A stretch of DNA of 64,000 nt, taken from positions 784 to 64,783 of IMG/VR virus record IMGVR_UViG_3300025102_000021. One strand, 5' to 3'. Numbering within the stretch: position 1 is the stretch's first letter; each line of letters begins with the position of its first letter. Made by a program: the position numbers and the translations under genes. This document shows positions 1 through 64,000 of the stretch, piece by piece. This DNA comes from a virus (lineage: Duplodnaviria > Caudoviricetes). The notes below the pieces were generated by a model. It was given only the letters and a program-made list of their open reading frames with translations, was not told the origin of the DNA and did no database searches.

Positions 1-669
1 ATACTACAAAGCCTCAAGCCTTTCTTTCAAGATAACCCTGATGTTATACTCGATGGCGAGCTATACAACCACGCGTTACGCGATAACTTCGAAAAGATTA
101 TATCTTGTGTACGTAAACAAAAGCCAACAGATATTCAAAGAGCTGAGTCACGTAAACTTGTACAGTTTCATTGCTACGATATTGTAGATGAAACTATGAC
201 GTTTGAAGATCGTTGTAACTTTGTGTTTACTAACTTAAGAGATGCTTACGGTGTTAGAACTGTTGCAACTACTAAAGGTATATGCAGCAACGATCAAGCT
301 CATGCTTTTCACGATCTTTATCTAAAAGATGGCTACGAAGGCTCTATACTGCGTCTAAACACTGAATACCAATGCAAGCGTTCACATAGCCTACGCAAGT
401 TCAAAGACTTTCACGATGCCGAAGCTGTAATCACAGACTGGGTTGAAGGTAAAGGCAAACGTAAAGGCACGATCGGCAAGTTTATGGCTATCGATGCTGA
501 CGGTAATACTTTCGGTATGCCAGTTATGGACAATTTCAAAAAGTTACAAACAATGTTCAAAGAAATGCAAGGTTGGGTTGGCAAAGAAGCTACGTTCACA
601 TACTTCGAGCGTACAAAAGCTAACTCATACAGACACCCTTTGTTCAAAGCAATACGTGATTATGAGTAG
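1..669 (+). CDS. ATP-dependent DNA ligase (5'-truncated by window edge)
   Basis: Frame 1 is open from base 1 (ILQSLKPFFQDNPDVILDGELYNH). Ligase motifs LDGEL, EGSILR and KRSHSLRKFK, plus a C-terminal OB fold (RHPLFKAIR). Confidence 0.9.
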   Translation: MLQSLKPFFQDNPDVILDGELYNHALRDNFEKIISCVRKQKPTDIQRAESRKLVQFHCYDIVDETMTFEDRCNFVFTNLRDAYGVRTVATTKGICSNDQAHAFHDLYLKDGYEGSILRLNTEYQCKRSHSLRKFKDFHDAEAVITDWVEGKGKRKGTIGKFMAIDADGNTFGMPVMDNFKKLQTMFKEMQGWVGKEATFTYFERTKANSYRHPLFKAIRDYE

Positions 670-787
670 AACAGCATGTGATGCAGAAACTCCACACTGT
701 GAGTTCTGCGAAAGACCAATGACGACCATAGAACACGAGTTCTGTGATATATGTGATGAATGTAGAGAAGAAAACGAACTAGATTAA
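662..787 (+). CDS. Small Cys-rich zinc-ribbon protein (41 aa)
   Basis: ATG at 662 overlaps the ligase end. CEFC...CDICDEC. The longer 443 start is a shadow of the ligase. Confidence 0.55.
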   Translation: MSRTACDAETPHCEFCERPMTTIEHEFCDICDECREENELD

Positions 788-789
788 CT

Positions 790-1272
790 ATGAATATATT
801 TTATTTACACCAAGACCCAAACAAAGCGGCAAGACTACAGTATAATAAACACGTAGTCAAGATGATACTTGAGTCAGCTCAAATGTTATGCACGGCTCAC
901 CACGAAACATATCCATCAGATGATATACCTTACAAGAAAGCTCACGTAAACCACCCGTCTACAATATGGACTAGACAAAGTTTACAGCATTATTATTGGT
1001 TATACGATCACATGATGGCTCTTGGTGATGAGTATACAAAAAGATATAATAAAAAACATCTTAGTATTATTAAGTGTGCTGAGATATTATCTGATGCACC
1101 GCGAGGTATGAGAAACAAACCATTTGAGCAACCTCCACAGTGTATGCCAGATGAATACAAAGATGAATGTAGTATCCAAGCGTATTGGAATTATTACATA
1201 GGCGAAAAGAAACAAATAGCAAACCTAAAAACCGAAACATTATATGAAGAAAGACCTGAAACAACGTATTAA
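790..1272 (+). CDS. Pyrimidine-dimer DNA glycosylase-like (T4 DenV/Pyr_excise-like) protein
   Basis: MNIFYL...KHVVKMILESAQML...HVNHPSTIW...EYTKRYNKKH...PPQCMPDEYK family signature. Confidence 0.75.
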   Translation: MNIFYLHQDPNKAARLQYNKHVVKMILESAQMLCTAHHETYPSDDIPYKKAHVNHPSTIWTRQSLQHYYWLYDHMMALGDEYTKRYNKKHLSIIKCAEILSDAPRGMRNKPFEQPPQCMPDEYKDECSIQAYWNYYIGEKKQIANLKTETLYEERPETTY

Positions 1273-1402
1273 GGAATTTAATAAAATTAAATTTCCTAAT
1301 GATAATTCAAAAAGAATTATTGTGGCTAAGCTTACGACTAACAGCGGTAGGGTTTGGTCGGTAGACGACAGTGTGACAAAAGCCCCTAATAAGAATAAGT
1401 AA
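1244..1402 (+). CDS. Hypothetical protein (52 aa)
   Basis: Hand-translated MKKDLKQRIKEF...NKNK. Fills the gap between co-oriented genes. Confidence 0.4.
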   Translation: MKKDLKQRIKEFNKIKFPNDNSKRIIVAKLTTNSGRVWSVDDSVTKAPNKNK

Positions 1403-1421
1403 TAGGCTAATGTCACAGTTT
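1370..1421. promoter_or_regulatory. TGTGACA-N32-TGTCACA dyad, copy 1 (overlaps start codon of the 207-aa HTH gene)
   Basis: AGTGTGACAAAAGCCCCT...TAATAGGCTAATGTCACAGTTT, with a closely matching copy at 56032-56085. Confidence 0.7.
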
Positions 1422-2033
1422 GAACGTAATATGGAGGTGTTAAACAGGCATCGACTAATTTATATTAGGCCTCCTATAAAAGATAAACCTACCGAGGTAT
1501 ACGACTGGGGTAGCTATTATGATTATGGTACTCACGAACACTACGCGTTGTTTAAGAGCAAAGCTAAAATTACGACTTATAAGTCTCTTAAATGGCACCT
1601 GCTAGTTTTGTGGTACCTTAATCCCCAGCTTGATCAAGATGACTTTGAAAATATAGCAAAACAAATCGTTACAAAAGAAAACGGTTTTGTTACTTTCAAG
1701 GTGTCTGATCAGTTACTCAAGTCTATTATATATGAGGTTAGTATGTGTGATTTAGAAAGTCCGCCTGTTAATAAAGCTCGTAAAATAATATTTAATTGGA
1801 ACTGTGGTTTATCTGCAGAAGAAAAATTAAGTATTGTAGGTCAAATGGTTGGTCGATCTAAAAAGATTAATCCTGATGACGTCTACAGCGTTATGTTACA
1901 ATTGCATGACGATAATAAAAAGATTACAATAGGATCGATCTCTGCAGCTCTAAACGTGTCTACACGTACTGTACATCGTAACATGCCAAATGAACTAAAA
2001 AAAGAAAAAGAACTTTTAAACCAACAATTATAA
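1410..2033 (+). CDS. Putative replication-initiator/origin-binding protein with C-terminal HTH
   Basis: C-terminal HTH (ITIGSISAALNVSTRTVHR). The helical middle is reminiscent of Rep/PriCT domains (inference). Confidence 0.5.
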   Translation: MSQFERNMEVLNRHRLIYIRPPIKDKPTEVYDWGSYYDYGTHEHYALFKSKAKITTYKSLKWHLLVLWYLNPQLDQDDFENIAKQIVTKENGFVTFKVSDQLLKSIIYEVSMCDLESPPVNKARKIIFNWNCGLSAEEKLSIVGQMVGRSKKINPDDVYSVMLQLHDDNKKITIGSISAALNVSTRTVHRNMPNELKKEKELLNQQL

Positions 2034-2782
2034 TGAAGAACTACGATAACTATAATTACTCTAGATATAAAGCTGATATTAAATCTAATATGCCTGAAGG
2101 TAAGTTTTGGGACGAATATACTAGAGATGAACTTATAATTAAGTTTTTACCCCTTGTAGAAAACATTGCAAGAAAGTTTTCAACTTCAGATTCAGCAATC
2201 GGAGTAATGAACATAACTGATTTAATAGCTATGGGTCACGTTGGTTTAATACAAGCTGTAGATAAAATACAATGGAAACAAATATTTGATTCAAAAGATC
2301 CTGAGCGAACGCTTAAATCTTACTTAGCTAAACGTATACGTGGTGCTATTAGAAGATCAACTGACACAAACAGATCTCCAATGCGTATACCTGAACATAA
2401 GCTAAATGATATACGTAAAGGCTTTGAAGATGACCCTGACAAGCAAGCTATGTTTTATAACTCTATGTTTCAAAGTATTGACGAACCAGTTCAAGAAGAC
2501 ATGTTTGTTCAGCTTGAAGACGAATCAAAAGATCCTTTGTTAAAAGAAAAATTAGCTTATAAGATTAGAGATTTAATGCTAAAGCATTTAACAGACAGAG
2601 AGTACAACGTGCTAAAACTTAGCTTTGGGCTAGACTGTGACAAGCTTTCTGCTAAACAAATTGCTGAAAAACTAAACATGAAAGGCTCTAGCTCTTACGT
2701 TAGAGTTTCACAGCTAAAAAGACAAGCAATAAACAAACTAAAAAATGTAATGAACTACTCGCAAGTGGTTGATTACCTGTAG
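2033..2782 (+). CDS. Phage sigma-70 family RNA polymerase sigma factor
   Basis: Region 2 (LPLVENIARK, DLIAMGHVGLIQAVDK, YLAKRIRGAI), MRIP, region 4 HTH (LTDREYNVLKLSFGL...LSAKQIAEKL...VRVSQLKRQAINKLK). Confidence 0.93.
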   Translation: MKNYDNYNYSRYKADIKSNMPEGKFWDEYTRDELIIKFLPLVENIARKFSTSDSAIGVMNITDLIAMGHVGLIQAVDKIQWKQIFDSKDPERTLKSYLAKRIRGAIRRSTDTNRSPMRIPEHKLNDIRKGFEDDPDKQAMFYNSMFQSIDEPVQEDMFVQLEDESKDPLLKEKLAYKIRDLMLKHLTDREYNVLKLSFGLDCDKLSAKQIAEKLNMKGSSSYVRVSQLKRQAINKLKNVMNYSQVVDYL

Positions 2783-2810
2783 GTTAGAAATTAAATTACA
2801 CAAAAGTTGT

Positions 2811-2819
2811 GTGATTATA
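2811..2819 (+). promoter_or_regulatory. Putative middle/late promoter element GTGATTATA
   Basis: Intergenic, upstream of the ERF operon. One mismatch to the GTRATAATA motif upstream of late genes. Confidence 0.4.
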
Positions 2820-2842
2820 TATATAACTAAACCATATACCAG

Positions 2843-3391
2843 ATGACAGAATTAACTAAAAAACTAGCTGATGTTCAGACTAAGTTAAAAGCAAAAAAGT
2901 CTTCGTATAATAGCTTTGGTAAATACTATTTTCGTAAAGCTGAAGACATTCTTGAAGGTGTAAAACCTTTTTTATTACAACACAATATTTACGTTACGGT
3001 GTCAGAAGAGCTAATCGCTACAGATCCAGTTCCAATGATAAAAACTACCGCTACAATTAGTGACGGTAAAGATTCAATACACGCTACAGCTGTAGTTGGT
3101 GTTGATATGCAGCAAAAAGGTATGCAGACTGCTCAACAGTTTGGTGCAGCCTCTACGTATGCTAAAAAATATGCTCTCGGTAATTTATTCTTAATTGATG
3201 ATACTGAAGATGCTGACGCTACAAATACTCACGGTAAAGGCCCTGCCGCCAAAGCTACAGCTAAACCTAAAGCTAAAATAACAAAAGAACAGATGGCTAA
3301 AGCTATTGAGTTTGTTAAAGGCGGCGGATCAGTCGACGCTATTAAAAAGAAATACACATTAACTGATGCTCAAATAAAACAATTAGCATAA
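2843..3391 (+). CDS. ERF-family single-strand annealing protein
   Basis: KSSYNSFGKYYFR...AQQFGAASTYAKKYALGNLFLIDDTEDAD ERF signature. Confidence 0.9.
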   Translation: MTELTKKLADVQTKLKAKKSSYNSFGKYYFRKAEDILEGVKPFLLQHNIYVTVSEELIATDPVPMIKTTATISDGKDSIHATAVVGVDMQQKGMQTAQQFGAASTYAKKYALGNLFLIDDTEDADATNTHGKGPAAKATAKPKAKITKEQMAKAIEFVKGGGSVDAIKKKYTLTDAQIKQLA

Positions 3392-4122
3392 TGAAAGAAA
3401 TCCTAGAAAAACTAAGAGACGACGAGCACTATTACGGTAAGTTTGGTCAACAGTTCTTAAGCAACTCTGACATATCGACTCTGTTAAAAAATCCTAAAGA
3501 CCTGCATAAACCCAAACCTAGTAGTCCGGCGTTCTTAGTTGGAGGATATTTTCATACTGCAATATTAGAACCTGACAAGCTAAAGAGTTTTAAAATAGTT
3601 GAAGCCTCAACCCGTAACACAAAAGCCTATAAAGAAATATCTAACGGCGAATTGTGCTTACTAAAACATGAGGTTGATCAAATAGAGCTAATGACTCAAG
3701 CTGTCATGGACAACGATGTTTGTAGAGACTTGATTAAACCTATATTAGGTCAAGTTGAATACGAAGAGCCACGAGTCGCAAAGATATGCGATCAAATGTG
3801 GAAAGGCAAAGCTGATATAATTAACCACGAAGATAAACTTGTAATTGATCTTAAAACTACTAGTGATATAGATAAGTTTCAATGGTCTGCTAGCAAGTAT
3901 AATTATGATAGCCAAGCTTATATCTACAGCACTTTATTTGGTTACGAGATGTTATTTATGGTAATAGATAAAACAACTCATCAAATAGGTCTGTTTGATT
4001 GCTCGCCTGAGTTTTATAAACGCGGCGAAGATAAAGTACGTAAAGCTTGTGATGCGTACGAACTGTTTTACAACACAGAAAATTTTGACCACAAGCAACA
4101 TTTATTAACTAAAACCCTATAA
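3391..4122 (+). CDS. RecE-like PD-(D/E)XK exonuclease
   Basis: LSNSDI, GGYFHTAILEP, KGKADII...IDLKTT...YNYDSQAYIY. Paired with ERF. Confidence 0.85.
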   Translation: MKEILEKLRDDEHYYGKFGQQFLSNSDISTLLKNPKDLHKPKPSSPAFLVGGYFHTAILEPDKLKSFKIVEASTRNTKAYKEISNGELCLLKHEVDQIELMTQAVMDNDVCRDLIKPILGQVEYEEPRVAKICDQMWKGKADIINHEDKLVIDLKTTSDIDKFQWSASKYNYDSQAYIYSTLFGYEMLFMVIDKTTHQIGLFDCSPEFYKRGEDKVRKACDAYELFYNTENFDHKQHLLTKTL

Positions 4123-4126
4123 ACCT

Positions 4127-4318
4127 ATGCCTAGAGCAAAAATGAAAACCTGTTCAATATCAGGTAAGAAATTTAAAGCAAACAATGATAACTTTTATCA
4201 CAGCAGCACATCTGCTGACAGTTTACACCCTTATCACAAATCTTTTGATAACTTCAGAAGAACAACTGGTGCTACTGTAGAACAATGTAGAAATTTAGTT
4301 AACCTAATAAATTCCTAA
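4127..4318 (+). CDS. Hypothetical protein
   Basis: 63-aa ORF within the operon. Confidence 0.65.
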   Translation: MPRAKMKTCSISGKKFKANNDNFYHSSTSADSLHPYHKSFDNFRRTTGATVEQCRNLVNLINS

Positions 4319-4321
4319 ACT

Positions 4322-4630
4322 ATGGCAAGTATTATTAAAACGTCCATCAATCTCAATGAGATACCAAAGGACAAAATCATTAACGGTAAAAAAGGTAAAT
4401 ACTTACCTATATCAATTACTATTAACGATGAACCAGATCAGTTTGGCAATCAAGGTCCAGTGATTGTAGAACAGACAAAAGAAGAGCGTGAAGCTAAAAC
4501 GGCTAAGACATACCTCGGTAATGTTAAGGTTGTATGGACTAACGGCAACAACGTCGACACAGCGCCACGCGATAACATGCAAGCAGCTCCAGCTCCGGCT
4601 CCAGTTGCTGAAGATGATCTGCCGTTCTAG
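4322..4630 (+). CDS. Putative single-stranded DNA-binding protein
   Basis: Beta-rich core, Pro/Ala linker and acidic EDDLPF tail. Lies next to the helicase. Confidence 0.7.
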   Translation: MASIIKTSINLNEIPKDKIINGKKGKYLPISITINDEPDQFGNQGPVIVEQTKEEREAKTAKTYLGNVKVVWTNGNNVDTAPRDNMQAAPAPAPVAEDDLPF

Positions 4631-6352
4631 ATGAATGTAGAAGACAGAGAGATCAATGGATTTTTGATTGATGAGTTCAATCAACATGACCTAGAAGTTG
4701 GGAAAACGCAGGGTATATGCCCTTCGTGCTCTCACACTAGGAAACCTGAGAATAAGAAAGCTAAATGTGCTTCTTATGATTGGGAACGTGGTCTCGGCAC
4801 CTGTCACAATTGTGATACTAGTTTTCAACTGCACACGTATCAGCGTAAAGGCGCTAGTGATAAGGTCTATGTTAGGCCTCAGCACGAAGTTGCAATTACA
4901 ATACCTGACTCTAAAGTTGTTGACTGGTTTGCAGACAGAGGTATTTCAAAGCAAACTCTACAGGATCTTCGAGTTACTGAAGGTCCTGAGTTTATGCCTC
5001 AGACGGGTAAGTCAGAGAATACAATTCAATTTAACTATTTCATCAGCGATCAATTGATTAATGTCAAGTATCGCGATGGTCGTAAGAATTTTAAATTATA
5101 CAAGGGCGCTGAAAAGATATTTTATAATATCAACAGTATTGTAGGTTATGATTCTTGTATTATAGTTGAAGGTGAAATGGATGTGCTTGCAATGCACGAA
5201 GCGGGAATAAAAAACGTAATATCTGTGCCCAACGGTGCTACGTTGAATTCAAACAACCTCGATTACTTAGATAATTGCATCGACTATTTTGAAGACAAAA
5301 CTAAAGTTGTATTAGCGGTAGACGCTGATGAAGCTGGCCAAGCTCTTAAACAAGAGTTTATACGTAGGCTAGGTGCTGAAGTTTGTCATTTGGTCGACTT
5401 CGAGGATTGTAAAGACGCAAACGATTATTTAGTTAAGTACGGTAAGGACAAGCTACGAGATGCTATACACGCCGCAAAGCAAGTCCCCCTTGAAGGTGTT
5501 TCAACATTAAGAGATATAGAAGATGAGCTTGTTGACTTTGTTAAAAACGGTTTTAAACCTGGGTTCCAGATCGGTATTGAAAACTTTGATAAAATATTCA
5601 GCACATACACTGGTCAGTTTATTACTGTTACTGGCATCCCTAGTTCTGGTAAGTCTGACTTTGTTGATCAAATGTGCGTGGGATATAATAAAAACTACGG
5701 CTGGAAGACTGCATTTGCTAGTCCTGAAAATCAGCCAACGTATCTACACGCTCACAAGCTAATGCGTAAGGTTTGGATGGATATGCCATCACCCGGTGAT
5801 ATTGGTGGTAGCAAATGGAATCAAGTCGCTGATCACGTTAACGACAACTTCTATTTTATTGACATGGATAAATACTCGCTTGAAGCTGTATTGCGCAAAG
5901 GCGCCGAGCTTGTAAAGCGTAAGGGTATTAAATGCCTTGTTATTGATCCATTTAATAAAGTTAGAGACGTTAACGCTAGCTCTGATGATGTTAACCGTTA
6001 TACACTTGAGTATCTACAAAAGATCGAAGTGTTTGCTAAGAAGTTTGATGTATTAGTTATTGTCGTAGCTCACCCTACTAAAATGTACAAAGGCCAAGAT
6101 GGTAAAATCGAAGAGCCTACGATGTACAATATTAAAGGTGGTGGTGAATGGTACGATGCTAGTTATCATGGCTTGTTAGTTCACAGAGATTATGAGGCTA
6201 AAACAGTTAAGGCTAAGGTCTTAAAAGTTAAGTTTCAAAACCTTGGTGAAAACGGTGCTGAAGCACATTTCCGATGGGAACCAAAGTCCGGTAGCTTTTT
6301 GCCTGCTCCCGATGCTGTAGCTCAAGATGAGCCTATGCCCTGGGAAGCTTAA
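4631..6352 (+). CDS. T7 gp4/Twinkle-like primase-helicase
   Basis: Zn finger CPSC...CHNC, TOPRIM (VEGEMD, DAD, KDAND), Walker A GIPSSGKS, VIDP, VAHPTK. Confidence 0.95.
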   Translation: MNVEDREINGFLIDEFNQHDLEVGKTQGICPSCSHTRKPENKKAKCASYDWERGLGTCHNCDTSFQLHTYQRKGASDKVYVRPQHEVAITIPDSKVVDWFADRGISKQTLQDLRVTEGPEFMPQTGKSENTIQFNYFISDQLINVKYRDGRKNFKLYKGAEKIFYNINSIVGYDSCIIVEGEMDVLAMHEAGIKNVISVPNGATLNSNNLDYLDNCIDYFEDKTKVVLAVDADEAGQALKQEFIRRLGAEVCHLVDFEDCKDANDYLVKYGKDKLRDAIHAAKQVPLEGVSTLRDIEDELVDFVKNGFKPGFQIGIENFDKIFSTYTGQFITVTGIPSSGKSDFVDQMCVGYNKNYGWKTAFASPENQPTYLHAHKLMRKVWMDMPSPGDIGGSKWNQVADHVNDNFYFIDMDKYSLEAVLRKGAELVKRKGIKCLVIDPFNKVRDVNASSDDVNRYTLEYLQKIEVFAKKFDVLVIVVAHPTKMYKGQDGKIEEPTMYNIKGGGEWYDASYHGLLVHRDYEAKTVKAKVLKVKFQNLGENGAEAHFRWEPKSGSFLPAPDAVAQDEPMPWEA

Positions 6353-6615
6353 TGGCAAAGCGTCGGCCTTTTAAACCCGGCTTTCGACCTCTTTCAAAAT
6401 TAGAATCTAAAATGATACAATGGTGTATTGACCACGGTATAGCTTGCTGTGTCGTGTGGGCTCAAGGTCACACAGGACCTGGACAAGAGTTCTGTGTTGA
6501 AATCATTATTAAAGGCAAATCAAATTTTAGCCCTAATTTTAAAAAGCAAGAAGTATTAGAAAAACAAGTTGAATATTATAAATACTACTATGACAAATAT
6601 AATAAAAGTTCTTGA
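6352..6615 (+). CDS. Hypothetical protein
   Basis: 87-aa ORF coupled by TAATG to the helicase. Confidence 0.65.
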   Translation: MAKRRPFKPGFRPLSKLESKMIQWCIDHGIACCVVWAQGHTGPGQEFCVEIIIKGKSNFSPNFKKQEVLEKQVEYYKYYYDKYNKSS

Positions 6616-6727
6616 TCACAAAACGATCGCAATGACCAAAGACGGTCAAACAAAAATAATTACTAAAAGAATCAGTACGTTAGGATTGAGTTCTTGGTAC
6701 AATATCAAAGGCGAAATATATGCTTAG
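6590..6727 (+). CDS. Hypothetical protein (45 aa)
   Basis: Hand-translated MTNIIKVLDHK...GEIYA. Overlaps both neighbours. Confidence 0.45.
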   Translation: MTNIIKVLDHKTIAMTKDGQTKIITKRISTLGLSSWYNIKGEIYA

Positions 6728-7406
6728 TCCTACAACTAAAACGTCCTTTAATTCTGCGTCAGAGGCGTACGATTATTGGTACTGGAAGTTGTTTCGTGAC
6801 GGTGAAGACTTTGGCAATACTAAAGCTCTATTTAATGTAGGCTTTTATATTACTAACCCAAAGAATAACTACATACTAAACAAAGATCGTAAGTGGTCAC
6901 AAGAGTATGCTGAAGCTGAATGGCAATGGTACTTATCTGGTGATCCTAACATATCAAAGCTTGGCGAGATATACGGTAAGGTTCCAGTTATATGGAGAAC
7001 AATGGCTGATAAATACGGCAATGTAAACTCTAACTATGGTTATCAGTGGAAACGTAGAGGCCAACTAGATAAAGTCATTAAAATGTTACGTAGTAACAAA
7101 GGCACTAGGCAAGCTGCAATATCCATATACGATGGTAAAGAGCAAGACTCTTATGATACAGATACGCCTTGCACTTATGCTGTACAGTTCACAGTTGTGG
7201 ACGATAAGCTTAATATGTCTGTTGTAATGCGTTCTAATGACATCTGGTACGGTTTCTGTAACGATCAGTACTGTTTTTCATCTTTACAAATGTTAGTTGC
7301 ATACGAGACAGGATATGACCTCGGTACATATTACCACTTTGCGCACAATCTACACTTGTATAATGATAAGCTACCTGAATTAAAAACTAGAAACTACCAC
7401 TTATGA
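6720..7406 (+). CDS. Thymidylate-synthase-fold enzyme, probably dCMP hydroxymethylase/methylase
   Basis: NSNYG, RQA, PC nucleophile (DTPCT), MRSNDIWYGFCND and NLHLY. Asp occupies the specificity position, as in T4 gp42. Confidence 0.8.
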   Translation: MLSPTTKTSFNSASEAYDYWYWKLFRDGEDFGNTKALFNVGFYITNPKNNYILNKDRKWSQEYAEAEWQWYLSGDPNISKLGEIYGKVPVIWRTMADKYGNVNSNYGYQWKRRGQLDKVIKMLRSNKGTRQAAISIYDGKEQDSYDTDTPCTYAVQFTVVDDKLNMSVVMRSNDIWYGFCNDQYCFSSLQMLVAYETGYDLGTYYHFAHNLHLYNDKLPELKTRNYHL

Positions 7407-8269
7407 TATATTGTATATACCACATACCAGGTAAAAAAGTTGGTGTAACCAACAACATAGAAGATAGAGTCGAACGTCAACAAGGCTACGAGCCTCATGA
7501 GTACGAAATAATAGAAATGTCTGACGATATAAGTTATATATCAGACAGAGAAGTATTTTGGCAAAAAGCTTTTGGTTACAAAGTTGACAGACAACTCTAC
7601 AAAAACTTATTTACTAACAATAAAACAAAATTAAATACTATGAAAATAAATATAACAGAGGCAACAACTACATTCCCTTGCCCTATAAACAAATTGAAAG
7701 GCCAGTTGATGGATCAAATGGGTATGCAGTGGGAAACAAGCCATGGCAAGTTTACTATAACACACCCAACTGTAAACTGGATAATGGCTAACGCTAAGGT
7801 ATCGATGTACAATAATGAAAGGTGCTACATATACAACAAGGCTATGTCTAAGTTCTACGATAAAGACCCACACAGAAATATTATAATTGGCAAAACACAT
7901 CAAGCTGATCTTGAAAGAATAAATGAAAAGCATTTTAACAAAGAAGCTTGCGAAACGCCTTGCGGTGATTGTGGTGAGAATATATTTGAATGTATCAGAG
8001 AGTGGGCCGACGAAAGAGGTCTATACGACAAAGGCGATCCAAAGACTCAATATATAAAACTAATGGAAGAGACTGGTGAAATTGGTAGAGCTATACTTAA
8101 AAATGATACTGACGAAATAATAGATGGTATTGGTGATGCTGTGGTTGTACTAACTAACTTAGCTGAGCTTATTGGCGTACCTATTGAAGAGTGTATACAA
8201 GAAGCTTATAACGTTATTAGTAAGCGTAAAGGTAAAATGATCAACGGAACATTTGTAAAAAATAACTAA
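7403..8269 (+). CDS. GIY-YIG-like N-terminal domain fused to MazG-like NTP pyrophosphohydrolase
   Basis: N-term IYCIYH...KVGVTNNIEDR. C-term KLMEETGEI...EIIDGIGD MazG motif. Confidence 0.8.
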   Translation: MIYCIYHIPGKKVGVTNNIEDRVERQQGYEPHEYEIIEMSDDISYISDREVFWQKAFGYKVDRQLYKNLFTNNKTKLNTMKINITEATTTFPCPINKLKGQLMDQMGMQWETSHGKFTITHPTVNWIMANAKVSMYNNERCYIYNKAMSKFYDKDPHRNIIIGKTHQADLERINEKHFNKEACETPCGDCGENIFECIREWADERGLYDKGDPKTQYIKLMEETGEIGRAILKNDTDEIIDGIGDAVVVLTNLAELIGVPIEECIQEAYNVISKRKGKMINGTFVKNN

Positions 8270-8270
8270 T

Positions 8271-8537
8271 ATGACAGAGCAAACAATTAAATTTAGAGAT
8301 CCAGTAGTCAAAAACGTTGTCAACAAGTTTGTTAAACGTTCTGACGTAGGCTTTGAAAAGTATGGCCAAACATTAGATACTGAACGTACAACTGGTATGA
8401 AAGACCTAGTAGGTTATCTTGAAGATGTACAAGAAGAACTAATGGATGCAATACTGTATATTCAAGCTGCACGCGAAGAGCTTAGAGACTTATCTGAAGA
8501 AGCTTTAATCAAGAAGTTCGATGAAGAAGAGATCTAA
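8271..8537 (+). CDS. Small all-alpha nucleotide pyrophosphatase-like protein
   Basis: KRSDVGFEKYG...LEDVQEELMDAILY (acidic EExxD helix). Adjacent to MazG. Confidence 0.55.
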   Translation: MTEQTIKFRDPVVKNVVNKFVKRSDVGFEKYGQTLDTERTTGMKDLVGYLEDVQEELMDAILYIQAAREELRDLSEEALIKKFDEEEI

Positions 8538-8964
8538 AAAGCGTGGTCCTGTTAGAGCTAAAAAAGTTAGACAGGACGGTATTAACTTTGCTTCAGGGCT
8601 AGAGCGATATATGTATCTGGCCCTTAAAAAAGCAAAGATCAAAGCTGCATACGAAGGTGAAACCTACGTCGTGCAAGAAGGCTTTGAGTTTACTCAAGCA
8701 GCTTACGAAAAACAGTCTAATGGTAAAGGTGAATATAAAAACAGAGGTAATAAAAAAATACTACCTGTTAGATACACTCCAGACTTTGTGGCCGATACAT
8801 TTATTATTGAGTGTAAAGGCCGAGCAAACGAAAGTTTTCCAATGCGATGGAAAATGTTTAAAAAGTACGTAAAAGAGAATTTACCACATGTAACTTTATA
8901 TAAACCTCAAAATCAGAAGGACTGCGACGAAACTATTAAATTAATCCAAAATCAAGATAAATGA
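8521..8964 (+). CDS. T7 endonuclease I-like nuclease/resolvase
   Basis: FASGLE...RYTPDF...IIECKG. Confidence 0.8.
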   Translation: MKKRSKKRGPVRAKKVRQDGINFASGLERYMYLALKKAKIKAAYEGETYVVQEGFEFTQAAYEKQSNGKGEYKNRGNKKILPVRYTPDFVADTFIIECKGRANESFPMRWKMFKKYVKENLPHVTLYKPQNQKDCDETIKLIQNQDK

Positions 8965-9098
8965 AAGAATGGGAATTAAGTTTCGGTACATTTCCGGGAC
9001 TACTGTTTGGTGTTAGAACATACCAAGAGCAATACAAGACGAATCACGTATTATACGTAGGATTCTTAGACGCATGTTTAACTATTTATAAAAACTAA
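8961..9098 (+). CDS. Hypothetical protein (45 aa)
   Basis: Hand-translated MKEWELSFGTFPGLLFG...IYKN. ATGA overlap with the upstream stop. Confidence 0.6.
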   Translation: MKEWELSFGTFPGLLFGVRTYQEQYKTNHVLYVGFLDACLTIYKN

Positions 9099-9101
9099 TC
9101 A

Positions 9102-10955
9102 ATGAACAATATCCTCTCAGATATTACTGTTCACATGAAGTATGCCAAGTATAATCCCGAGCTTAACCGCCGGGAAACTTGGGAGGAGCTTGTGGATCGT
9201 AATGTAGCAATGCACAAAAAGAAATACCCTAACCTAATAGACCAAATCGATGAAGCATATAAACTCGTATATAATAAGAAAATTTTGCCAAGCATGCGTT
9301 CGCTACAGTTCGCAGGCAAGCCCATTGAAATATCACCTAATCGCCTATACAACTGTAGCTATTTGCCTGCTGATAGTGTTGATTGTTTTAATGAAATAAT
9401 GTTCTTGCTCTTGTCTGGTTGTGGCGTAGGCTACTCAGTACAAAAGCATCACATTAAAAACCTACCGGCTATTATTAAGCCGTTTGATAAACGTAGTAGA
9501 CGTTTTGTTATTGGTGATAGTATTGAAGGTTGGTCTGACGCTGTTAAAGTTTTAGTTAAATCTTATCTTGGCAACAAGCGTACGTCTAAAATATTATTTG
9601 ATTACACTGACATCAGGCCAAAAGGCGCAAGACTTGTAACGTCTGGTGGTAAAGCACCTGGTCCTCAGCCATTAAAAGAATGTTTAATAAAAATAGAAGG
9701 AATATTAAATGCGAAAGAAGACGGATCGACTCTCAGTAGTATTGAGACTCACGATATTATTTGCCATATTGCTGATGCTGTCCTTGCTGGTGGCATAAGA
9801 CGCGCGGCTTTAATTAGTTTGTTTAGCGCTGCTGACGATGAAATGATCTCCTGTAAGTCAGGTGATTGGTGGGAAACAAACCCACAGCGTGGTAGAGCTA
9901 ATAACTCTGCTGTATTAATGAGACATAAAATTACTGAAGAGTTTTTTATGGACTTATGGAAACGTGTAGAACTATCTGGAGCTGGTGAGCCTGGTATTTA
10001 TCTTAACAACGATAAAGACTGGGGAACTAATCCATGCTGCGAGATAGCTTTGCGTCCGTTTCAATTTTGCAACCTATGTGAAGTTAATGTTTCAGATGTA
10101 GCTGATCAAGATGATTTTAACGCTAGAGTTAAGGCTGCAGCGTTTATCGGAACACTACAAGCTGGTTACACTGACTTTCATTACCTACGTGAAATATGGA
10201 AAGAGACAACAGAGAAAGACGCGCTTATAGGTGTGTCAATGACAGGGATCGGGAGTGCCGCTGTGCTCCAGCTGGATATGAAGGACGCTGCAAGTATCGT
10301 AAAGAAAGAAAACGCTCGAGTAGCAAAGCTAATCGGGATAAATAAGTCTGCGCGATGTACAACTGTAAAACCTGCAGGGACGACTTCTCTGGTGCTAGGA
10401 ACTTCATCTGGTATTCACGCATGGCATAACGATTATTATGTCCGTAGAATGCGCGTAGGAAAAAACGAGGCTATATATACATATTTATCTGTACACCACC
10501 CTGAGTTAGTTGAAGACGAGTTCTTCAGACCTCATGACACTGCAGTTATTTCTGTGCCTCAAAAAGCTCCTGAAGGATCAATACTAAGAACCGAATCACC
10601 GTTCGATACACTTGAGAGGGTGAAGCGTGTTGCTACTGAATGGGTGAAGCCCGGTCATCGTGTTGGTTCTAATTCACATAACGTGTCAGCTACCATATCA
10701 TTAAAAGATGATGAGTGGGACGCGGCTGGTAAGTGGATGTGGGACAATAGAGATCATTATAATGGTCTATCAGTATTACCATACAACGGTGGTACGTACA
10801 CTCAGGCTCCGTTTGAAGACATTGACGAAGCTAAGTTTATTGAAATGTCTAAAGTGTTATCTAATGTTGACTTGACAAAGGTTGTTGAGCTAGATGACAA
10901 CACAGATCTATCAGGCGAGCTTGCTTGTGCTGGTGGTAACTGTGAAGTAGTTTAA
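9102..10955 (+). CDS. nrdJ: Class II (adenosylcobalamin-dependent) ribonucleotide reductase
   Basis: RRETWEE, LPSMR, NC, GGIRRAA, TNPCCEI, FCNL, TVKPAGT and C-terminal CAGGNC. No beta subunit gene. Confidence 0.93.
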   Translation: MNNILSDITVHMKYAKYNPELNRRETWEELVDRNVAMHKKKYPNLIDQIDEAYKLVYNKKILPSMRSLQFAGKPIEISPNRLYNCSYLPADSVDCFNEIMFLLLSGCGVGYSVQKHHIKNLPAIIKPFDKRSRRFVIGDSIEGWSDAVKVLVKSYLGNKRTSKILFDYTDIRPKGARLVTSGGKAPGPQPLKECLIKIEGILNAKEDGSTLSSIETHDIICHIADAVLAGGIRRAALISLFSAADDEMISCKSGDWWETNPQRGRANNSAVLMRHKITEEFFMDLWKRVELSGAGEPGIYLNNDKDWGTNPCCEIALRPFQFCNLCEVNVSDVADQDDFNARVKAAAFIGTLQAGYTDFHYLREIWKETTEKDALIGVSMTGIGSAAVLQLDMKDAASIVKKENARVAKLIGINKSARCTTVKPAGTTSLVLGTSSGIHAWHNDYYVRRMRVGKNEAIYTYLSVHHPELVEDEFFRPHDTAVISVPQKAPEGSILRTESPFDTLERVKRVATEWVKPGHRVGSNSHNVSATISLKDDEWDAAGKWMWDNRDHYNGLSVLPYNGGTYTQAPFEDIDEAKFIEMSKVLSNVDLTKVVELDDNTDLSGELACAGGNCEVV

Positions 10956-10974
10956 TTTAATTTAATTTATTATT

Positions 10975-11166
10975 ATGACAGAATTACAAAGATTGTACAA
11001 TGAAATGTTAGTGACCTTAGAAAAAGGTATTAATGATCTAGAGAAGTTTGAAGATGGCAATATGTCAGCTGGAACTAGAGTACGTAAGACAATGCAGACA
11101 GTTAAAGATCTAGCTCAAAAAACTAGAGTTGCTGTTCAAGAGCAAAAGAACGCTGTAGCTAATTAA
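10975..11166 (+). CDS. Histone H1-like/Hc1-like small protein
   Basis: KFEDGNMSAGTRVRK motif. Confidence 0.65.
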   Translation: MTELQRLYNEMLVTLEKGINDLEKFEDGNMSAGTRVRKTMQTVKDLAQKTRVAVQEQKNAVAN

Positions 11167-11230
11167 ATAGCTAGAACGTAAACGATAATCATTATCGATA
11201 CGTAAAGCGCTTTGCTTATATCAATTTTAT

Positions 11231-11268
11231 GGTCCATAGGGTATTAATTACCTTGTGGACCTTTTTTT
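11231..11268 (+). terminator. Rho-independent terminator ending the replication operon
   Basis: GGTCCATAGGGTA-TTAAT-TACCTTGTGGACC hairpin followed by T7. Confidence 0.85.
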
Positions 11269-11287
11269 ATATTAAGTAATTGTTAAT

Positions 11288-11590
11288 TTATGAAACGTTG
11301 CTACTAGAAGCTCTACGTCTACCCATGCCAACTTTCTTTTTAGCTCTAACAACTTTAGATTTTTCACCTTGATTCATTTCACCCCAAGACTTTGGTGACT
11401 TACTGCTAACTCGTCTAGAAGGTCTACAAACTTTAGTATTTTTGTTTTCGCTAGAACCACAAACATTGCCTTTTTCGTCTTTCCACTCTTCCTTAAACCA
11501 TCTTTTTAGATTAGCTCCAGCTTGAGTTTTACGAACTTGAAGAGGAGATCTTCTTGTTCTCTTGCCATGCATAGTTCTTCTAGTTTTCAT
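11288..11590 (-). CDS. Small basic protein
   Basis: GANLKRWFKEEWKD...CRPSRRVSSKSPKSW, very Lys/Arg rich. Confidence 0.75.
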   Translation of the reverse strand: MKTRRTMHGKRTRRSPLQVRKTQAGANLKRWFKEEWKDEKGNVCGSSENKNTKVCRPSRRVSSKSPKSWGEMNQGEKSKVVRAKKKVGMGRRRASSSNVS

Positions 11591-11946
11591 TACTTACCTT
11601 TGTTTTTTCTACATTTAGCGATCATACCACTAGCGTAGGCTGAAGGAAATACTTTGTGAGCTCTTTTAGCTTTGTAGTAACAAGCGTCCTTTAGCTTTGC
11701 AGGAGAGTTCTTTTTACAACTACCAGGTGCGCATGGAGCCGTACCTTTTACTCTTGAGTAGCCATCATAGCAAGCGCATCCTTTTTTCTTGTAAGGACTG
11801 TGGTCGTAACCTTTCTTTCCTAAAGCTAAATGCTCTTCGTAAGTTTCAGCTTTTTCAGTTTTATACATATTGTGGGCTTTAAACCCTTTCTTTTTAACTG
11901 GTGAAGCCGTCATTGTGACCGGCGATTTTGTCATTTTATATCCCAT
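11590..11946 (-). CDS. Small basic Cys-containing protein (likely start MGYKMTKSP)
   Basis: Four SP motifs and DACYYKAK...FPSAYASG. Start moved to 11946 to remove the overlap with the upstream gene. Confidence 0.7.
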   Translation of the reverse strand: MGYKMTKSPVTMTASPVKKKGFKAHNMYKTEKAETYEEHLALGKKGYDHSPYKKKGCACYDGYSRVKGTAPCAPGSCKKNSPAKLKDACYYKAKRAHKVFPSAYASGMIAKCRKNKGK

Positions 11947-11956
11947 AACTTTGCTT

Positions 11957-12478
11957 TTAACATTTCCATCTTGCTCTAGCAGCTTTACCTCTTTCGCCAG
12001 TCCAGCTTTTTGATCTTGCACAAAATGATTTTCTACGCTTAGCGGCTTTACTACCAGGTTTAACCTTTCCAGTAACAGCTGTTTTTAATTTACTACCTGG
12101 ATTTTCTTTTTTATACTGAGCAACTCCTTTAGCTGTCATGCCAGCTCCTTCCTGTGCAGATCTAAATGTTCTACCTTTTCCTTTGGTAGTCTTTCTCATC
12201 GCGACAGGGCTGCTTTCTTGCTTTTTACTTTCTGCTTTTACTTGTGCAACGCCAGCCTTGTTTTCAGACCTTTTTTCACTCATTGTTTTTTCTTCAGCGT
12301 GAGTGTGTTTATGCGTGCTTTCTTTTACATTTTCTTGAGCGCCTTCTTGTTCTTTTCTGTTCTTAAATATATTACTTACTATTCTACCAGTACCACCCAT
12401 CAAAAACTTCCCTGGAGAAGGTTTTATAGGAGAAACAGACGTTTTGTCTATTTGTATTTTTTTTTGTATATAAGCCAT
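11957..12478 (-). CDS. Basic protein
   Basis: C-term GMTAKGVAQYKKENPGSKLKTAV...RRKSFCAR...RWKC. Confidence 0.75.
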   Translation of the reverse strand: MAYIQKKIQIDKTSVSPIKPSPGKFLMGGTGRIVSNIFKNRKEQEGAQENVKESTHKHTHAEEKTMSEKRSENKAGVAQVKAESKKQESSPVAMRKTTKGKGRTFRSAQEGAGMTAKGVAQYKKENPGSKLKTAVTGKVKPGSKAAKRRKSFCARSKSWTGERGKAARARWKC

Positions 12479-12861
12479 TAGTTATTCGTATTAAAATTAG
12501 CTACAAAAGAAGAATCATCTTGTATGTCATACTCTAAGTATACTTGAGCAGATCCTTCAGCGTTTGTTAGACGCGCTACAACATCATATTCTGTAGTTAT
12601 AATTCTTCCACCACACAAAACATCAACCGTGCTACCTACAGGTATAATCACATCTTTTAACAAGTAGTTTCTAGATGTTACATTAGTAGATCTATTTAAA
12701 GATCTAATAATAATGTCAACAGTGCAGGCTACATTAACAGTATTGGTAACGAAAAGTTTTTTAAGAGTTAACTTTTCTGCAGCCAAGCCAGTATTACCAC
12801 CAAGCCCTGAGTATAGTTTTACCTCCGTATTATCTATTAATGATCTTAATATTACTCTCAT
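12478..12861 (-). CDS. Hypothetical beta-rich (probable virion) protein
   Basis: 127-aa ORF in the late operon. Confidence 0.65.
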   Translation of the reverse strand: MRVILRSLIDNTEVKLYSGLGGNTGLAAEKLTLKKLFVTNTVNVACTVDIIIRSLNRSTNVTSRNYLLKDVIIPVGSTVDVLCGGRIITTEYDVVARLTNAEGSAQVYLEYDIQDDSSFVANFNTNN

Positions 12862-12896
12862 TACTTTATTATTACTCGCTTTTTTTATATTTCACG

Positions 12897-13364
12897 CTAC
12901 GACACGTTGACTACTCCTCTATTGTTCCAAAGTTTATTTCTGTCTCTAGGTCTACTTGTAGGTAGTGTGCTAGCGTCAAGTTGCGAAGCGTCTGTTGTTC
13001 CAGCAGCCCCGTCAGCACCATCAGCACCAGCAGGCCCTCTTGCTCCGTCAGCGCCTCTTGCCCCAGCCGCACCTGCAGCACCTGTATCTCCTTTTGCTCC
13101 AGCAGGACCTTGTGGTCCTTGAGCTCCATCACCAACTTCAGATGTTATATACCTTCTAAGCTCTTCTATATCTTCCGTTAGCTGTTGTATTGCATATAAA
13201 GCAGGCGCTAAGTTTTCAAACATGCCAGCGTCTTCTATATGCTCGCCTCTATCAAACTTGTCTTTAATTTCAGTTTCTTTAGCTGTGTCTATAGACTTAG
13301 AGTCTTTTGAACCTCCAGTTTTCTTATTAAATATGTCTGATGATTTTCTATTTCCTAAAGCCAT
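12897..13364 (-). CDS. Collagen-like (Gly-X-Y repeat) virion fibre protein
   Basis: GAQGPQGPAGAKGDTGAAGAAGARGADGARGPAGADGADGAAG. Confidence 0.85.
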   Translation of the reverse strand: MALGNRKSSDIFNKKTGGSKDSKSIDTAKETEIKDKFDRGEHIEDAGMFENLAPALYAIQQLTEDIEELRRYITSEVGDGAQGPQGPAGAKGDTGAAGAAGARGADGARGPAGADGADGAAGTTDASQLDASTLPTSRPRDRNKLWNNRGVVNVS

Positions 13365-13367
13365 AAT

Positions 13368-14567
13368 TTATGTTGTATATTCCCAAACTATTGTCAGTAT
13401 TACTTGTGCTGATGCACCAGCGCTTCTTTGAAGAGCTACACCTATAGCATCTCCTGCGGCAAAACTATTAGTATTCATTGTTGTTATTACGGTTGTTTGA
13501 GCAGTGCTTAAATCTATACTTGTATTATCAACATGTGTACCGTCTTCTAATTTATCTGTAGTATCTGTTATTTTTGATATTCTTAGCTCACAGCTAGAAC
13601 CTAAGCTTGTTTGAGACCTTACTGCTATCTTTTTTATAGTACCAGGATAAGGAGCTAAAGTTCTAGTCCAATAATTAGTCATAGGACCTCCGTTAGTACT
13701 TTCGTTTAAGTTATTAAAAGGCACATAATTTTTAATGCTAGTATTGTTGCTTAGCTGAAAGTTATGTGTTGTTACGCATATTTGCTTGACTCTATCAGAA
13801 TCAAAAGTACCAGCTGTTATTTTGCTTGCGTTTAAGCTTGGTATTTGAGCGTCGCCAAGAGTTCCAGCGTTTATCTTACTAGCGTTTAAGTTAGGTATAT
13901 CGCTATCGACAATCTCACCTCTAATAGTTGCCGATGATTTATCTTCAACGTTACCTAGCGATGCGTCACCCTTAAATTCTGCAAGTGTTCTAGATTTAAG
14001 ATTACCACTACCACCATCAACAATAACAGCTGTAGCACTAGAACCTTTACCGCCGATTGCAAACGTAGGTATTCCATCTTCATCTATTGAAGCTACGGTA
14101 GACCCAGCGCCATTGATGAAGTCAAACGTATGTGTTCCTGCAGAGCTTGCTTCGTCGTAATCAATTCTAAACTTAATACTTTGGGCAGACTCTAAGTGCA
14201 CATCGTAGCCACCCATTCCTTTTATTAAACCACCGTTTGCGTCAAGGTGATCAGAGAGAGTCATTGTATCAAAAGTCAAGTCGTACTCGTCTGAAGAGGT
14301 GCCGCTGCTAGTGTCTGTCCAGTTTATATTTATACCATAACCTTCTTTAAACTTCCAGTGTTTTCCGTCTGATATAACAACGTCTGTAGTATCACCGTCT
14401 TCAACGGTGAAAGACATGTCATCTCCAGCGTTAGCGTTTTTAGTTACCTTACCGTCTGAGTCAACAACGAGTATATTTGTTTCAGTAGAAGTTTCTAGGT
14501 TTTCTAAATAAACCGTAGTTCTAAATCTACTAATTAAATTCCATATATGCTGACCTATCCATTTCAC
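13368..14567 (-). CDS. Tail fibre/spike-like protein
   Basis: G/S/T-rich with shaft repeats IPNLNASKINAGTL / IPSLNASKITAGTF and a beta-rich C-terminal head. Confidence 0.7.
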   Translation of the reverse strand: MKWIGQHIWNLISRFRTTVYLENLETSTETNILVVDSDGKVTKNANAGDDMSFTVEDGDTTDVVISDGKHWKFKEGYGININWTDTSSGTSSDEYDLTFDTMTLSDHLDANGGLIKGMGGYDVHLESAQSIKFRIDYDEASSAGTHTFDFINGAGSTVASIDEDGIPTFAIGGKGSSATAVIVDGGSGNLKSRTLAEFKGDASLGNVEDKSSATIRGEIVDSDIPNLNASKINAGTLGDAQIPSLNASKITAGTFDSDRVKQICVTTHNFQLSNNTSIKNYVPFNNLNESTNGGPMTNYWTRTLAPYPGTIKKIAVRSQTSLGSSCELRISKITDTTDKLEDGTHVDNTSIDLSTAQTTVITTMNTNSFAAGDAIGVALQRSAGASAQVILTIVWEYTT

Positions 14568-15034
14568 TAATCGTAGTCTATATATTCAATTACTACCTCT
14601 TGACCTTGCTCAATAGCTTTAGCAATGCTTGGGTAAATTCGTTTATACGCGTTAACAGATTTTCCAACAAATCCATCTCTAAGTATAAGGTTGTTTTCTT
14701 GGCTATCCCCAACGATAAGACACCCAGCAGTATGCTCGTCAGTGTTTCCAGTATGAATAAGAATATACTCAAAACCAGGAACATCAGTGACGTGAAGCAT
14801 ACCACGATGTATGCCAGGGTATTTTTTATCATAACGCGCATGGAAACCTCCTTCTTTTCTTAATTCTATTTTGTACGTGCCCGCAGGTATTCTAGTTTCA
14901 CCTTTAACCTTTAGAGCTCTTTGCTCGTCTTCCAACGTGTAGCATAAAAAGTGTCTGCCCAAATCGTTTACTTCAAACAATAGGCCATGCGTGCAATCTA
15001 CTTGCGAGCTAAATCTTAATACTTCTAATTTCAT
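14567..15034 (-). CDS. DUF5675-like Cys/His peptidase (L,D-transpeptidase-like), candidate endolysin
   Basis: CYTLED, IPAGTY, ILIHTGNTDEHTAGCLIVG. Near three small membrane proteins. Confidence 0.75.
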   Translation of the reverse strand: MKLEVLRFSSQVDCTHGLLFEVNDLGRHFLCYTLEDEQRALKVKGETRIPAGTYKIELRKEGGFHARYDKKYPGIHRGMLHVTDVPGFEYILIHTGNTDEHTAGCLIVGDSQENNLILRDGFVGKSVNAYKRIYPSIAKAIEQGQEVVIEYIDYD

Positions 15035-15405
15035 TACGACTTAGTGTAGTATGAATACTCTACTATACAAGCAGCCGTGTCAGCTTGAACCTCTATTCCT
15101 GTGCTAGGATTTATAGGTAGCCACAACCATTCGCCAGCCGTTAACTTAGCAAAAGCTGTGCCGCCATCAGTTTTTACTGTTACAAAGTTCGTAGTGTCAG
15201 TGTTTTTAATATATATGTGCGTGACAGCTGAAACGCTGCTAGCTACTAAAACGGTTGCCGAACCATGCGCTATGCTCAGCCTGTTGTTAGAAACAGAAGG
15301 AGCAGCGTCTACAGTTAAACTGTCTGACTCAGTTAAAGATAAAGCGTTAGTAGATACTTGACCAGCACTAGCCTGTAGCGTTAATGTTGCTTTTAATGTT
15401 GCCAT
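15034..15405 (-). CDS. Small beta-rich virion protein
   Basis: Ala/Thr/Ser-rich, HIYIKNTDTTNFV. Confidence 0.65.
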   Translation of the reverse strand: MATLKATLTLQASAGQVSTNALSLTESDSLTVDAAPSVSNNRLSIAHGSATVLVASSVSAVTHIYIKNTDTTNFVTVKTDGGTAFAKLTAGEWLWLPINPSTGIEVQADTAACIVEYSYYTKS

Positions 15406-15423
15406 TTTATTATTATTTATTTG

Positions 15424-15642
15424 TTATTCACAAGCTCTAATACCTGCTAATTCTTTTTCTAATTCATTTATTCTGTCATCATTTTCATTGATGATTTTTA
15501 TTTTTTTTTCAAGCCTTTGCTCTAACACCATAATATCCTCTTCTAGCTGACCTATTTGACTATAGGCTATACCCATAGTAAAGATAATACCTATTATCCA
15601 TATTATGTTACCTACTGATATTTCTAGATTTTTACTTATCAT
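15424..15642 (-). CDS. Membrane protein with coiled coil (lysis-associated?)
   Basis: N-terminal TM segment IIWIIGIIFTMGIAY followed by a coiled coil. Confidence 0.65.
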   Translation of the reverse strand: MISKNLEISVGNIIWIIGIIFTMGIAYSQIGQLEEDIMVLEQRLEKKIKIINENDDRINELEKELAGIRACE

Positions 15643-15844
15643 TTCTCTTGATAAACTCTAATATTATGTCAATTTTTCTCATCATTTCGTTTATATTGTC
15701 TGCGGCTTTCTCGTGATGGCGTGAAAACTGATTTTTAACCTCATATAAACTGAATACTAAAAACCTGTAAAGAGCGTATAAAGCGCCTAAAAGAAGCACT
15801 AGAGGCAACCCATAACCTTCTATTAATTTTAAAATTTCTTCCAT
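15632..15844 (-). CDS. Holin-like membrane protein
   Basis: MEEILKLIEGYGLPLVLLLGALYALY single TM. Start reassigned to 15844. Confidence 0.6.
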   Translation of the reverse strand: MEEILKLIEGYGLPLVLLLGALYALYRFLVFSLYEVKNQFSRHHEKAADNINEMMRKIDIILEFIKRNDK

Positions 15845-15845
15845 G

Positions 15846-16085
15846 TTAAGATCCAAAAAACATTTTAGCAAGAGCAGCGGCGACTATACCATATATAACC
15901 CACATAGCTCTAGCTAAAGTTTTTCGAGCCGATGTGTTTTGGTTAACTCTAGCAGTAACACCTTTATCAGGGTCTAGTAATTGCTTAGTAAGCGTATCTA
16001 GCTTCTCGTCCATCTTGTCGAGTTTCTTATCCATTTGATCCATTCTCTGCTGCATTAATGCTATTTCTTTATCAACCGTTGCCAT
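15846..16085 (-). CDS. Coiled-coil + C-terminal TM protein (holin/XhlA-like)
   Basis: MDQMDKKLDKMDEKLD heptads and TM AMWVIYGIVAAALA. Confidence 0.6.
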   Translation of the reverse strand: MATVDKEIALMQQRMDQMDKKLDKMDEKLDTLTKQLLDPDKGVTARVNQNTSARKTLARAMWVIYGIVAAALAKMFFGS

Positions 16086-16102
16086 TGTTTTATTATTACA
16101 TA

Positions 16103-19100
16103 TTAATCGTGGTAGTAACAGTTACCAGATTTAGAGTTAGTTTTCATTTTACATCTTTTGCCATCTGGCTTAATATGCTTACACTGTTTTTTCTCTCCAG
16201 TTTCGTTTTGCTCCACTTTTTCGTGAACAGTACAAAACCCATCTTTAACTGGTTTTCTTTTACATCTATTACCTTTAGAGCTTATAGCGGCACAAGTAGC
16301 TTCTTCACCTTCTTTTTTCTGCTTTTCAATATTCTCTTTAACTTTTTGCTCGTTCTCCTTAACCTCTTGTTCTTTCTTTTCTTGCTTTTTCTTTTCAGCT
16401 TGTTCTTTTCGATCTTTAGCTTTTTTAGCATCAAGCTCTTGTTCAACCTTAAGCTGATTCATACGCTTGGTATCTAATGTAACTACGTACTCGTTTTCTT
16501 TACCTTCGTTTTTAATAACCTCAGTTCCAACGTTTAAGTCCCAAGCGCTCCAACCTAAGAACAACATCATACGCTGCGTGTTGCTGTTATCTTTATTTAA
16601 GGCTTCTCTTATGTTATCTATTTTACGTATAGCTCTAGCCATCGGTAAGTTTGTTGTAGCCTCAACCACGTTACCAATAGCCTGCCAAGCAGGGCTATCG
16701 TAATCTAACATAGACATTTCGCTCATTACATCTCTACTAAACTTACGGGTTCTACCTGCAGAGTAAAGTTTTCGAGCTTTTGACCCAAGTGGTGGAGATA
16801 CATTTAAAGCCTCAATAACAACTTGAGCGTAGTCTGCTCTCCACCCTTTAGCGTCTTCCTCCATGTATTTCATAATCGCGTTTTTAAGAGTAGCAAGGGC
16901 AGCTCCATATATACCAGATCCTCTAGCTAAAGAGTCAAACATACTATTTAATATTCTAGAGTGTTTAGTGTCTTCGGTTCTATCTTTAGCCGCTTGCTGT
17001 GCTTCTGTCAACTCTTCGTCGTCATCAAAAGCTAAAGCAAACAATGCGTTTTGCATAGCTGCAAATATAAAGTTTTGGACAGCGCCATAGTAAACTATTC
17101 TTGAAACGTTGCTTCTCCAGTCGCCTCTACCATTTATTAAATCACCAGCAGCTTTTTTTATAAGTCTGTTGTACTGCATTGGTGTGTTGGCAAAAGCAAG
17201 TATAATTCTACCTAAGTTAGAAGCTTGTTGCTGTGATATTTTATCAGGTCTAGCCGACTGCTGAGTTTCTTCTGCTATTTCTTGAAAGTCTAAAAAAGCT
17301 TGAGACTCAGCTTCAGCTTGAGACATACCTTGTTTTAAGTATTTGTTAACTCTATTTCTATAAAATGAAGCACCACCAGAAGCAATAGCAAAGCTATCCG
17401 CTATTTGTGTTGGTGTAAAACCTATTTTAAGTAGATAGCCTAAAGCGGCTTTAGCTTTATTTGTAGCACCAGCAACAGCGTTTGCAAGTTCTGCCTCATT
17501 TACGTTAGTAGCTAGACCAGCTCTTCTGTTTCTTAAAAAGTCAGAGTTAAACAGAAAGCTAAAATCAGACCAATATTGTTTTTGGTTAGCAAAAGCTTTA
17601 CCAGCTTTAAATATGTTATTGTCCTCAAAGTTAATAAAGTTAACTGTAGACAAGGTTTGTAGCACAGCCGATCTAGCGTTAAAGAACATAATAGCACCAA
17701 CAGAGTTGTTGATCCAGTTGTTCCATGCGTTTTCAAACCTAGTAGCGCCTTTTCTACGGTTTTGGCCAGTCTCCATACGGTATAATATATCCTCTAGAGC
17801 TGATCTAAAGTTACTACCATATATAGCTTCGATTTTATTTAAGTTGTCTGGCGAAAATATTATATCTTTGTTTTCTAAAAACTCAGCTAAAAACTGTTTT
17901 CTACCAATTCTACTAGTAGCGTTTTGTAAGTCAAAGGCAATGTTCTCAACGTCCCAATTTTCAGTAGGCTCTAAATAACCTTGCTCTTGTCTAGATATTT
18001 TACCTAGCGCGTCAGCGTAAGCCATAAGCTCTTGATTCTGCCTAACTAAGTTTGTCATGTTAATTTTAGCCGAGTTAGATAGTCCAGGAATATCATAACC
18101 AGCTTTATCAAATAAATAAACTCTTACAGCCATGTCGTAAGTATATTTGCCGCCCTCTGTAAGTTTACCTAATAGCTTCTTTACACTAGGAAACTCTTTT
18201 TGCAAAGCTTTATAATCGTCTCTAATAGCTTGCTTCTGTTGGCTCATAGCTCTGTCTGCTCTAGCAAAAGGCTTTATTAAAGCCTCTTCAAAAAACTTTA
18301 CGTCTACGTCTCCCTGTGCTCCTGTACCAGCGAAGTATCTAAGTAAACCGGCAAAGTCTTCTGCTGAAGGAGGAACAAAAAAGGTAAATCTACCTTTGTT
18401 TTTACCTCTTCTTCTAGCTTCAACTCTAGAAAATGTTTTTTGAGCTCCAACGCCTTTGGTTCTTTCAAGCATTTGGTTAAACGTATCGTTAAACTCTTTA
18501 CTGAAGTTAATTCTTGCTTGAACAGACTTTCCTTTAACGTCCAATGCGTCAAACACACGTTTAACAGCCTTAACGTTTGATAGAGCGTCGTCAACAAAAT
18601 ACATGTCGTTATAGCCTTCAGCGTACTTTTGCACAAACCATTGCGCTTTTGCTTCACCCTCGCTTTTACCTAGTCCAGTAATATTTTCTAAAGGTATATT
18701 TATACCTTGATCTTTTAGAAACTGATGTATTGGACTAGCGGAAGCAGCAGGTCTAGCAGTTAATACATACACGTTGTCTGACCCATACTTTTTAATTTGA
18801 TTCTTCATCTTTTGTAAAAGAGGACCAGGTGTTCCATCTACTACTTTATTAAACTCTGAAAAATCATACTCAGCACCTTGAGCAAGTAAGTCCGCTCCAC
18901 GTAGAGCAAAGTCTTCAGCGTTGATTCTATCTTTTATATAGCCTTTCGTGAAGTCGTCCATTTCTTTAACGAACTCGGCTGGTAGCGCTTCTCCTTGTTT
19001 TAAGTTGTCTGTGTTTATTTCCACAAAGCCTTTAGCAGAGTATGGAAAAAATGTTACCATCTCTTTAAATGCTTTTTTGTTTTTCTTAGCTGACTCTATA

Positions 19101-22100
19101 CTGTTTCTAACAGTAGCATCGGTTAGTCTTCTTTCAGATCTATTTTTGTTTCTTTCCAGTGCATTCTCTAAAGATGACTCAACAAATACTATTTGAACAT
19201 CGTAACCAGCGTCTTTAAAATCTCTAGCCATGCTTTCAAACTGAACGCCAACAGCGCCTGTACCATCAATAACCACACCATCACCTTGACCTCTTAGTCT
19301 CGATGCTTTATTTTTAGCCGAAACAGCAGCTTCTCCTTGCAAGCTTCTCCACTTATCAGATTGTTCTCTGGTAAAGTCGTTCATGTCTTGTGGTAACCCA
19401 CTATTCTTAGTTAACCAATCTAAGGCTACATCTTGATTTATATATTTAAACCCTTGTTTTCTTAAGCCTAACTGCTTTACTATAGTTGTTTTACCTGCAC
19501 CAGCGTTACCAGCAAGCAGTATAGCTTTTCTTTTTGGCTGAGGCTTGCCGCTTGGATTAGGCATTGTTAATCTAATACCAGACTTGGTAAAGGCTAACGT
19601 GTCGTCAAAGTCAAAAGTAGACATACCTTGAGGCTCAGCGCTTTTCTTTAAGCTTAAAGCGTTGTTTCTAGCTTTAGTATACTTTTTAGCATTTTCTATT
19701 TTTTTATCTATCTCTACTCTAGTATAAGGCTCTCCGATTAATTCACCAGTACTTATGTCTCTAATAGTTTCAAGTTCCGCAAAAGGTATAGTTAAAGAGT
19801 TGTAATATCTAAACCAACTAGGATCAACTCCAAATTGATAACCAGCGTTCATTAAGCTTTGTAGTCCTTGAGCTTTTAAAACGTTGTCCATTGTTTTAGG
19901 TATAACAGCTACAGTATAGTCCTTGTAAAACTCGTTAATGTCTTTTATGCCACCTTTTTTATGCTCTTGTATTATTTTTATAGCCATGTAGTTAGCAGGT
20001 ATCATGTGCTCGTACTCCGCTAGCGATCCTAATTGTTTAGGATTCATGTTTTTAACACTATCCGCTATATACCTTAAATTAGCGGCTCTTCTTATAGGCG
20101 CTTTCATTTGGCTGTTTGCACTTATCATAAACATAGCTAAACGCACGTCGTTGTTACCAACTACGTTTAGTGCCATGTTTATAACCTCTCTAACTTCTGT
20201 AGCTTCAGCTAAACTGTCCTCGTAACTGCCTTTTTCTACGGCGTACTTACTATCTTGAGGTATGAGCTTAGTGTTAGCAGCATCGTATATTTCCTGCGTC
20301 ATACCTGGTATTTGCAAAACTCCCCAATTCATAAAGTCAGCCGCGCTATCAAACACCTGGTATCTTTGATCACTAAACTCAGTTCTAGGCTCACCATCTT
20401 TCATTAGTTGATCAGGTGTAACTTCATATAGCTTTCCGTTCTTGTCAACCTTAAACTTTCCTCTACCTATCTGAGCAGCACCAGCGTACATAGGTTTTAA
20501 TATAGCCATGACTCTAGCTACTTCAGCTAAAGTATAGTTTACTCCTGTTTTTGGGTTAATAGTATTCAGCAACGCTTTACCAATGTCGCTAGGCGTTTTT
20601 CTTGCATCAGACGCTAGATCTATATCGTCGTATAAATCTGAGCCTTTAACCTGCTTGTTTTGTATTTTTATGTTTAAAAGCTTTACTATATTGTCTGCTT
20701 CTTCGGTAAAGTTATTAGCAACGTAGTTACCCCATTTAAAACCGTCTTCATCTAACATAGAGTCTGCCACGGGCTTAAAGTACTTAGCCATCTTTACAAT
20801 ATCTTTAGCTATTCCACCCAAGGTAGACGCTGGTATCTCGCCTTTAAACACGCTAACTAAAATGTCTCTTACTTCTTTCCAGTCTGCTACATCTTTTAAA
20901 GAAGGATTTATTAATGCGGATATTTGAGGTATTTCGCTGATAAATAAACTTTTCTTAGCAGGAGATAATCCTCTAAATTCTTTACTGAAAGCCAGGGCGC
21001 TTCTACCATCTCCAAACAAAGCTACGGCAGCTGTTTCAGCTGTACCGTTCTTGATGTCGTTCATTCTAACACCTTGGTTAGCTGTTATAGCCGCAGCTTG
21101 CTTTATAAGTTCTCTTATGTTGCCGTCAAACTTAGTTCCGGTCATAAAAGATCCATCTGGATTTATACCAAACTCTGCCCAAAACTGCTCTTTAGTTATG
21201 TCAGTTCTTTTTGTTTGAGCCTCTTTACCAACGGCACTACCACTTTGCTTCATTGATATTCGTTCGCCTTTGTTGTAAAACACGCCAAGCCCAGTGTTAG
21301 CAACTAGAGTTGATTGACCAGACACTGTTTCACCCTCTGGCAAAGCAAAATCTCTAAGGTCTTTCCAGTTTTCTTTTATCGCGTTCTGCGCGTTAATTCT
21401 AAGGTTATTACTAAGAGTTTGGTTAGCTAATACTCTATTAGCCGGCACCCCAAATTTTTCAGCAACAATTTCCATTATATTAAACAACGATCCAGTTGAA
21501 ACAACATCAGAAGACTTTGTTGGCACAACTAACTTTCCCTTTTTGTTCTTTACCTTCTGAACATCAGACACAGCTTTTTTAGCGTCTACATAAGCTAAAC
21601 CAGTAGAGGTAACGTTTGACTCAGCTATAGCGTTTGATATGGCCTCCATATTTAACCCAAATGCACTAGCAAAAACCCCAGGTATAACAGCTTGCTCTCT
21701 AGCCTCTGTGTGACTAAGGTTTTGCTGCTCAAACGACTGTATCATATTATTACCCTCGTCCACAAGCATATCACCAAATGTAGCTCCGTCACCAATGTTT
21801 TTATCTAAAGACACGGTGTCACCACCCTTGTCTTTTTTATATTGGTTCATTACATCACCCTTAGCTCTAAATATAATAGACTTACCTTGACCACCAGCAA
21901 CACCTGTTAACCAGCCGAATAAACTACCGTTTGTAGCGACTACATCAAAGCCTCTTCCTCTCTCACCTGTCTTCTTATTTATTTTCCCTAAATATCTTAA
22001 CCCTATTTCTTCTTTTACTTTTCTAGTAAACTCGTCTAGAGCAGCCCCCTTAAGACCGAACTCAGTCATACCTCTTTTTATAATACCATCAAGAGATGTT

Positions 22101-25100
22101 GAGTCTACTATTTGAGTATAAGCGTTGTAGTAATCCTCAGACTGTTTAAATTCTTCTTGAGTATTATACTTAGGAGTTCCGTCTTCGTTTAAAGTGTACT
22201 GGTCGAAATCAGACTTTAAGTCCCCGTCTTCCTTAGACATTCTAGACTCTGCAGACTGCATGTAGCCTAACTCTTGCAACAACTTGTTATACTCTCTACT
22301 TCCATAAGCTATCTCACCAGAAACCCTAGCTCCTTGAGACATAGTTCTTCTCATGCCGGCGCTTAAGTTTTTACCTTTAGCTACAGTATTATTGTAGTCT
22401 CTAACAAAGTTAAAAACATCTTCAGCCGAGTCAAAGTTTACTCTAACGCCTATAGCAGAAAAAGCCCTACGTATTATGTCACCTATTTTAGTAAAAGTTG
22501 TTTCATTAAACTTAATTTCACCGTTAGCTAACGCATCAGAAAACAGAGTTAAAGTTTCTTCAGCTGCAACTATCTCGCCCTGACTAGCTCTATATCCTTC
22601 TAGTCTTCTTCTAAAGTCTGTGTTTCTTACGTTTTTAGGATCGATGTTAAGTAAATAACTTTCTAAAGCTCTACCAACAGCTAACGCTGTCTCTGGATTA
22701 TTAGCAAAAGTTTTGTTTAGTAGAACATGCATGAACTCGTGAGCAGCAACGTTTCCTCTACCCATGTTTATAGCTGACTCTTTGTTTATAACAATAGTTT
22801 GCCTACCGTTTCTCATTGGAGTAGTAAACCCATGTGTTGTTTTAAAATCGTCTACGTTGTTTTGCGCCTCTTGAACAATAGCCTCGTAGTTAATACCAGC
22901 GTCAAGTAATTGTTTGTTACTTATTTCCACGCCAGTATAAGCGTCAACAAACATTCTTTTGCCTGTTTCAGCATTAATAAAGGTTTGTACTTCAGTGTTA
23001 AGTCTATCTAAAGAAACTTGATTTAAACTGTTTTCTACTATTCCGTCTATAGCTAAGTCTCTAGCTTGTTCTCTAGGTACTGAAACTATGTTTATGTTGT
23101 CAAGTTTAAGCCTGTCTTTCCACTTTTGTATTAAGCTTGTTCCTTTCTTAAGATCTTCAGCGCTTTGTCTTTCGTTTATTTTAGCTAAAACAGGATCTAG
23201 TATTTCATTGTTCTGCTCTTGAAGAGATTGAAAAAGAGCTTTGTCATTTTTGTATTCTTGAGAGTCTCTATTTAGTTCGCTATTTTTCCATTTATTTGTT
23301 ATTTCTTCTAGCTTTTTCTTGTTGTCTTCAACCGTTTTCACCTGGTCTGGATCTAACATGCTAATAGCTTCTATCTCGTTAGCGGCTGTTCTGTCGTTTA
23401 TTTCTAACTGAGCGTTGTTTGTTTCAATCTCAATGTCTGTACCTTCTAAAAGCTCAGACATTTGATCGTAAGCTTCAAAATCTCTTTTAATAACAATTTT
23501 AGTGTCAGCTGTTAACTCACCGTTTTCTTTCATTTTTTTCGCGGCTTCATAAGCTTCTTCAGCTGTGTCGTAGGTTACTTTTCCTACTTGGTATTTTGGC
23601 TTACTTATTTTATTGTTTATAAAGCTTTTTGCTCTACCCCCAAGCTTCAGCGCTCCAAACATACCTTGTATCGCTGCTGTTGATATAAACGTTTGCTCGT
23701 AAAAGTCAGCGTCCATACCCTCTGTTAGAGGTCTACCATCAATAAGATTTGTTGGCGGCTGAGCAATTATTTCCTCCATCATCTCACCGATCATACCGTT
23801 CCAACCACCTCTTTCTTGCACTTTATTAATAAACGCAACGGTATCGTTTGGCTTTATTCCAAACTTTTTCATGAACCTACCCATAAACATTCTAGCGCCG
23901 ATGTTGTCTAAAGCGTCTAAGCCTGTCGCTCCTTTTATATACTTTGATATACCGGGAAGATATGCTCCAAATCTTTCAGAAGCAAATTGAACCCACTCTT
24001 TACCGTATTCTTTAGCAAAAGCTTCTTTAAACGACTGGCCTTCAGATATTTCGTTGATAACTTCTACGTAAGTGTCTCCAACTTCAGAGTAAGATATAGC
24101 CATTTCAGGAGTCATACCAGCGTAAGTATTACCTATTACTCTAGGTGTACCTATAGTTGTCATAGTGGTTGTACCAGCTAGAAATTGAAGAGTTTTTGCT
24201 GTAGCTCCGTTTGGATCTATAATTAATTTAGGATTTTTAACACTACCTAATATTGGAAACTTTTTTTCTAGCTTAGCTGTAAGATTAAATCCTTTAGATG
24301 ACTTTGAGTAAGCTTTTAAAACATCGTCACCATACTTAGCTAAGTAGGTTAACCCTAGCTTGTTTATAGAGTTTATCCCCAGCTTAACACCTTTGCTAGC
24401 CCAACCAGCTGGAGTATACATTAAAGCAAACTCAGCCATCATTCTAATAGAACTAGACAAACCAAACCCAGAGGCGTAGGCGTTAGATAAACTGCTAGCT
24501 TTACTTTGCATCTGCGCGTTTGATACGTACATCTTAAGCATTAACTTTTCACCTTCAGACCTTTCTTCAACTGGCTTGTCTGTTATTTTCTTAATAGCTC
24601 TCTTGTCTAGTAAGTCTACTACGTCTCCGACGATAGGTATATAGTCTGCAAGATTAGCGTCAGCAAGACCCATGTAGAAGTTCCTAAGACCTAATCCGCT
24701 CATTTTTTCTGGAGCATCTATTATTTCTAAAGCTAAATCGTAAGCCTCTTGTTCTTCACTGTCTAAGCTACCATTCTCTTTTCTTATCTTGTCGAGCTGC
24801 TGTATAGCTTTGTTAGCAGAGTTTATTAGTTCTGCAGAGCTTTTTTGACCGTCCGCGTCATAAGCTAGCTTTTCGTATGCTTTATAGAAGTACTCTTCTT
24901 TCATTATTTGTACTTCATCCGCGCTGTATCCAGTTTCTATTAAACCACGCTCAACGGCCTCCCACTCAATGCTCAGGGCCATGTTTTTGTTTTCCGTAGT
25001 CATCTGCGCAAAACCATCTCGTGACAGCCTAGTAAAAGAAGATGCTACAACACTGTCTGGTATAGTGGTTGTACCAGGGTTCCATTGCTGCGTGTATTCA

Positions 25101-26920
25101 TTTTGAAGCTCTTTGACTTTTGCATTCCAAGCGTTAGCCATGTTTTCGTTAAGATCAGAAGCTACTTCTTTTGTTTTTAGCTTCCAAAGCTCATCTTTTT
25201 TCTTGTTGTACTCTACCTCAAATTCACTAAACTCTATCTCTTGATCAGAGTTAACCTGCTCTATAACAGCGTCAATTTCTTTCTTGAAGTTTTCGTTAAG
25301 CCATTTGTTTGCTTTTTCAGTTATTGCGTCTAACTCTTCTTGAGTTTTTGGCTGTGGACCAAACTCCCCAGACTTTACAAGATCTTCTACTTCTTTGTTT
25401 AGTCTGTTAGATATTTCTTTAGCTTTTTTATCTACTATTTTTTGTGATTTGTTTTTTATTTTAAGCTGAAAATCTAGCAGCTCTGGCTCAAGCTCTTGAT
25501 CAATGCTATTTGTTATAGCTTCTTCGTTTGCTTGTATAAGGTCGGCATATTGTTGTTCATAGTACGTATTAAACTCTGCATAAGCAGGTTCTATATAATT
25601 AGAAAAGTCAGAGTTTAATTTTTCTTGATCGTAAGCTATCTCCTTGTACTCATCAAAAGTTCCTGTAAAAGTACCATCTGCTACTCTTTGTTCGTAAGCT
25701 TCTTTTGTTTTTTGTAACGCTATATCGTTTTTATCATCAACATAATTTAACAGATCTACTGTTGTCATTATATTGGCTTGTACGTCTTCTTCAGTAAGAC
25801 CTAATTCCTTCAGCTCTGCTTTTTGCTCTTCGGTTAAATCCTCTTGAAACTCTAATGATTGTTCGTTTGTGTTACCCTTGTTGTTTAATATATTTTCAGT
25901 AACGTCGCTAGCGCTTTCTTGCTTTTCACTTATTAAACTGTTGCCTAGTAATTTTTTAGCTTTCTCAGACTCTTCATACATGAACATTTTTCGATAGAAC
26001 TCGTCTATTCTAGCTTGCGTTATAGGCTCGTGGTTAGTGACAGATTTTCCATCTACCATTGTCATAACCTGTGGATTTCTTAAGTCCACAAAAGTTCCAT
26101 CGTCCATTCTTTGAACGCCGCTTATGATTGTAGATCCTTTTACCCTTCTAGACTTTTTTCTTCCTTTTTCATCGTAGTAAGTTACATACTTGCTTTCTTG
26201 ATATATAGGCTTAATTTCCGCCATAAAGTCAGCGTACGTTCCGTCGTGATGAAAGTTTTTCTTACCGTACAGATCGTACATTTCTTGAGAAGCGTCAACT
26301 ATAGTTTGCTGATCGTTTTCGTCAAACTCTTCGCCTGTTACTGCTTGGTAGTACTCTTTATAGGCTTGTGTAAATGTTACGTCTTGTAGATCTGTTTTTC
26401 TTGTAGGTAAGACTATTCTAGTCTCTTCTCCGTCTTTGTTAGTTATTATAATGTCATCTTTACCAAAGCCTGGAAACTGAATGCCTCTATCAAACTCGAA
26501 GCTAGAGTCTTCTCCATGGAATTCTTTAAGCTTGTCTCTTAGCTCTTTTTCAGGGCTGTAGTCAGAGGCCATTTCTTCAGGTCTATCTTGTGCAGCTATA
26601 ATAAACTCATCAAAGCTTAATACACGGTCTGCTTGAATCTCAACCTCAGGTAGTACATCGCCAATGGGTTTATCTTCTGTCTTTTGTGAATCCGAAGAAA
26701 TATCTTCCGACTCTGATCCCGTATTCGACGTGTCGCTTGGATCTGTTGTCGTCACGTCTACTTCGTTTCCCTCTGGATGTGTTTCAGGATCTTCAGTTCC
26801 GTCATGCATTTTGAACGGAGCATCTATCTTTAGTTTTGCGTTTGGAAATTTTTTAAGGAAAGCTTGTTCCTTGTCTTCTGGAATGTTATAGACTTTATCG
26901 TCTACTGAATATCTAGGCAT
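16103..26920 (-). CDS. Giant 3605-aa polyvalent (probably virion-ejected) protein: zincin HExxH, sigma-like segment, HAD phosphatase with nested P-loop kinase, C-terminal Cys/His repeats
   Basis: AAHEFMH; FDVVATNGSLFGWL...VSLDKNIGDGATFGDMLVDE; FDFDDTL...LTAR...FVDD interrupted by LLAGNAGAGKT...IDGT. Follows the tail and pilot genes. Confidence 0.85.
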   Translation of the reverse strand: MPRYSVDDKVYNIPEDKEQAFLKKFPNAKLKIDAPFKMHDGTEDPETHPEGNEVDVTTTDPSDTSNTGSESEDISSDSQKTEDKPIGDVLPEVEIQADRVLSFDEFIIAAQDRPEEMASDYSPEKELRDKLKEFHGEDSSFEFDRGIQFPGFGKDDIIITNKDGEETRIVLPTRKTDLQDVTFTQAYKEYYQAVTGEEFDENDQQTIVDASQEMYDLYGKKNFHHDGTYADFMAEIKPIYQESKYVTYYDEKGRKKSRRVKGSTIISGVQRMDDGTFVDLRNPQVMTMVDGKSVTNHEPITQARIDEFYRKMFMYEESEKAKKLLGNSLISEKQESASDVTENILNNKGNTNEQSLEFQEDLTEEQKAELKELGLTEEDVQANIMTTVDLLNYVDDKNDIALQKTKEAYEQRVADGTFTGTFDEYKEIAYDQEKLNSDFSNYIEPAYAEFNTYYEQQYADLIQANEEAITNSIDQELEPELLDFQLKIKNKSQKIVDKKAKEISNRLNKEVEDLVKSGEFGPQPKTQEELDAITEKANKWLNENFKKEIDAVIEQVNSDQEIEFSEFEVEYNKKKDELWKLKTKEVASDLNENMANAWNAKVKELQNEYTQQWNPGTTTIPDSVVASSFTRLSRDGFAQMTTENKNMALSIEWEAVERGLIETGYSADEVQIMKEEYFYKAYEKLAYDADGQKSSAELINSANKAIQQLDKIRKENGSLDSEEQEAYDLALEIIDAPEKMSGLGLRNFYMGLADANLADYIPIVGDVVDLLDKRAIKKITDKPVEERSEGEKLMLKMYVSNAQMQSKASSLSNAYASGFGLSSSIRMMAEFALMYTPAGWASKGVKLGINSINKLGLTYLAKYGDDVLKAYSKSSKGFNLTAKLEKKFPILGSVKNPKLIIDPNGATAKTLQFLAGTTTMTTIGTPRVIGNTYAGMTPEMAISYSEVGDTYVEVINEISEGQSFKEAFAKEYGKEWVQFASERFGAYLPGISKYIKGATGLDALDNIGARMFMGRFMKKFGIKPNDTVAFINKVQERGGWNGMIGEMMEEIIAQPPTNLIDGRPLTEGMDADFYEQTFISTAAIQGMFGALKLGGRAKSFINNKISKPKYQVGKVTYDTAEEAYEAAKKMKENGELTADTKIVIKRDFEAYDQMSELLEGTDIEIETNNAQLEINDRTAANEIEAISMLDPDQVKTVEDNKKKLEEITNKWKNSELNRDSQEYKNDKALFQSLQEQNNEILDPVLAKINERQSAEDLKKGTSLIQKWKDRLKLDNINIVSVPREQARDLAIDGIVENSLNQVSLDRLNTEVQTFINAETGKRMFVDAYTGVEISNKQLLDAGINYEAIVQEAQNNVDDFKTTHGFTTPMRNGRQTIVINKESAINMGRGNVAAHEFMHVLLNKTFANNPETALAVGRALESYLLNIDPKNVRNTDFRRRLEGYRASQGEIVAAEETLTLFSDALANGEIKFNETTFTKIGDIIRRAFSAIGVRVNFDSAEDVFNFVRDYNNTVAKGKNLSAGMRRTMSQGARVSGEIAYGSREYNKLLQELGYMQSAESRMSKEDGDLKSDFDQYTLNEDGTPKYNTQEEFKQSEDYYNAYTQIVDSTSLDGIIKRGMTEFGLKGAALDEFTRKVKEEIGLRYLGKINKKTGERGRGFDVVATNGSLFGWLTGVAGGQGKSIIFRAKGDVMNQYKKDKGGDTVSLDKNIGDGATFGDMLVDEGNNMIQSFEQQNLSHTEAREQAVIPGVFASAFGLNMEAISNAIAESNVTSTGLAYVDAKKAVSDVQKVKNKKGKLVVPTKSSDVVSTGSLFNIMEIVAEKFGVPANRVLANQTLSNNLRINAQNAIKENWKDLRDFALPEGETVSGQSTLVANTGLGVFYNKGERISMKQSGSAVGKEAQTKRTDITKEQFWAEFGINPDGSFMTGTKFDGNIRELIKQAAAITANQGVRMNDIKNGTAETAAVALFGDGRSALAFSKEFRGLSPAKKSLFISEIPQISALINPSLKDVADWKEVRDILVSVFKGEIPASTLGGIAKDIVKMAKYFKPVADSMLDEDGFKWGNYVANNFTEEADNIVKLLNIKIQNKQVKGSDLYDDIDLASDARKTPSDIGKALLNTINPKTGVNYTLAEVARVMAILKPMYAGAAQIGRGKFKVDKNGKLYEVTPDQLMKDGEPRTEFSDQRYQVFDSAADFMNWGVLQIPGMTQEIYDAANTKLIPQDSKYAVEKGSYEDSLAEATEVREVINMALNVVGNNDVRLAMFMISANSQMKAPIRRAANLRYIADSVKNMNPKQLGSLAEYEHMIPANYMAIKIIQEHKKGGIKDINEFYKDYTVAVIPKTMDNVLKAQGLQSLMNAGYQFGVDPSWFRYYNSLTIPFAELETIRDISTGELIGEPYTRVEIDKKIENAKKYTKARNNALSLKKSAEPQGMSTFDFDDTLAFTKSGIRLTMPNPSGKPQPKRKAILLAGNAGAGKTTIVKQLGLRKQGFKYINQDVALDWLTKNSGLPQDMNDFTREQSDKWRSLQGEAAVSAKNKASRLRGQGDGVVIDGTGAVGVQFESMARDFKDAGYDVQIVFVESSLENALERNKNRSERRLTDATVRNSIESAKKNKKAFKEMVTFFPYSAKGFVEINTDNLKQGEALPAEFVKEMDDFTKGYIKDRINAEDFALRGADLLAQGAEYDFSEFNKVVDGTPGPLLQKMKNQIKKYGSDNVYVLTARPAASASPIHQFLKDQGINIPLENITGLGKSEGEAKAQWFVQKYAEGYNDMYFVDDALSNVKAVKRVFDALDVKGKSVQARINFSKEFNDTFNQMLERTKGVGAQKTFSRVEARRRGKNKGRFTFFVPPSAEDFAGLLRYFAGTGAQGDVDVKFFEEALIKPFARADRAMSQQKQAIRDDYKALQKEFPSVKKLLGKLTEGGKYTYDMAVRVYLFDKAGYDIPGLSNSAKINMTNLVRQNQELMAYADALGKISRQEQGYLEPTENWDVENIAFDLQNATSRIGRKQFLAEFLENKDIIFSPDNLNKIEAIYGSNFRSALEDILYRMETGQNRRKGATRFENAWNNWINNSVGAIMFFNARSAVLQTLSTVNFINFEDNNIFKAGKAFANQKQYWSDFSFLFNSDFLRNRRAGLATNVNEAELANAVAGATNKAKAALGYLLKIGFTPTQIADSFAIASGGASFYRNRVNKYLKQGMSQAEAESQAFLDFQEIAEETQQSARPDKISQQQASNLGRIILAFANTPMQYNRLIKKAAGDLINGRGDWRSNVSRIVYYGAVQNFIFAAMQNALFALAFDDDEELTEAQQAAKDRTEDTKHSRILNSMFDSLARGSGIYGAALATLKNAIMKYMEEDAKGWRADYAQVVIEALNVSPPLGSKARKLYSAGRTRKFSRDVMSEMSMLDYDSPAWQAIGNVVEATTNLPMARAIRKIDNIREALNKDNSNTQRMMLFLGWSAWDLNVGTEVIKNEGKENEYVVTLDTKRMNQLKVEQELDAKKAKDRKEQAEKKKQEKKEQEVKENEQKVKENIEKQKKEGEEATCAAISSKGNRCKRKPVKDGFCTVHEKVEQNETGEKKQCKHIKPDGKRCKMKTNSKSGNCYYHD

Positions 26921-27021
26921 GATAATAAATTTTTAATTACTCTTCTTCTACGTCCTAATTAGTTGCAAAGCTTACGGACGAAGATGTAACCTCACTTTGG
27001 CTATATTTATTATCACTTGAT

Positions 27022-28563
27022 TTACTCAGTATTTGACTCTAAAAATTGCTCAAATCCTTCTTCAAAAGTATTACCCACTGGATTGCTGGGAATACCTTTA
27101 TTGTTGCTTGCTACTTGATATTTGTTATAGGTACTTCTAGACATCTCTAAATAATACTCTTTAATCTCTTCTCTCAAAGCATCTACAAAGCCTTCTTTTT
27201 TCCAAAGATCCGACGAAGGGTTTAAGTCTTCCTCACTCAAGCCTGTGTTGGCTGCGGCAAAGTCTTCTATAAAGCTTCTACCAGTTCCATTTAAGTCATC
27301 ATACATCCAAGACATAAGCTGGTTGTCATTAGCGTCTCTAAGCATGTAGTCTAAGTCTGATTGAATAGCGCCTTCGTCAAAACTTAAGTTATCTTTAACT
27401 GATTTACGTAAAGCATCTCGTTGATTTTTTAACGCTGTCCTGCTTCTTTCGTCTATTTTATACACGCCCTCCGTAGCTTGCTCTAAAGTCATTTGCTTTG
27501 GTTCACCTGTGGTTGGATCTTTAATAGTAAAAGTCATTTGCCCGTCAATCATCTGAACAGGTGCGTTTTTAGAAAATATTTCGTTTAAGTAGTGTTTTTT
27601 TTCTTGACTAGAACCATTAGAGTAAGTGCTAATACCGTTTCCTTCAGGTCCATATCCATTTGCAGTAACCCATTCTAGTTTAGCATCTTGAAGCTCTTTC
27701 ATTCTATTATTCATGTTGATAGAGTTATCTTCTATCTCTTGCATTTTAAGCTTTAAGTTTTTATACCTTTTTCCTCCATATCTTGTTTTAGCGGCTTCGT
27801 TTTTTAGTCTTGCTAACTCTTCTTTTTGAGCTGTAAAGTATTCTGTGGCCATGTTTTGTCCATTACCAAAGCCTTTAAAACCCTCTGCGCTAGCCTCGTT
27901 TATATCGTAAGCTTCTAATTCTTTTTTAGCTAAAACTTCAACTTGACTTTTGTATGCGTCTGCAACGGCGTCTATTTGAGATCTAATATCGCCGTAATTA
28001 ACTTGCTTTGGAGAACTTTTTCTGTAGTTAGCGATGAAACCAGCGTCACCACCACCAAACTTCATAGGTGATTTTTTACTGTGTAGGGGAAAGTAAGACT
28101 TAAATGTTGCTGGAGAATCATTTTCTTCGTATTGATTTTCTTCAGCTTGATCAATCTCCTCTTCCTCCATCTGATCCCATTGTTTTTCGCTAAACTCCTG
28201 GTCTCTTCTTTCTTTTTCAGCCTTGCCAGCATCTGTCAAGTTACCGTCTTTATCAGCGTAACCTTTATCTTGCATTTCTTTCAGCTGATCTTTTTGAGCT
28301 TTTTTATCTTTTCTTAAAGCTTTCTTGTCAGCTCTTTTAGCTTGACGCATTTCTTTACGATCTGCAAAGCCTAGTTCTTGAGCCTCTTCTTTTCGTCTTA
28401 ACTGTCTTTCAGTGTTACCAGATATTAAATCTTCTACGTTTTTTAAATCTGAAGCTACTTTACCCCAGTCAACTCTAGATGTCCAGCTTCCAGGAACTGA
28501 TGCTCCCGCTCCGAACGACTTTCCGCTACCAAAAGTTTTATTGTCTTTTTTTTCTTCAGCCAT
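27022..28563 (-). CDS. Putative ejection/internal virion protein
   Basis: Helical, charged 513-aa protein between the pilot-like gene and the giant gene. Confidence 0.6.
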   Translation of the reverse strand: MAEEKKDNKTFGSGKSFGAGASVPGSWTSRVDWGKVASDLKNVEDLISGNTERQLRRKEEAQELGFADRKEMRQAKRADKKALRKDKKAQKDQLKEMQDKGYADKDGNLTDAGKAEKERRDQEFSEKQWDQMEEEEIDQAEENQYEENDSPATFKSYFPLHSKKSPMKFGGGDAGFIANYRKSSPKQVNYGDIRSQIDAVADAYKSQVEVLAKKELEAYDINEASAEGFKGFGNGQNMATEYFTAQKEELARLKNEAAKTRYGGKRYKNLKLKMQEIEDNSINMNNRMKELQDAKLEWVTANGYGPEGNGISTYSNGSSQEKKHYLNEIFSKNAPVQMIDGQMTFTIKDPTTGEPKQMTLEQATEGVYKIDERSRTALKNQRDALRKSVKDNLSFDEGAIQSDLDYMLRDANDNQLMSWMYDDLNGTGRSFIEDFAAANTGLSEEDLNPSSDLWKKEGFVDALREEIKEYYLEMSRSTYNKYQVASNNKGIPSNPVGNTFEEGFEQFLESNTE

Positions 28564-28572
28564 AATTATATT

Positions 28573-29412
28573 TTATTTTTTGTTACCTTTAATAGATTTA
28601 GCTACTACGTCAATTAAATTGTAGTTTACTATGTCAGGCTTTCCTGGTCTACTAACAACCGCGTATGAAGGTACTTCGTCGGACATAACACCTTGAAACT
28701 TACCTTTACCGTGTTTTTTGTTTTTGTACTCAAAGTTGTATACGTTAAGACCACTAGGAGACTCACCAACTTTCTTAATGTTTTTCTTCATAGATCTTTC
28801 AGAAAGCATACCCGCAACACCGCCAATTATACCTGCGCCTCCACCGACAATATCTGCTGTCGACTGATCAACTGCTCCTTGAGCGTTAGCCGCGTCTTCT
28901 CTAGACATGTTCATTAGATTAGCGTTCATGTCAGCTTGTCTTGATTGACGTTCTGATTCTCCTTGAGCCTTCGCCATTTGGTTAGCGCCGGCAGCTTGAG
29001 CTGAAGCTTTAGTATTAGCAGACTCTTGAGCACCTATACTAGCTGACGCTTGCTGAGCTTGTTGATTTGCCGCGCCCATCATAGCTTGAATATTACCAGC
29101 GTCAAAACCACCTGCCTGTTCCATGCTACCCATCATGTTAGCCTGCTGTTGCTCCATAGCCTTTCTTTGAAACTCAGCTTGCTGCGTGTTAACAGTTAGG
29201 TCTTCCATAGTGTTTTCAAGATCTTCGTATGGATTTGTTATTTCCGTATTTCTATATGCCTCCTTATCCAACGCGGCTTGCTCGTTAGCCGCTTTTAAGG
29301 CTTCCTTCTTCTTACCTCTACCTATTAGACCACCAGCCAACTGAGCTACGGCTCCTAAGAATTTCATAGGGCTGTTACTGTAGTGTATTGGATCGTTATT
29401 TTTATTGCTCAT
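28573..29412 (-). CDS. Pilot/ejection protein with C-terminal peptidase S74-like auto-chaperone domain
   Basis: Gly/Ala hydrophobic ends, Q/A coiled coil, then LSERSMKKNI...YNFEYK...GVMSDEV...VNY. Confidence 0.7.
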   Translation of the reverse strand: MSNKNNDPIHYSNSPMKFLGAVAQLAGGLIGRGKKKEALKAANEQAALDKEAYRNTEITNPYEDLENTMEDLTVNTQQAEFQRKAMEQQQANMMGSMEQAGGFDAGNIQAMMGAANQQAQQASASIGAQESANTKASAQAAGANQMAKAQGESERQSRQADMNANLMNMSREDAANAQGAVDQSTADIVGGGAGIIGGVAGMLSERSMKKNIKKVGESPSGLNVYNFEYKNKKHGKGKFQGVMSDEVPSYAVVSRPGKPDIVNYNLIDVVAKSIKGNKK

Positions 29413-29452
29413 ACTTTTTAATTTACTATACTATTATTACTTTTTTATACGC

Positions 29453-29818
29453 TTATTTACTACTTTGAGCTATCTCAGCGCTGACGTTAAATATCTCAGC
29501 TCTATCTGTAGAATCGTTTATCATCTTGATTTCTGCATAGTAACCTAACAAAGAACTGATGTTAGCCATGCTACTTTTGCTAAAGAACAAGAAGTCTCCA
29601 GCCGCGGGAGGAGTTATGGTTACATCAGCATCGACGTATATATACCCATAGCCATTAAGTCTTCTTATCTCCTCTATAGGCCCAACTTTAGATATATTGT
29701 TAAAACTTTGCACCGTATCAAAACCGCTGTCAAAAGTTTCTGGAGAACAAAATAAAGTGTCTCCTACTTGAACAGAGTTGTTTATATTACCGGTTATTTT
29801 TATAGTTATTAATGCCAT
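29453..29818 (-). CDS. Small tail-associated protein
   Basis: INNSVQVGD...FLFFSK...SSLLGYYA. Directly downstream of the large tail gene. Confidence 0.6.
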   Translation of the reverse strand: MALITIKITGNINNSVQVGDTLFCSPETFDSGFDTVQSFNNISKVGPIEEIRRLNGYGYIYVDADVTITPPAAGDFLFFSKSSMANISSLLGYYAEIKMINDSTDRAEIFNVSAEIAQSSK

Positions 29819-29827
29819 TTAATTATT

Positions 29828-32800
29828 TTATGTTAGCTGTACTTTTTGAGTTTTTAAGGTATCTACTGGATCAAAAGTGTTAGACGTGCCTGTTCCAGTG
29901 TACTTTATAGTATAAGTAACCTTACCGTTAGCGTCTCCATCAGAGTTAGCGCTTAAAGCGTAAGACACTTCCCATCTTGAAATATCGTCAACAGACAGCG
30001 CCATATCATGCTCTCCAGCGCCAGTTCCAAAAGAAAGGCCACTATCAGTTTCTATAACTACAGTAGCTACAGTTCTTTGCGTTGTGCCAACCGTTGTGCC
30101 ACCATCGCTAGAAACGGTAAACACGTCATTTTCACTACTGTCATCAGACGCATTTACAGTCTGCGTAGCTGAATAACCTGTTCCAGCGGTTAAAATTGGA
30201 GTTTCAGTGCCGGCGGTGTTTACTATAGCAACAGTAAATGATTGGCCTGAAGTAGATGCTGTAACTTCTTCAGATTCTCTTATTTTTACAGTGTAAACGA
30301 CGTCTTCCGTTATAGTTAAGCTACCAAACAAAACATCAACTAAAACTGTTCCAAAAGCCCCATCAGAGTAAGAGACCGTTATATCGTTAGTGTTAGCTGT
30401 GCCGGCGTTCGTAGTTATTGTTAGACCTGTTGTCGAAAAGTCTGCTGCGGCAGCAAGGTCAAAACCTAAGTTTGGTGTTATAACCATAGAAAGACTTTGC
30501 AGCGTATTTTGATTGTCACCGTCCATTACCTCAGCTGAAATTCCTTGAACACTAGCGTTAGCTAAAGATAAGCCTGTTGTGTTATCAACCATTACTACAC
30601 TTACGTTTCTAGTTAAAGAGTCAGGTATTACCTGCTCTTCAACTTCAACATCACCATCGTTCATTGTTGGGCTAGGGAAGGTTACTAAGTCAAGAGCTGA
30701 AATACCATCGTCGCTTGGATCTGGGTTGTCAGCTTGACCTTGGTAAGAATACGTGTACGTAACCGCTGTGGGTTGACCTTCACCGTTGTAAGTATACACT
30801 TCAGTATAAGACCAGTGAGATGCTGTATTAAAAGCTTCTGTAGGATCAAAGTCATCAGCAGAGAACACATAGCCCGGTTGAGCCGTGAAAGTTGCAGAGA
30901 ACGTCTCTTGTGCTGCTCCAGACGTGCTATATAGTTGACTTTGTCCAGATAAATTAAACGTTGCGTTTCCTGAAGCATCGTATGACGGCGCAAACACAGA
31001 GTAATCACTTAACCCGCTTATGTCATACGTGTAGTTTACTGGCTGATTTATTGTTACTTGAAACTCGTGGTCTTGACAAATGTCAACAAGGTCAACCTCT
31101 ATAGGTATAGCGTAGGACGTGTTTGAAGAAATAACAGCTGAACTTAGCGTTACAGTTAGGGTTATAGTATTTCCAGGCATGATCGTTTGAGCACTAGGCA
31201 CACTAACTGAAGTGATGCCGCTAGGTAAGGTTCCTACTGTTATGTTTGCAGATGTAATTGCACCGCAAGCTGGAGCTGTAAGCACTATTGATTGCGTGCC
31301 TAAAGTATTTTGATTAGCACCGTTTTGTATGGTGCTTGATGGAACAACTACAGTAGTAGTACTGGCTCCATCTCCAGTTAACGTAGTAGTTAAAGAAACC
31401 GTGCTAGTGCCAAAAGTTGCTCCGCCAAAGCCAATAGAGTCTATTCTACCTAGTCCTTGTACGTTAAACTCTTGTGATGTTGGTAAGTTACTACCGTCTA
31501 GCTCATCACCATGTATGTAATTAAACCATTTACCTTCTTTTTCCTTAAACTCATGTATAGAACCTCTTTGCTTGTCTGTTATTATGCTTTCTACAGACCA
31601 GCCGTTTACAGCTGTGTTATTGTAGTATTCGTTATCGCTAAAAATTAAAGCGTCGCCACCTCCCACCGTGGCAGCAACATTGTCTACTAAGGTTAGCGAG
31701 GTACCACTTATAGACTTTACAACGCCTACTTTAATACCGTCGTCGAGGCTTACTGTTTGTCCAGCTGCTATAGCGGTGTTTGATGTTGCTAAAGTTATGC
31801 TGTCACTAGATCCGCTAGAAACTGAAGCGCCACTATTATCTACAGAAACATCAGGCTTTATAATCTTAGACTGAGTTCCCTCGTAGTTTATAGCTTGAAA
31901 GCTTTTGACAGCAGCAGGTGCATCGTTAAATATAGTTGTTATAGAAGACTTGTATTGCGTGCCATAATAGTTACATCTAGCAACGTCGCCACCACTGTAG
32001 TTTTTCTCATCGTGCAAGTAAACTAAGCCTCCGACCATCGTGTAATAGTTAGAGTCAAGAGAAACACCAGCGTCTGGAACGTAAGACTTAAAAGAGGTCC
32101 AGCCTTTAACAAATTCAGAGTAAGAAATTGTTTCTACAGTCTTACTAGTGCTCGTAACGTTGTAATGTAACGTTAAGTCATATTCACCTTTATCTCTATT
32201 GTAAGAACCTACCGCGGCAGATATTTCATCTAGTGCATCTCCAAAGTAGTCTCCCATACCAGCGTCAGATATAGCTGTCAATCCGTCGTTTGATAATCTT
32301 AAAACTTTATTTCTATGAGGGTCTACAAAATAGGATCTAAACTCTTCGTTGATAAAAGAAGATCTTAACGTACCTATACCAAACTCTCCAGCATACGGAA
32401 CAGTTTGACCTAACACGTTTTTAGTTGAAGTCACTTGATTAGCTCCTGATGCTGTAAATAAAGCATCTTTGTTAGCTAACACTTTTACCGCTTTATGCTC
32501 GCAAACTGTAGTTATGTTTGTGTCTCTAGCGTTTAGTATTTGTATAGAGCCAAACTGAGGGTTTAAGTCTTTAGTTATTCCCGAAGAACTAATAAACTGA
32601 TTCAAGTTGTTTACTCCATTTTTAGAGTTGTATATACCTGAGAATATTAATCCATTGCCTCTGTCTTCTTCTTTATAGTTATCTGATGTAGTTGACACCT
32701 TTACGCCGTTCTCCATTAACGGAGCGTTAAAGTCATCTTGTATTCTATTAGACTCAACACCATTACCAAACTTAAAGCAATTAGAAAAAGGCAAGCAAAA

Positions 32801-35800
32801 CATTCCGTTGTGGACTTCAGGTTTTATATATAGTACCGTGCCAGACGTTCCGTACGTAGCCTCTGAGCTAGAGTGCCATATTTTAGCCGTAGCAAAAGAT
32901 CCGTCCTCTCTAATAAACCAAACAGTGCCAGCTCTTTGATAATTGTTTGAATTGGTGTCTAAAGAGCCATTACCATCGCTATCGTACGCGTGTAATACCG
33001 GCAAAGTAAAAGGCGTATCAACAGTTACAGCTGTAGGTCCATCTGGAAACTCAGGTCCAGCTACGCTAACTACAGTTGTGGTTAAATTATACCAAGCTCT
33101 TCTCCTACTAGCATCGTGCATAAACTCCTCACGTAGCTCAGTCGTTTGCCCAGATTGAGCCCCAGCTTTGTAGTACATGTAAATTCTATCTCCGGGATTA
33201 ATAAACTCATACGCGTTTTGTTCTTTTAGCTTTACAGGATAAGTTCTAGGAACCTCATAATATACAGGTATATCTAATTTGTCTCTAGGTTCTACCTCAA
33301 ATATAGCTGGGTTTGGGTTGTTGGTGCCGCCGGTAGTCGAATATATGTTATCAGACTGCCAATACTTTCTCCAAGAACCATCATTACCTGGCTGTACACC
33401 AAAAGCTGCGATAATAGCTCTGTCTATTTTCACTTTAGCAAAAAACTTACCAGCTTTGTCTTCGCCGGACGGTACTCTTTCCTCTGGAATAGAGTCATCT
33501 GGAACTTCATTTGATATATCTAATATTTTATATTTTCTATCGCCCATACCTGATATGTGCGCGTCTGTAGCTCCAAGGCCGTCTTGCCATCTAGAATGAC
33601 CTTTTTTTAATATTAAAAAATCTCCTTCTTGAACTTTGTTTCTATCTGCAGAAGAAAAAGATAACCAAACTTCACTAGCGTTATCATTGTCGTCTACATT
33701 ACACGGATAATGCGCTTGCAAAGGTATATTGTAAAATTCAGCTGAGGATTCTTTAATAAAGAATTTAAAATATTCCGCCCAGCTTGGAGCGTTGTGAGCT
33801 ACATCTAATCTCAATCTATCAATTTGATCTCTTCTTTGATAACCTATATCTAAAGTGTACTTGTCGCCTATAACTACAGATGATTCTCTACCAAATCTAT
33901 CTTTATAAACCATACCAACAGAATATGATCTACCAGCCTTTAAAGCTGGATAACCGTAAAACTTTCCGTTACTATGGTTTGTTTGCCACTTATAAGGATC
34001 TGAGTGTAAAGAAAAATTGCCTCGCCAGTCGTTATAGTTCAACTCTATATTATCTTCAGCCGCGTCTTTTAGATCGTAGTTTGCTTTGTAGTTACCATAT
34101 ATTAATCTTGAGGCAGATATAGTTTGAGCTACTGCTGTTCTAGGTACAGAATCAAAAGGCCTTAGCAGTTGGTCAGACGGAAGTACAGATCCTAACGCAC
34201 TACCGGTAGCAACAAACCTTCCGTGACCAGCGTTTGAAACGCCCTCAAAAGCGTCTTTATCAAACTCATATTCTCTAAAGCCTGTGCTAGCGTTTACCTT
34301 GTAGTCTCCTTTTTTAATTGTTTTTAAAAGATACAAGTTTGCCACTTTGTCTTCTTTAGCTACTATATCTACTTGAACCACGTCTTTTGGCGTGCCTAAA
34401 GGTAAGAAGTTACTTATAGTAAGCTCCCTTAAATCGTTTATCATAGCGGTGTTGTAGCTATCTTTAGAAGAATAACTGTATCGATCTCTAGGTAAAAAAC
34501 AAACTTCAGAAAAAGGTGATAAAGCTGATACTTCGCCATCTTCATATTTCCACCTGTAGGCTATTCTAATAAACTGCTTTTCCCACATGGCTTTTGCTGG
34601 ATGCTTTGATTTACCGCTTTCATACAGGCTAGCTTCCCATTTTATAGCCGCTTGATTTGGTGGCTTTTCAAGATAAAGAGCGTTAGCTTCTATGAACTTA
34701 GTGCTTATAGTTGTGGCTGAGCTGTCAGTAACCTCTAGATATACTTCGTAGCCATTGTTTTTTAATACTAGTTTGTCACCTGCTTTTATTGATCTGTAGT
34801 TACCACCAGAGTCTATGTTTAATGCTATTTCTACTTTTTCGTGCTCTACATTTTCTGCTATAGTAAAGTTAAAAGCATTCCCTTTGGTGTAGCTAGTAAA
34901 GTCTGTTCCTGCACCCTCATCTCCAGCTGTGTTAGTTACACCTATTTTATTAACCTGCCCTTTTAACTGAGTGTTACGCATTTTAATAACAGGAGGATTT
35001 AAAGGACTTCTTTTTATTACGGTGATATGCTCTAGCGTAAGCTTTTCTGAAGCAAATTCACCTAAGTGATTTTTATAAACAAACTTAGTCTCGTGATAAG
35101 GGTTGACGTTTAGCGTACCTCTTTTAGAGTTTTCAATATTTATTTTTTTAGGCTCAGTTTTACCGTCAGTAAAATAAAGTAAACCATCAAAAGTGTTTAT
35201 ACCAGTTATCTTGTTATCTATTGGAGTAGGACTAGTAACGCTGCTACCATTAGTGTCTGTGTAAGAAATTTTACTTGATGGCTCAAAGTTTAAAAGCCTT
35301 TCGTCACTAAACTTTAAAACAGCGCCAGCATTTAAGTTTGCTGCCGTTAAGTTTATAGTTCCTGTAGACGGGTTACTAAGTCTTAGTATTAAATAAGATG
35401 AAGGTATGTCAAATTGAGGTGTTGCAAGAATTACAGTTATTGTTCCATTAGCCTCCCAAAGATTAGTGCCATCTGGTAGTACAGCTTGAACAGTCATGCC
35501 TGATTTTATACCGTTTAAGTAGTTAAAGTAAGCAGAGTCGGTAACTATAATTTCAGTGTAGTTTTCGGTTATGACGGTAGTAGCGTTAGTTGTAGCCGTA
35601 GGGTTAGCCTTGGTATTTCTTTTTCCTCCTTCAATAACACCGAAAGGTCTTTTAACCTCATATATATCGCTAAAAACTATTTTAGTTGTGTTTTGGGAAG
35701 TTTTAGGAGTTTCTACAATAGCGTCTGATCTAACCCCTGTTTCTACGTTTCCGTACGATCCAACCGATGTAACACCATAGTCTAACACTCTAGCTATAAG

Positions 35801-36139
35801 AGAGTATATTTTTTTTGTCTTATCATCTACTGTAGTTCCAACAACCTCAGCATTACTGCTAAACCCTGCTTGTCCACCAAAAGTGTAAGTATAGTTATAC
35901 CCCATAGGATAACCATCTCTATCAAACGCTTGCTCTAAGCCATCGTAAAACGGCTCGTGATAAGATATAGTATTAAGGTTATAGTTGCCAATTAAGTTTT
36001 CGACAGCGCCAACATTAGAACTCTCAGACGTAGTCACCTCTATATTTAAGCCGTGCTTATACTCACCGCTAGGAAGCAACCTTTCGTCAAGGTCTTTATT
36101 CATTTTACCTTTTTCAAAACCTCTCTTTAATTCCGGCAT
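29828..36139 (-). CDS. Tail stabilisation/nozzle protein (P22 gp10-like, crAss-like) with C-terminal beta-rich extension
   Basis: GKMNKDLDERLLPSGEY..LN N-terminus, FTDGKTEPKKINI, YRWKYEDGEVSALSPFS, GWTSFKSY, KEKEGKWFNYI. Confidence 0.8.
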   Translation of the reverse strand: MPELKRGFEKGKMNKDLDERLLPSGEYKHGLNIEVTTSESSNVGAVENLIGNYNLNTISYHEPFYDGLEQAFDRDGYPMGYNYTYTFGGQAGFSSNAEVVGTTVDDKTKKIYSLIARVLDYGVTSVGSYGNVETGVRSDAIVETPKTSQNTTKIVFSDIYEVKRPFGVIEGGKRNTKANPTATTNATTVITENYTEIIVTDSAYFNYLNGIKSGMTVQAVLPDGTNLWEANGTITVILATPQFDIPSSYLILRLSNPSTGTINLTAANLNAGAVLKFSDERLLNFEPSSKISYTDTNGSSVTSPTPIDNKITGINTFDGLLYFTDGKTEPKKINIENSKRGTLNVNPYHETKFVYKNHLGEFASEKLTLEHITVIKRSPLNPPVIKMRNTQLKGQVNKIGVTNTAGDEGAGTDFTSYTKGNAFNFTIAENVEHEKVEIALNIDSGGNYRSIKAGDKLVLKNNGYEVYLEVTDSSATTISTKFIEANALYLEKPPNQAAIKWEASLYESGKSKHPAKAMWEKQFIRIAYRWKYEDGEVSALSPFSEVCFLPRDRYSYSSKDSYNTAMINDLRELTISNFLPLGTPKDVVQVDIVAKEDKVANLYLLKTIKKGDYKVNASTGFREYEFDKDAFEGVSNAGHGRFVATGSALGSVLPSDQLLRPFDSVPRTAVAQTISASRLIYGNYKANYDLKDAAEDNIELNYNDWRGNFSLHSDPYKWQTNHSNGKFYGYPALKAGRSYSVGMVYKDRFGRESSVVIGDKYTLDIGYQRRDQIDRLRLDVAHNAPSWAEYFKFFIKESSAEFYNIPLQAHYPCNVDDNDNASEVWLSFSSADRNKVQEGDFLILKKGHSRWQDGLGATDAHISGMGDRKYKILDISNEVPDDSIPEERVPSGEDKAGKFFAKVKIDRAIIAAFGVQPGNDGSWRKYWQSDNIYSTTGGTNNPNPAIFEVEPRDKLDIPVYYEVPRTYPVKLKEQNAYEFINPGDRIYMYYKAGAQSGQTTELREEFMHDASRRRAWYNLTTTVVSVAGPEFPDGPTAVTVDTPFTLPVLHAYDSDGNGSLDTNSNNYQRAGTVWFIREDGSFATAKIWHSSSEATYGTSGTVLYIKPEVHNGMFCLPFSNCFKFGNGVESNRIQDDFNAPLMENGVKVSTTSDNYKEEDRGNGLIFSGIYNSKNGVNNLNQFISSSGITKDLNPQFGSIQILNARDTNITTVCEHKAVKVLANKDALFTASGANQVTSTKNVLGQTVPYAGEFGIGTLRSSFINEEFRSYFVDPHRNKVLRLSNDGLTAISDAGMGDYFGDALDEISAAVGSYNRDKGEYDLTLHYNVTSTSKTVETISYSEFVKGWTSFKSYVPDAGVSLDSNYYTMVGGLVYLHDEKNYSGGDVARCNYYGTQYKSSITTIFNDAPAAVKSFQAINYEGTQSKIIKPDVSVDNSGASVSSGSSDSITLATSNTAIAAGQTVSLDDGIKVGVVKSISGTSLTLVDNVAATVGGGDALIFSDNEYYNNTAVNGWSVESIITDKQRGSIHEFKEKEGKWFNYIHGDELDGSNLPTSQEFNVQGLGRIDSIGFGGATFGTSTVSLTTTLTGDGASTTTVVVPSSTIQNGANQNTLGTQSIVLTAPACGAITSANITVGTLPSGITSVSVPSAQTIMPGNTITLTVTLSSAVISSNTSYAIPIEVDLVDICQDHEFQVTINQPVNYTYDISGLSDYSVFAPSYDASGNATFNLSGQSQLYSTSGAAQETFSATFTAQPGYVFSADDFDPTEAFNTASHWSYTEVYTYNGEGQPTAVTYTYSYQGQADNPDPSDDGISALDLVTFPSPTMNDGDVEVEEQVIPDSLTRNVSVVMVDNTTGLSLANASVQGISAEVMDGDNQNTLQSLSMVITPNLGFDLAAAADFSTTGLTITTNAGTANTNDITVSYSDGAFGTVLVDVLFGSLTITEDVVYTVKIRESEEVTASTSGQSFTVAIVNTAGTETPILTAGTGYSATQTVNASDDSSENDVFTVSSDGGTTVGTTQRTVATVVIETDSGLSFGTGAGEHDMALSVDDISRWEVSYALSANSDGDANGKVTYTIKYTGTGTSNTFDPVDTLKTQKVQLT

Positions 36140-36142
36140 GTA

Positions 36143-37054
36143 TTAGTGTTTTATGTGTTTTGATTTACCGCGCATTACCTGAACTAGTTCATTGAGTTTT
36201 ATATTAGAAAGTCTAAGCTTAGCTGTTCTTTTAGCTGCAAAAGCTTCCCTTCTAAATCTTTGAACTAAGTTCTCTGGCGTATTTCTTCTAGTAGACAAGA
36301 TAGCGTATGCTATACACTTGTACATTGCTTCTTCAGCAAACTTGTGAACTTTCATTTCTTCTTCTGTTCCTAGGCCATCACTTATATATTCTAGCACAAC
36401 GTATTGATCAGTCATGTTAGACGAGAAGTGTATCCTACCAGTTTTAGGATCTATATAAAAAGTACCGTTAGACTGTGCTCTTTCTGGATCTATACCGTAT
36501 CTTCTTCCCTCGTTGTAAGAGTATATGTTTTCTTCATCATACTCAAACGCTTCGTTTTGATTCTCTGGTGGTGTACCAGACTTATACTTACTCCAGCTAT
36601 GAGACTCAGAGTTGTAGTTTAAAGTATCTTCACCTGCTTCTTCCGTATCGCCATCGCCGTCATGGTCAAACCTATAAGTAGCGTCTGCGTTCTGTATTAT
36701 ACTACTAGGATTTGACGAGTCTCTGTTAGGGTACAAAGGGTGATGAATACCTGAATTGTCAACCCAAGAAATCTTAACGTAGTTAACATAATCTTTAGGT
36801 AGCATCATGGTTAAAGTGTTTCCAACTTTTATCTCTTGAGCCTTTATAGATTTAAAAGTATCAAAGCTAAACTCTTGCATTGCTCTTTGAGCATGAAAAA
36901 CTACGTCTGGTCTTCTTATCTTAGATATAATCTTATCTTCACCTACGTATGCTAGTATAAATTGATCTATAATAGTTTGTAAAGAAGTAAACTGATAACT
37001 GCCTAAATCGCTGCCACCATAATACTGAGAATCTGTTTGTGTTATTAATGCCAT
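36143..37054 (-). CDS. Tail ring/adaptor protein
   Basis: LPKDYVNYVKI and VVLEYISDG. Position after the capsid genes. Confidence 0.65.
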   Translation of the reverse strand: MALITQTDSQYYGGSDLGSYQFTSLQTIIDQFILAYVGEDKIISKIRRPDVVFHAQRAMQEFSFDTFKSIKAQEIKVGNTLTMMLPKDYVNYVKISWVDNSGIHHPLYPNRDSSNPSSIIQNADATYRFDHDGDGDTEEAGEDTLNYNSESHSWSKYKSGTPPENQNEAFEYDEENIYSYNEGRRYGIDPERAQSNGTFYIDPKTGRIHFSSNMTDQYVVLEYISDGLGTEEEMKVHKFAEEAMYKCIAYAILSTRRNTPENLVQRFRREAFAAKRTAKLRLSNIKLNELVQVMRGKSKHIKH

Positions 37055-37057
37055 GTT

Positions 37058-38230
37058 TTATGAGTTTTCTTTTTGAAATTCAGACGCATCTTTGCCAGCC
37101 CCAGCTTGAATTAGATCTGGTTGTTTAGCTATTATTCCAGCGAGCTCTAATATTTTGTTAACTAAAGTTGTTTCTTCTGACTCGTGTAGCTCAAAATCTA
37201 CAGCGGTGCTAGAGTCGTACAAAGGATACTCGTTGCCACCTTGAGACTTAGGAACAACAACATAACCCCAATAAGGGTCTGTTGGCGTTTTAACGTAGCT
37301 GTGTTTTATTTGATCTAAACTTGGGTTAGCCGCTGGGTGTAACTCTATCGAGTTAGCACTAGTTCTAACGTAAACAGGATTTGACCTCGTTGGTCTAGCT
37401 AGTGGAGATACATTATATTTTTTTATCTGACCAGCAGTGACTTCAGGTACTTGTTTAGCGTAGCTAGCACCGTAGTTTTGCCAAGTAACTCCACCTAATC
37501 GATACAAAGCGTTAGTACCACCATCACCTATAGTTGTGTCATCTACTTCTTCAATAGATACATTGCCAAAAGTTATATATTTACCCGCGTTAGTAGTATC
37601 TGAATTTTGTAATCTTATATTGTGATTACTAGTGGCGTCTGCTATAAAAGTAAAGCTGAAAGAACCAATTGAAGGTTCATTTATGGTGTGACCAATATTA
37701 TTAAGCCCTGCGTCATCAATATGTATTTTGTAGCCAGATGGCTCGTCCATAGCTACAATTTCCCAATTTACTACATATTTTTTACCCGCTGTTAAAGCAA
37801 CGTTAGTATCACTTTCCGCTATGTGAATAGCACTGTTAGCGTTTTGTAGAATTTTTAAACCACCGTTATAACTATTTGTGGAAGATGGAGCTTCATGGGA
37901 TACAACACCGTTACCAGCTGCTACTTCTGACCAGCCCGCTATGTCAAGTTCAAAAGTATCTTCAAAAGGTTTTGCGTCTGATGTTAAAAGCACACCGTTA
38001 ACTCTAAACGGAGCTACCTTTTCTTCTAATATATAAAGCATGTCTGAGAACTCTGTTGAGTTGCCAGGCATTCTACTAAATCTATTTATATCGTAAAAAT
38101 ATTGCTCAAATATTTCTCTTTGAGCTCGGCTAGCCATAAGGTTGAACTCTTGAGGTGTTAAGTAACCTCTTTGTTCTTTGTTGGCTATAGCTAATACTGT
38201 TTGATATACTGTGTCTATATTTACCGCCAT
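37058..38230 (-). CDS. Tail tubular/head-tail adaptor protein with inserted beta-sandwich
   Basis: NKEQRGYLTPQEFN N-term and DFELHESEE..LVNKILELAGI C-term. Central carbohydrate-binding-like insert. Confidence 0.7.
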   Translation of the reverse strand: MAVNIDTVYQTVLAIANKEQRGYLTPQEFNLMASRAQREIFEQYFYDINRFSRMPGNSTEFSDMLYILEEKVAPFRVNGVLLTSDAKPFEDTFELDIAGWSEVAAGNGVVSHEAPSSTNSYNGGLKILQNANSAIHIAESDTNVALTAGKKYVVNWEIVAMDEPSGYKIHIDDAGLNNIGHTINEPSIGSFSFTFIADATSNHNIRLQNSDTTNAGKYITFGNVSIEEVDDTTIGDGGTNALYRLGGVTWQNYGASYAKQVPEVTAGQIKKYNVSPLARPTRSNPVYVRTSANSIELHPAANPSLDQIKHSYVKTPTDPYWGYVVVPKSQGGNEYPLYDSSTAVDFELHESEETTLVNKILELAGIIAKQPDLIQAGAGKDASEFQKENS

Positions 38231-38239
38231 GTAATAATT

Positions 38240-38288
38240 TTTTATGGATTAGAGTGGCTGCTCAACGAACAACCACTCCTCCATAAAG
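38240..38288 (-). promoter_or_regulatory. Long intergenic RNA hairpin
   Basis: Minus strand TTTATGGA-G-GAGTGGTTGTTC-GTT-GAGCAGCCACTC-TAA-TCCATAAA. The G-U pairs form only on the minus strand. Confidence 0.65.
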
Positions 38289-38291
38289 TAA

Positions 38292-39134
38292 TTACACGTT
38301 TAAGCGCTTTTCAATACTCTTATACACCTCTAAGCCTTCGTCAGTCTTAAACCAAGCGGCTAAAGCTGAGTATGGATGCTCGTTATAAGGTACTGTCATT
38401 AGTTTTCTATCGTTAGAAGCCCAAATGAATGTACGTTGATCTTGAGATAATTTAATTATTCCAAACTCAACAGCTTTGATACCAAAGTTTCTAAGCGTTA
38501 CGTTTTCGTCTGTAGTAAGTTCTAAGAATAAACCAGGATTGTTTCGAGCAAATAATAGCAAGTCTCGTTTAAGTTCTTTAGAACTCATCTTAGACACCTT
38601 AGACCCTAACTCTACACGCATAACAGCTTCAGCAGTATCAATGTCTAGTTCTTTGGCTATACTTAACGCTTCAACTTGGAACTCCAAGAAGTCTAACTCA
38701 CTAGCAGCTTCTTTTTGAGGCATTATCTCGTGAAATACAACTTCTTTTTGAGGGTGATACAAGGAAAGCATTTTTTGCAGCACTGTTTTAGACTTCGGTA
38801 CTGTTAAAACTCCGTTTCTAAATATAACGTGCTCTAATCTTCCATCACCAACAAATTCATCTACGAACGGTGTTCTTTGATTAGAAGTATACTTAAGCTC
38901 ACGCTCGTATCCTTTGTCTTCGTCAAAATAATAAATGTTTGTTGTTTTAAGCTTGTAGCTCAGTGGGCTTCTATTGTCTGATAGAAAGTAAGTTCTATCT
39001 TTTACTTCCCATTCAGGTTTTTTTGGTTGAGGCTTTTTGATAGCAACTTCAACCATCTTGTTTGTAGCTTTGATTTCTGGTTGTTCTACTTCAACCTTCG
39101 GTGTAGCTTTTGCTACGGTTTGCTTTTTAGCCAT
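38292..39134 (-). CDS. Hypothetical protein downstream of the major capsid gene
   Basis: 280-aa ORF in the head module. Confidence 0.75.
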   Translation of the reverse strand: MAKKQTVAKATPKVEVEQPEIKATNKMVEVAIKKPQPKKPEWEVKDRTYFLSDNRSPLSYKLKTTNIYYFDEDKGYERELKYTSNQRTPFVDEFVGDGRLEHVIFRNGVLTVPKSKTVLQKMLSLYHPQKEVVFHEIMPQKEAASELDFLEFQVEALSIAKELDIDTAEAVMRVELGSKVSKMSSKELKRDLLLFARNNPGLFLELTTDENVTLRNFGIKAVEFGIIKLSQDQRTFIWASNDRKLMTVPYNEHPYSALAAWFKTDEGLEVYKSIEKRLNV

Positions 39135-39157
39135 AATATAATATAATAATAGTTAAT

Positions 39158-39193
39158 AAAAAAAATAAAGGGGAGAACTTAATCTCCCCTTTA
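39158..39193 (-). terminator. Rho-independent terminator after the major capsid gene
   Basis: Minus strand TAAAGGGGAGA-TTAAGT-TCTCCCCTTTA followed by T8. Confidence 0.88.
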
Positions 39194-39204
39194 AGTAATG
39201 TTGC

Positions 39205-40641
39205 TTACTTCATCAACATGAAGTTATTAGCACCCTGAACGATTAAACATCTTTCAGATAAGTAGTGCATTTCCATAGCATCTAAATCAGAAGTGAATTG
39301 TCCACCAACTGATCCAGTCACCCATGTTTTCATTTTACGATCTTCCATTTGAGAAGCTCTATAACGAACGTGTAAGAACGGACGCTTTAAGTTTCTACCT
39401 AATTGTTGATCGTAGACTGAAGATACACCTGCAGGTACAATAACCCCACGAATAGCGTTAACAGTATCAATTAAACCTCCACGAGTTCCTTTGTCATTCA
39501 AATATTTGAAATCAGACTTGTAGAAATCGTAAGATCCTCTACGGAAACCAGAGAAGCCTAAGTTTAATGCCATGTCTTCAGAGTTGTTGAATACACCGTA
39601 AGATGTACCACCAGCACCGTAAGAGTTCATAGAAGCTAACATATCGTCCATAGCTAGAGACACGTCTCTGTTTACAAACATCATGTTTTCTTCAATAGCA
39701 CCTTGCTTGTCAAATTCAGCTAAGATAGCGTCAAACTCAGCTAAATCAGTAGCAGCGTTAACACCAGTAATACCAGTTGTAACGTGACCACGAGTTTCAA
39801 TAGCAGAGAATAAACCTTCAGTACCTACTTTACCAGTAGAAGCTGCACCGTCGACAGTTAAATAGCCATCAACGTCGTTTGTAGCAGCACCTTTCTCAGA
39901 CTCTAACATAGTCATCTCTAGGTAGTCAGCAAAACGAGCGCGAGTATCACCTTCAGCTTTTAAGTACCAGTAGTATCCATTTTGTCCATCTTCACCAGAA
40001 ACTTCAACCCAACCAATTTGAGTAGTGTCAGATCCAGAGATCTCATACTTGTCTTTGATTATGATTGGCTTGTTAGTGAACGACTTGAACTGAGGCTCAA
40101 TAGCTCCAACTCTACCGTTAGCACCTTTTTGATACTCAGAACCGTAAACTAATACAGATAGAGAAGCACTTGCAAACACAGAAGTGAAACTAGCGTTTTC
40201 AAATAGCTCAACAGTGATAACATCACCAGTGACATCAGATACAATACCTCTTTTAGTTTTAGTAGCACTAGAGATTAATAACAAATCGTTTGCTCTAATA
40301 GCGTGAGAACCTGTCATATCGTTACCATCTACATCGTTAGCTACAGTAAACGTTTCGTTGGAAGCGTGTGCTGCTGCAGTGTATGATAAGTGTAAACGAC
40401 CTTGCTCAGACCAAATAACTTGATCAGAAGACATAGCCTCTTCAGCTCCTACTTGAGATAAAAATCCTGAAATAGTTCTGTTACCAAATACTTCAGCTTC
40501 TTGCTCTAGTAGATCTGGTAAGTGTTGTTGTGCCCAACCAGCGGTGCCGCTAGCCGTAAAGTCAATGTAATTAGACTGCTTTGTGTGTTTCTGCGGGGCA
40601 GGAACAGCATTCAAAGTAGCAGCGTTATTAGTAATTGCCAT
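39205..40641 (-). CDS. Major capsid protein
   Basis: 478 aa, after portal and scaffold, followed by a terminator. crAss-like features WSEQGRLH, GTEGLFSAI, LGFSGFRRG, YLSERCL...GANNF. Confidence 0.88.
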   Translation of the reverse strand: MAITNNAATLNAVPAPQKHTKQSNYIDFTASGTAGWAQQHLPDLLEQEAEVFGNRTISGFLSQVGAEEAMSSDQVIWSEQGRLHLSYTAAAHASNETFTVANDVDGNDMTGSHAIRANDLLLISSATKTKRGIVSDVTGDVITVELFENASFTSVFASASLSVLVYGSEYQKGANGRVGAIEPQFKSFTNKPIIIKDKYEISGSDTTQIGWVEVSGEDGQNGYYWYLKAEGDTRARFADYLEMTMLESEKGAATNDVDGYLTVDGAASTGKVGTEGLFSAIETRGHVTTGITGVNAATDLAEFDAILAEFDKQGAIEENMMFVNRDVSLAMDDMLASMNSYGAGGTSYGVFNNSEDMALNLGFSGFRRGSYDFYKSDFKYLNDKGTRGGLIDTVNAIRGVIVPAGVSSVYDQQLGRNLKRPFLHVRYRASQMEDRKMKTWVTGSVGGQFTSDLDAMEMHYLSERCLIVQGANNFMLMK

Positions 40642-40659
40642 AATTAAATGTTTTTAAAG

Positions 40660-41772
40660 TTATTTTTTAATTTTAAATTTAAGCGAATTAGAATCATCAC
40701 CAAGAACTCTATATTTTACACCACCAGTCTCTACACCATCGCTAAGCGATTGCCTTGGAGCCATGTCTATATTTTTAGCACTCGAAACACTATCCTTGAT
40801 AGCATCTGCTTTACCTTGTTCGTAAAAGTGCTTTGCTACAGCGTCGGCATTCATTGCTGTGTAAAGTGATTTGTGGTATGCGTCTGCGTTTGTCAAGTTA
40901 CCGTCATTGTCAAGAAACTTCTTAACAAAGTTATTGATGTCGCTTTGCTCTTCTTTTACTTGATCTTTATTGTTAACATTAAACCTAAAATTCTTTTCAC
41001 CTAAGTTAAATTCAAAACCTTTGAATTTTTCGCTAAAAAGATTATCAGTCTTTTGTTGAAACCTTGAAGATCTTTCTTCTATAGTTCTTTGGTTTTCTTC
41101 TGATTCTTTTTGGTAGCGATTGAAAAAATCTACCGCTTTCTGCTGTTCTTCAGACAGAGTATTGTTGGTTTTAACATCGGTGTAATACTTAGCTTTTTGA
41201 TCTTCTAAGTATTGTTTAGCGCTGGCAACTTGCTCTTTTAACGCTAATTTTTTTCTTTTTATATCGTTTTCTTCATCGATCTCTTCATCGTATGAAAAAT
41301 TATCTTCTAATAAAAAATCAACCTCGTCACCTGTCAAGTGAGGCTTTGTTTTAGAGTAGTACTCTCTTAAAGCATCTTGATTATCCATCTCTGAATAGTC
41401 CCTGTTTAGCGAAACGTAATCTTCTACAGACCCACCTGTTTCTTTTATAAAGCTAACTAAACTGTCTACCCCTTCAGGTAAATCATTACTTGTTTCACTC
41501 GATTGTTTAACTTCTTCTACAACTTTTTGCTCTATAGGCTGCTCTTCTACAGCCTTGACTTCTTCAACAATCTCTTTTAAGGCTTCGGTAGGCTCTTCTA
41601 CAGCAGGCTCTTCTGTTTTAGGTGTTGACAAGTTAACTTTGTAAACAGAGTCGTCATCTTTAGATTCAAACTTGCTAAAGTCTTGTTTTACTTCCTCCTT
41701 AGGTTGTTCTACAGCTTCTGGAGTTTCTTGCTGAATCTCTTCAACAATAGGTTCTTTTTTTTCTTCTTCCAT
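40660..41772 (-). CDS. Capsid scaffolding protein
   Basis: Highly acidic N-terminus, coiled coil and HFYEQGKADA. Lies between portal and capsid genes. Confidence 0.75.
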   Translation of the reverse strand: MEEEKKEPIVEEIQQETPEAVEQPKEEVKQDFSKFESKDDDSVYKVNLSTPKTEEPAVEEPTEALKEIVEEVKAVEEQPIEQKVVEEVKQSSETSNDLPEGVDSLVSFIKETGGSVEDYVSLNRDYSEMDNQDALREYYSKTKPHLTGDEVDFLLEDNFSYDEEIDEENDIKRKKLALKEQVASAKQYLEDQKAKYYTDVKTNNTLSEEQQKAVDFFNRYQKESEENQRTIEERSSRFQQKTDNLFSEKFKGFEFNLGEKNFRFNVNNKDQVKEEQSDINNFVKKFLDNDGNLTNADAYHKSLYTAMNADAVAKHFYEQGKADAIKDSVSSAKNIDMAPRQSLSDGVETGGVKYRVLGDDSNSLKFKIKK

Positions 41773-41795
41773 AATATAATATAATTAGTTAATAG

Positions 41796-44219
41796 TTATC
41801 TTGGATCAAACTTGTTTAATCGCATACCTCCGCCTATAACATCATTTCCTGATGATTCAAATCTTTGCGGGGCTTTGCCTTTTTCTTTTTGATCCATTAA
41901 AGCACTCTTTTGTGAGGCTTGCATTTTTGTTCTTTCGTCTTTTCTGTCTTCTCTAGATACCTCAGCTTCTCTGCTAGCTCTAGCTTCAACATCTTTTAAT
42001 TGCATGTTTAATTCAAACTCATACTTCATAAGATCTTTCTTAACCAAAGCTTCTTGCTGTAATTGTTGTATTTTAAGCTCAGTCTTAGCTTGTTCTAACT
42101 GAGTATTCATTTGAACCATAGCTTGCTGCTTTTGTACTTCAGCTTGAGCTACAGCTTGCTGTGATTGAGCGTTCGCTTGAGCTTGAGCCTGTATGTTTTG
42201 TTGCTGCATCTCTTGATCCCTTTCTGCCTTTTGCTTTCTTCTAATTTTAAGAAGTTGATTAGCTAACTTTAAGTTTCTTATATCTCTAAGATCGATAGCG
42301 TCCTCTAAGTCTATTAGTTTTTGACCTAAGGCTACTTGTATGTTATTTTCTAACATTTGTTTTTCTTCGTCGTCAGGCATTAACTCTAAGAATATACCAA
42401 AATCATACAGGTGTAAGTTTGCCATTTCTTCAAGTGTAGCTACGTTGTGAGCTCCGATAGCTTGTACAAAAGCATCTTTTGTTGGAGAGTACTCTATAAC
42501 ATCAGATATTCTAAGCGATAAAGCTTCTGCTACTTGTGCTGTTAAGAATAAGCCAGACTGTAGTATATGTCTAGTAGCTACGTTAGAGTTTGCTGCAGCT
42601 AGCTTTTGAACACCAACCAAAGCGTTTTTGTCAGGAGTGCTACCGTCCCTAGCCTCGTTTAGACCAGTTACATCTCGCATCATTTGAAGATAATAGTTGT
42701 AACTACCTATTAATGCTTGCATTTTGTTGCCACCACCACCAGACTGTATTTCTCTAATAGGCACAGCACCAGGGTTACCTTCACCTAGAGAGTTCATTGA
42801 CCTACCAATAACGCTACCCGTCTGGAAGAACATGTTTAAAGCTTCTTGAGGATTGTAGTTTGTGCCGTTACCTAAGTCGATCTCAGCTAAACCATCAGCG
42901 TCAAGATAAACACCGTCTGGAACCATCTTAGACATCACTTGTTGTAGCTTTAAGTGTGTAAGCTGTATCATATCAGCAAAACCTGTTATTCTACTAACAA
43001 TAGATTCTGTTCTGCCGTTGTACATTCTAGGAGCTACTATAGCATAGTTCATTTTAACTTTAGTGAAGTCACTTTTTGGTCTAACCATATTTTTAGCCAT
43101 CTCCCACTTTAACAGAGTATCTGTACCTAGTATTATAGCGCCGTCATAAACACACTCTATAGATCTAGATACTCTCTTAAAGTTTCCTTGCTTGTCTTCT
43201 GGTGGATTAAAGCTGTCGTTTTTTGGTATAGCTCTTTCACCGCCAGTACCTGTTTCTTTTACTTTGTAAACATTGTTCATATACGTCTTGTAGTTAAAAT
43301 ACAAAACTTGAACTTTATTGTTGTCTGTTTTATTTGAGTTTCTAACTCGTTGATAACCGTATCTAGATCTATTGTTTGGCTTGTTAGCTATTTCTTCTAG
43401 CTCAGCTTGACTTAGATCAGGAAATTGTTTAGCTAGCTCGTTTATAGGTATTGTTTTAACTTCACCCACGTAGTATACGTCATCAAAATAAGGTGAATCA
43501 GTATACGACCAAACCATATTAGCAGGATCAACATAATCAACAGTAATTCCCTCGGACGTATTAAACCCTGTTTTAACAGCACCAATACCTAGCACGGTAA
43601 GATCGTAGTAAAATCTTTTTGATATTAAATCGTAATCGTTACCCTTCATCAGCACAGCTATAGCTTGCTCTTCGGCTATTTCAACCTCTTGCTTGTAAGT
43701 AAGCTGCATGTGAAGCATTAGCTCTTCCTCTGTTTGAGGCAGCGTGTCTGGTTCGTTTTCTGTTATATCTACTTTAAATGTATCTCTAACTTTTTCAGCA
43801 AAGTCTTTAGTTCGCATGTCGTCTAATATGGACTGCATGTACGAAGTTCTTTTATCTACGCCGTATGGATCTTGAGAATAAGCTTTTATATCGTAAGATC
43901 TATCAGCCATGCCGTTAACAACTATATCTACGAATTTAGGTATAATAGGCACCGGCTTCCAGTCTAAGTTTAAGTAGCTTAAGTCACCATTTATAGATAA
44001 CTCATCTTTGTATTTTTGTATCGACTGCTCGCCTCTAGCGTACAACCTCAGCTTGTGAAATCTTTCTTTGTTTTCTATGTATCTATTGTTAGTGTAGTTC
44101 TCGTTAAACCACTCTTGCTCTATGGCTTTAGCAACTTTTAAACCATACTCTGGCAACATTTTTTCTAAATCACTAACTACTTGTGAAGGAAAATAACTTT
44201 TTACAACTGACTCAGCCAT
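41796..44219 (-). CDS. Portal protein
   Basis: 807 aa after terminase. PIIPKFVDIVV, DVTGLNEARDG and a Gln-rich C-terminal barrel coiled coil. Confidence 0.9.
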   Translation of the reverse strand: MAESVVKSYFPSQVVSDLEKMLPEYGLKVAKAIEQEWFNENYTNNRYIENKERFHKLRLYARGEQSIQKYKDELSINGDLSYLNLDWKPVPIIPKFVDIVVNGMADRSYDIKAYSQDPYGVDKRTSYMQSILDDMRTKDFAEKVRDTFKVDITENEPDTLPQTEEELMLHMQLTYKQEVEIAEEQAIAVLMKGNDYDLISKRFYYDLTVLGIGAVKTGFNTSEGITVDYVDPANMVWSYTDSPYFDDVYYVGEVKTIPINELAKQFPDLSQAELEEIANKPNNRSRYGYQRVRNSNKTDNNKVQVLYFNYKTYMNNVYKVKETGTGGERAIPKNDSFNPPEDKQGNFKRVSRSIECVYDGAIILGTDTLLKWEMAKNMVRPKSDFTKVKMNYAIVAPRMYNGRTESIVSRITGFADMIQLTHLKLQQVMSKMVPDGVYLDADGLAEIDLGNGTNYNPQEALNMFFQTGSVIGRSMNSLGEGNPGAVPIREIQSGGGGNKMQALIGSYNYYLQMMRDVTGLNEARDGSTPDKNALVGVQKLAAANSNVATRHILQSGLFLTAQVAEALSLRISDVIEYSPTKDAFVQAIGAHNVATLEEMANLHLYDFGIFLELMPDDEEKQMLENNIQVALGQKLIDLEDAIDLRDIRNLKLANQLLKIRRKQKAERDQEMQQQNIQAQAQANAQSQQAVAQAEVQKQQAMVQMNTQLEQAKTELKIQQLQQEALVKKDLMKYEFELNMQLKDVEARASREAEVSREDRKDERTKMQASQKSALMDQKEKGKAPQRFESSGNDVIGGGMRLNKFDPR

Positions 44220-44221
44220 AC

Positions 44222-46435
44222 TTATTTTTTAATTAATATTGATGATAAACCATCGTTCTTATATCGAGCAATATTTAAGCTCACTTTATTAGTATTACTT
44301 GATTTAGGATAGTATAAATGTCTATTGCAAGCCATAATAGCTAACCCTGAGCTTATAGCGGCGTCAAACTTAGTTCTTTTGTTGATGTCAAACTTAGCCC
44401 AGTCGTTAAGAGTTTCGTTAAAATACACATTACCGTAGTTGCCGTCTCCTTTATGCCCAACGTGGTCATTTATGTACATTTCGATAGCAGCGGCGTGAGA
44501 CTGTTTTATGTCTTCACTAGAGTTTGGTATACCTCCAACTTCTTTTTCAGCAACAGATAGTTTATTCCAAACTTTATCTGGTCTATTCATAGAGTATCCC
44601 CTGTATCCTCTTCTCTTTAAGTAGTACAGTAATCTTGGTTTGTTGTTCTCAGCAAGTAATGGCATACCGTAAAACACTAAAGCCATTAACACGTCTTCAA
44701 AAAATATCTCAGCTGTAGGTGGTCTTGACACATACTCTAAGAAAAAAGTGTTCGCGGGAGCATCTTCCATTGAAAACTTAGTCAAGCCATGCAAAGCACC
44801 GTTAGAACCTCTACCGTCCACTGTTCCACTAATATCGTAGCTATCACAGCCAAATGCACCTACGTGCTCGTTTCCTGGTAGTTTAATGCCTTGTTTTATT
44901 ATCTGTCTGTTTTGCAAACCTATACTAGGAACCCAGCTAACTTTAAACCTACCACCTGGGTCTGGTACAAAAACAACCTTAGTGTCTTTTATTCCGTTTT
45001 GCCACTGAAAGTTTCCTGTGGTAACAGCATTAGAGTTTCTTATTCCTTCGTTATAATCTATTTGCTCGTATATCTTAACTAGATTAAATAGACTATTTTT
45101 AGTTTCATCTCTAAACGCATGCTCCGTAGTCCTAGGAAACTGACGGTAAAATTCATTTAGTCCATCTTGATCACCTTTTAATCCTTCTACTTCATTGTCC
45201 CAGTATTCTATTATACCTATGTCTATTAGTTCACCGTCGGGTCCACGAGTTTCTCTTCTTGGAGTATTAAACACAGGTCGTCCATGCTCATCAATAAAAC
45301 CTTCATAGTTCCATTCCATTGGGATAAACAAAGAATATAAACCAGAGCGTGTTTGTCCATTTGCGTTTCTTTTAGTGACATCGCTGTCGTTATATAATTT
45401 TTTAAAGTTATCACCACCTTTGTCTAAAGCGTTTGACGTTGATCCCATCATACACTTACCTACTATTCTAGAACCTAGTCTAAGACAAGTTTTAGTTACT
45501 CGCCAGTTGTTTAATATGTTGTCAGGTCTTTCCCACTTACCACTTTCATCGTGAACTAGTAGGCTAAGTTTTTCACCATCATAACTATTGTCACCTGTAT
45601 TCTTCCAATCAATCGTAGTGTCTAGACCTTGTATGTCTTCTAGCTTTTCTTTTGATGTAATTTTTTTACGAGTAAATTTACTTGCAGGAACACGGTAGGC
45701 TAGCTCAGACTTTGGTCTATCCATACCATCTTGTATTGGCTTAAAAAAGAAAGGGTAGTTTATGGATATTGGTACAACCTTGTCTGTAAACATTTTTTTA
45801 GCATCGGCACCAGACTTAGATAATATACCGTACCTACTATCACTAGATATTGTTGCTTGGTTAACGGTTTCAGCACTACTCATAAACGAAAAACCAGAAC
45901 GCCTATTTTTAAGATAACACATACCGTAGCATCTAACATCCGCTTTACAAGCTTCCCAAAATATAAAAAACAATCTATTTGCTTCACGAAAGTCTGGAGC
46001 ACCAACGTCTATCTTGCTCCATTGAAGATACATATAATGACTACCGGGTAGATATGTAGTAGTTCCATCGTTGTCGAACCAAAACCCTTCGTCTCTACGT
46101 TTAAACTCTTCGTCTATATAGTCATACCACTGTTCTTTTTGTTCTTCAGGATACTCTCTCCAGTCGAATATGCTTTTTATTTTCTTTAGTATAGAAGGTT
46201 TTTCAAGCTGCTTCCATTTTTTAAGCTCGTTGCTATACACATTTTTTGGAGCTAGAGGTAAAGCAATTTTTAAACCTTGTATATCGTATATTTCGCCGAT
46301 TTGACCTGTCTTAGATATAACGACAACGTCATGCTCTTTGTTATAGCCATAGCTCCACTTCTTAGACTTATTAAGTCTTTTAATAGTGTTGCTTCTTATT
46401 GGTTGTATTATTTTATATAAACTCTGTTCGTACAT
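44222..46435 (-). CDS. terL: Terminase large subunit
   Basis: Walker A variant LKNRRSGFS, Walker B LLVHDESGKW, GSTSN, nuclease GCDSY, LAENN, KFDAAIS. Confidence 0.92.
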   Translation of the reverse strand: MYEQSLYKIIQPIRSNTIKRLNKSKKWSYGYNKEHDVVVISKTGQIGEIYDIQGLKIALPLAPKNVYSNELKKWKQLEKPSILKKIKSIFDWREYPEEQKEQWYDYIDEEFKRRDEGFWFDNDGTTTYLPGSHYMYLQWSKIDVGAPDFREANRLFFIFWEACKADVRCYGMCYLKNRRSGFSFMSSAETVNQATISSDSRYGILSKSGADAKKMFTDKVVPISINYPFFFKPIQDGMDRPKSELAYRVPASKFTRKKITSKEKLEDIQGLDTTIDWKNTGDNSYDGEKLSLLVHDESGKWERPDNILNNWRVTKTCLRLGSRIVGKCMMGSTSNALDKGGDNFKKLYNDSDVTKRNANGQTRSGLYSLFIPMEWNYEGFIDEHGRPVFNTPRRETRGPDGELIDIGIIEYWDNEVEGLKGDQDGLNEFYRQFPRTTEHAFRDETKNSLFNLVKIYEQIDYNEGIRNSNAVTTGNFQWQNGIKDTKVVFVPDPGGRFKVSWVPSIGLQNRQIIKQGIKLPGNEHVGAFGCDSYDISGTVDGRGSNGALHGLTKFSMEDAPANTFFLEYVSRPPTAEIFFEDVLMALVFYGMPLLAENNKPRLLYYLKRRGYRGYSMNRPDKVWNKLSVAEKEVGGIPNSSEDIKQSHAAAIEMYINDHVGHKGDGNYGNVYFNETLNDWAKFDINKRTKFDAAISSGLAIMACNRHLYYPKSSNTNKVSLNIARYKNDGLSSILIKK

Positions 46436-46710
46436 TATTTAGATCTACCTTCAGCAAAACCTTTAAAAACTCTTTCCTTTTTTTCTTCTACAACTTTACC
46501 ATCAAGCAAAGCCTGCTCTTCTTGTATACGATTAAGTATTTCAAAGGCATCGAATATAGCTAGCTTTTTTGTAGCCGCAGCATTTTTAAGTCTATCAGCG
46601 GTAATGTCATCACCACTATCAACAATAGCTTCTTTAGCCACTTTAATAAGTTCTTCAACTGCTCTATGCCCAGCTTGGATTATACTCTTCTTCGTCTCCT
46701 TGATATTCAT
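46435..46710 (-). CDS. Putative terminase small subunit
   Basis: Helical 91-aa protein coupled directly to terL. Confidence 0.5.
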   Translation of the reverse strand: MNIKETKKSIIQAGHRAVEELIKVAKEAIVDSGDDITADRLKNAAATKKLAIFDAFEILNRIQEEQALLDGKVVEEKKERVFKGFAEGRSK

Positions 46711-47272
46711 ATTTAATTGTAATAAAATTAGACATTACTCTATACAGCCTTTTTCCATCTATAACAAACTCATACTCAGAGCTAGGCCTAAAGCCTACTA
46801 AGTCTCCTATGTTTACAGTACCGTCAGAGTATTTAACTACACCTACTAGTGGTTTTTCTTTTTCTGCAGAAAAATCTTTATTGTCTTTTATAGGTTGAAT
46901 AAAACAATATCCTTTAGGCGCTTCCCACTTAGAATCTTTAAACCTCGTCCAGTTTGCATGAGGTTTATACAAGAATATTTGATCTTGATAAACTACATAA
47001 GTTTCTTCGTCGAAATAGTTCTTGCTATTTCTTTCGTTACCGTATTGATCCTCCCATCTTCTAAAAACGTTGTGGTGAACTATAACTGTATCGCCGGGTT
47101 TTATACCCAACGTATCTTGATGAGTAGGTACGCTTATAACTTTAGCCTCTCTGTTGACAAACTGATGATTGAAGTTTTCAGAGTTTACAATTAGCTCTTT
47201 GTCACCTACAGACTTTGTGTTATTGTATCTAGACCCTAACGGTCTTACAACAAAACCGTAAACGCTTTTCAT
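46664..47272 (-). CDS. Tandem GroES-like domain protein
   Basis: AKVISVP...IKPGDTVIV and GVVKY...VNIGDLVGF...EFVIDGKRLY: two GroES-like halves. Confidence 0.6.
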   Translation of the reverse strand: MKSVYGFVVRPLGSRYNNTKSVGDKELIVNSENFNHQFVNREAKVISVPTHQDTLGIKPGDTVIVHHNVFRRWEDQYGNERNSKNYFDEETYVVYQDQIFLYKPHANWTRFKDSKWEAPKGYCFIQPIKDNKDFSAEKEKPLVGVVKYSDGTVNIGDLVGFRPSSEYEFVIDGKRLYRVMSNFITIKYEYQGDEEEYNPSWA

Positions 47273-47493
47273 TAGTACTCTAGGTTATACTCTACGGATA
47301 CCGCCATGTTCTTGTTGAAGTCTTTCCAGGGTAGTACGTCTTTTCTTTTTTTTATATATATAGAGTACTTGTCGTTTTCTTCGATAATATCACATATAAC
47401 GTGACCACCATAGACCTCTTGTCCTACGGAGTAGTGCATTGAGTCTATTTTGTAGTCTTTACCTATTGTTATTTTACGAATTAGCTTGCTCAT
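47272..47493 (-). CDS. Hypothetical protein
   Basis: 73-aa coupled ORF. Confidence 0.7.
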   Translation of the reverse strand: MSKLIRKITIGKDYKIDSMHYSVGQEVYGGHVICDIIEENDKYSIYIKKRKDVLPWKDFNKNMAVSVEYNLEY

Positions 47494-47755
47494 CTTCCGT
47501 GTATTTTATAGAACCATCTTCTATGTTAATGTCAGCGGAGCCATACTCTTTTTTAAACTCACTTCTCATTTTAGAAATCATATCGCTTGCTTGAAAGCAT
47601 AGGTGCAGCATCTCGTGTTTGCGAGTTTCTAACGCACCTATTTGATTTTGGTAGTTTTGCAGTGATCTTACTGCTGCTTGAAGTTTTTCTAGTTGATCGC
47701 TGTTAATACGATCAGGTCTAAGGTCTTTTACCTTAGGCGTCTTTCTTTTTGCCAT
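47474..47755 (-). CDS. Coiled-coil hypothetical protein
   Basis: 93-aa ORF with an A/T-rich leader. Confidence 0.7.
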   Translation of the reverse strand: MAKRKTPKVKDLRPDRINSDQLEKLQAAVRSLQNYQNQIGALETRKHEMLHLCFQASDMISKMRSEFKKEYGSADINIEDGSIKYTEDEQANS

Positions 47756-47785
47756 GATTTAATTTAATTTAAGTTAATTGTTTAT

Positions 47786-48520
47786 TTAGTCTTCAAATCC
47801 AAACACTAAAGTAATAGGATTTACGTCGAATATAATATCATCTTCTGCTATAGCATCTGTGTTAGCCGCAGTTAATGTTATTTGAGTAGAGGTATCAGCA
47901 GTTTTAACAGTACCCAAAACAGCGTCGTCTTGAGCGTGTAAAACATTGCCTGGGGCAAAGTGCTCACGTACATCCATACCACTACCGTCCATTGTAATAA
48001 CTGTTTGAGTACCTGCGCCAAAATCAGCCTCATTAATAGCGTTAATGCTTGTAAAATTAAAATTACCAGCCGCTATACAGCCAACGTAAATTTTGTGATA
48101 ACCTGTAGTTGCAGGTTCATCTACATCTGGCGCTACAACTAGTGGAGCGTGACCACCTACGGTGCTATTAGAAGTAGAAGCTACGGCTGTAGATCTCATT
48201 GAAGTTGGACCAAAACTAGTTGCTGGAAACTCAATCATACCTGTTATGTTACTATTTGGTCTTCTGTCAGCGGCGGCGCCAACAGTACCTAGCGATATAT
48301 CGTTGTTTGATGCGAATAGTAATTGAAAAGGAAAAGCGTTCTGGGTTGGAGCCGCGTCACCTTTAGGCTTTATGATAGCTGCAGCGCTAACTAACTTACC
48401 GCTACCTCTTGGTATTTCAAAACCTGTCCAATCAAAAAGTACTTCTCCTGACGCAAATGCTTCGGCGTTTTGAATACTAGCTGCTATTGTAGGTTTTACT
48501 TTTACTGTATAATATCCCAT
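47786..48520 (-). CDS. Putative virion structural protein
   Basis: Ala/Thr/Gly-rich, beta-type 244-aa protein. Confidence 0.6.
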   Translation of the reverse strand: MGYYTVKVKPTIAASIQNAEAFASGEVLFDWTGFEIPRGSGKLVSAAAIIKPKGDAAPTQNAFPFQLLFASNNDISLGTVGAAADRRPNSNITGMIEFPATSFGPTSMRSTAVASTSNSTVGGHAPLVVAPDVDEPATTGYHKIYVGCIAAGNFNFTSINAINEADFGAGTQTVITMDGSGMDVREHFAPGNVLHAQDDAVLGTVKTADTSTQITLTAANTDAIAEDDIIFDVNPITLVFGFED

Positions 48521-48525
48521 TTTAT

Positions 48526-48912
48526 TTATTTTTTTATTTTTTCGTATGAGCGTCCACCAAAGTAGGCACCTATTACAGTTATTAATACTAATTGTAGTAG
48601 ATCAACCCACTTGTCCTCTACTGTAAACATAATTACACCAGCATCTATAAAAATTAGCAACGTAGTGCAAATAACTAGCCAAGCTAGAACTAGCGGGCGT
48701 ATTGATTTACTGAGCCATGAATCAGACTGCATGTCCGATTTCCACCTTGACGTAACCTCTTCTTGCATCTTGGCTTCGCTGTCTAAAAGCATTTGCTTTA
48801 TCTTAGCTTTAGCCTCGTCGCGTTCTTTATCTGTAGTAATAACCTTGTCTAATATTCCCTCTGCGTTATCTACTACTTTACCTAATAAACCTCCTATTAA
48901 GTTATTTATCAT
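48526..48912 (-). CDS. Holin (3TM/GTA-holin-like)
   Basis: RWKSDMQSDSWLSKSIRPL, two TM segments, GAYFGGRSYEK. Confidence 0.8.
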   Translation of the reverse strand: MINNLIGGLLGKVVDNAEGILDKVITTDKERDEAKAKIKQMLLDSEAKMQEEVTSRWKSDMQSDSWLSKSIRPLVLAWLVICTTLLIFIDAGVIMFTVEDKWVDLLQLVLITVIGAYFGGRSYEKIKK

Positions 48913-49409
48913 GATTTTTTAGCTTTGTTAGGCTCAAGTTTTCTACGATGAGCTTGACCTAGTTTAGTTCCTTCGGTAGCTCTATCTTCTAACTTACTTA
49001 TCTTATCTAACTTCCTTTGAGCTTTTTTGTCTTTACCTTTTCTATTTGCTTTTTCAGCTTTATCTTCGATCTTAGATATTCTATTGTAAATTCTTTCTTG
49101 CTTTTTCTCTTCTTTTACAGTTCTAAAACCAGGCTCGTTAAAATGATCTTTAGCAGCATCAACGTCTGTGTAAGCTTTTATTTCTTTTTTAGCTCCTTTA
49201 AATTCTTTTCTAGTTATATCACCAGACTTAAATTCTTTTTTCCTGTCTGCTATAAGACGTTTGTTAGATTCTTTAAGTATTTTTTTGTCTTGCTTTTCGA
49301 CATCAGGTTTATCACCGCTTTTTCTCTTCTTCATCGGCGAACCTTTAGAGTCAGCGTTACACATGCAATTTTTGCCGTAGAAAGACGAACCTTTCATTTT
49401 AAACTCCAT
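48909..49409 (-). CDS. Highly basic protein
   Basis: MEFKMKG...GSPMKK, Lys rich. Confidence 0.7.
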   Translation of the reverse strand: MEFKMKGSSFYGKNCMCNADSKGSPMKKRKSGDKPDVEKQDKKILKESNKRLIADRKKEFKSGDITRKEFKGAKKEIKAYTDVDAAKDHFNEPGFRTVKEEKKQERIYNRISKIEDKAEKANRKGKDKKAQRKLDKISKLEDRATEGTKLGQAHRRKLEPNKAKKS

Positions 49410-49410
49410 A

Positions 49411-50181
49411 TTAGTATTTTTTAGATTTACAACCTCTTTTAGTTAAAGCAGAATCTTTTCCACCCTCTTTTTTTCTACCTCTAATGTTAGATCCTTGTTT
49501 TGCTACTATCGCTTCTGCGGCTGCAGCGCCTTTCAAGTCCTTACCTTCTTTAGTCCCTACGGCAACTGAACCACTAGCGCGTTTCTTCTTGCTCAAGCCA
49601 AATCTTCCGTATCTTGTAGTTTCTTTTTTAACATTACCTTGCTTGTCGTATTTTACTTTAACAGTTTTTTTACTTCTTCCTTTTCCAGCAGTCATTTTAA
49701 CTTTCTTAACGTCTTTAACGCTAGCGCCTGGATTACTTGGATCAGAAATAATTCCGTCTTTACGCTTTCTTCCTTTTATCTTAACGTTAACTTTAGTATT
49801 TCTTACTTGTGGCTTACCACCAACCGTTGAAGTTAAATTGTCATCAGACTTTACTTTCTTAGAGTCAGCTCTAGATTGAGTTTCAGTCTTCGTAGTTGTG
49901 TTAGGCGTCTTATCTCCAGTATCTACGAATCTTTTCACATTGTCTTGTTGAGCCTTAAGAGACATATCTCTAGTCGTTGTGCGTTCTGGAATAGCATTAG
50001 TTTTAGTTCTATCTTTAGTGTAATCACCTATGTATTCTTCGCTTCTAGTGTCTTCCGTAAACTTTACTTTTTTCTTTGCAGGAGACGCCTCTATTTTTGC
50101 TTTTAAATGCTCAGGTAGTCTATGCTGTTTTCCAACTAACTTTTTCATTAGTGGACTTTTAGGTCTCATTTTAAATCCCAT
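49411..50181 (-). CDS. Highly basic protein
   Basis: MGFKMRPKSPLMKK...ASPAKKK, Lys rich. Confidence 0.7.
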   Translation of the reverse strand: MGFKMRPKSPLMKKLVGKQHRLPEHLKAKIEASPAKKKVKFTEDTRSEEYIGDYTKDRTKTNAIPERTTTRDMSLKAQQDNVKRFVDTGDKTPNTTTKTETQSRADSKKVKSDDNLTSTVGGKPQVRNTKVNVKIKGRKRKDGIISDPSNPGASVKDVKKVKMTAGKGRSKKTVKVKYDKQGNVKKETTRYGRFGLSKKKRASGSVAVGTKEGKDLKGAAAAEAIVAKQGSNIRGRKKEGGKDSALTKRGCKSKKY

Positions 50182-50185
50182 AGTT

Positions 50186-50530
50186 TTATTTTTCTGCTTT
50201 TTTAGCGGCCTTCTCCCAAGGAAAGTTCATGCTTCCTTCTTCTGACCACCTGCCGTTATACTTTATTTTACCATCTTTTCTAGGGTACGTTACTCCCTTG
50301 TATCTAACGTAATCATCACCATAAGAAAGCTGACCGTTAGCCATATCTTCAGCGTGTTTACCTTCATGTTTAATTACACGTTTTTCTAAACTACTACCTT
50401 TTGGAACTGATTTATCTACGTAAATACTACCGTCCATATTAGCTTCGCCTAAAACTCCTTTAGCTAAAGTTTTTCTTAGTATTGGACCTTTAAATCCTCT
50501 TTTTTCGTTACCTAACTTAAAGTTTGCCAT
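50186..50530 (-). CDS. Small zincin-like metallopeptidase
   Basis: GEANMDGSIYV strand, VIKHEGKH (HExxH), distal PWEKAA Glu. Confidence 0.7.
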   Translation of the reverse strand: MANFKLGNEKRGFKGPILRKTLAKGVLGEANMDGSIYVDKSVPKGSSLEKRVIKHEGKHAEDMANGQLSYGDDYVRYKGVTYPRKDGKIKYNGRWSEEGSMNFPWEKAAKKAEK

Positions 50531-50970
50531 TATCTGTTTTTGTCGTTAATCATGTCGTCAATAGCTTTATTAAAAACTTTATCAGTATAAGACTTGTTAT
50601 TGTAAAACACACTTCTTTCAGACGTGGGTAAATCTTCTTCACCTAAAAGTATTCTGTATATTCTACTTATTAGCTGGCTGCACTTAAATGAAGTTTTAAA
50701 TATAGAGTATTTAATAGTTGTTCTATTTCTGTGCCTCCAAACTTCTATCCAACCCAGCTTCCTTAGTTTGTCCCATCGAGTTTTATCCCAACTCATGGTA
50801 TAAGTACCATCAATAAATTCTTGTCTTGTAAACCGGCCTTGGCAGTCTAAAAATATTAGTAGTTCAAGATCGGCATCTGTTAACCCGTAAGTCTTACAAG
50901 CCCACTTTCTAGTGAGCCTGTAATACTTTAGGATTTGTAATTCACGTAAATCGTGACTAGTTAGTCTCAC
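50530..50970 (-). CDS. Winged-helix (MarR-like) DNA-binding protein
   Basis: GLTDADLELLIFL...WDKLRKLGWIE pattern. Confidence 0.55.
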   Translation of the reverse strand: MRLTSHDLRELQILKYYRLTRKWACKTYGLTDADLELLIFLDCQGRFTRQEFIDGTYTMSWDKTRWDKLRKLGWIEVWRHRNRTTIKYSIFKTSFKCSQLISRIYRILLGEEDLPTSERSVFYNNKSYTDKVFNKAIDDMINDKNR

Positions 50971-50973
50971 TTA

Positions 50974-51768
50974 CTAAGCCAAAGTAATTTGACAAGCAGT
51001 AATTCCTAAATCAAACTGTCCTGAGAAAGGAACAATTCCATTAGCTACGTCAGTGACAACTATAGGTGTGCCAGCGTAGTCTGCGTTTAAAGCAGCTTGC
51101 ATCATTTCACACGCAGCTTTAAATTTACCAGAACCGTGTACTAATAGTACGTGATCGTCAGCAGCCGTACCAGCTAAAGATTTAAAAGAAAATCTTGTAG
51201 CAGTAGGACTAATAGAATCGGCTCCTAAATAATTAGCAGCAGGTAAAATAACACCATCATTTTCTGTAAATGCTGTTGAAGCAGCGTGCGTGTTAGTTGC
51301 GTTAAGTACAGAGTGAAACGGTATTACTTTATTGTCAGTATCTCCAGCTCCTAGGTAAGAAACAACTCGTACAACTTCACCAGCGTTCAAGTCATAACCA
51401 ACAGCACTTGACTTAGCTGCTATAGTTAGCGTGCCATCTGAAGCGTGTAGACCTAAGTCATCAGAGTGTATTCTAGTTACTTCGCCAGCAGCAACGTTAG
51501 CAGCAGCTGCAAAAGCAGCGCCTGTACTAGCGTCTATTGTGTATTGAGTTCCTCTAGCACCAGATTCAGCGCCATCAGCAGTTACAGTAACAATTAAGTC
51601 TGTAGCAGCTGTTCCTGGGTTTGCTATGTTTCCAAAGCCATCAGCGGCGTCAGTTAGATTTACAGTGTTTGCGTCACCATGACCGGAGTCATGTACGAAG
51701 TTACCTGCAATAGTAAAGCTCTGCTCTCGGTAACCCATAAATCTTAAAAAGTTTTTATTTGCGTTCAT
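50974..51768 (-). CDS. Virion protein, paralogue family member 3 (with insertion)
   Basis: KNFLRF...ILPAANYLGA...DDHVLL...ITACQI, matching the two upstream genes. Confidence 0.65.
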   Translation of the reverse strand: MNANKNFLRFMGYREQSFTIAGNFVHDSGHGDANTVNLTDAADGFGNIANPGTAATDLIVTVTADGAESGARGTQYTIDASTGAAFAAAANVAAGEVTRIHSDDLGLHASDGTLTIAAKSSAVGYDLNAGEVVRVVSYLGAGDTDNKVIPFHSVLNATNTHAASTAFTENDGVILPAANYLGADSISPTATRFSFKSLAGTAADDHVLLVHGSGKFKAACEMMQAALNADYAGTPIVVTDVANGIVPFSGQFDLGITACQITLA

Positions 51769-51792
51769 TTTTTTAGTTTTTATAAGTTAATA

Positions 51793-52146
51793 TTAAACAG
51801 CAGAATCTACTGTACATCCAGTTATATGCTCGCTACAGAACACGTTGTTAGCAACATCAGCTATAACTTGGAATCCATCTCCTGGATTAGCATTAATAGC
51901 AGTTACTAAATCGTCCATAGCTTCTACTAATTTACCTTCTGTTACAGCTAAAACAACTGAGCCTCTACTATTGCCATCACCTACGAATCCTTCGCAAGTC
52001 AAGTAAATAGCATCAACATCAACAGTTCCAGCAATAGCGCCAATAGCAATACCTAAAACTGTAGAAGCAGGTATCATCATAGCTTTGTCATCAGCAGCTG
52101 GTTCAGCTGTGTGAGCGTTTAAATATAAATAATTTTCTCCTTTCAT
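51793..52146 (-). CDS. Virion protein, paralogue family member 2
   Basis: ENYLYL...MIPASTVLG...ITGCTV. Confidence 0.65.
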   Translation of the reverse strand: MKGENYLYLNAHTAEPAADDKAMMIPASTVLGIAIGAIAGTVDVDAIYLTCEGFVGDGNSRGSVVLAVTEGKLVEAMDDLVTAINANPGDGFQVIADVANNVFCSEHITGCTVDSAV

Positions 52147-52150
52147 AGTT

Positions 52151-52486
52151 TTACGATGCCGTTGTTATTACGAGAGTGTTTGTTCCAGATAAGAAGTTTT
52201 TAGCTTCTCCTACAAAGTCAGTTTGAAAAAACAAACCACCTCTTGGGTTAGACAATACCGCAGCTAATTCCTGCATTAATAATTTTACGTTAGATGTTCC
52301 CATTGTAATAACAACAGTATCATCTGTAGCTGCTCCGTTTCTAGAAGCAAAATGTAAAGTCACTGCAGCAGAGCCCGTTACATTTGCGCCTAAAAAACTA
52401 GAAGAGCTAAACATTTGGCCATCGCCAGTAGCGTCAGCTGCATCTGTTCCTTCGTTAAAGAACAAATAATTTTCATTGTAAGCCAT
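52151..52486 (-). CDS. Virion protein, paralogue family member 1
   Basis: ENYLFF...MFSSSSFLGA...DDTVVI. Confidence 0.65.
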   Translation of the reverse strand: MAYNENYLFFNEGTDAADATGDGQMFSSSSFLGANVTGSAAVTLHFASRNGAATDDTVVITMGTSNVKLLMQELAAVLSNPRGGLFFQTDFVGEAKNFLSGTNTLVITTAS

Positions 52487-52561
52487 TTTTTAAAATGTTT
52501 TGATTAATAAATAATTTGTTTAAAGATTTTGTGTTTAAGGATTGTGGTTTATAGTTTGTGT

Positions 52562-52819
52562 TTAATCTACTAATACAATATCACTTGATTTAATAACAAA
52601 ATAAAGTTTGTCATCAAACTCTATTCCATGCCCAGCTCTTTTGTCATAGTACACCGTGTCGCCGTCTACAACACCCTCTACTAAATTGCCTGTTGATACA
52701 ACTAAACCTTTTAAATATCTAGTATCCTCAGCAAGCTCTTCAGTTAATATAAGACCACCTACTTTCTTTTCAGTGGTCTTTATTTTATCTACAACTACGT
52801 AATTATTTATTGCTTTCAT
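52562..52819 (-). CDS. groES: Co-chaperonin GroES
   Basis: KKVGGLIL mobile loop, GLVVSTG, GDTVYY, SDIV. Confidence 0.9.
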   Translation of the reverse strand: MKAINNYVVVDKIKTTEKKVGGLILTEELAEDTRYLKGLVVSTGNLVEGVVDGDTVYYDKRAGHGIEFDDKLYFVIKSSDIVLVD

Positions 52820-54377
52820 AATCTTCTTGTCTAGCGTTTGAAATTACACAATCTGCAGATACTATAGTGTTTACTACGCTTACCGCGTTTTTTAGCGCCG
52901 ATTTTGTAACCAAAACCGGATCTATTATTCCTGATTTAACCATATCAACCTCTTCGCCGGTAACAACATCAACGCCGCGCCCATACTTAGATGGGTAGCC
53001 TAGCATTTCAAAACCAGCGTTCTGCATTATAGTTATAAATGGAGCTTTAATAGCATCGAGAAGGATGCGTTCACCCTCGTTAGAGGGTTCGATTTTTTGA
53101 AAAGCGTTAAGGAGGGCAATACCACCTCCAGGTACTATACCTTCTTTCAAAGCTGCTTTTGTTGCGTAGATCGCATCTTCAACCCTATCCTTCTTTTCTT
53201 TGAGCTCGACTTTAGAATCAGCACCGACCTTAATAACGCCAACTGAACCTGATAGCATAGACAATCTTTGTTCCAGCTTCTTTTTAAAAAAACCATTCTT
53301 TTCATCAGCTATTAGTTTGTTTACTTGATCTATTCTTTCTTCTAGTTCTTCAACGTCCGTATCTATGGTTAGTACAGTAGTTTTATCGTCTGTAGCTGAG
53401 TATTCAGCTTCTCCAAGCATTTCTATAGTCATAGAGTCTAGATCGTCCCCTAGCTCTTCGTTTAGCACAGTGGCACCAGTAAGTATAGCTAGATCTTCGC
53501 AAGTATCCTTTTTGGTAGGACCAAAGCCTGGTAAGTCGATAATATTAACTTTAATATTGCCTTTTACCTTGTTCATTAAAAGCGCAGACTTTACTTGCTG
53601 CGATACTGTCGCTACTATAAGTAAAGATCTGTTCTGTTTTATAACGTACTCTAATATGCTCTGTATTTTACGTACGTTAGGTATTTCAGACATGCATATT
53701 AATACTAGAGGATTATCTAGCTCTGCTTTTTGTTTGTCTGTGTTTGTTACGAAATGAGGTGATGTTAACCCACAGTCTATTTGCACGCCGTCAGTTACAT
53801 CTACGTAAGTTTCTTCTGTCTCAGACTCTTCCATTATAACAACACCATCTTTACCTACTTCATTGTAGGCCTGCGCTATTATAGCTCCAAGCTGAGAATC
53901 GTTGTTGCAAGATATTGAAGCAACACTTTCTAGCGTTCCATCAGTAACTTCTATCTTTATAGAATCTAAATAGTCGTTTATCTTGACTAATCCAGACTCT
54001 ATGCCATTCCTTACTTCTCTTGCTGTTGCACTATCTTTAGAACTGTTGATAGTGTTTAGTAGTGATTCAGCTAGTACTGTAGCGGTGGTTGTTCCATCAC
54101 CTGCTTCTCTAACTGTATTCTTAGCAGCTTCTTTTATAAGTGTTGCTCCTAAGTTTTCTACCGGATCATATAAGACTACGCTTTCTGCAACGGTTACACC
54201 GTCTTTTGTGATCACCGGTATGCCGCGCGCGTCTTCATATATAACGCATCGGCCGGATGCTCCAAGTGTTGATTTTACTGCTTTAGCTAGTTTTTCAACA
54301 CCAGCACCAATTTTAGATTTAGCATCCTGACCAAAGTTTAGTTCTTTGATCAGGAGACTAGGATTGTTGTACTCCAT
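52803..54377 (-). CDS. groEL: Chaperonin GroEL
   Basis: ITKDGVTVA, AGDGTTTATVLA, PGFG, KEKKDRVEDA, GIVPGGG, GIIDP. No GGM tail. Confidence 0.97.
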   Translation of the reverse strand: MEYNNPSLLIKELNFGQDAKSKIGAGVEKLAKAVKSTLGASGRCVIYEDARGIPVITKDGVTVAESVVLYDPVENLGATLIKEAAKNTVREAGDGTTTATVLAESLLNTINSSKDSATAREVRNGIESGLVKINDYLDSIKIEVTDGTLESVASISCNNDSQLGAIIAQAYNEVGKDGVVIMEESETEETYVDVTDGVQIDCGLTSPHFVTNTDKQKAELDNPLVLICMSEIPNVRKIQSILEYVIKQNRSLLIVATVSQQVKSALLMNKVKGNIKVNIIDLPGFGPTKKDTCEDLAILTGATVLNEELGDDLDSMTIEMLGEAEYSATDDKTTVLTIDTDVEELEERIDQVNKLIADEKNGFFKKKLEQRLSMLSGSVGVIKVGADSKVELKEKKDRVEDAIYATKAALKEGIVPGGGIALLNAFQKIEPSNEGERILLDAIKAPFITIMQNAGFEMLGYPSKYGRGVDVVTGEEVDMVKSGIIDPVLVTKSALKNAVSVVNTIVSADCVISNARQEDYESNK

Positions 54378-54408
54378 TTAATTTGATTTAATTTAATTTA
54401 TATTGAGT

Positions 54409-54702
54409 TTATTTGAATGTCTTTACAACTTTCGGTCCTTTGGTAGCTTCTAACTTTTTAGAGAAGTGGTCGATGCTTCCATCAATTGCTGACTCAGCTC
54501 CTTCCATTGTCTCTCGACGCGTGACGTCATGCCACTCTTCGTTCTTAGGGTTAGATACTTCGGTTTGATAATAACCATTAGGCAACTGAGTTATCCTCCA
54601 GTTCTCCTTGTTAGCCAAGTGCTCCCACTCTGCTTTGGTTTTATCGTTCACTTTTAGTTGACCACCTGCCGTTGAGGTAGTCTGGTAATATAGGTACGTC
54701 AT
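54409..54702 (-). CDS. Hypothetical protein
   Basis: 97-aa ORF with an A/T-rich leader. Confidence 0.75.
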   Translation of the reverse strand: MTYLYYQTTSTAGGQLKVNDKTKAEWEHLANKENWRITQLPNGYYQTEVSNPKNEEWHDVTRRETMEGAESAIDGSIDHFSKKLEATKGPKVVKTFK

Positions 54703-54743
54703 AATAATTTGGTTTTAGGTTAATAACGTGGTTTACGGATTTG

Positions 54744-55424
54744 TTAGGCTCCGTAATAGCCTTTCTTATAATTCTTTAATGCTGACTTCTCTGTTTTCGA
54801 TGCATGTACTGCTTTACGCTGTGCGTCAGACTTGTATTTCTTAACAGCAGAACCACCTTCACGAACAAACTTAAGTTTTCCTTGTTTCTTTGCTCGAGAT
54901 AAAGACGTCATTTCACCACTTGCTGTTCTAGCGAACTTAGCACCATCATTACCGTCAACAATTTCAACTTTACGTCCGTTCACTGTGTAGTAGCCTTTAG
55001 GTTTTTTGTTAGCTGTAACTGTTACCTCAGGAATATCAGCCTTCATTGGAGACTTGCCACCTTCTTTTTTCTTGTTTTCAGCGTCTCTTCTTCTTTTCTC
55101 GTCCATAGAAATTGACCCTTTAGACATCAACTCGCGTTGAGCTTGTCTTGCCGTATCATCACCGCCAGCCTTCATAGTTTCGCGAAGCTCATTTTCTTTT
55201 GATTTTCTAGCTTTAGACTTTTCTGCGTTGGCCATAGCCTTTTTGTATCTCTCAGAGTTTTTGTCTACAGATCCATCTGGATTATAACCTTCTTCTACGT
55301 TTTTGTAAGGTGATTTTTTCTGTAGTGCAGAAGATCCTGGTCTTCCGTCAGCTGTTCTGTCAGCTTTTCTTTGATTTATTCCTGGAAGAGTGTGACCCTT
55401 CATTTTAAACGGCTTGTAGCTCAT
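54744..55424 (-). CDS. Highly basic protein
   Basis: MSYKPFKMKG...KSPYK...KSPMK...KSALK. Confidence 0.72.
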   Translation of the reverse strand: MSYKPFKMKGHTLPGINQRKADRTADGRPGSSALQKKSPYKNVEEGYNPDGSVDKNSERYKKAMANAEKSKARKSKENELRETMKAGGDDTARQAQRELMSKGSISMDEKRRRDAENKKKEGGKSPMKADIPEVTVTANKKPKGYYTVNGRKVEIVDGNDGAKFARTASGEMTSLSRAKKQGKLKFVREGGSAVKKYKSDAQRKAVHASKTEKSALKNYKKGYYGA

Positions 55425-55462
55425 TGTTTTTTGTTTTAGATTAATCTTTTTTTATCGATGTA

Positions 55463-55696
55463 TTAGTAATTACGTGCTTTACCCTCTTTTTTAGTTCCTT
55501 CACCGTCGTTACCGCGGTTAGCTTTGACAGATTTGAACTTGCCATCTTTATGATCGTAGTCTTTTTCTTTCATTTCTGGGTTATCACGGTGCTTTTTTTG
55601 ATTTTCGGCCTTTTTTTTACGTCTAGCAGGCGTCATAGCCGCTTTTTTATCACGTATAGCCTTCATTCGACGTGCTGTAGGTGTTAAATTTTGCAT
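55463..55696 (-). CDS. Small basic protein, degenerate HNH-like
   Basis: DYDHKDGKFKSVKANRG. Confidence 0.55.
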   Translation of the reverse strand: MQNLTPTARRMKAIRDKKAAMTPARRKKKAENQKKHRDNPEMKEKDYDHKDGKFKSVKANRGNDGEGTKKEGKARNY

Positions 55697-55699
55697 TTA

Positions 55700-55981
55700 C
55701 TAGTGCGTTTTTCTAGTTTTAAACATGCCTAATTTCTTTACTGGGTTTCTATTTACGCCAGCAACAGGCTTTGGCCCACGGTAAAACATACCACTAGACC
55801 CTTGTTTTGCTTTATTGTTTGGATTAAACTCAGAAGACTCGTTCATTTCACCGGGCTCTCTACCTTGTGCTCTTGCAGCTGTAGCTTTTGGATCAGAACC
55901 AGGGCCACCAGCTAGGTTAGCACACTCTTGTTGTAAGCTTCTACTTTTTCTTTTACCGAATAATTTGTATGGTGATTTCAT
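55700..55981 (-). CDS. Small basic protein (first late gene)
   Basis: MKSPYKLFG. Preceded by GTGATAATA. Confidence 0.65.
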   Translation of the reverse strand: MKSPYKLFGKRKSRSLQQECANLAGGPGSDPKATAARAQGREPGEMNESSEFNPNNKAKQGSSGMFYRGPKPVAGVNRNPVKKLGMFKTRKTH

Positions 55982-56000
55982 AGTTATTGTTTTACCTTTA

Positions 56001-56009
56001 TATTATCAC
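56001..56009 (-). promoter_or_regulatory. Putative late promoter element GTGATAATA
   Basis: The same GTRATAATA occurs on the minus strand in intergenic gaps at 29432-29440, 27008-27016, 16091-16099 and 12867-12875. Confidence 0.55.
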
Positions 56010-56031
56010 GTAAACATAGATAAACGTTAAA

Positions 56032-56085
56032 AGTGTGACAATTGCCCCTTACTCTTACTTTCTTAATAGCCTAGTGTCACAGTTT
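56032..56085. promoter_or_regulatory. TGTGACA-N34-TGTCACA dyad, copy 2 (at the divergence point)
   Basis: AGTGTGACAATTGCCCCT...TAATAGCCTAGTGTCACAGTTT matches 1370-1421. Confidence 0.7.
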
Positions 56086-56226
56086 TGATATTGTAAATAT
56101 AGGAGTATAGTGTAGCCCCTACCTTTCTACCTACCGCCCCCTAATACAAAAGTCAAACCTTTTAGCCAGCCCTACCTCGTCGTTTCCATTTCCGTTTATC
56201 GTTTTGTTTTTGTGTATAGCATTTGT

Positions 56227-56259
56227 ACAAATCAACTACGATACTATATAGATATTATA
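56227..56259 (+). promoter_or_regulatory. Putative early promoter, copy 1
   Basis: ACAAATCAACTACG-N10-GATATTATA. Confidence 0.7.
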
Positions 56260-56302
56260 TATGTAACAAATAACTAATATTAACTTAAATAAATTAAATA
56301 CT

Positions 56303-56536
56303 ATGTCTACATTAAATCTCACTAAAAAGCGTTTCGTAATCTCTAAATCTTTAATCGGTCAAAATGCGATCATTACATTCACTAATAAAAAGAATGAAAC
56401 GTATACTTACGATCACGATGCAGTATACTCTGCTAATCAAGAAAAGTTTGAAACTATGAATTGCTTTCAACAATATGGTAATTACACTAACAGTAATAAC
56501 TTACCAACTTTCGCTAGAGAGTTTCAAGTAAAGTAA
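56303..56536 (+). CDS. Early protein, paralogue of 57779-58012
   Basis: KKRFVISK.LIG...FTNKK...YDHDAVY..NQEKFETM.CFQ.YGNYT is shared. Confidence 0.85.
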   Translation: MSTLNLTKKRFVISKSLIGQNAIITFTNKKNETYTYDHDAVYSANQEKFETMNCFQQYGNYTNSNNLPTFAREFQVK

Positions 56537-56582
56537 TACTGACGAGATCTCAATGATCGAAACTACTTCGGTAGTCTATTAC
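56533..56582 (+). ncRNA. Hammerhead ribozyme, type I (copy 1); predicted cut after GUC at 56576
   Basis: GTAATA-CTGACGA-GATC[TCAAT]GATC-GAAA-CTAC[TTCG]GTAG-TC-TATTAC: full core and three stems. Confidence 0.93.
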
Positions 56583-56593
56583 AATCTAATAAT

Positions 56594-56626
56594 ACAAACC
56601 TAATACGAGGTATATCGGATAATATA
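56594..56626 (+). promoter_or_regulatory. Putative early promoter, copy 2
   Basis: ACAAACCTAATACG-N10-GATAATATA. Confidence 0.78.
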
Positions 56627-56660
56627 ACTGAATATAAACTAATAAATAAATTAAATTACT

Positions 56661-56828
56661 ATGCAAGATTACATTACTCACTACGTTACTGGATTCGAAA
56701 ACTTAAAAACAATACTTGATCAATTGTCATTAGATCCACTAGTTGAGGATTACACCTATGAGATTGAATCACGAGGAGAAACTGATGATGATCACTTCTA
56801 CTTTGTACAGATTCTTACAACAAAGTAA
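56661..56828 (+). CDS. Small acidic early protein (55 aa)
   Basis: Hand-translated MQDYITHYVTGFENL...VQILTTK. A/T-rich leader. The stop lies in hammerhead stem I. Confidence 0.7.
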   Translation: MQDYITHYVTGFENLKTILDQLSLDPLVEDYTYEIESRGETDDDHFYFVQILTTK

Positions 56829-56879
56829 TACTGATGAGATCTTACAGATCGAAACACTCGGGAACGTGTGTCTATTACT
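56824..56879 (+). ncRNA. Hammerhead ribozyme, type I (copy 2); predicted cut after GUC at 56872
   Basis: AGTAATA-CTGATGA-GATC[TTACA]GATC-GAAA-CACTCG[GGAA]CGTGTG-TC-TATTACT. Confidence 0.93.
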
Positions 56880-56897
56880 AAACTAATTAATACTAAT

Positions 56898-56987
56898 ATG
56901 GAAATTATACATGATATTACTATACTAATTACACTTGGAATTATTTTACAATTTATTGAAAAGTGTATTGTTCACTCAGAGAAGTGA
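56898..56987 (+). CDS. Small hydrophobic peptide (29 aa)
   Basis: MEIIHDITILITLGIILQFIEKCIVHSEK. Confidence 0.4.
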   Translation: MEIIHDITILITLGIILQFIEKCIVHSEK

Positions 56988-57040
56988 TGGTATACTACAC
57001 AACAATTATTATTCACTAAACAAACAAACTACTTTTACTT

Positions 57041-57169
57041 ATGTTCAAAAATACACAAAAAGAATACATACAATACTTAGAAACTCAAATGAATTACTTT
57101 AAAAGATTTGATAAAGATATGTATATTCACTACAGAAATAAACTTCGTAAAGTATTGAATACAAAATAA
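57041..57169 (+). CDS. Small early protein (42 aa)
   Basis: MFKNTQKEYIQYLETQMNYF...VLNTK. The stop overlaps promoter copy 3. Confidence 0.5.
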   Translation: MFKNTQKEYIQYLETQMNYFKRFDKDMYIHYRNKLRKVLNTK

Positions 57170-57193
57170 ATACGGAGTCAATCAGATAATATA
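57161..57193 (+). promoter_or_regulatory. Putative early promoter, copy 3
   Basis: ACAAAATAAATACG-N10-GATAATATA. Confidence 0.8.
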
Positions 57194-57275
57194 TATGAAT
57201 TTAAACTTATAATAATATAAATTAAATTCTTTAAATAAAATAAAATTATAAACTTTTAAAATTAAATTATATACT

Positions 57276-57512
57276 ATGTCAAATACTATTAAAAACTCTC
57301 AAATCAAAATCTTAAAAATAAATAATAAAACTTATTTACCATATCAATTACATCAACTTCCAAAGTTCTTTGATAAATATACAACTGACTTCTTTAACTT
57401 AAAAGGTTACTGTTATATAAACTTAGAAGATCACTCTGATAATTTTAATCTTCAAAACTTTAAAAATAGATTAACATTCCATAAAAACTTATCAGGTAGT
57501 TTATCTCGATAA
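57276..57512 (+). CDS. Early hypothetical protein
   Basis: 78-aa ORF. Confidence 0.7.
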   Translation: MSNTIKNSQIKILKINNKTYLPYQLHQLPKFFDKYTTDFFNLKGYCYINLEDHSDNFNLQNFKNRLTFHKNLSGSLSR

Positions 57513-57544
57513 CAAATTAAATACGGACAAGTACAGATAATATA
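57512..57544 (+). promoter_or_regulatory. Putative early promoter, copy 4
   Basis: ACAAATTAAATACG-N10-GATAATATA. Confidence 0.8.
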
Positions 57545-57569
57545 AATGAATCTAATAAATAAAAAGAAT

Positions 57570-57767
57570 ATGTCAAAGAAAATAATTAATAAAGTTGTAG
57601 ATGAAACAGTAGATACAATAATAGATAATATAGATGAAGTACTAGTAGATTATATGTATGAGTATGGAGACTATGAAGAGTCAGACGATGTATTCTTTGA
57701 TAATAAAGAAGAAATGTTTGTCAAGGTAATAATAGAATTAAATAATAGAATTAATAACAATAAATAA
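57570..57767 (+). CDS. Small acidic early protein
   Basis: MSKKIINKVVDE..., D/E rich. Start moved to leave a leader after the promoter. Confidence 0.65.
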   Translation: MSKKIINKVVDETVDTIIDNIDEVLVDYMYEYGDYEESDDVFFDNKEEMFVKVIIELNNRINNNK

Positions 57768-57778
57768 AATTAGAAATT

Positions 57779-58012
57779 ATGTCAAATGTAGTAGAAAAAA
57801 AGAGATTTGTAGTCTCAAAAGGATTAGTAGGTAAAGGAGTAGTAATACAGTTTACGAATAAAAAAGGTGATACGATCAAGTATGATCACGATGGTGTCTA
57901 CGCTCTCAATCAAGAGAAACTAGAAACTATGGAGTGTTTCCAAAAGTATGGTAACTATACTTCATCAAACAATATTCCTTCATGGGCGAAAGGTGCTCAG
58001 ATCGAAGAGTAG
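57779..58012 (+). CDS. Early protein, paralogue of 56303-56536
   Basis: Both are 77 aa and clearly colinear. Confidence 0.85.
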   Translation: MSNVVEKKRFVVSKGLVGKGVVIQFTNKKGDTIKYDHDGVYALNQEKLETMECFQKYGNYTSSNNIPSWAKGAQIEE

Positions 58013-58166
58013 TGTAAATAAGTCGAAAGATCGCTCCACGTGGTGAACAACGTAAATCGTGGTACTACTAAAATAAAGTCCAGTTAGTTTAGTGTTTACT
58101 GGTAAATCAAATATGAACACATAAGTGTAAATGGTTAATGGTGGTTCGACTCCACTCTACACTACT
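58009..58166 (+). ncRNA. tRNA-like structured RNA (acceptor-like stem + T-arm enclosing a pseudoknot)
   Basis: GTAGTGTA (58009-16) pairs with TACACTAC (58158-65). T-arm GGTGG-TTCGACT-CCACT. Inner CCAGT/ACTGG stem whose loop GTGTTT can pair with GAACAC. Confidence 0.55.
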
Positions 58167-58196
58167 AAAATATTAACATTTAAAAAAATAGAAATT

Positions 58197-58454
58197 ATGT
58201 CAAGATTACATAGAGAAATACTAAAAAATCAGTTGTTCAACCACGACTACTCTAATACACCAGTAAATAAAATGATACTTGTCGAGTTAGAATACTCACA
58301 AATAACAGTACAAAGTGAAGGCCCTCAAGGTTTCACTCACTACAAAACTTCAGGTGGTAGTTTAGAAAATCTAATCGAACAAATGAATCAAAGAGTTGAG
58401 AAAAGCCCTGACTATGATTTAATAATAGTAGACAAGTCAGACAAAATTTGGTAG
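58197..58454 (+). CDS. Early hypothetical protein
   Basis: Start MSRLHRE follows the leader AAAAAAATAGAAATT. Confidence 0.7.
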   Translation: MSRLHREILKNQLFNHDYSNTPVNKMILVELEYSQITVQSEGPQGFTHYKTSGGSLENLIEQMNQRVEKSPDYDLIIVDKSDKIW

Positions 58455-58456
58455 AT

Positions 58457-58489
58457 ACGAAATAAAAACGAATAAGTACAGATAATATA
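58457..58489 (+). promoter_or_regulatory. Putative early promoter, copy 5
   Basis: ACGAAATAAAAACG-N10-GATAATATA. Confidence 0.72.
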
Positions 58490-58496
58490 TACGAAT

Positions 58497-58700
58497 ATGA
58501 AAAACAAATACATTAAAAAGATAATAGAACTCGAGGAGTTACTAAAACATCACGACTGGTACTACGCAATGAGTGACGATCACCGTTACTACAGTTCAGG
58601 TCGTAAAAGTTTCGAGAAGATATGGAAACTAATGGACGAATTAAAGAATAATAATTATGGTGTTATGGCGGAAAACCTATATGACACTTATAAAAAATAA
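58497..58700 (+). CDS. Early protein resembling the NAD-ligase N-terminal (Ia) helix pair
   Basis: ELEELLKHHDWYYAMSDD. Confidence 0.6.
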   Translation: MKNKYIKKIIELEELLKHHDWYYAMSDDHRYYSSGRKSFEKIWKLMDELKNNNYGVMAENLYDTYKK

Positions 58701-58704
58701 TAAT

Positions 58705-58911
58705 ATGAAGATAACAATACAACAAACAGGTAAAACTTATATCGCTAAAGACAGCGAAGAAGTAAAAGTAATACATAACCACGACTCTATAATAAAGATC
58801 GCAGGTGAATATTACAAGAACGTAAAAACAAACGAGTGGATCAGTGAAGACGAATACTACGACTCACTCTGTCTAAAATTTGAAGAAGATGAATCAAACA
58901 AATATTACTAA
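58705..58911 (+). CDS. Early hypothetical protein
   Basis: Start MKITIQ is just after the upstream stop. Confidence 0.65.
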   Translation: MKITIQQTGKTYIAKDSEEVKVIHNHDSIIKIAGEYYKNVKTNEWISEDEYYDSLCLKFEEDESNKYY

Positions 58912-58971
58912 TTACGAGGAGTTCGACAAGTGGCTTGAAGAACTAATTGTTAAAAACGGAACAACAGAATT

Positions 58972-59238
58972 ATGAAGAAAATTAAATTAACACTAGCAAC
59001 TGTGCTACTAGGTAGCGCGGTTTTTGCTCAAACACAGTGTACTGCACTTACAAAATCTAATAATCAGTGCAAAAATACTGTAAAACAAGGTGAATTATGT
59101 CACCTACATGACCCAAACTACGTAAAACCGAGTGAAACTGTCACTGTAACCTGCTCTGGAACTACTAAATCTGGAGATCCTTGCAAAAAGAAAACTAAAA
59201 ATGCAAGTGGTTTATGTTACTTACACAAGCAAGACTAA
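58972..59238 (+). CDS. Exported protein with two C-x3-T-K-x4-C...C-x2-H repeats (DUF5763-like)
   Basis: Signal peptide ending VFA-Q. Repeats QCTALTKSNNQCKN...LCHLH and TCSGTTKSGDPCKK...LCYLH. Confidence 0.75.
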   Translation: MKKIKLTLATVLLGSAVFAQTQCTALTKSNNQCKNTVKQGELCHLHDPNYVKPSETVTVTCSGTTKSGDPCKKKTKNASGLCYLHKQD

Positions 59239-59312
59239 TGTTTAGTTGGTGTTGGGTGATCGCTGCGGTTTGGTATTTATCTGTAGCGATATACAGAGAA
59301 GACGCAAATTAA
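59238..59312 (+). CDS. Possible 24-aa membrane peptide
   Basis: TAATG coupling. MFSWCWVIAAVWYLSVAIYREDAN. Confidence 0.35.
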   Translation: MFSWCWVIAAVWYLSVAIYREDAN

Positions 59313-59336
59313 ATACGAATACTAATAGATAATATA
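59304..59336 (+). promoter_or_regulatory. Putative early promoter, copy 6
   Basis: GCAAATTAAATACG-N10-GATAATATA. Confidence 0.78.
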
Positions 59337-59343
59337 ATTGAAT

Positions 59344-59823
59344 ATGAAAATAAACAACTTTATAGCGACAGCAGTAGCAGCTACTCTTGCGCTAACCTCT
59401 TGTGAGAAAACAGACTATGATGTGCAGTTTGACAGAGACGCTCACGTAAAAATTATGAGTGAAAACTATGTTAAAACCACAGCAATATCTAGTTGTACTG
59501 GTCTCGACACTAGTTGGACAGTTGATTTTGGCGTTGCTATGTGTATTAATGTAGCAAACCTGCCTGGTATTGACGACGTTCGCTACGATGAGTATGAGTT
59601 CTACGCTATGCTCGACGGTAGAAAAGTGAAAGGCTTTCAAAACCTAAAAGACCAGATAAGCGACAGAACACAAGGTCTAATCGATGGAAATATTAACGTA
59701 CAACTTTCAGGTCACACTGACCTAGCGGTATACTTATTACACGAAAACATGTACAAAGCTCAGTTCTTTGTAGAAAACGGTGATGGTCAACTGTTCGAGT
59801 TGCAACTAAAAGAATTATACTAA
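59344..59823 (+). CDS. Lipoprotein
   Basis: MKINNFIATAVAATLALTS-C-EKTD lipobox. Confidence 0.8.
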   Translation: MKINNFIATAVAATLALTSCEKTDYDVQFDRDAHVKIMSENYVKTTAISSCTGLDTSWTVDFGVAMCINVANLPGIDDVRYDEYEFYAMLDGRKVKGFQNLKDQISDRTQGLIDGNINVQLSGHTDLAVYLLHENMYKAQFFVENGDGQLFELQLKELY

Positions 59824-60212
59824 TGAAAAAAATAACACTATCAGTTGCGCTACTACTAGGTAGTTATGTGACTAAAGCGCAGACAGAATACATTGATGTA
59901 GCTAAAGTAGGTATGTTAGGTACTTCTACTATGGCTATATACAACGATGACAAGGATTTAGATGACTTACAAGTGTTTAAACTAAACTTGTTTGACAAAA
60001 GTGAAATTTATCACTGGGTAAAATACACTAGTCTGTACAACGACAAGGTTGTAATCACTATGTCAGACGACGAAGGTGACACAAGAGAATTGTGTACGAA
60101 ACATGGTGACGAAGAAACTTTTTGTGAAACTGTTTCATCTTTTTCTACATCATACGAGCTCACTACAGATTCGCATGTATTTCAAGTATGGATTTCAAGA
60201 CCTAAAAAATAA
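59823..60212 (+). CDS. Exported protein
   Basis: Signal peptide MKKITLSVALLLGSYVTKA-Q. Confidence 0.75.
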   Translation: MKKITLSVALLLGSYVTKAQTEYIDVAKVGMLGTSTMAIYNDDKDLDDLQVFKLNLFDKSEIYHWVKYTSLYNDKVVITMSDDEGDTRELCTKHGDEETFCETVSSFSTSYELTTDSHVFQVWISRPKK

Positions 60213-60216
60213 AATT

Positions 60217-60318
60217 ATGAATAGAAAATTTAATCATCAAGATTTAGCTATGATCGGTGGGTTTATAGCTATAGTAACAGCAATAATGTTTAACTTAATA
60301 AACACAGGCACAGTATGA
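60217..60318 (+). CDS. Small membrane protein (33 aa)
   Basis: MNRKFNHQDLAMIGGFIAIVTAIMFNLINTGTV. Confidence 0.6.
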   Translation: MNRKFNHQDLAMIGGFIAIVTAIMFNLINTGTV

Positions 60319-60479
60319 AGAAAAAAACAATAACAGTATTAGATTACTCGAGCGCAAGAGTGTTTCAGTATAGCGTAAAAATTAACGTACACTCTGAAGA
60401 GTTTATACAGTTTAAAGGTCATAGACTTAAAGACGTAGAATGGATGGAACACCAAATAAGTAGTATTATTACAAAATAA
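60315..60479 (+). CDS. Small early protein (54 aa)
   Basis: MKKKTITVLDYSSARVFQY...EWMEHQISSIITK. ATGA coupling. Confidence 0.6.
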   Translation: MKKKTITVLDYSSARVFQYSVKINVHSEEFIQFKGHRLKDVEWMEHQISSIITK

Positions 60480-60503
60480 ATACGATTACTTTCAGATAAT
60501 ATA
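60471..60503 (+). promoter_or_regulatory. Putative early promoter, copy 7
   Basis: ACAAAATAAATACG-N10-GATAATATA. Confidence 0.8.
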
Positions 60504-60538
60504 TATGACAATTGCGTGTTAAATAAAAAATAAAAATT

Positions 60539-60751
60539 ATGAACTATTGTAGATGTGGTGAGCCCGTACACCCAGTAAGACAAAAATACGGGTACAAAAC
60601 GTGTATGCCTTGTAGTGGCGTCGAGCGTGTAGCGTCGGCACCGATCACTAATCATAAAACAGGTAATACAATACAAATAGTATCGCAAGCACAATCAATA
60701 GCGATACACAAGGCTAGTCGCCGTAAAGGTTACGGTACTTGTCTTAGATAA
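60539..60751 (+). CDS. Zinc-finger protein (DksA/TraR C4-like spacing)
   Basis: CRCGEPVHPVRQKYGYKTCMPC. Confidence 0.65.
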   Translation: MNYCRCGEPVHPVRQKYGYKTCMPCSGVERVASAPITNHKTGNTIQIVSQAQSIAIHKASRRKGYGTCLR

Positions 60752-60756
60752 TACTA

Positions 60757-61158
60757 GTCAGGTTTAACAATAAGCGAAGCAGTAGAAGTACTGTGGAAGT
60801 CGAAGTAGTAGCGGCGCTGGACCACGGGTCGCGAGTGTCAATACAAACCCTACTACACCTGACGCCGGTATAAAGTAGGTGGCATCACTGCGTAAAGTTA
60901 CCGCAACCCGGCTCACCGGAAATCGGTTCCTACTTTATAATATACGAGCGTGGCGCGTGAGGTGCGTAGCGGAATGACTGGTAAGTGAGATTATATCAAG
61001 AACTTACTCAAGGTGAGCCGCGTCTTACTCACTTGGCCACCTCGTTTTTAATACGTGTAGAACCAGCGGATTTAATCGGTTCAGGGCTAGGTATGGTAAC
61101 CGCGGCGTAAGCAAAGGTTTACTACTGACGAGTATGAGGTTCGATTCCTCACTAGCTA
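60757..61158 (+). ncRNA. Unidentified ~400-nt structured RNA with long-range pseudoknot and 3' tRNA-like module
   Basis: GC-elevated gap with no sense ORF of 60 aa or more. Helices 60757-63/60857-63, 60805-11/60850-56, 60869-79/60929-39, 60909-17/61012-20. T-arm TGAGG-TTCGATT-CCTCA. Confidence 0.7.
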
Positions 61159-61190
61159 CAAAATAAATACGACACGAGTCGGATAATATA
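61158..61190 (+). promoter_or_regulatory. Putative early promoter, copy 8
   Basis: ACAAAATAAATACG-N10-GATAATATA. Confidence 0.8.
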
Positions 61191-61207
61191 ATTAAATAAA
61201 TAACAAT

Positions 61208-61528
61208 ATGAAAAACACTAATGAAATAGAAAAGCAATTACAGCGTAAAGCTGACAAGTACCTCGAGCAAAAAGCAAAAGAAATGTTTGAAATACACAGA
61301 GAGATAGCTATGTATTTAGGTGGTTCTCTTCCAAGCTATATTGACTACATCACTGACTTTAGTGATTACAGTAAAGATATAACGGCAAACAGAGGTAAGT
61401 ATTTTACGTGTAGCTCTCCTTCATCAATGGAGTTCAAGTTCCAGAAAGATCTAGAGAAAAATTACAAAGAGAAAATTGTAACTAAATACACAAAAGAATT
61501 ATTAACTAAACTAGATATATTTGAATAA
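61208..61528 (+). CDS. Early hypothetical protein
   Basis: 106-aa ORF after the promoter. Confidence 0.75.
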   Translation: MKNTNEIEKQLQRKADKYLEQKAKEMFEIHREIAMYLGGSLPSYIDYITDFSDYSKDITANRGKYFTCSSPSSMEFKFQKDLEKNYKEKIVTKYTKELLTKLDIFE

Positions 61529-61529
61529 T

Positions 61530-62048
61530 ATGGAATACATGTCAACAGAAATAAGATCTGCCCGCGAGGCAATGACTATCTTCAAGATACTAGGTATCAA
61601 AGATATTACAACAGAGCGTCAACGTAAAAACGGCACAACAGTATATGAATTACCAATACAACAAATGTGGCAAACACTTAACCCTAAACCTTTGCGTTTT
61701 GCTACGTATGCCGCAGGTTATGTACGTAATGTAAGTGAGTACAACTCAAGTCCTTATCAAATTAACAAGACTAGAAAAGTATCAACACGAACAAGTGGTT
61801 ATGCTTACGATACAGTTGAGCGTATAATGATACCACACTGGGAAGACAGGCTAATATACTTAGCTAAGTTCATTATCAAGAACTACTACCAAAAACCTAC
61901 GTACGTAATGAATGACTACGTTATGAAGTGTTTACGTGAAGCTTATTACGAGCAGAACAAAACAGGTTTACCATTTCATGAAGAAGGCGATATGCATTCG
62001 CCAGATATTAAAGTAATTATTAACGGACACAGATACAATTTATCATGA
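61530..62048 (+). CDS. Early hypothetical protein
   Basis: ATG start MEYMSTE. IKDITTERQRKNGT...GYVRN. Confidence 0.75.
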   Translation: MEYMSTEIRSAREAMTIFKILGIKDITTERQRKNGTTVYELPIQQMWQTLNPKPLRFATYAAGYVRNVSEYNSSPYQINKTRKVSTRTSGYAYDTVERIMIPHWEDRLIYLAKFIIKNYYQKPTYVMNDYVMKCLREAYYEQNKTGLPFHEEGDMHSPDIKVIINGHRYNLS

Positions 62049-62260
62049 GCGCATTTTACAAAGACACAAGATTTAACGGCAAACTAGTTAGACTAGAAGA
62101 CGTTATAGATGAAATATACGATAGAGCATTAGAAACTATAGACGAGAGCTTGTATGAGCTTCTAAACGACAAAGACGACGATGAGTTCTATGAGGATTAC
62201 AAAGAAGCTTTCCCTCTTATAGTAGAAAAGCTACAAAAGTTTCATGATGGCGAAGATTAA
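62045..62260 (+). CDS. Small acidic protein
   Basis: 71 aa, D/E rich. Confidence 0.7.
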   Translation: MSAFYKDTRFNGKLVRLEDVIDEIYDRALETIDESLYELLNDKDDDEFYEDYKEAFPLIVEKLQKFHDGED

Positions 62261-62384
62261 AATAAAGCTAGACAAAGAAACTTTAAAAGCTATATGGGAT
62301 GCTAGCAAGCCTAACATAGAGCGTAATAAGAAAAAATATACTCGTAAAAGTAAACACAAAACAAATACGAATACTAACGGATAA
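62247..62384 (+). CDS. Small basic protein with ArfA-like tail (45 aa)
   Basis: Hand-translated MAKIKIKLDKETLKAIWDASKPNIERNKKKYTRKSKHKTNTNTNG. Confidence 0.55.
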   Translation: MAKIKIKLDKETLKAIWDASKPNIERNKKKYTRKSKHKTNTNTNG

Positions 62385-62388
62385 TAAT
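62356..62388 (+). promoter_or_regulatory. Putative early promoter, copy 9
   Basis: ACAAAACAAATACG-N10-GATAATAAT. Confidence 0.75.
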
Positions 62389-62411
62389 ATAAACCAATTA
62401 AATAAACCATT

Positions 62412-62783
62412 ATGACTACAACAGAATTACAAGCAAAGATCGAAGCTTTGCAAGCAGCTCTCGAAACCAAAGCGCAAGAGCAAAACGCGTATCGAGGTCA
62501 AATTGATACACTTAAAAAACAACTAGCAGACTTAAACAAACCAAAACTTACAATGAAACAGTTTGACGAGCTAACAACGTTTGTTGAATGCGGTATCGAA
62601 GAGTTTGACTTTGATGATCTTGATAACTACAGTATAGACTACGGTATTGACTATGATAACAGAATAACGTGTGAAAGCTTTTGCTTTGATAACGTTGATG
62701 AGCTTGCTAGAGTAGTATGCGAAAAAGTATACACAATGTTCGGTGAAGCTAACGAAGATACTAACGAAGAAAACCAAGACTAA
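62412..62783 (+). CDS. Coiled-coil/acidic early protein
   Basis: N-terminal heptads and an acidic C-terminal half. Confidence 0.75.
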   Translation: MTTTELQAKIEALQAALETKAQEQNAYRGQIDTLKKQLADLNKPKLTMKQFDELTTFVECGIEEFDFDDLDNYSIDYGIDYDNRITCESFCFDNVDELARVVCEKVYTMFGEANEDTNEENQD

Positions 62784-62784
62784 T

Positions 62785-63021
62785 ATGAAAACACTGTATC
62801 AACAACTAAAACCAGAAGTTAAACAATCACTAAACGAGCAAGAAGAATTATATCCTACGCTAGTTAAAGGTATTAAATGTGCATTGCAAGAAAATTATTT
62901 GTGGTCACACTTATCAATCGGCCAAGCAAGAGATCTTGTAAGTTTTACAAGTATATCTCTTAGCAGCATGTCTAGTTACGACTGGTCGTATGGCGAAAAA
63001 TTTCTTATAGCAGATGAATAG
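62785..63021 (+). CDS. Early hypothetical protein
   Basis: Start MKTLYQQLKPE. Confidence 0.7.
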   Translation: MKTLYQQLKPEVKQSLNEQEELYPTLVKGIKCALQENYLWSHLSIGQARDLVSFTSISLSSMSSYDWSYGEKFLIADE

Positions 63022-63215
63022 TCCATGGGAAGTTATGAGGCCTAAACTCAAGGAGCTTGGGTACTCAGATGAACAAATAGATGATATGACACTAGCAGAA
63101 TTATTCGAACTATGCGAAGATTAATATACGACATGTACTATGCCGACGAGATTACTCAAGACATAGCGGCAAGACTATTAGATAAATTAACAGAACTTTC
63201 AAATAAAAAACGAAG

Positions 63216-63467
63216 ATGACAAAAACAGAATTACCAAAATGGTTTAACGGCACGACCTACGATGAAGGTGCCGAAGTAACTAACCGTTTCGGCGGTGACA
63301 GTTGCTACTTAAATGCAGAAGAATTAAGTATGTATGACTTTGTTATCGGAGCAACAAACATGATTGAGATGGGTTGGTTTCACGACTCACTACTGCGAGA
63401 TCATAGAAGAGGTCTTGACTGGTTTAGAAAGAATAATGCCGAAGCTTACATGATATTACTAGACTAG
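63216..63467 (+). CDS. Early hypothetical protein
   Basis: VTNRFGG...ELSMYDFVIG...GLDWFRKNNAEAYMILLD. Confidence 0.75.
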   Translation: MTKTELPKWFNGTTYDEGAEVTNRFGGDSCYLNAEELSMYDFVIGATNMIEMGWFHDSLLRDHRRGLDWFRKNNAEAYMILLD

Positions 63468-63550
63468 TATGATAGCTATAGCACTGTCAGCAATAGTCTT
63501 TTTGATATTTATAGAGGCTTTAATAGAAAAACATAACAATTATAAATAAT

Positions 63551-63823
63551 ATGGATATAACAGGAGAAAATATAGAAAACTACATTAGGCAAGAGTTAGA
63601 CTCTGAGCCTAGACATAACTGTATGGCGTTAGCAGAAGCTATCAACCATATTGCAGACGAAGTTGATTACGACTCATTTGCACTCATGCAGTTATTACTA
63701 GAAAACAAACCAATAGATGCTTTGCATACACACAGTTATGGCTTTCACACCGCTAACGGTAGATCGCTGATTGAAGGTATGCAGAACACGTATTATGAGG
63801 AGGTACAGTTTTATGTCGACTAG
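63551..63823 (+). CDS. Early hypothetical protein
   Basis: 90-aa ORF. Confidence 0.7.
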   Translation: MDITGENIENYIRQELDSEPRHNCMALAEAINHIADEVDYDSFALMQLLLENKPIDALHTHSYGFHTANGRSLIEGMQNTYYEEVQFYVD

Positions 63824-64000
63824 AGCACAAGTTAGATTTGCTACACGTGAAGAAGGAGTATCGTTTAGCGAGCATCCAAATGCTATACACGCACAGTTTT
63901 ACGCGCATAGTGATGGTTACCCTGAAGCGCTAGGTTTAGAGATAGCAGATTCTCTCTTGTCCAACTATCCATTGAATGGCTGGGAAATAGAATCTCTTGA
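63813..64000 (+). CDS. Early protein with HxDGYP motif (3'-truncated)
   Basis: MSTRAQV...YAHSDGYPEALG, open to the window end. Confidence 0.7.
   Translation, partial: MSTRAQVRFATREEGVSFSEHPNAIHAQFYAHSDGYPEALGLEIADSLLSNYPLNGWEIESL

What the first reader, a model, noticed from the sequence alone, without database searches (positions are those of the whole stretch)
21750..22135. Sigma-factor-like segment embedded in the giant virion protein: a possible injected sigma for early promoters
Seen: ...LDEFTRKVKEEIGLRYLGK...FDVVATNGSLFGWL...IIFRAKGDV...VSLDKNIGDGATFGDMLVDE. Established: sigma70 region 2.3 reads FD...G..F.(T/W)(Y/L) and region 3.2 reads SLD.PIG...(T/S)LGD.I.D. These segments appear here in the same order. 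crAss-like phages inject their own RNAP from a similarly placed giant gene, but no DxDGD/DFDID catalytic motif was seen here. Inference: this phage may inject a sigma domain, perhaps released by the nearby zincin, that redirects host core RNAP to the 33-bp element. The standalone sigma (2033-2782) would then drive later genes. The similarity is by eye only.
Basis: inference. Interest (0 to 1): 0.85.

Follow-up and report, generated by a model that had tools for sequence, protein, structure and literature searches.

The report
Sigma-like fold in phage cargo protein
A giant protein that this marine phage probably carries in its particle contains an optional domain predicted to fold like the core-binding part of a bacterial sigma factor, but that domain does not track the repeated promoter-like element it was proposed to read.

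Summary
The four peptide segments are real. They lie on the minus strand (window 21755-22039), at aa 1628-1722 of a 3605-aa ORF (16103-26920).

All sequence tests for sigma-70 membership failed: Pfam, a six-frame Sigma70_r2 scan, PDB profile and phmmer searches, and hhalign.

Two predictions point the other way:
- A co-fold with a flavobacterial beta' fragment that should hold the clamp helices passed its controls (0.68 vs 0.15).

The predicted contact residues are less conserved than the rest of the fold. The early-region element (AAATACG-N10-GATAATAT, 9 copies) is present in 10 of 10 near-complete related phages, yet 7 of those lack the domain.

My reading is that this is an optional two-domain cassette in an ejected polyvalent cargo protein of a crAss-related flavobacterial phage with no virion RNA polymerase. 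Its first domain is sigma2-like and probably targets host RNA polymerase. It is not shown to be a sigma factor and is unlikely to read the repeated element. The evidence is computational only.

The parts
16103..26920 (-). Giant ORF of 3605 aa (P0001), a probable virion cargo or polyvalent protein. It lies in the late/structural gene block downstream of the muzzle gene.
   Evidence: ORF list and translation. Pfam hits are a kinase, DUF5763 and a weak LPD14. Neighbours hit PHROG virion-structural, DNA-ejection, portal and TerL families and Pfam crAss_MUZ_C.
22259..22843 (-). Zincin-like region, aa 1360-1554, with HEFMH at aa 1394-1398 (window 22727-22741).
   Evidence: H1394, E1395 and H1398 are invariant in 16 aligned giant proteins, and E1455 is also invariant. 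No Pfam peptidase family reaches E<=1 on P0001. Many IMG/VR relatives keep this region but lack the next module.
21824..22246 (-). Domain A, aa 1559-1699: a helical domain with a predicted sigma2-like fold.
   Evidence: AF2 models. VIA-align neighbours. Co-fold with beta'. Conservation.
21677..21823 (-). Acidic linker, aa 1700-1748, predicted disordered.
   Evidence: pLDDT is below 50 for model residues 146-191. pI is 4.05, with 9 D+E against 2 K+R.
20975..21676 (-). Domain B, aa 1749-1982: a conserved alpha/beta domain of unknown fold (pLDDT above 90). It occurs with or without domain A in other giant proteins.
   Evidence: Model. Separate occurrence of query parts 9-190 and 235-428. No Foldseek match in the PDB or BFVD apart from a homologue. 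This domain was never searched on its own.
19112..19543 (-). P-loop kinase, aa 2460-2603 (AAA_33 / Zeta_toxin-type fold; PHROG 'polynucleotide kinase'). It is flanked by a DxDxT-type FDFDDT string.
   Evidence: Pfam 2.7e-10 and 1.2e-07. phrog_505 at 2.4e-07. The HAD-type reading of FDFDDT is by eye and was not tested.
16526..18430 (-). Conserved C-terminal core, aa 2831-3465. It is shared by at least 588 IMG/VR stretches.
   Evidence: Invariant columns. Patterns DSFAI[AS]xGG and R[PE]Dx[IV]SQ[QE]Q gave 588 confirmed relatives.
16217..16297 (-). DUF5763 cysteine cluster, aa 3542-3568. A second similar Cys/His cluster sits at the very C-terminus.
   Evidence: Pfam 2.6e-06, above its cut-off. Invariant C3580, C3590, C3601 and H3604.
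2033..2782 (+). Standalone sigma-70-family sigma factor of 249 aa. This is the phage's only Pfam-detectable sigma.
   Evidence: phrog_351 at 5.4e-25 and Sigma70_r4 at 8.3e-08. It is the only Sigma70_r2 match in the six-frame genome scan.
56234..62387 (+). Cluster of 9 copies of AAATACG-N10-GATAATAT (up to 2 mismatches), all on the + strand, among small ORFs.
   Evidence: Repeat families D1 and D2. The pattern search found 9 matches against 0.23 expected, and 0 of 100 shuffles reached 9.
29828..36139 (-). Muzzle-type protein of 2103 aa. It marks the crAss-related virion module.
   Evidence: PF25729 crAss_MUZ_C at 1.5e-09. phrog_14478 at 1.8e-112.

Best explanation
Residues ~1559-1982 of the giant protein form an optional two-domain cassette inside a polyvalent cargo protein, which the phage probably packs in its particle and ejects ahead of or with its DNA. 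The phage is crAss-related, infects flavobacteria by kinship, and has no RNA-polymerase signature of its own.

The first domain (aa ~1559-1699) is a very divergent sigma2-like helical domain. The most likely mechanism is as follows. After ejection, and perhaps after cleavage by the neighbouring zincin, the domain docks on the beta' clamp helices of host RNA polymerase, the site where sigma region 2 binds. It would then act as a sigma mimic. That could mean a competitor of host sigma, or an auxiliary initiation or tethering factor for the entering DNA.

The domain is not the factor that reads the conserved early-region element.

Shown: the sequences, their conservation, and their patchy distribution. 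Predicted: the fold and the docking. Inferred: ejection, cleavage, and any effect on transcription.
For: FOLD
- The AF2 model of aa 1555-1985 has mean pLDDT 83.9. The model of aa 1555-1745 has pLDDT 77.9, with blocks 11-100 at 89-96.
- The full-length model gave the same picture.

DOCKING
- Domain A residues 5-150 were co-folded with Swiss-Prot RPOC_FLAJ1 residues 180-380. The score was 0.68 (three runs: 0.68, 0.63, 0.69). The best of 3 controls was 0.15.
- This mark was reached by 58 of 80 solved complexes and 2 of 110 mismatched pairs. The counts hold only roughly, because my own alignment was used.
- The runs agree in at least 80% of contacts, and the partner's pLDDT is at least 78.
- Because sigma2/beta' complexes are solved, the pass may be from memory. 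It therefore shows likeness, not binding.
- The contacts are beta' 295-315 and domain-A residues 38-51 and 79-93. These lie on the helices that the 1sig_A range maps to regions 2.1 and 2.2.
- In a Flavobacteriaceae MAG beta', the E. coli clamp helices 262-309 map to about 279-326.

MOTIFS
- The family motif NFDPxKNxSLFGWL sits after the helix equivalent to region 2.2, like FEYRRGYKFSTYA of RpoD 419-431.
- hhalign's best local match is this motif (P 0.014; the reversed control gave P 0.92).

OPTIONAL CARGO CASSETTE
- A search of 1.84 billion representatives gave 154 hits at E<=0.001. Those listed are giant proteins or short, probably truncated, pieces. Parts A and B occur separately.
- Many IMG/VR relatives go from the zincin to the C-terminal core without the cassette.

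CONTEXT
- The structural module has a muzzle gene, a portal and TerL.
- There is no two-barrel RNAP motif in the genome.
Against: - Every sequence-level test for sigma is negative. Pfam on the protein finds nothing relevant, and on 41 family members no Sigma70 family appears among the 25 of 49 families listed. The six-frame Sigma70_r2 scan at E<=10 finds only the standalone sigma. The PDB profile search has 8 hits at E<=10, none a sigma. phmmer of the 105-aa segment has 1 hit, not a sigma. hhalign gives probability 0.06-0.7% against the phage sigma profile and 0.8-3.1% against a mixed E. coli and phage sigma alignment.
- Foldseek finds nothing significant (best E 0.13 and 0.9).
- The predicted beta'-contact residues are LESS conserved than the rest of the folded core: 0.379 against 0.518, with 9,981 of 10,000 random residue sets scoring as high or higher. 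Surface exposure could not be controlled for.
- The most conserved feature is a glycine-rich loop (GxxGGxGxS) that interrupts the region 2.3/2.4-equivalent helix. It has no counterpart in the sigma sequences I aligned.
- No sigma4 was found.
- There is no evidence here that the protein is in virions or is cleaved.
Confidence: 0.45

Rival explanations
1. The domain is a helical module with no role at RNA polymerase. It could be a packing or ejection scaffold, or an effector against another host target. On this view, its likeness to sigma2 is the convergent geometry of a small helical bundle plus a chance local motif.
For: - All profile and HMM tests for sigma are negative.
- Foldseek is negative.
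- The predicted beta' interface is poorly conserved.
- The best-conserved parts are an N-terminal hairpin and a Gly-rich loop, neither of which is a sigma feature.
- The co-fold pass can arise from likeness to solved complexes alone (the tool's own caveat).
Against: - Rows naming sigma factors fill the top of a list drawn from 48,161 chains in two independent models.
- Those rows cover whole sigma2 domains (78 of 78, 85 of 89, 97 of 106).
- The co-fold places the domain on beta' residues 295-315, inside the clamp-helix range estimated from a related beta', through the helices that map to regions 2.1 and 2.2.
- Three motifs are collinear with regions 2.2, 2.3 and the linker (greedy alignment).
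Confidence: 0.33
2. The domain is a true injected sigma. It is released by the zincin, forms a holoenzyme with host core RNAP, and starts transcription at the repeated AAATACG-N10-GATAATAT elements of the early region. The standalone sigma would then drive later genes.
For: - The fold and docking evidence is the same as for the best explanation.
- The phage has no RNAP motif of its own, so host RNAP must transcribe it from the start.
- The element is real, strand-specific and confined to the small-ORF region.
- To my recall, the element does not look like the Bacteroidota TTTG / TAnnTTTG promoter. This was not tested.
- The part of the domain most conserved in the family is the stretch equivalent to region 2.3/2.4, which in sigma factors touches DNA.
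Against: - The element is present in 10 of 10 near-complete related records, with 4 to 10 copies on one strand.
- Seven of those records (G012-G018) have no domain A by protein search at E<=0.01 or by profile search at E<=1.
- The standalone sigma is present in 8 of the 10, so it tracks the element better.
- No sigma4 or other -35-reading domain was detected.
- The cassette is optional, so it cannot be essential for early transcription in this clade.
Confidence: 0.1

Closest known systems
Sigma-70 family domain sigma2 (regions 2.1-2.4), especially ECF-type sigma2 such as SigR, SigC, sigmaE and sigmaH
   Same: - The predicted helical topology is shared: nearly whole sigma2 domains superpose (78 of 78, 85 of 89 and 97 of 106 residues at rmsd 2.8-3.8).
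- Docking on the beta' fragment is predicted at residues inferred to be its clamp helices.
- An FD-x3-[KN]-x2-[LF]-x2-[WY] motif follows the helix equivalent to region 2.2.
- An acidic flexible linker follows the domain.
   Different: - No profile-level sequence similarity was found.
- A conserved Gly-rich loop splits the last helix.
- There is an extra N-terminal helix and hairpin.
- No sigma4 was found.
- The domain is embedded in a 3605-aa protein rather than free-standing.
- The presumed core-binding face is poorly conserved.
Virion RNA polymerases of crAss-like phages (phi14:2 gp66) and the neighbouring zincin-bearing cargo proteins
   Same: - A giant gene next to the muzzle and structural genes of a crAss-related virion module.
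- A zincin-like HExxH domain in the same protein or gene cluster.
- An expected role in the first minutes of infection (bioRxiv 10.1101/2020.03.07.982082, passages; PMC10172136, passages).
   Different: - No DFDxD motif occurs anywhere in the genome.
- phmmer of the whole protein against PDB sequences gave only 2 weak hits at E<=1, an adenylate kinase and YbgL.
- If this protein acts on transcription at all, it would borrow the host enzyme rather than bring its own.
Polyvalent proteins of phages and conjugative elements (Iyer, Burroughs, Anand, de Souza and Aravind 2017, PMC5512222)
   Same: - Many unrelated modules sit in one giant polypeptide: a zincin motif, a kinase, Cys clusters and optional cassettes.
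- Module content varies between close relatives.
- A weak LPD14 match was found.
- The idea is delivery with the DNA to act before phage genes are expressed (passages).
   Different: - In that paper's main text the word 'sigma' occurs 0 times, so a sigma-like module is not among those described there. Its supplements were not seen.
- The LPD14 match is below Pfam's cut-off (21.8 against 27 bits).
Phage T4 gp55 (a sigma2-only late sigma) and T4 Alt (an injected enzyme that modifies RNAP). Both are recalled, not taken from any call.
   Same: - gp55 is a precedent for a phage sigma that consists of a region-2-like domain only.
- Alt is a precedent for a virion-delivered protein that acts on host RNAP at once.
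   Different: - gp55 is made after infection, not injected.
- Alt is an enzyme, not a sigma mimic.

Membership tests
Sigma-70 family (sigma factor) | A significant match to a Sigma70 region 2 profile (Pfam PF04542) or to known sigma sequences. | tested here: not met
   - hmmscan of P0001 and of aa 1541-1773 at E<=1 finds no Sigma70 family.
- The six-frame PF04542 scan of the genome at E<=10 finds only the standalone sigma.
- Of 41 family members scanned, none shows a Sigma70 family among the 25 of 49 families listed.
- The PDB profile and phmmer searches at E<=10 find no sigma.
- hhalign probabilities are 3.1% or lower.
Sigma-70 family (sigma factor) | The sigma2 three-dimensional fold. | tested here: inconclusive
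- Foldseek is negative.
Sigma-70 family (sigma factor) | Binding of region 2.1/2.2 to the beta' clamp helices of core RNAP. | tested here: inconclusive
   - The co-fold score is 0.68 against a best control of 0.15. The mark was reached by 58 of 80 solved and 2 of 110 mismatched pairs. The runs agree in at least 80% of contacts, and the partner's pLDDT is at least 78.
- The pass may be from memory of solved sigma/beta' complexes.
- The contact residues are less conserved than the rest of the core.
- There is no experiment.
Sigma-70 family (sigma factor) | A region 4 (sigma4) helix-turn-helix for the -35 element and the beta flap. | tested here: not met
   - No PF04545 or other HTH family at E<=1 on P0001.
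- hhalign of domain B against the sigma alignment gives probability 0.5%, P 0.13.
- Domain B was not folded or searched on its own, so a sigma4-like fold is not excluded.
Sigma-70 family (sigma factor) | A region 3.2-type linker after sigma2. | tested here: inconclusive
   - An acidic, predicted-disordered stretch follows (aa 1700-1748, pI 4.05).
- The pattern was post hoc and is only partly conserved.
Crassvirales virion RNA polymerase (gp66-type two-barrel RNAP) | The catalytic DFDxD motif in a double-psi beta-barrel. | tested here: not met
   - No D-x-D-x-D in P0001.
- No D[FYLIVMW]DxD in any open frame of 150 aa or more in the 64,783-bp genome.
Crassvirales cargo proteins | Encoded beside the muzzle and tail genes of a crAss-type virion module. 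| tested here: met
   - ORF 29828-36139 hits PF25729 crAss_MUZ_C.
- Portal, TerL, virion-structural and DNA-ejection PHROGs flank the gene.
- TerL relatives are flavobacterial podophages.
Crassvirales cargo proteins | Presence in the virion and ejection into the host. | not testable with these tools
   This needs virion mass spectrometry. It is inferred only from gene position and from PMC10172136.
Polyvalent proteins (Iyer et al. 2017) | Several unrelated effector domains in one phage polypeptide, with LPD-type domains. | tested here: inconclusive
   - The kinase (2.7e-10) and DUF5763 are above their cut-offs. An invariant HExxH is present.
- LPD14 scores only 21.8 bits against a cut-off of 27.
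- Module content varies among relatives.

The most novel reading that the evidence does not exclude
A phage without its own RNA polymerase delivers, inside a giant ejected polyprotein, a sigma2-type domain that seizes host core RNA polymerase at the moment of DNA entry. The domain would act with its partner domain B and the conserved Gly-rich loop as a DNA-reading element. This would be a virion-borne sigma factor, a third strategy beside injected RNA polymerases (N4, crAss-like, phiKZ) and reliance on host sigma. Its target would be a site other than the clade-wide early element, for example a single entry-proximal site.
Probability: 0.12. Interest if true: 0.9.

Novelty: new variant of a known kind. 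Interest (0 to 1): 0.6.

Why it matters
Phages are known to take over transcription in two ways. Some inject a complete RNA polymerase. Others make sigma or anti-sigma factors after infection. A sigma2-like, clamp-helix-docking module carried in the particle would act before any phage gene is expressed. I did not find this described in the papers I searched (limited searches; supplements not seen).

It would also give a function to one module of the very large, fast-evolving cargo proteins of crAss-related marine phages. Those proteins are almost entirely unannotated.

The idea is directly testable with a ~190-residue recombinant fragment and flavobacterial RNA polymerase.

If the likeness is only geometric, the result still has value. 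It shows that the repeated early-region element does not depend on this domain. It also shows that the phage lacks the crAss-type polymerase.

Tried and rejected
NEGATIVE OR EMPTY SEARCHES
- Foldseek against the PDB: the full model's best hit was E 0.13 (fumarase, TM 0.12). The domain-A model's best hit was E 0.9. Nothing usable.
- Foldseek against BFVD found only one homologue, an uncultured-virus protein at E 1.9e-26.
- ESM Atlas gave no usable hit.
- tblastn of aa 1441-1873 and aa 2830-3471 against 50,697 GenBank phage records found no match.
- The closest GenBank relative by TerL is MW202828.1 (63% identity). Its syntenic giant ORF of 3859 aa has no detectable similarity (best blastp E 1.0).
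- phmmer of the whole protein against PDB sequences found only an adenylate kinase and YbgL at E<=1, so no link to phi14:2 gp66.
- A search for shorter stand-alone forms gave 17 hits, mostly pieces from short contigs, so there is no evidence of a free-standing version.
- The related-loci scan of genome contigs with the phage sigma alignment gave only phage-like sigma copies in MAGs. It did not give the diverse bacterial sigma set I wanted, so I used five E. coli sigma genes instead. fecI was cut off and was not used.

IDEAS CONSIDERED AND DROPPED
- I considered that LDGLIQxGM is the region 2.2 equivalent, as in hhalign's greedy alignment. The structural range for 1sig_A instead suggests that helix 71-90 plays that part. 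No residue-level structural alignment was available, so this stays open.
- I considered domain B as a sigma4 or as an RNAP-modifying enzyme. Nothing supports either.

CLOSED OR UNSEEN
- Supplementary files of papers were not opened. Those of PMC5512222 (domain lists) and of the phi14:2 paper could bear on whether this module has been named.

Full report
WHAT IS THERE

The window is almost the whole of a 64,783-bp virus record that CheckV rates as complete. The quoted peptides lie on the minus strand in one 3605-aa ORF, 16103-26920. They span aa 1628-1722, window 21755-22039.

The gene sits in the late block beside several marker genes:
- a 2103-aa protein with the Pfam crAss muzzle C-terminal domain;
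- a portal and a large terminase;
- ORFs matching PHROG virion-structural and DNA-ejection families.

TerL relatives in GenBank are podophages of Flavobacterium, Cellulophaga, Tenacibaculum and Maribacter (87 records).

The giant protein itself gives only these hits:
- a P-loop kinase at aa 2460-2603 (Pfam; PHROG 'polynucleotide kinase');
- a DUF5763 Cys cluster;
- a sub-threshold LPD14 match.

It also has an invariant HExxH. There is no D-x-D-x-D in the protein. There is no D[hydrophobic]DxD in any open frame of 150 aa or more in the genome. The crAss-type virion polymerase signature described for phi14:2 gp66 (passages) is therefore absent. phmmer against PDB sequences finds no gp66-like chain.

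IS IT MORE THAN CHANCE?

- The 'region 3.2' pattern fits 9 of 12 fixed positions. The best of 300 shuffles fits 7.
- The 'region 2.3' pattern in strict register fits 4 of 6 positions, as 174 of 300 shuffles also do.
- Both patterns were recalled after reading the sequence, so this test is generous to them.

THE FAMILY

A word-indexed search found 118 giant proteins (1982-4487 aa) sharing aa 1560-1800. An exhaustive HMMER search of 1.84 billion representatives with aa 1555-1985 found only 154 proteins at E<=0.001. Those listed are giant proteins or short pieces. Query parts ~9-190 and ~235-428 occur separately.

The region is therefore two modules:
- A, aa ~1559-1699;
- B, aa ~1749-1982.

An acidic stretch joins them. 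Many IMG/VR relatives keep the zincin and the strongly conserved C-terminal core but lack A and B. The cassette is optional.

The conserved core of A is NFDPxKNxSLFGWLTGxxGGxGxSIIYRAKGDV. The window's protein has a private 11-residue insert just before the FD. One relative has a 45-residue insert at the same place.

SEQUENCE TESTS FOR SIGMA: ALL NEGATIVE

- Pfam finds no Sigma70 family on the protein or on aa 1541-1773 at E<=1.
- On 41 family members scanned, no Sigma70 family appears among the 25 of 49 families listed.
- A six-frame scan of the genome with Sigma70_r2 at E<=10 hits only the standalone sigma at 2033-2782.
- A profile of 86 family sequences against all PDB chain sequences gives 8 hits at E<=10, none a sigma.
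- phmmer of the 105-aa segment gives one hit, not a sigma.
- hhalign against the phage's own sigma family gives probability 0.7% and 0.06%.
- hhalign against a mixed alignment of E. coli RpoD, RpoE, RpoH, RpoS, FliA and phage sigmas gives 0.8-3.1%. The best local P is 0.014, on the FDP...SLFGWL motif. The reversed control gives P 0.92.

By sequence, this is not a member of the sigma-70 family.

STRUCTURE PREDICTION POINTS THE OTHER WAY

AlphaFold2 without templates was run twice:
- aa 1555-1985, with 86 sequences, gave mean pLDDT 83.9;
- aa 1555-1745, with 41 sequences, gave 77.9.

Both give the same helical domain A. A disordered linker follows it, which contains the 'SLD..IG' string. The longer model also has a confident alpha/beta domain B.

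Foldseek found nothing.

- 13 rows name a sigma factor outright;
- three more (AlgU, CnrH, BldN) are sigma factors by my recall;
- three are chains F of RNAP initiation complexes that I did not identify.

In the top 50 rows, 21 name a sigma factor outright. Coverage is of nearly whole sigma2 domains:

DOCKING

Domain A residues 5-150 (with its alignment) were co-folded with residues 180-380 of Swiss-Prot RPOC_FLAJ1.
- The score was 0.68 (runs 0.68, 0.63, 0.69), against 0.15 for the best of three controls.
- That mark was reached by 58 of 80 solved complexes and 2 of 110 mismatched pairs. The counts hold only roughly, since my own alignment was used.
- The runs agree in at least 80% of contacts, and the partner's pLDDT is at least 78.
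- The contacts are beta' 295-315 with domain-A residues 38-51 and 79-93.

In a Flavobacteriaceae MAG beta', the E. coli clamp helices (262-309, recalled) map to about 279-326. The contacts therefore lie in the clamp helices, if F. johnsoniae numbers alike, which I did not check.

Sigma2/beta' complexes are solved, so this pass may be memory. It strengthens the likeness, not the binding.

Against binding, the contact residues are less conserved than the rest of the folded core: 0.379 against 0.518, with 9,981 of 10,000 random sets as high or higher. I could not restrict that comparison to surface residues.

THE LINK TO THE REPEATED ELEMENT FAILS

The element is real. There are 9 matches to AAATACG-N10-GATAATAT (up to 2 mismatches), all on the + strand between 56234 and 62387. 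That compares with 0.23 expected, and 0 of 100 shuffles reach 9.

In 21 related IMG/VR records the pattern is found in 16, and in 10 of 10 records that are at least 90% complete (4-10 copies on one strand).

Domain A has a different distribution:
- It is found in 9 of the 21 records, and in only 3 of those 10 complete ones.
- A profile of ten domain-A sequences still finds nothing at E<=1 in the seven complete records G012-G018.
- The same profile does recover divergent copies in three incomplete records that I had counted as lacking it.

The standalone sigma is in 8 of the 10 complete records.

The element therefore does not depend on domain A. The cassette is an accessory.

READING

I take the cassette to be an optional effector module of an ejected polyvalent cargo protein. 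The polyvalent-protein concept comes from PMC5512222 (abstract start and passages). Crassvirus cargo storage and ejection come from PMC10172136 (passages).

Its first domain most likely targets host RNA polymerase as a sigma mimic. Whether it competes with host sigma, tethers polymerase to entering DNA, or truly initiates is open.

Three things remain unexplained:
- the near-invariant Gly-rich loop, which sits where sigma region 2.3/2.4 would touch DNA;
- the conserved N-terminal hairpin;
- domain B.

My rough odds are:
- sigma2-like fold real: ~0.7-0.8;
- no RNAP role: ~0.33.

LITERATURE

Two full-text searches found no description of a virion-delivered sigma (11 papers, 9 listed; 4 papers, 3 listed, two read by passages). 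These searches are narrow and do not show absence from print. Supplements were closed.

Noticed in passing
window 56234-62387 (+); related records G002-G022: The promoter-like element AAATACG-N10-GATAATAT is conserved across the whole phage clade. It is in 16 of 21 related records and in 10 of 10 near-complete ones, always clustered on one strand. Which holoenzyme reads it is unknown. The standalone sigma co-occurs in 8 of 10.
   Followed up: partly
whole genome (G000, 64,783 bp): This is a crAss-related virion module (muzzle domain, portal, TerL) in a phage with no two-barrel RNAP motif anywhere. So this lineage appears to have crAss-type cargo genes without the crAss-type polymerase.
   Followed up: partly
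window 19100-19620 (-), aa ~2431-2610 of the giant protein: A P-loop kinase (PHROG 'polynucleotide kinase') sits right after an FDFDDT string that looks like a HAD motif I. This could be a Pnkp-like RNA-repair module delivered with the DNA. The HAD part is by eye only.
   Followed up: no
L082 (MW202828.1) 741-12320: The closest GenBank relative by TerL (63% identity) has a syntenic giant ORF of 3859 aa. It has two HExxH motifs but no detectable similarity to this one (best blastp E 1.0). The cargo gene turns over far faster than the virion genes.
   Followed up: partly
window 2033-2782 (+): The standalone sigma has very many close relatives in metagenomes. 7894 of the 8000 scored candidates have E<=0.001, and the top 120 are at least 71% identical. 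It carries an insert between regions 2.2 and 2.3 relative to the E. coli sigmas.
   Followed up: partly
window 52803-54377 (-): The phage encodes a GroEL-type chaperonin (phrog_5725, 4.7e-134). The GenBank relative also annotates groEL and a 10-kDa co-chaperonin.
   Followed up: no
window 16103-16300 (-), aa ~3540-3605: There are two Cys/His clusters at the very C-terminus (one matches DUF5763). They follow a long Lys/Glu-rich stretch and are conserved across relatives.
   Followed up: no
G012 (record of L030) 2276-3025 and 65785-66534: Two copies of the standalone sigma gene lie near both ends of one 67-kb record. This probably reflects terminal redundancy of the assembly.
   Followed up: no
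L025:10535-11068 and window 21950-21982 (-): Two family members carry private inserts (45 aa and 11 aa) at the same point of domain A. The point is between the helix equivalent to region 2.2 and the FD motif, so it is a tolerated loop.
   Followed up: no

Follow-up and report, generated by a model that had tools for sequence, protein, structure and literature searches.

Ten copies of a long sequence element, each followed by an open reading frame (ORF) on the + strand, occupy about 8.0 kb of the genome of a marine, circular podophage of about 64.7 kb, the host of which is probably a member of the Flavobacteriia. The ten elements would act as sigma-70-family-type promoters of the rightward early/middle block of genes, and our inference is that host core RNA polymerase reads them with the help of a sigma-28-like factor encoded by the phage itself, a best reading to which we give an even chance of being right. 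Phage transcription in the Bacteroidota is known from very few cases, and here a whole clade seemingly runs its rightward genes from one 42-bit signal and its own sigma-28-like factor, in hosts that lack such a sigma. To our knowledge, the Flavobacteriia have no flagella. The window is the whole stretch of DNA that was analyzed (64,000 nt), and coordinates refer to it unless the parent record is named.

Copies of the element and their architecture

The initial annotation had described nine copies of a 33-bp promoter-like element, and a pattern match allowing up to three mismatches found the same nine places again, exactly nine sites in the window and every one on the + strand, with no match in 100 dinucleotide shuffles; four of the nine are exact, and the remaining five carry one to three mismatches. 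The actual number of copies is ten, since a position-weight scan of both strands of the whole record returned exactly 10 sites (36.3 to 54.1 bits; best nonsites, -1.1 on the + strand and -4.0 on the - strand), the extra one lying at record positions 287 to 319, outside the window and 496 nt before its first base. The ends of the record share a 116-nt overlap with one mismatch, and the genome is thus a circle of about 64,667 nt. A + strand ORF follows every copy, in agreement with the earlier description of all copies as being upstream of ORF starts. The copies in the window and the associated features are as follows.

56227 to 56259, + strand: copy 1, the weakest (36 bits), in which GATATT replaces GATAAT; predicted start, 56263
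56303 to 56536, + strand: 77-aa ORF, preceded by copy 1
56594 to 56626, + strand: copy 2; predicted start, 56630; precedes the ORF at 56661 to 56828
57161 to 57193, + strand: copy 3, exact; predicted start, G at 57197; precedes the ORF at 57276 to 57512
57512 to 57544, + strand: copy 4, exact; predicted start, G at 57548
58457 to 58489, + strand: copy 5; predicted start, 58493; precedes the ORF at 58497 to 58700
59304 to 59336, + strand: copy 6; predicted start, 59340; precedes a lipoprotein-like ORF at 59344 to 59823
60471 to 60503, + strand: copy 7, exact; predicted start, 60507; precedes the ORF at 60539 to 60751
61158 to 61190, + strand: copy 8, exact; precedes the ORF at 61208 to 61528
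62356 to 62388, + strand: copy 9; predicted start, 62392; precedes the ORF at 62412 to 62783
55999 to 56007, - strand: GATAATATA without upstream boxes, 17 nt before the first - strand gene (ATG at 55981)
1410 to 2033, + strand: gene whose stop codon overlaps the start of the sigma gene; encodes 207 aa with a weak helix-turn-helix signal
2033 to 2782, + strand: gene for a sigma-70-family factor of 249 aa, closest to FliA/sigma-28

Given the predicted start of copy 4, the ATG at 57546 is probably not a start codon, and the next ATG is at 57571. A 406-nt G+C-rich noncoding stretch with a terminal tRNA-like T-arm stands immediately before copy 8.

The family consensus is tTTACAAAcTAAATACGA-N7-TnGATAATATA-wwTR. 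The conserved element is longer than the 33 bp first assigned to it, extending from T(T)TAC to a T-purine four bases past GATAATATA, and contains about 42 bits of information across 47 positions. GATAAT is near-invariant (98 to 100% at five of its six positions and 87% at the last), the third base after GATAATATA is T (67%) and the fourth is G or A (52 and 47%, respectively), and the central seven positions of the element carry 0.1 to 0.4 bits; T is present at 60% at -14, with no conserved G/C at -14 or -13. The 10-nt spacer, described initially as invariant, held up in 11 related genomes, where a loose two-box pattern matched 78 times on the motif strand with a spacer of 10 nt but 3 times with 9 nt and 4 times with 11 nt, the corresponding numbers for the opposite strand being 7, 10, and 9; a peak of 63 at spacer 12 represents identical sites read two bases earlier. 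If GATAAT is taken as the -10 hexamer (-12 to -7), the T-purine seven bases downstream falls at -1/+1 and TTACAAA (-38 to -32) would take the -35 position, and a third conserved box, TAAATACGA, would span -30 to -22. Judged from its sequence, the element has sigma-70-family geometry, with GATAA in the sigma-28 (FliA) register; the start sites are predictions, and the assignment of boxes to sigma domains is likewise putative. The - strand GATAATATA at 55999 to 56007 is a candidate -10 element of a leftward (late) promoter.

A motif scan of the full genome and its relatives, the check proposed with the original description, gave 10 sites here and 88 in 11 complete related genomes, all 88 being on the strand of the small-ORF/replication block and none on the opposite strand. 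The next ATG-initiated ORF of at least 35 aa begins at a median distance of 23 nt from a site, and for 80 of the 88 sites it begins within 60 nt; for nearby random positions, the median is 93 nt, with 31% inside the 60-nt limit. Flanks of 80 further related sigma genes contained 430 sites on the sigma strand and 1 on the opposite strand. Strand bias, ORF distance, and geometry all fit a promoter, and this part of the initial annotation stands. Confinement to the first-expressed genes does not, as some relatives also have copies downstream of the sigma gene, preceding replication genes; the element therefore marks the whole early/middle strand block.

The element is also not of the host primary-sigma type, as had been proposed. 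Mapped host RNA polymerase promoters of phi14:2, a phage of Flavobacteriia, read TTGAC-N18-TATATTTG and TTGCA..TACTTTTG. A genome-wide transcription start site (TSS) map of Flavobacterium psychrophilum is reported to give only sigma-A (TAnnTTTG), sigma-54, TAnnTTGY, and ECF-type motifs, in six promoter classes, with a sigma set of sigma-A, sigma-54, and seven ECF factors; the element resembles neither the phi14:2 host-type promoters nor any of these classes. Bacteroidota primary-sigma promoters belong to the same probable host group, and phi14:2 middle genes use them, but neither box is present on the motif strand of the phage element at a sensible spacing. The sigma-A boxes (TAnnTTTG at -7 and TTTG at -33, about 19 to 21 nt apart) are absent from the ten copies, the reverse strand of which gives only TAnTTTG, one base short of the sigma-A box. 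Across the whole genome, a strict sigma-A pattern that recovers the known phi14:2 promoters matched twice on the + strand and twice on the - strand, none of these at the motif; no sigma-A-type early promoter was found in the phage, and none was located in a sensible place ahead of its sigma gene.

The phage sigma factor as candidate reader

Downstream of the last motif copy, at a distance of 2.5 kb, is the sigma gene. Its product passes the cut-off of the sigma-70 family model TIGR02937 (E value of 1.3e-17; 63.9 bits against 42.9), with FliA_WhiG as the second-best family, but falls short of the curated cut-off of the FliA/WhiG model, NCBIfam TIGR02479 (53.1 bits against 189.6). Its best solved relative is Aquifex FliA (E value of 2.9e-10), with KRIRGAIRR and LRIKGAIYD aligned in the -10-reading helix, and the predicted model (pLDDT of 76.7) matches sigma chains with a probability of 1.00. 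The clade has a conserved region 4, which accords with a reading of the conserved -35 box by that region. The 207-aa helix-turn-helix candidate, found immediately ahead of the sigma gene in 19 related loci, is a possible cofactor of the sigma and may read the third box, TAAATACGA.

All 13 records with a completeness of 90% or more and five or more copies encode the sigma, and among 58 sigma loci with 5 kb or more of upstream sequence, 57 contain at least two copies. Each of the 11 related genomes has the sigma gene downstream of its motif cluster, and in G009 and G022 the gene comes directly after a copy. Neither a phage sigma nor the motif was found in phi14:2, phi38:1, elemoA, or MW202828.1, the last being the nearest outgroup (TerL 65% identical), and scans of phi38:1, elemoA, and MW202828.1 for repeated two-box motifs of this kind found none. 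The TerL proteins of motif genomes are 72 to 81% identical to each other, and that of the nearest motif-free genome reaches 65%; co-occurrence of motif and sigma is at the level of the clade, and shared ancestry alone could explain it. When sigma residues and promoter variants at 55 loci were searched for covariation, no clean rule emerged, and the sole case of note, a suggestive one, is that of G009, in which R-to-I and Y-to-T changes in the recognition helix accompany TTTGCAAAC in 9 of 9 sites.

In the solved Pseudomonas sigma-28 open complex, the fliC promoter reads (-15)GCCGATAA(-8) and (-36)TCTAAAG(-30) (PMC12784957). If the conserved T-purine is -1/+1, GATAA of the phage element falls at -12 to -8, as it does in sigma-28 promoters (FliA, group 3; TAAA-N15-GCCGATAA), and the A-rich box of the element, at about -35 to -32, would come close to the register of its fliC counterpart (ACAAA at -36 to -32 in the element and TCTAAAG at -36 to -30 in fliC); FliA is also the best solved relative of the phage factor. 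The differences are that the extended -10 GC at -15/-14 is replaced by T-n, CGATAA being present in only some lineages, such as G009 and G022; that the phage -35 box is CAAA rather than TAAA, with a shift of one base; and that the phage spacer holds the extra box, whereas the sigma-28 spacer, as described in the same study, is not conserved.

Phage sigma factors such as T4 gp55 redirect host core polymerase to phage-specific promoters, and in the usual phage cascade, the phage sigma reads the next class of genes and not its own. SPO1 (gp28 and gp33/34) and phiEco32 (gp36) likewise have a phage sigma redirecting host core polymerase to information-rich phage promoters. In those cascades host-sigma promoters serve the early genes and the sigma genes, whereas here the sigma gene is behind the phage-specific motif. 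One argument against our best reading is that with sigma downstream of the motif and no sigma-A promoter found, sigma-dependent promoters need a seed; this raises the puzzle of what makes the first sigma molecules. Transcription by the host at a low level might supply them, as might a conserved element within the divergent control region or sigma brought in by the particle.

Possible cellular readers and Flavobacteriaceae copies

A cellular factor might read the motif instead, be it an alternative sigma of the host or an activator working with sigma-A; the motif-driven genes would then be true early genes transcribed by host holoenzyme, and the phage sigma that they yield would serve the leftward late genes, as is usual in phage cascades. 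We consider this explanation unlikely. It would solve the seeding problem, the sigma gene being behind the motif, and it fits the early-to-middle scheme of SPO1 (PMC13401047). Full tripartite copies with no more than one mismatch in 22 specified bases precede diverse ordinary genes in Flavobacteriaceae contigs, at 10 places in five genomes compared with 1 for a reversed control pattern; the contigs are chromosomal, up to 1.39 Mb in length, with RecG, Mfd, ParAB, and BCCT among the flanking genes. No relative of the phage sigma was detected at an E value of 1e-5 in these five genomes, which are metagenome-assembled genomes (MAGs), and copies without such a relative hint at a cellular reader, although absence from incomplete MAGs carries little weight. 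Several observations oppose a cellular factor: the host copies are sparse (one to three per genome) and sporadic, and it would be unusual for a whole early program to depend on a minor factor; the element is unlike any of the six TSS-mapped Flavobacterium promoter classes; sigma-free relatives of the phage also lack the motif; and conserved sigma region 4 would find no -35 partner to read at the candidate late boxes (GTrAyTATA and the - strand GATAATATA).

Two further ideas retain the phage sigma as reader, and taken together we think them improbable: either the sigma, with or without its 207-aa partner, is packed and injected, or the host copies are sentinel promoters. Injection would give the phage its own promoter specificity from the first minute with no need for host sigma; we know of no case of a packaged, injected sigma factor. 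Under the sentinel proposal, host operons would be silent until the sigma of this phage family appeared. One host operon with the element encodes a trypsin-like protease with a domain matching defense system proteases, and the C-terminal 70 aa of the neighbor of the protease resemble the conserved first early protein of the phage. If the proposal is true, a defense or a satellite is wired to the sigma of the invader, and host copies that respond to a phage sigma would constitute a new kind of infection sensor.

Proposed virion delivery and possible nonpromoter roles

The initial annotation had proposed that the first-expressed genes need a factor delivered from the virion, a requirement not borne out by our data: no RNA polymerase was detected in the phage, the -10/-35 geometry is that of sigma-dependent promoters, and the phage encodes a sigma-70-family factor. 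A sigma packaged in the particle would rescue the idea in an altered form, and delivery retains some room given the position of the sigma gene behind the motif. We judge it very unlikely that a particle-borne phage RNA polymerase reads the motif, as in N4, crAss-like, or phiKZ-like phages. The 2103-aa virion protein contains a muzzle C-terminal domain (PF25729; E value of 1.5e-09), which makes the virion module crAss related, and a 3605-aa polyvalent protein occupies the place of the ejected cargo and polymerase of crAss-like phages; kinase-like, LPD14, and DUF5763 domains are all that was recognized in it, and as most of its length has no detectable family, a very divergent enzyme is conceivable. 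The lack of a detected sigma-A-type early promoter also favors such an enzyme, and a repeated nonhost signal at the genome start, in a podophage with crAss-like virion parts, recalls the virion polymerase systems of N4, phi14:2 (gp66), and phiKZ/AR9. No RNA polymerase was, however, detected in any ORF of this phage, including those for the two large virion proteins: comparison of the large ORFs with PHROGs, Pfam, and PDB sequences gave no polymerase signal; there was no DxDxD metal motif in open frames of at least 150 aa, and a D.D.D search of frames of at least 100 aa matched only in frames of 304 and 142 aa; phmmer with phi14:2 gp65 and gp66 returned nothing below an E value of 0.17; and residues 1101 to 2450 of the 3605-aa protein had no usable match in the ESM Atlas. 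Nor did we find the large protein with DFDxD and homology to gp66 that characterizes crAss-like virion polymerases. N4-type promoters have a short conserved hairpin, read by a virion RNA polymerase of about 3500 aa; by eye, no inverted repeat shared by the ten copies was seen. T7-type promoters form a contiguous block of about 23 bp and are accompanied by a single-subunit RNA polymerase gene, neither of which was found here, the element consisting of two or three boxes around a variable core of 7 to 8 nt in -10/-35 geometry. Early transcripts made by phi14:2 gp66 share no common motif.

Least probable of all, and very unlikely, is that the element is a nonpromoter sequence, in which case it might serve as an operator or other protein-binding site present in repeats, or as a cassette for shuffling early genes by recombination. 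In its favor, relatives vary widely in the early ORFs that lie between copies, as around mobile regulatory cassettes (most of those of G000 have zero to two homologues in 10 genomes), and standard sigma promoters have nothing that corresponds to the third box. The strand biases of 88:0 and 430:1, the tight start codon distance, and the -10-like hexamer, followed 7 nt downstream by a conserved pyrimidine-purine, speak against it, and a shuffling role would add to promoter function rather than replace it.

Returning to the phage sigma as reader of the element, the sigma/promoter pair could become an orthogonal expression switch in Bacteroidota, and the element provides a marker for annotating early/middle transcription units in uncultured flavophages. 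The phage family seems abundant in the sea: a motif scan of IMG/VR matched at least 180 stretches, a sigma search gave 7893 proteins at an E value of 1e-5, generic sigma factors included, with 254 sigma relatives confirmed in IMG/VR, and the sequencing runs that contain the region are marine and viral metagenomes.

The repeated element and its geometry

The initial annotation's observation of a repeated promoter-like element ahead of the early genes is confirmed and extended. All nine copies that it reported between 56227 and 62388 were recovered at their positions, all on the + strand, where a pattern search gives 0 expected by chance. Nine is the correct number for the window but not the full count, since scanning both strands of the entire record with a weight matrix returned ten sites at 36-54 bits, with all else below about -1 bits; the tenth copy occupies record positions 287-319, just beyond the window, and the ten together cover ~8 kb. 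A scan of IMG/VR with the two inner boxes only matched at least 180 stretches, and the 208 distinct sites among the matches listed also kept bases left unspecified in the search, namely, T-T-A-C-A-A-A-n-T-A upstream and T-purine downstream. One clade takes in 24 of the 26 long contigs examined, with terminases (13 examined) 72-81% identical to that of the window's phage, and contigs with multiple copies carry them all on one strand, save for a single stray match in the phage genome G005. A literature search, conducted by words and not by sequence, found no description of the motif or the clade.

Complete genomes, comprising ten fetched relatives and the window's own, were scored with a site cutoff of at least 18 bits; the 11 genomes hold 88 sites, and 88/88 share their strand with the small-ORF block. 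The median distance from an element to the next ATG-initiated ORF (at least 35 aa) is 23 nt, and this distance is at most 60 nt for 80/88 sites versus 31% of random nearby positions. The spacing from box to box is constant across sites, and the consensus, tTTACAAAcTAAATACGA-N7-T-n-GATAATATA-w-a-T-R, amounts to ~42 bits. If GATAAT is the -10 hexamer (-12 to -7), the T-purine would fall at -1/+1, the upstream TTACAAA at -38 to -32, and the middle box, TAAATACGA, at -30 to -22. As judged from sequence alone, which also supplies the predicted transcription start site, the layout is that of a promoter of the sigma-70 family, plus one additional box.

A scan with the E. coli-type -35/-10 consensus gave 38 matches versus 35.4 +/- 6.9 expected, and the region is not enriched for them. 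Reading of the motif on the reverse strand as a Bacteroidota promoter was rejected by eye: it gives TAnTTTG, one base short, and no -33 box.

Genome organization and probable host

The virus record behind the window comprises 64,783 nt, of which the window is bases 784-64783, and is rated 100% complete; its two ends share 116 nt, with a single mismatch, so the genome closes to a circle of ~64,667 nt. Long end repeats in two relatives (G013 and G005) were rejected as true repeats, the paired copies differing in sequence and more likely being joined strain variants. The principal features are as follows.

56303, through the record ends, to ~11166 (+), rightward gene block (gene calls)
55981 down to 11288 (-), leftward gene block (gene calls)
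2033-2782 (+), sigma-70-family protein of 249 aa, passing TIGR02937
56303-56536 and 57779-58012 (+), two paralogous 77-aa early proteins without a family match
16103-26920 (-), 3605-aa polyvalent protein with AAA_33/Zeta-toxin-like kinase, LPD14, and DUF5763 signals, mostly without a family
29828-36139 (-), 2103-aa protein with a crAss muzzle C-terminal domain

The rightward block opens with ~20 small ORFs without family matches, continues with a ligase, a DNA-binding protein, a 207-aa helix-turn-helix-like protein, the sigma factor, Erf, and an exonuclease, and further on encodes a primase-helicase, ThyX, MazG, and ribonucleotide reductase. The leftward block encodes GroEL/GroES-like proteins, terminase, portal, and virion proteins. 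On its predicted proteins, the virion module is crAss-related, because the 2103-aa protein has the crAss muzzle domain and the 3605-aa polyvalent protein is present, despite a genome size of just 65 kb and no detectable virion polymerase.

A Flavobacteriia host is likely, because the terminase and portal relatives belong to podophages of Flavobacterium, Cellulophaga, Tenacibaculum, and Maribacter (28-63% identity) and because signal peptides of Bacteroidota style were recognized, by reading translations, at the N termini of several early ORFs. A megablast search against named phages gave no match for the window. A search of sequencing runs listed 24 for the region, among which the three RNA or possibly-RNA runs contain only 5-7% of its words. 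The GroEL-like (PHROG 5725; E value, 4.7e-134) and GroES-like proteins (52803-54377 and 46664-47272, both on the - strand) are common to outgroup phages too, and cysteine-pair DUF5763 repeats occur in two places, a small secreted early protein (58972-59238, +) and the C terminus (residues 3542-3568) of the 3605-aa virion protein.

Candidate readers of the element

The closest solved relative of the phage sigma factor is Aquifex FliA (2.9e-10), and the structure model of the phage protein matches sigma chains; a profile search of all other phage proteins found no further sigma-like domain, leaving it as the only one. The phage sigma is present in 13/13 near-complete records holding at least five motif copies. 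Among 80 further sigma loci from IMG/VR, 58 have at least 5 kb upstream, and 57 of these hold at least two motif copies (the exception being L283); across the 80 loci, 430 motif sites lie on the strand of sigma versus 1 on the opposite strand. Four named phages outside the clade, including MW202828.1 (TerL, 65% identity), the nearest motif-free phage, have neither motif nor sigma, and a scan of three of the four for any repeated two-box motif showed none. The co-occurrence is one at the level of the clade, and the relatives are all uncultured. The set of genes found in at least 9/10 clade genomes but in none of three outgroups includes those for sigma and for the 207-aa protein encoded immediately before it, for Erf, ThyX, and MazG, for the 77-aa first early protein, and for three small proteins of the leftward strand, as well as a 45-aa ORF. 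Covariation between sigma residues and promoter variants at 55 loci followed no clean rule, and a complex prediction for sigma and its 207-aa neighbor scored 0.00, which speaks neither for nor against binding. MW202828.1 carries another repeat instead (L253-L256), seven copies of the palindromic CGGTGT-N6-CGACAC.

The initial annotation's reading of a non-host promoter is supported by comparison with characterized promoters. The element resembles neither the phi14:2 middle promoters nor any class in the Flavobacterium psychrophilum TSS map. According to the bioRxiv version of the study of phi14:2, a Cellulophaga phage outside the clade, host polymerase transcribes the middle genes from a tripartite motif; two such promoters, read from the genome (TTGAC-N18-TATATTTG and TTGCA...TACTTTTG), are of the Bacteroidota -33/-7 type. 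The F. psychrophilum TSS map contains no promoter types other than sigma-A variants, sigma-54, an ECF class, and a TAnnTTGY class, and the genome encodes sigma-A, sigma-54, and seven ECF sigmas. A strict sigma-A pattern occurs in the window's genome twice on each strand in unremarkable places (reversed control, 1 and 4) and at no consistent position in the ten relatives. Sigma-28 promoters share the register of the element, the solved Pseudomonas fliC open complex being reported with (-15)GCCGATAA(-8) and (-36)TCTAAAG(-30) (PMC12784957), but their extended -10 GC is missing from it. We give about an even chance to the phage sigma as the reader of the motif, which it would recognize in association with host core polymerase.

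A cellular reader of the motif is a distinctly less probable explanation, drawing support from full copies ahead of host genes in Flavobacteriaceae chromosomal contigs. A pattern of 20 specified bases matched 40 stretches among 185,579 species genomes, 23 of these stretches being in records titled Bacteroidota; many are short phage-like contigs in bins, and several of the 15 examined lie inside large Flavobacteriaceae MAG chromosomal contigs (up to 1.39 Mb). There, the copies precede genes for small secreted proteins, a TerB-like protein, a ~450-aa membrane protein, and a trypsin-like protease operon, with RecG, Mfd, ParAB, and BCCT genes flanking. With up to 3 mismatches allowed over 22 specified bases, five Flavobacteriaceae genomes have 10 matching places versus 1 for a reversed control, and each bacterial genome (G027-G031; regions L384-L394) holds 1-3 full copies; no relative of the phage sigma was found at an E value of 1e-5 in these five incomplete MAGs. 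The C-terminal 70-aa domain of one operon protein (L391:7751-8797) resembles the clade's conserved first early protein (56303-56536), with E values down to 4e-11 across ~40 distinct phage genomes, and the trypsin-like protease domain of the operon matches defense-system protease models. The alternatives are that a cellular factor recognizes promoters of this type and that the host genes carrying copies are wired to the phage's sigma; the chromosomal copies are the most interesting loose end of the analysis.

An injected RNA polymerase that has gone undetected is very improbable: no RNA polymerase emerged when all large ORFs, also in 750-aa pieces, were searched against PHROGs, Pfam, and PDB sequences, the DxDxD motif is absent from the large frames, no similarity to phi14:2 gp65/gp66 was found in the window's phage, and the ESM Atlas gave no usable match for the middle (residues 1101-2450) of the 3605-aa protein. 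That the element is not a promoter at all is scarcely credible.

Initiation of the early program and features of the early region

If the phage sigma reads the motif, the first sigma molecules need some other maker. In every case, the motif cluster precedes the sigma gene, which in two phage genomes (G009 and G022) directly follows a copy, and no other promoter for the gene was found. The initial annotation invoked a factor delivered from the virion, an idea to which gene content and promoter architecture lend no support, with no RNA polymerase found and a layout of the sigma-70 type; it survives in altered form, as a packaged sigma, because the sigma gene stands behind its own presumed promoter.

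Clade-wide conservation is also seen in the divergent control region at 55982-56226, where a long inverted repeat (GTGTGACAnTAGCC ... GGCTAnTGTCACAG) is accompanied by a AAAGTCAAA...CCAGCCCC box and by a C-rich tract, the latter unusual in a genome of 37% G+C; the region may be an immediate-early signal or control region, an origin, or a packaging site. Leftward genes have -10-like boxes only, and GATAATATA sits 17 nt upstream of the first of them. In relatives, GTrAyTATA occurs 5-35 nt upstream of several late genes without a -35 partner, although it is only ~1.7-fold commoner on the late strand than on the other (55 versus 33). Terminator hairpins at 38231-38291 and 39135-39204 (-) are followed by short A+T-rich leaders just upstream of late genes, as also in relatives; the leader boxes (such as TTATTATATyAT, CTATAAATAA, and GTAACTATA) share G-N2-A-N-TATA with the early -10 region and may be -10-only late promoters.

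No small early ORFs other than those for the 77-aa proteins are kept in 9/10 relatives, and three outgroup phages lack both. The first two early ORFs are each followed, directly after the stop codon and ahead of the next promoter copy, by a hammerhead-like self-cleaving ribozyme motif (56533-56582 and 56825-56878, +). Stem I (GUAAUA/UAUUAC), CUGAnGA, stem II, GAAA, and stem III are present in both motifs, as is a GUC cleavage site, and minimum-energy folds formed the three-way junction; a strict hammerhead descriptor matched only the window's genome among the 11. Rfam reported nothing in the whole window at gathering thresholds, and at E values up to 1 across 55900-64000 it did not report the hammerhead-like motifs, returning only a subthreshold tRNA match.

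58086-58164 (+), tRNA-like element (Rfam tRNA, 21.7 bits, below the gathering score of 29)

ARAGORN called no tRNA. A G+C-rich noncoding stretch of 406 nt (60752-61157, +; fold z-score, -1.97) ends in a T-arm-like hairpin immediately upstream of promoter copy 8, and at locus L353, a tRNA-like 3' end likewise lies directly upstream of a motif copy.

What the first reader, a model, noticed from the sequence alone, without database searches (positions are those of the whole stretch)
56533..56879. Tandem hammerhead ribozymes bracket a 296-nt ORF-containing unit that could circularise
Seen: two complete type I hammerheads (CUGANGA, GAAA, GUC, three stems). Each begins at the stop codon of an early gene (AAGTAA-TA-CTGA). 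Stems I and II are identical, while stem III differs in sequence yet still pairs, which argues for selection on structure. Established: hammerhead cleavage leaves 5'-OH and 2',3'-cyclic phosphate ends. Inference: double cleavage releases 56577-56872, containing the 55-aa ORF. Because both share GTAATA/TATTAC, the ends of that fragment re-form a whole hammerhead, as in retrozyme/viroid-like circles. The simpler alternative is linear processing of the earliest mRNAs into monocistronic, 5'-OH-protected units.
Basis: partly seen in the sequence, partly recalled or inferred. Interest (0 to 1): 0.9.

Follow-up and report, generated by a model that had tools for sequence, protein, structure and literature searches.

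The report
Hammerhead ribozymes punctuating phage early genes
Two genuine self-cutting hammerhead RNAs sit at the ends of the first two early genes of a Flavobacteria-type phage and most likely chop the early transcript into single-gene messages, a known kind of arrangement, while the proposed RNA circle has no support.

Summary
Two complete type I hammerheads lie at 56533-56582 and 56825-56878 (+), each starting on the stop codon of a small early gene. The predicted cuts fall after 56576 and 56872, giving a 296-nt unit. Rfam scores them below threshold, but a covariance model built only from other viral contigs finds both (60.2 and 48.8 bits).

The phage is a ~65-kb relative of Flavobacterium/Cellulophaga podoviruses. 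Related contigs carry same-strand arrays of the same ribozyme, wedged between a stop codon and the next ATG about 25 nt after the cut.

Among 14 metagenome loci that carry the 55-aa gene and can be judged on both sides:
- 1 has both ribozymes;
- 5 have only the upstream one;
- 2 have only the downstream one;
- 6 have none.

At the same gene junctions the ribozyme alternates with a phage-specific promoter-like element, and one copy of that element lies inside the 296-nt unit.

Best reading: modular cutting of transcripts into short-leader, single-gene mRNAs, as Perreault et al. proposed in 2011. The circle is chemically possible. However, the bracket is not conserved, the unit is not viroid-like in fold, and no RNA data could test it.

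This scan has noted tandem phage hammerheads before on other DNA.

The parts
56227..56259 (+). Copy 1 of a 33-bp promoter-like element (ACAAA..A.TACG, 10-nt spacer, GATAWTATA), 43 nt before the ATG of ORF1
   Evidence: Nine copies aligned. A strict pattern gave 5 hits against 0.00 expected. Seven copies were found by a looser pattern. Promoter function is inferred, not shown.
56303..56536 (+). ORF1, 77 aa, first gene of the rightward (early-type) block; its TAA stop lies in stem I of HH1
   Evidence: It has a paralogue at 57779-58012 (60% identity) and a homologue (71%) in locus L041 that is also followed by a hammerhead. No Pfam or PHROG family matched.
56533..56582 (+). HH1, type I hammerhead; predicted cut after C56576
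   Evidence: In a related contig of run X1 the only three changes inside HH1 fall at N7, loop II and loop III.
56594..56626 (+). Copy 2 of the promoter-like element, inside the 296-nt unit, between the HH1 cut and the ORF2 ATG
   Evidence: Alignment A6 shows relatives with this element but no HH1 (L154, L163), and others with HH1 but no element (L164, L166, L167).
56661..56828 (+). ORF2, 55 aa, a conserved protein-coding gene; its TAA stop lies in stem I of HH2
   Evidence: Five homologue clusters at 76-87% identity, 55-56 aa long. Eighteen metagenome loci encode relatives. No family matched.
56825..56878 (+). HH2, type I hammerhead; predicted cut after C56872
   Evidence: Near-identical copies sit at the same junction in L153, L154, L155 and L163.
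56898..56987 (+). ORF3, 29 aa, hydrophobic; its ATG lies 25 nt after the HH2 cut
   Evidence: A homologous start (MEIIHD...) follows ORF2 without any hammerhead in L156.

Best explanation
HH1 and HH2 are active type I hammerhead ribozymes that serve as modular joints between small early genes of a Flavobacteriia podovirus.

Proposed mechanism:
- RNA made from the promoter-like element upstream of ORF1 reads through, since no intrinsic terminator was found.
- Each ribozyme folds as soon as it is transcribed and cuts itself 41 nt after the upstream stop codon.
- The upstream message keeps its stop codon and ends in the compact ribozyme body with a 2',3'-cyclic phosphate.
- The downstream message starts with a 5'-OH and a short, A/U-rich, unstructured leader: 25 nt before ORF3 and 84 nt before ORF2.

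The net effect is to uncouple neighbouring genes into separate mRNAs, insulating each from its context and setting its own stability and translation. This is the same job that a promoter-like element does at other junctions.

Shown here: the ribozyme sequence and fold, their conservation, the junction geometry, and the swapping of modules among relatives.

Inferred: cleavage in vivo, the promoter function of the repeated element, and the benefit to the phage.
For: 1. Both elements meet every core and helix criterion of the class and are found by a model built without them.

2. The helices covary.
- In 21 hammerheads from other viral contigs, 9 of 15 pairs change on both sides and 100% of cells pair. 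These sequences were pre-selected for pairing.
- In 13 hammerheads (9 distinct) reached through homology to the 55-aa protein, 7 of 15 pairs change on both sides and 97.8% of cells pair, against 12.7-43.8% when the partners are slid.

3. Same-strand arrays occur in relatives that share a terminase at 64-65% identity (G002-G005), and in many other contigs.

4. Geometry, from 102 distinct hammerhead contexts.
- In 60 of 102, an ATG-ORF of at least 40 codons stops within -3..+10 of the ribozyme start, against 77 of 2040 control positions.
- In 76 of 102, the next ATG (ORF of at least 25 codons) lies 15-40 nt after the cut, against 360 of 2040 controls.

5. Modularity at the two junctions of the 55-aa gene in close relatives.
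- Upstream junction: hammerhead plus promoter-like element in the window, L153, L156 and L169; hammerhead only in L164-L168; element only in L154, L155, L158 and L163; neither in 6 loci.
- Downstream junction: hammerhead in the window, L153, L154, L155 and L163; element in L164-L167, plus the promoter-like half in L157, L159 and L160; neither in 4 loci.

6. No terminator-like site was found in 55900-58500.

7. The 6-bp stem I is flanked by conserved adenines: A at -1 in 50 of 55 and A at +1 in 48 of 55, against a background of 0.30. Loop II is mostly UNAAU-like. Together these hint at a tertiary contact.

8. Perreault et al. 2011 showed that comparable tandem prophage hammerheads cleave in vitro in ~2-kb polycistronic constructs, and proposed processing into single-gene mRNAs (PMC3088659, passages read).
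Against: - No RNA evidence at all. The only two runs holding any of the stretch had a 0.06 word share, were contigs, and showed no ends or joints.
- Rfam's own threshold is not met.
- In a 90-nt context the minimum-energy fold of HH1 is an alternative structure that uses the ORF1 coding sequence.
- The isolated ribozymes are not more stable than shuffles (z = -0.8 and -0.6).
- Hammerheads are present or absent among very close relatives, so they are dispensable.
- If the element at 56594 is a promoter, ORF2 already has its own 5' end. HH1 is then redundant for that purpose and acts only on read-through RNA.
- The benefit (stability, translation or insulation) is untested. A published review (2019) still calls the purpose of such bacterial and phage ribozymes undefined (PMC6765202, passages read).
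Confidence: 0.72

Rival explanations
1. Circle model. Double cleavage of read-through RNA frees the 296-nt unit. The unit is then ligated, either by the reverse hammerhead reaction or by a host RtcB-type ligase, into a circular RNA carrying the 55-aa ORF. This circle would be a selected product.
For: - The ends of the unit share stem I and can rebuild a full hammerhead, 6 of 6 pairs.
- In the closest group all hammerheads share GUAAUA/UAUUAC.
- Cleavage chemistry gives ligatable ends (established knowledge).
- RtcB rang in the Bacteroides control genome, so hosts of this phylum can have it.
- Tandem ribozyme pairs 186-399 nt apart are linked to small circles in retrozymes and have been proposed for totiviruses (PMC13725137, passages read).
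Against: - The bracket is not conserved. Of 14 related loci that can be judged on both sides, 1 has both hammerheads, 5 only the upstream one, 2 only the downstream one and 6 none.
- The one locus with both (L153) has a unit of 431 nt, not 296.
- In 50 distinct neighbouring pairs only 13 have 6-of-6 compatible ends, and several have 1-4 of 6.
- There is no excess structure (z = 0.03).
- 296 is not a multiple of three and the ORF has a stop codon, so it cannot be an endless ORF.
- A promoter-like element lies inside the unit, so part of the ORF2 RNA would carry a 5' triphosphate.
- No phage ligase of families PF09414 or PF01139 was found. The PF09511 search was uninformative because its control was silent.
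- Perreault et al. looked for circles or spliced products from such clusters and report finding none, as data not shown.
Confidence: 0.07
2. Selfish or neutral module. The stop-codon/hammerhead/leader cassette spreads and is lost between gene junctions by recombination. It is kept as a ribozyme for its own propagation or by recent copying, with no benefit to the phage.
For: - Presence is patchy among near-identical relatives.
- L154 shows an exact absence of the HH1 body between short repeated words.
- Stem I and the leader are identical at different junctions.
- The C-terminus of ORF2 reads ...TTK only where HH2 is present, as if the module brought its own last codon and stop.
Against: - Stems II and III have diverged by compensatory changes while the core stays intact. 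This means long-term selection on the fold.
- The placement is highly ordered, at the stop codon and about 25 nt before the next ATG, always on the coding strand.
- No mobility gene or mechanism is associated with it.
- It alternates with a promoter-like element rather than occurring at random sites.
Confidence: 0.13
3. Non-cleaving structural element. The hammerhead-shaped fold acts without cutting, for example as an RNA polymerase pause or stop signal or as a protective hairpin cluster, and self-cleavage is slow or irrelevant at cellular Mg2+.
For: - No canonical loop-loop or pseudoknot contact could be assigned.
- Stem I is short and A/U-rich.
- HH1 has a competing fold in its sequence context.
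- No terminators are seen in the region.
Against: Every catalytic-core position is kept in all copies examined, although a mere hairpin cluster would not need them. The conserved adenines that flank stem I suggest a tertiary contact.
Confidence: 0.06

Closest known systems
Clustered hammerhead ribozymes flanking single genes in prophages and phages (Perreault et al. 2011, PLoS Comput Biol, PMC3088659)
   Same: - Several same-strand hammerheads lie close together and flank individual small genes in a phage genome.
- Processing of a long transcript into single-gene mRNAs is the proposed role.
- Circles or splicing were considered there too and not detected (passages read).
   Different: - The host clade differs: relatives of Flavobacterium/Cellulophaga podoviruses. 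No paper in the library holds 'hammerhead' together with 'Flavobacterium phage' or 'Cellulophaga'.
- All copies are type I with a fixed 6-bp stem I.
- The stop codon lies inside stem I, and the leader before the next ATG is about 25 nt.
- At orthologous junctions the ribozyme alternates with a phage-specific promoter-like element.
Type I hammerhead family, Rfam RF00163 (clan CL00010)
   Same: The core, the three helices and the open stem I all match, and both copies align to the model over its full length.
   Different: The scores of 23.6 and 20.0 bits are below the gathering score of 34. The Rfam gathering scan gives 0 hits in the window and 0 in 18 related loci that hold 13 such ribozymes. 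Standard annotation therefore misses this subfamily.
Retrozymes and viroid-like circular RNAs with hammerheads (reviewed in PMC7761336; tandem pairs in totiviruses, PMC13725137)
   Same: Two same-polarity hammerheads lie a few hundred nt apart, and the ends of the unit can rebuild a ribozyme.
   Different: - The unit is DNA-phage encoded.
- It is an ordinary coding sequence with its own stop codon.
- It has no rod-like fold.
- The bracket is not conserved among relatives.
- No circular RNA has been observed.
Synthetic ribozyme insulators such as RiboJ (recalled from my own knowledge; only search listings were seen)
   Same: A hammerhead placed between a promoter or upstream context and a coding sequence cuts off the upstream RNA, so that the gene is expressed from a defined short leader.
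   Different: RiboJ is an engineered part derived from a satellite-RNA ribozyme. Here the elements are natural, sit behind stop codons, and also cap the upstream message.

Membership tests
Hammerhead ribozyme, type I | Catalytic core C3 U4 G5 A6 N7 G8 A9, G12 A13 A14, A15.1-U16.1, and H17 not G | tested here: met
   Both copies carry CUGA(C/U)GA, GAAA and U-C at the cut site.
Hammerhead ribozyme, type I | Three helices around the core with standard pairs next to it; stems II and III capped, stem I open | tested here: met
   Stem I has 6 bp. Stem II has 4 bp in HH1 and 5 in HH2. Stem III has 5 bp in HH1, and 6 bp plus one U.U mismatch in HH2. Each sequence alone gives the junction as its minimum-energy fold.
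Hammerhead ribozyme, type I | Helices supported by covariation in homologues | tested here: met
   9 of 15 pairs carry double changes, on sequences pre-selected for pairing; 7 of 15 pairs, on sequences reached through protein homology and then aligned to the model. Slid controls pair in only 12.7-43.8% of cells.
Hammerhead ribozyme, type I | Score at or above the Rfam gathering threshold (RF00163, 34 bits) | tested here: not met
   The scores are 23.6 and 20.0 bits, with 0 hits at gathering level. A dedicated model gives 60.2 and 48.8 bits.
Hammerhead ribozyme, type I | Tertiary contact between stem I and loop II for fast cleavage at low Mg2+ | tested here: inconclusive
   No pseudoknot was found by eye. 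Conserved adenines flank the 6-bp stem I (50 of 55 at -1 and 48 of 55 at +1) and loop II is UNAAU-like. HH2 has U at +1.
Hammerhead ribozyme, type I | Self-cleavage at the predicted phosphodiester bond | not testable with these tools
   This needs an in vitro transcription assay or mapping of RNA ends.
Clustered phage/prophage hammerheads (Perreault 2011) | Two or more hammerheads on the coding strand flanking single genes or short gene blocks in a phage genome | tested here: met
   The window, the phage identity and arrays in relatives.
Retrozyme / viroid-like circular RNA | Unit ends that rebuild a complete ribozyme | tested here: met
   6 of 6 pairs form between the 5' strand of HH2 and the 3' strand of HH1.
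Retrozyme / viroid-like circular RNA | Compact, highly self-paired unit | tested here: not met
   The 296-nt unit folds at -42.7 kcal/mol against a shuffle mean of -42.83 (z = 0.03).
Retrozyme / viroid-like circular RNA | Two-ribozyme bracket kept in relatives | tested here: not met
   1 of 14 loci that can be judged has both ribozymes. Four of the 18 loci were left out: L155 has only 115 nt upstream, and in L168-L170 the ORF is cut by the locus end.
Retrozyme / viroid-like circular RNA | Circular RNA molecules detected | not testable with these tools
   Only two runs held any of the stretch, with a 0.06 word share. Both were kept as contigs and showed no joints.

The most novel reading that the evidence does not exclude
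A fraction of the read-through early RNA is cut at both hammerheads and closed, by the ribozyme's own reverse reaction or by a host RtcB-type ligase. The product would be a 296-nt circular mRNA that encodes the 55-aa early protein and is immune to exonucleases. This would be a DNA-phage-encoded, translatable ribozyme circle.
Probability: 0.06. Interest if true: 0.85.

Novelty: new member of a known kind. Interest (0 to 1): 0.42.

Why it matters
The purpose of the many hammerheads in bacterial and phage DNA is still called undefined in the 2019 review (PMC6765202).

This phage group offers a natural experiment. At the same gene junctions, very close relatives carry a hammerhead, a phage-specific promoter-like element, both, or neither. 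This suggests that the ribozyme's job is to give a gene its own transcript end.

There is also a cultured relative with one such ribozyme, Flavobacterium phage vB_FspP_elemoC_14-1A. Its ribozyme is hidden under a probably spurious 35-aa gene call, so the idea can be tested at the bench.

In practical terms, Rfam thresholds miss this whole subfamily, so phage annotation pipelines will overlook it or call false ORFs across it.

Tried and rejected
1. RNA evidence. The look-up of sequencing runs gave only two runs with a 0.06 word share. Laying them showed short pieces of related contigs, with no joints and no pile-ups of ends, so neither cleavage nor circles could be tested. One 1370-nt contig of a relative spans HH1. 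Its kind is a guess ('RNA?') and it may be DNA.

2. The third hit of model R1, at 47156-47203 (17.6 bits), has no GAAA and no stem II. I treat it as chance.

3. An Rfam E-value scan of 55900-64000 lost both hammerheads to the filters and listed only a sub-threshold tRNA-like hit. No other ribozyme class appeared there, and none appeared in the 18 related loci at gathering level.

4. An exact-pattern scan of viral contigs for the window's own stem I plus core gave 0 loci. A protein-guided scan of viral contigs with ORF2 gave none either.

5. The sigma-70 promoter scan is uninformative: 18 sites found against 17.1 expected. It does not cover Bacteroidota or phage polymerases.

- Pfam gives only AAA_33 and Zeta_toxin.
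- The PDB sequence search gives only an adenylate kinase at E = 0.0022.
- NCBIfam gives only weak generic P-loop kinases.
- There is therefore no specific support, and I did not use the idea.

7. RNA ligase families PF09414 and PF01139 are absent from the phage. The PF09511 search is uninformative because nothing rang in its controls.

8. Of the cultured relatives searched with R1, 1 of 5 records has a hit (NC_062743.1). None was found in MW202828.1, phi46:3, phi38:1 or Gundel_1.

9. RAGATH-1 hammerhead (RF03152) matches at 22.1 and 21.3 bits against a gathering score of 56.3. I rejected it.

10. Supplementary files of the papers were not consulted. The alignments in Perreault's Dataset S1 may already include members of this subfamily.

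Full report
**What is there.** The sequence at 56533-56582 and at 56825-56878 on the + strand contains two complete type I hammerheads.
- Both have stem I GUAAUA/UAUUAC, a core CUGA(C/U)GA, stem II GAUC/GAUC, GAAA, a capped stem III, and U-C before the cut.
- Stem III differs between them. HH1 has 5 pairs with a UUCG loop. HH2 has 6 pairs plus one U.U mismatch, with a GGAA loop. Both still pair.
- The cuts fall after C56576 and C56872, 296 nt apart.
- The TAA stops of ORF1 (56303-56536, 77 aa) and ORF2 (56661-56828, 55 aa) lie inside the 5' strand of stem I.

**Is it more than chance?**
- The core pattern occurs twice in the window against 0.06 expected.
- Rfam gives no hit at gathering level. 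On a 601-nt slice it aligns RF00163 over its full length at 23.6 and 20.0 bits, below the cut-off of 34. On an 8.1-kb slice the filters lose both.
- I scanned viral contigs for the core with the same stem II. A script kept 43 matches, 27 of them distinct, that have a paired stem I and stem III.
- I aligned 21 of these without the window's copies and built model R1. R1 finds the two window elements at 60.2 and 48.8 bits, plus one weak hit that is chance.
- Covariation is strong: 9 of 15 pairs carry double changes and 7 of 15. There are caveats. The first set was pre-selected for pairing, and the second was aligned to the model.

**Whose genome.** The window is nearly all of a 64,783-bp viral record.
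- It has a portal, a terminase, a 3605-aa giant protein and a protein with a crAss muzzle-type domain.
- The terminase is 63% identical to that of an uncultured podovirus. It is 45% identical to Flavobacterium Elemovirus phages and 37-39% to Cellulophaga phages.
- The hammerheads lie just right of the point where leftward structural genes and rightward small genes diverge. 'Early' is thus a reasonable inference, but it is not shown.

**Relatives.**
- Five complete viral records all hold same-strand arrays of 2-4 hammerheads. Four of them have 64-65% terminase identity to the window.
- Other contigs hold up to 8 (L034).
- Across 102 distinct contexts the ribozyme is wedged between genes. In 60 of 102, an ORF of at least 40 codons stops within -3..+10 of its start, against 77 of 2040 controls. 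In 76 of 102, the next ATG lies 15-40 nt after the cut, against 360 of 2040 controls.
- Type I topology suits this position. The upstream mRNA keeps its stop codon and gains a folded 3' end, while the downstream mRNA sheds almost the whole ribozyme.
- The 6-bp stem I is flanked by conserved adenines, which may make the tertiary contact needed for fast cleavage. That is inference.

**The closest relatives decide the interpretation.** ORF2 is a real gene, with five homologue clusters at 76-87% identity. It found nothing in viral contigs and 18 loci in metagenome contigs.

All hammerheads in these loci share the window's stem I. Fourteen loci can be judged on both sides of ORF2:
- 1 (L153) has both hammerheads, and its unit is 431 nt;
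- 5 have only the upstream one;
- 2 have only the downstream one;
- 6 have none next to the gene.

Four loci were left out: L155 has too little upstream sequence, and in L168-L170 the ORF is cut by the locus end. 'None' rests on R1 and on my own finder, which see only canonical type I forms. Rfam at gathering level found nothing else.

Alignments A6 and A7 show the ribozyme as a clean module. L154 lacks exactly the HH1 body. L156 goes from ORF2 to ORF3 with the same leader but no HH2.

**A second module.**
- I confirmed the repeat.
- Copy 2 (56594-56626) lies inside the 296-nt unit, between the HH1 cut and the ORF2 start.
- In the relatives, the two junctions of ORF2 carry a hammerhead, this element, both, or neither.
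- The simplest reading is that both modules give the downstream gene its own RNA 5' end. Promoter function is not shown.

**The circle.** It is chemically possible, since the unit ends pair 6 of 6. Several points count against it as a selected product:
- The bracket is not conserved.
- Only 13 of 50 neighbouring pairs elsewhere have fully compatible ends.
- The unit has no excess fold (z = 0.03).
- The ORF ends in a stop codon and 296 is not a multiple of three.
- A putative start site lies inside the unit.
- No ligase gene was found.
- RNA data could not be brought to bear.

**What is known.**
- Perreault et al. 2011 described multiple hammerheads flanking single genes in prophages and showed cleavage of three such clusters in vitro. 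They proposed processing into single-gene mRNAs, and they mention looking for circular or spliced products without finding them (PMC3088659, passages read).
- Later papers state that type I hammerheads occur in DNA phages and that the function remains open (PMC6765202, PMC7761336 and PMC13725137, passages read).
- No paper in the library pairs 'hammerhead' with 'Flavobacterium phage' or 'Cellulophaga'.
- The finding is therefore a new member of a known kind. Its useful extra is the swapping of ribozyme and promoter-like modules at orthologous junctions.
- Other agents of this scan reported tandem phage hammerheads on other DNA and reached similar conclusions. I did not check those.

**Verdict.** Linear punctuation of early transcripts is the best explanation (0.72). 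Interest is moderate (0.42).

Noticed in passing
window 56227-62388 (copies at 56227, 56594, 57161, 57512, 58457, 59304, 60471, 61158, 62356): There are nine + strand copies of a 33-bp element (ACAAA..AAATACG, a 10-nt variable spacer, GATAATATA), each ahead of a small ORF. It matches neither the sigma-70 consensus nor the Bacteroidota consensus as I recall it. In several copies the ATG follows within 1-8 nt, which would give leaderless or very short-leader mRNAs if the element is a promoter.
   Followed up: partly
window 57779-58166: A paralogue of ORF1 (57779-58012, 60% identity) is followed not by a hammerhead but by a tRNA-like element. Rfam tRNA scores 21.7 bits at 58086-58164, below the cut-off of 29. 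ARAGORN calls nothing. The fold z-score is -1.9. It could be another kind of processing signal at the same position.
   Followed up: partly
L126 about 880-950 (record G002): By eye, a type III hammerhead sits directly before the first small ORF of the relative's array. It is preceded by about 250 nt of G+C-richer, apparently non-coding sequence. Model R1 (type I) does not see it.
   Followed up: no
L142 2438-2545 (NC_062743.1 16937-17044): The annotated 35-aa gene gp68 of Flavobacterium phage vB_FspP_elemoC_14-1A lies on the strand opposite to all its neighbours, exactly over a 43.6-bit type I hammerhead. It is probably a false gene call. An unannotated 22-codon ORF ends 2 nt before the ribozyme.
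   Followed up: partly
loci L010, L015, L016, L022, L030, L033, L040 and others: A different, frequent hammerhead-like class in viral contigs has the same core and stem II. Its 3' partner of stem I runs into a GGAGG ribosome-binding site just before an ATG, and it has no obvious stem III.
   Followed up: no
window 16103-26920 (-), residues about 2460-2603: The 3605-aa giant protein holds a generic P-loop kinase domain (AAA_33 at E = 2.7e-10). No specific link to RNA end-healing enzymes was found.
   Followed up: partly
record G002 (73,787 bp): There are two terminase-like matches in one record, at 3834-6056 (64% identity) and 66841-69072 (56% identity). This may be a chimeric or doubled assembly.
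   Followed up: no
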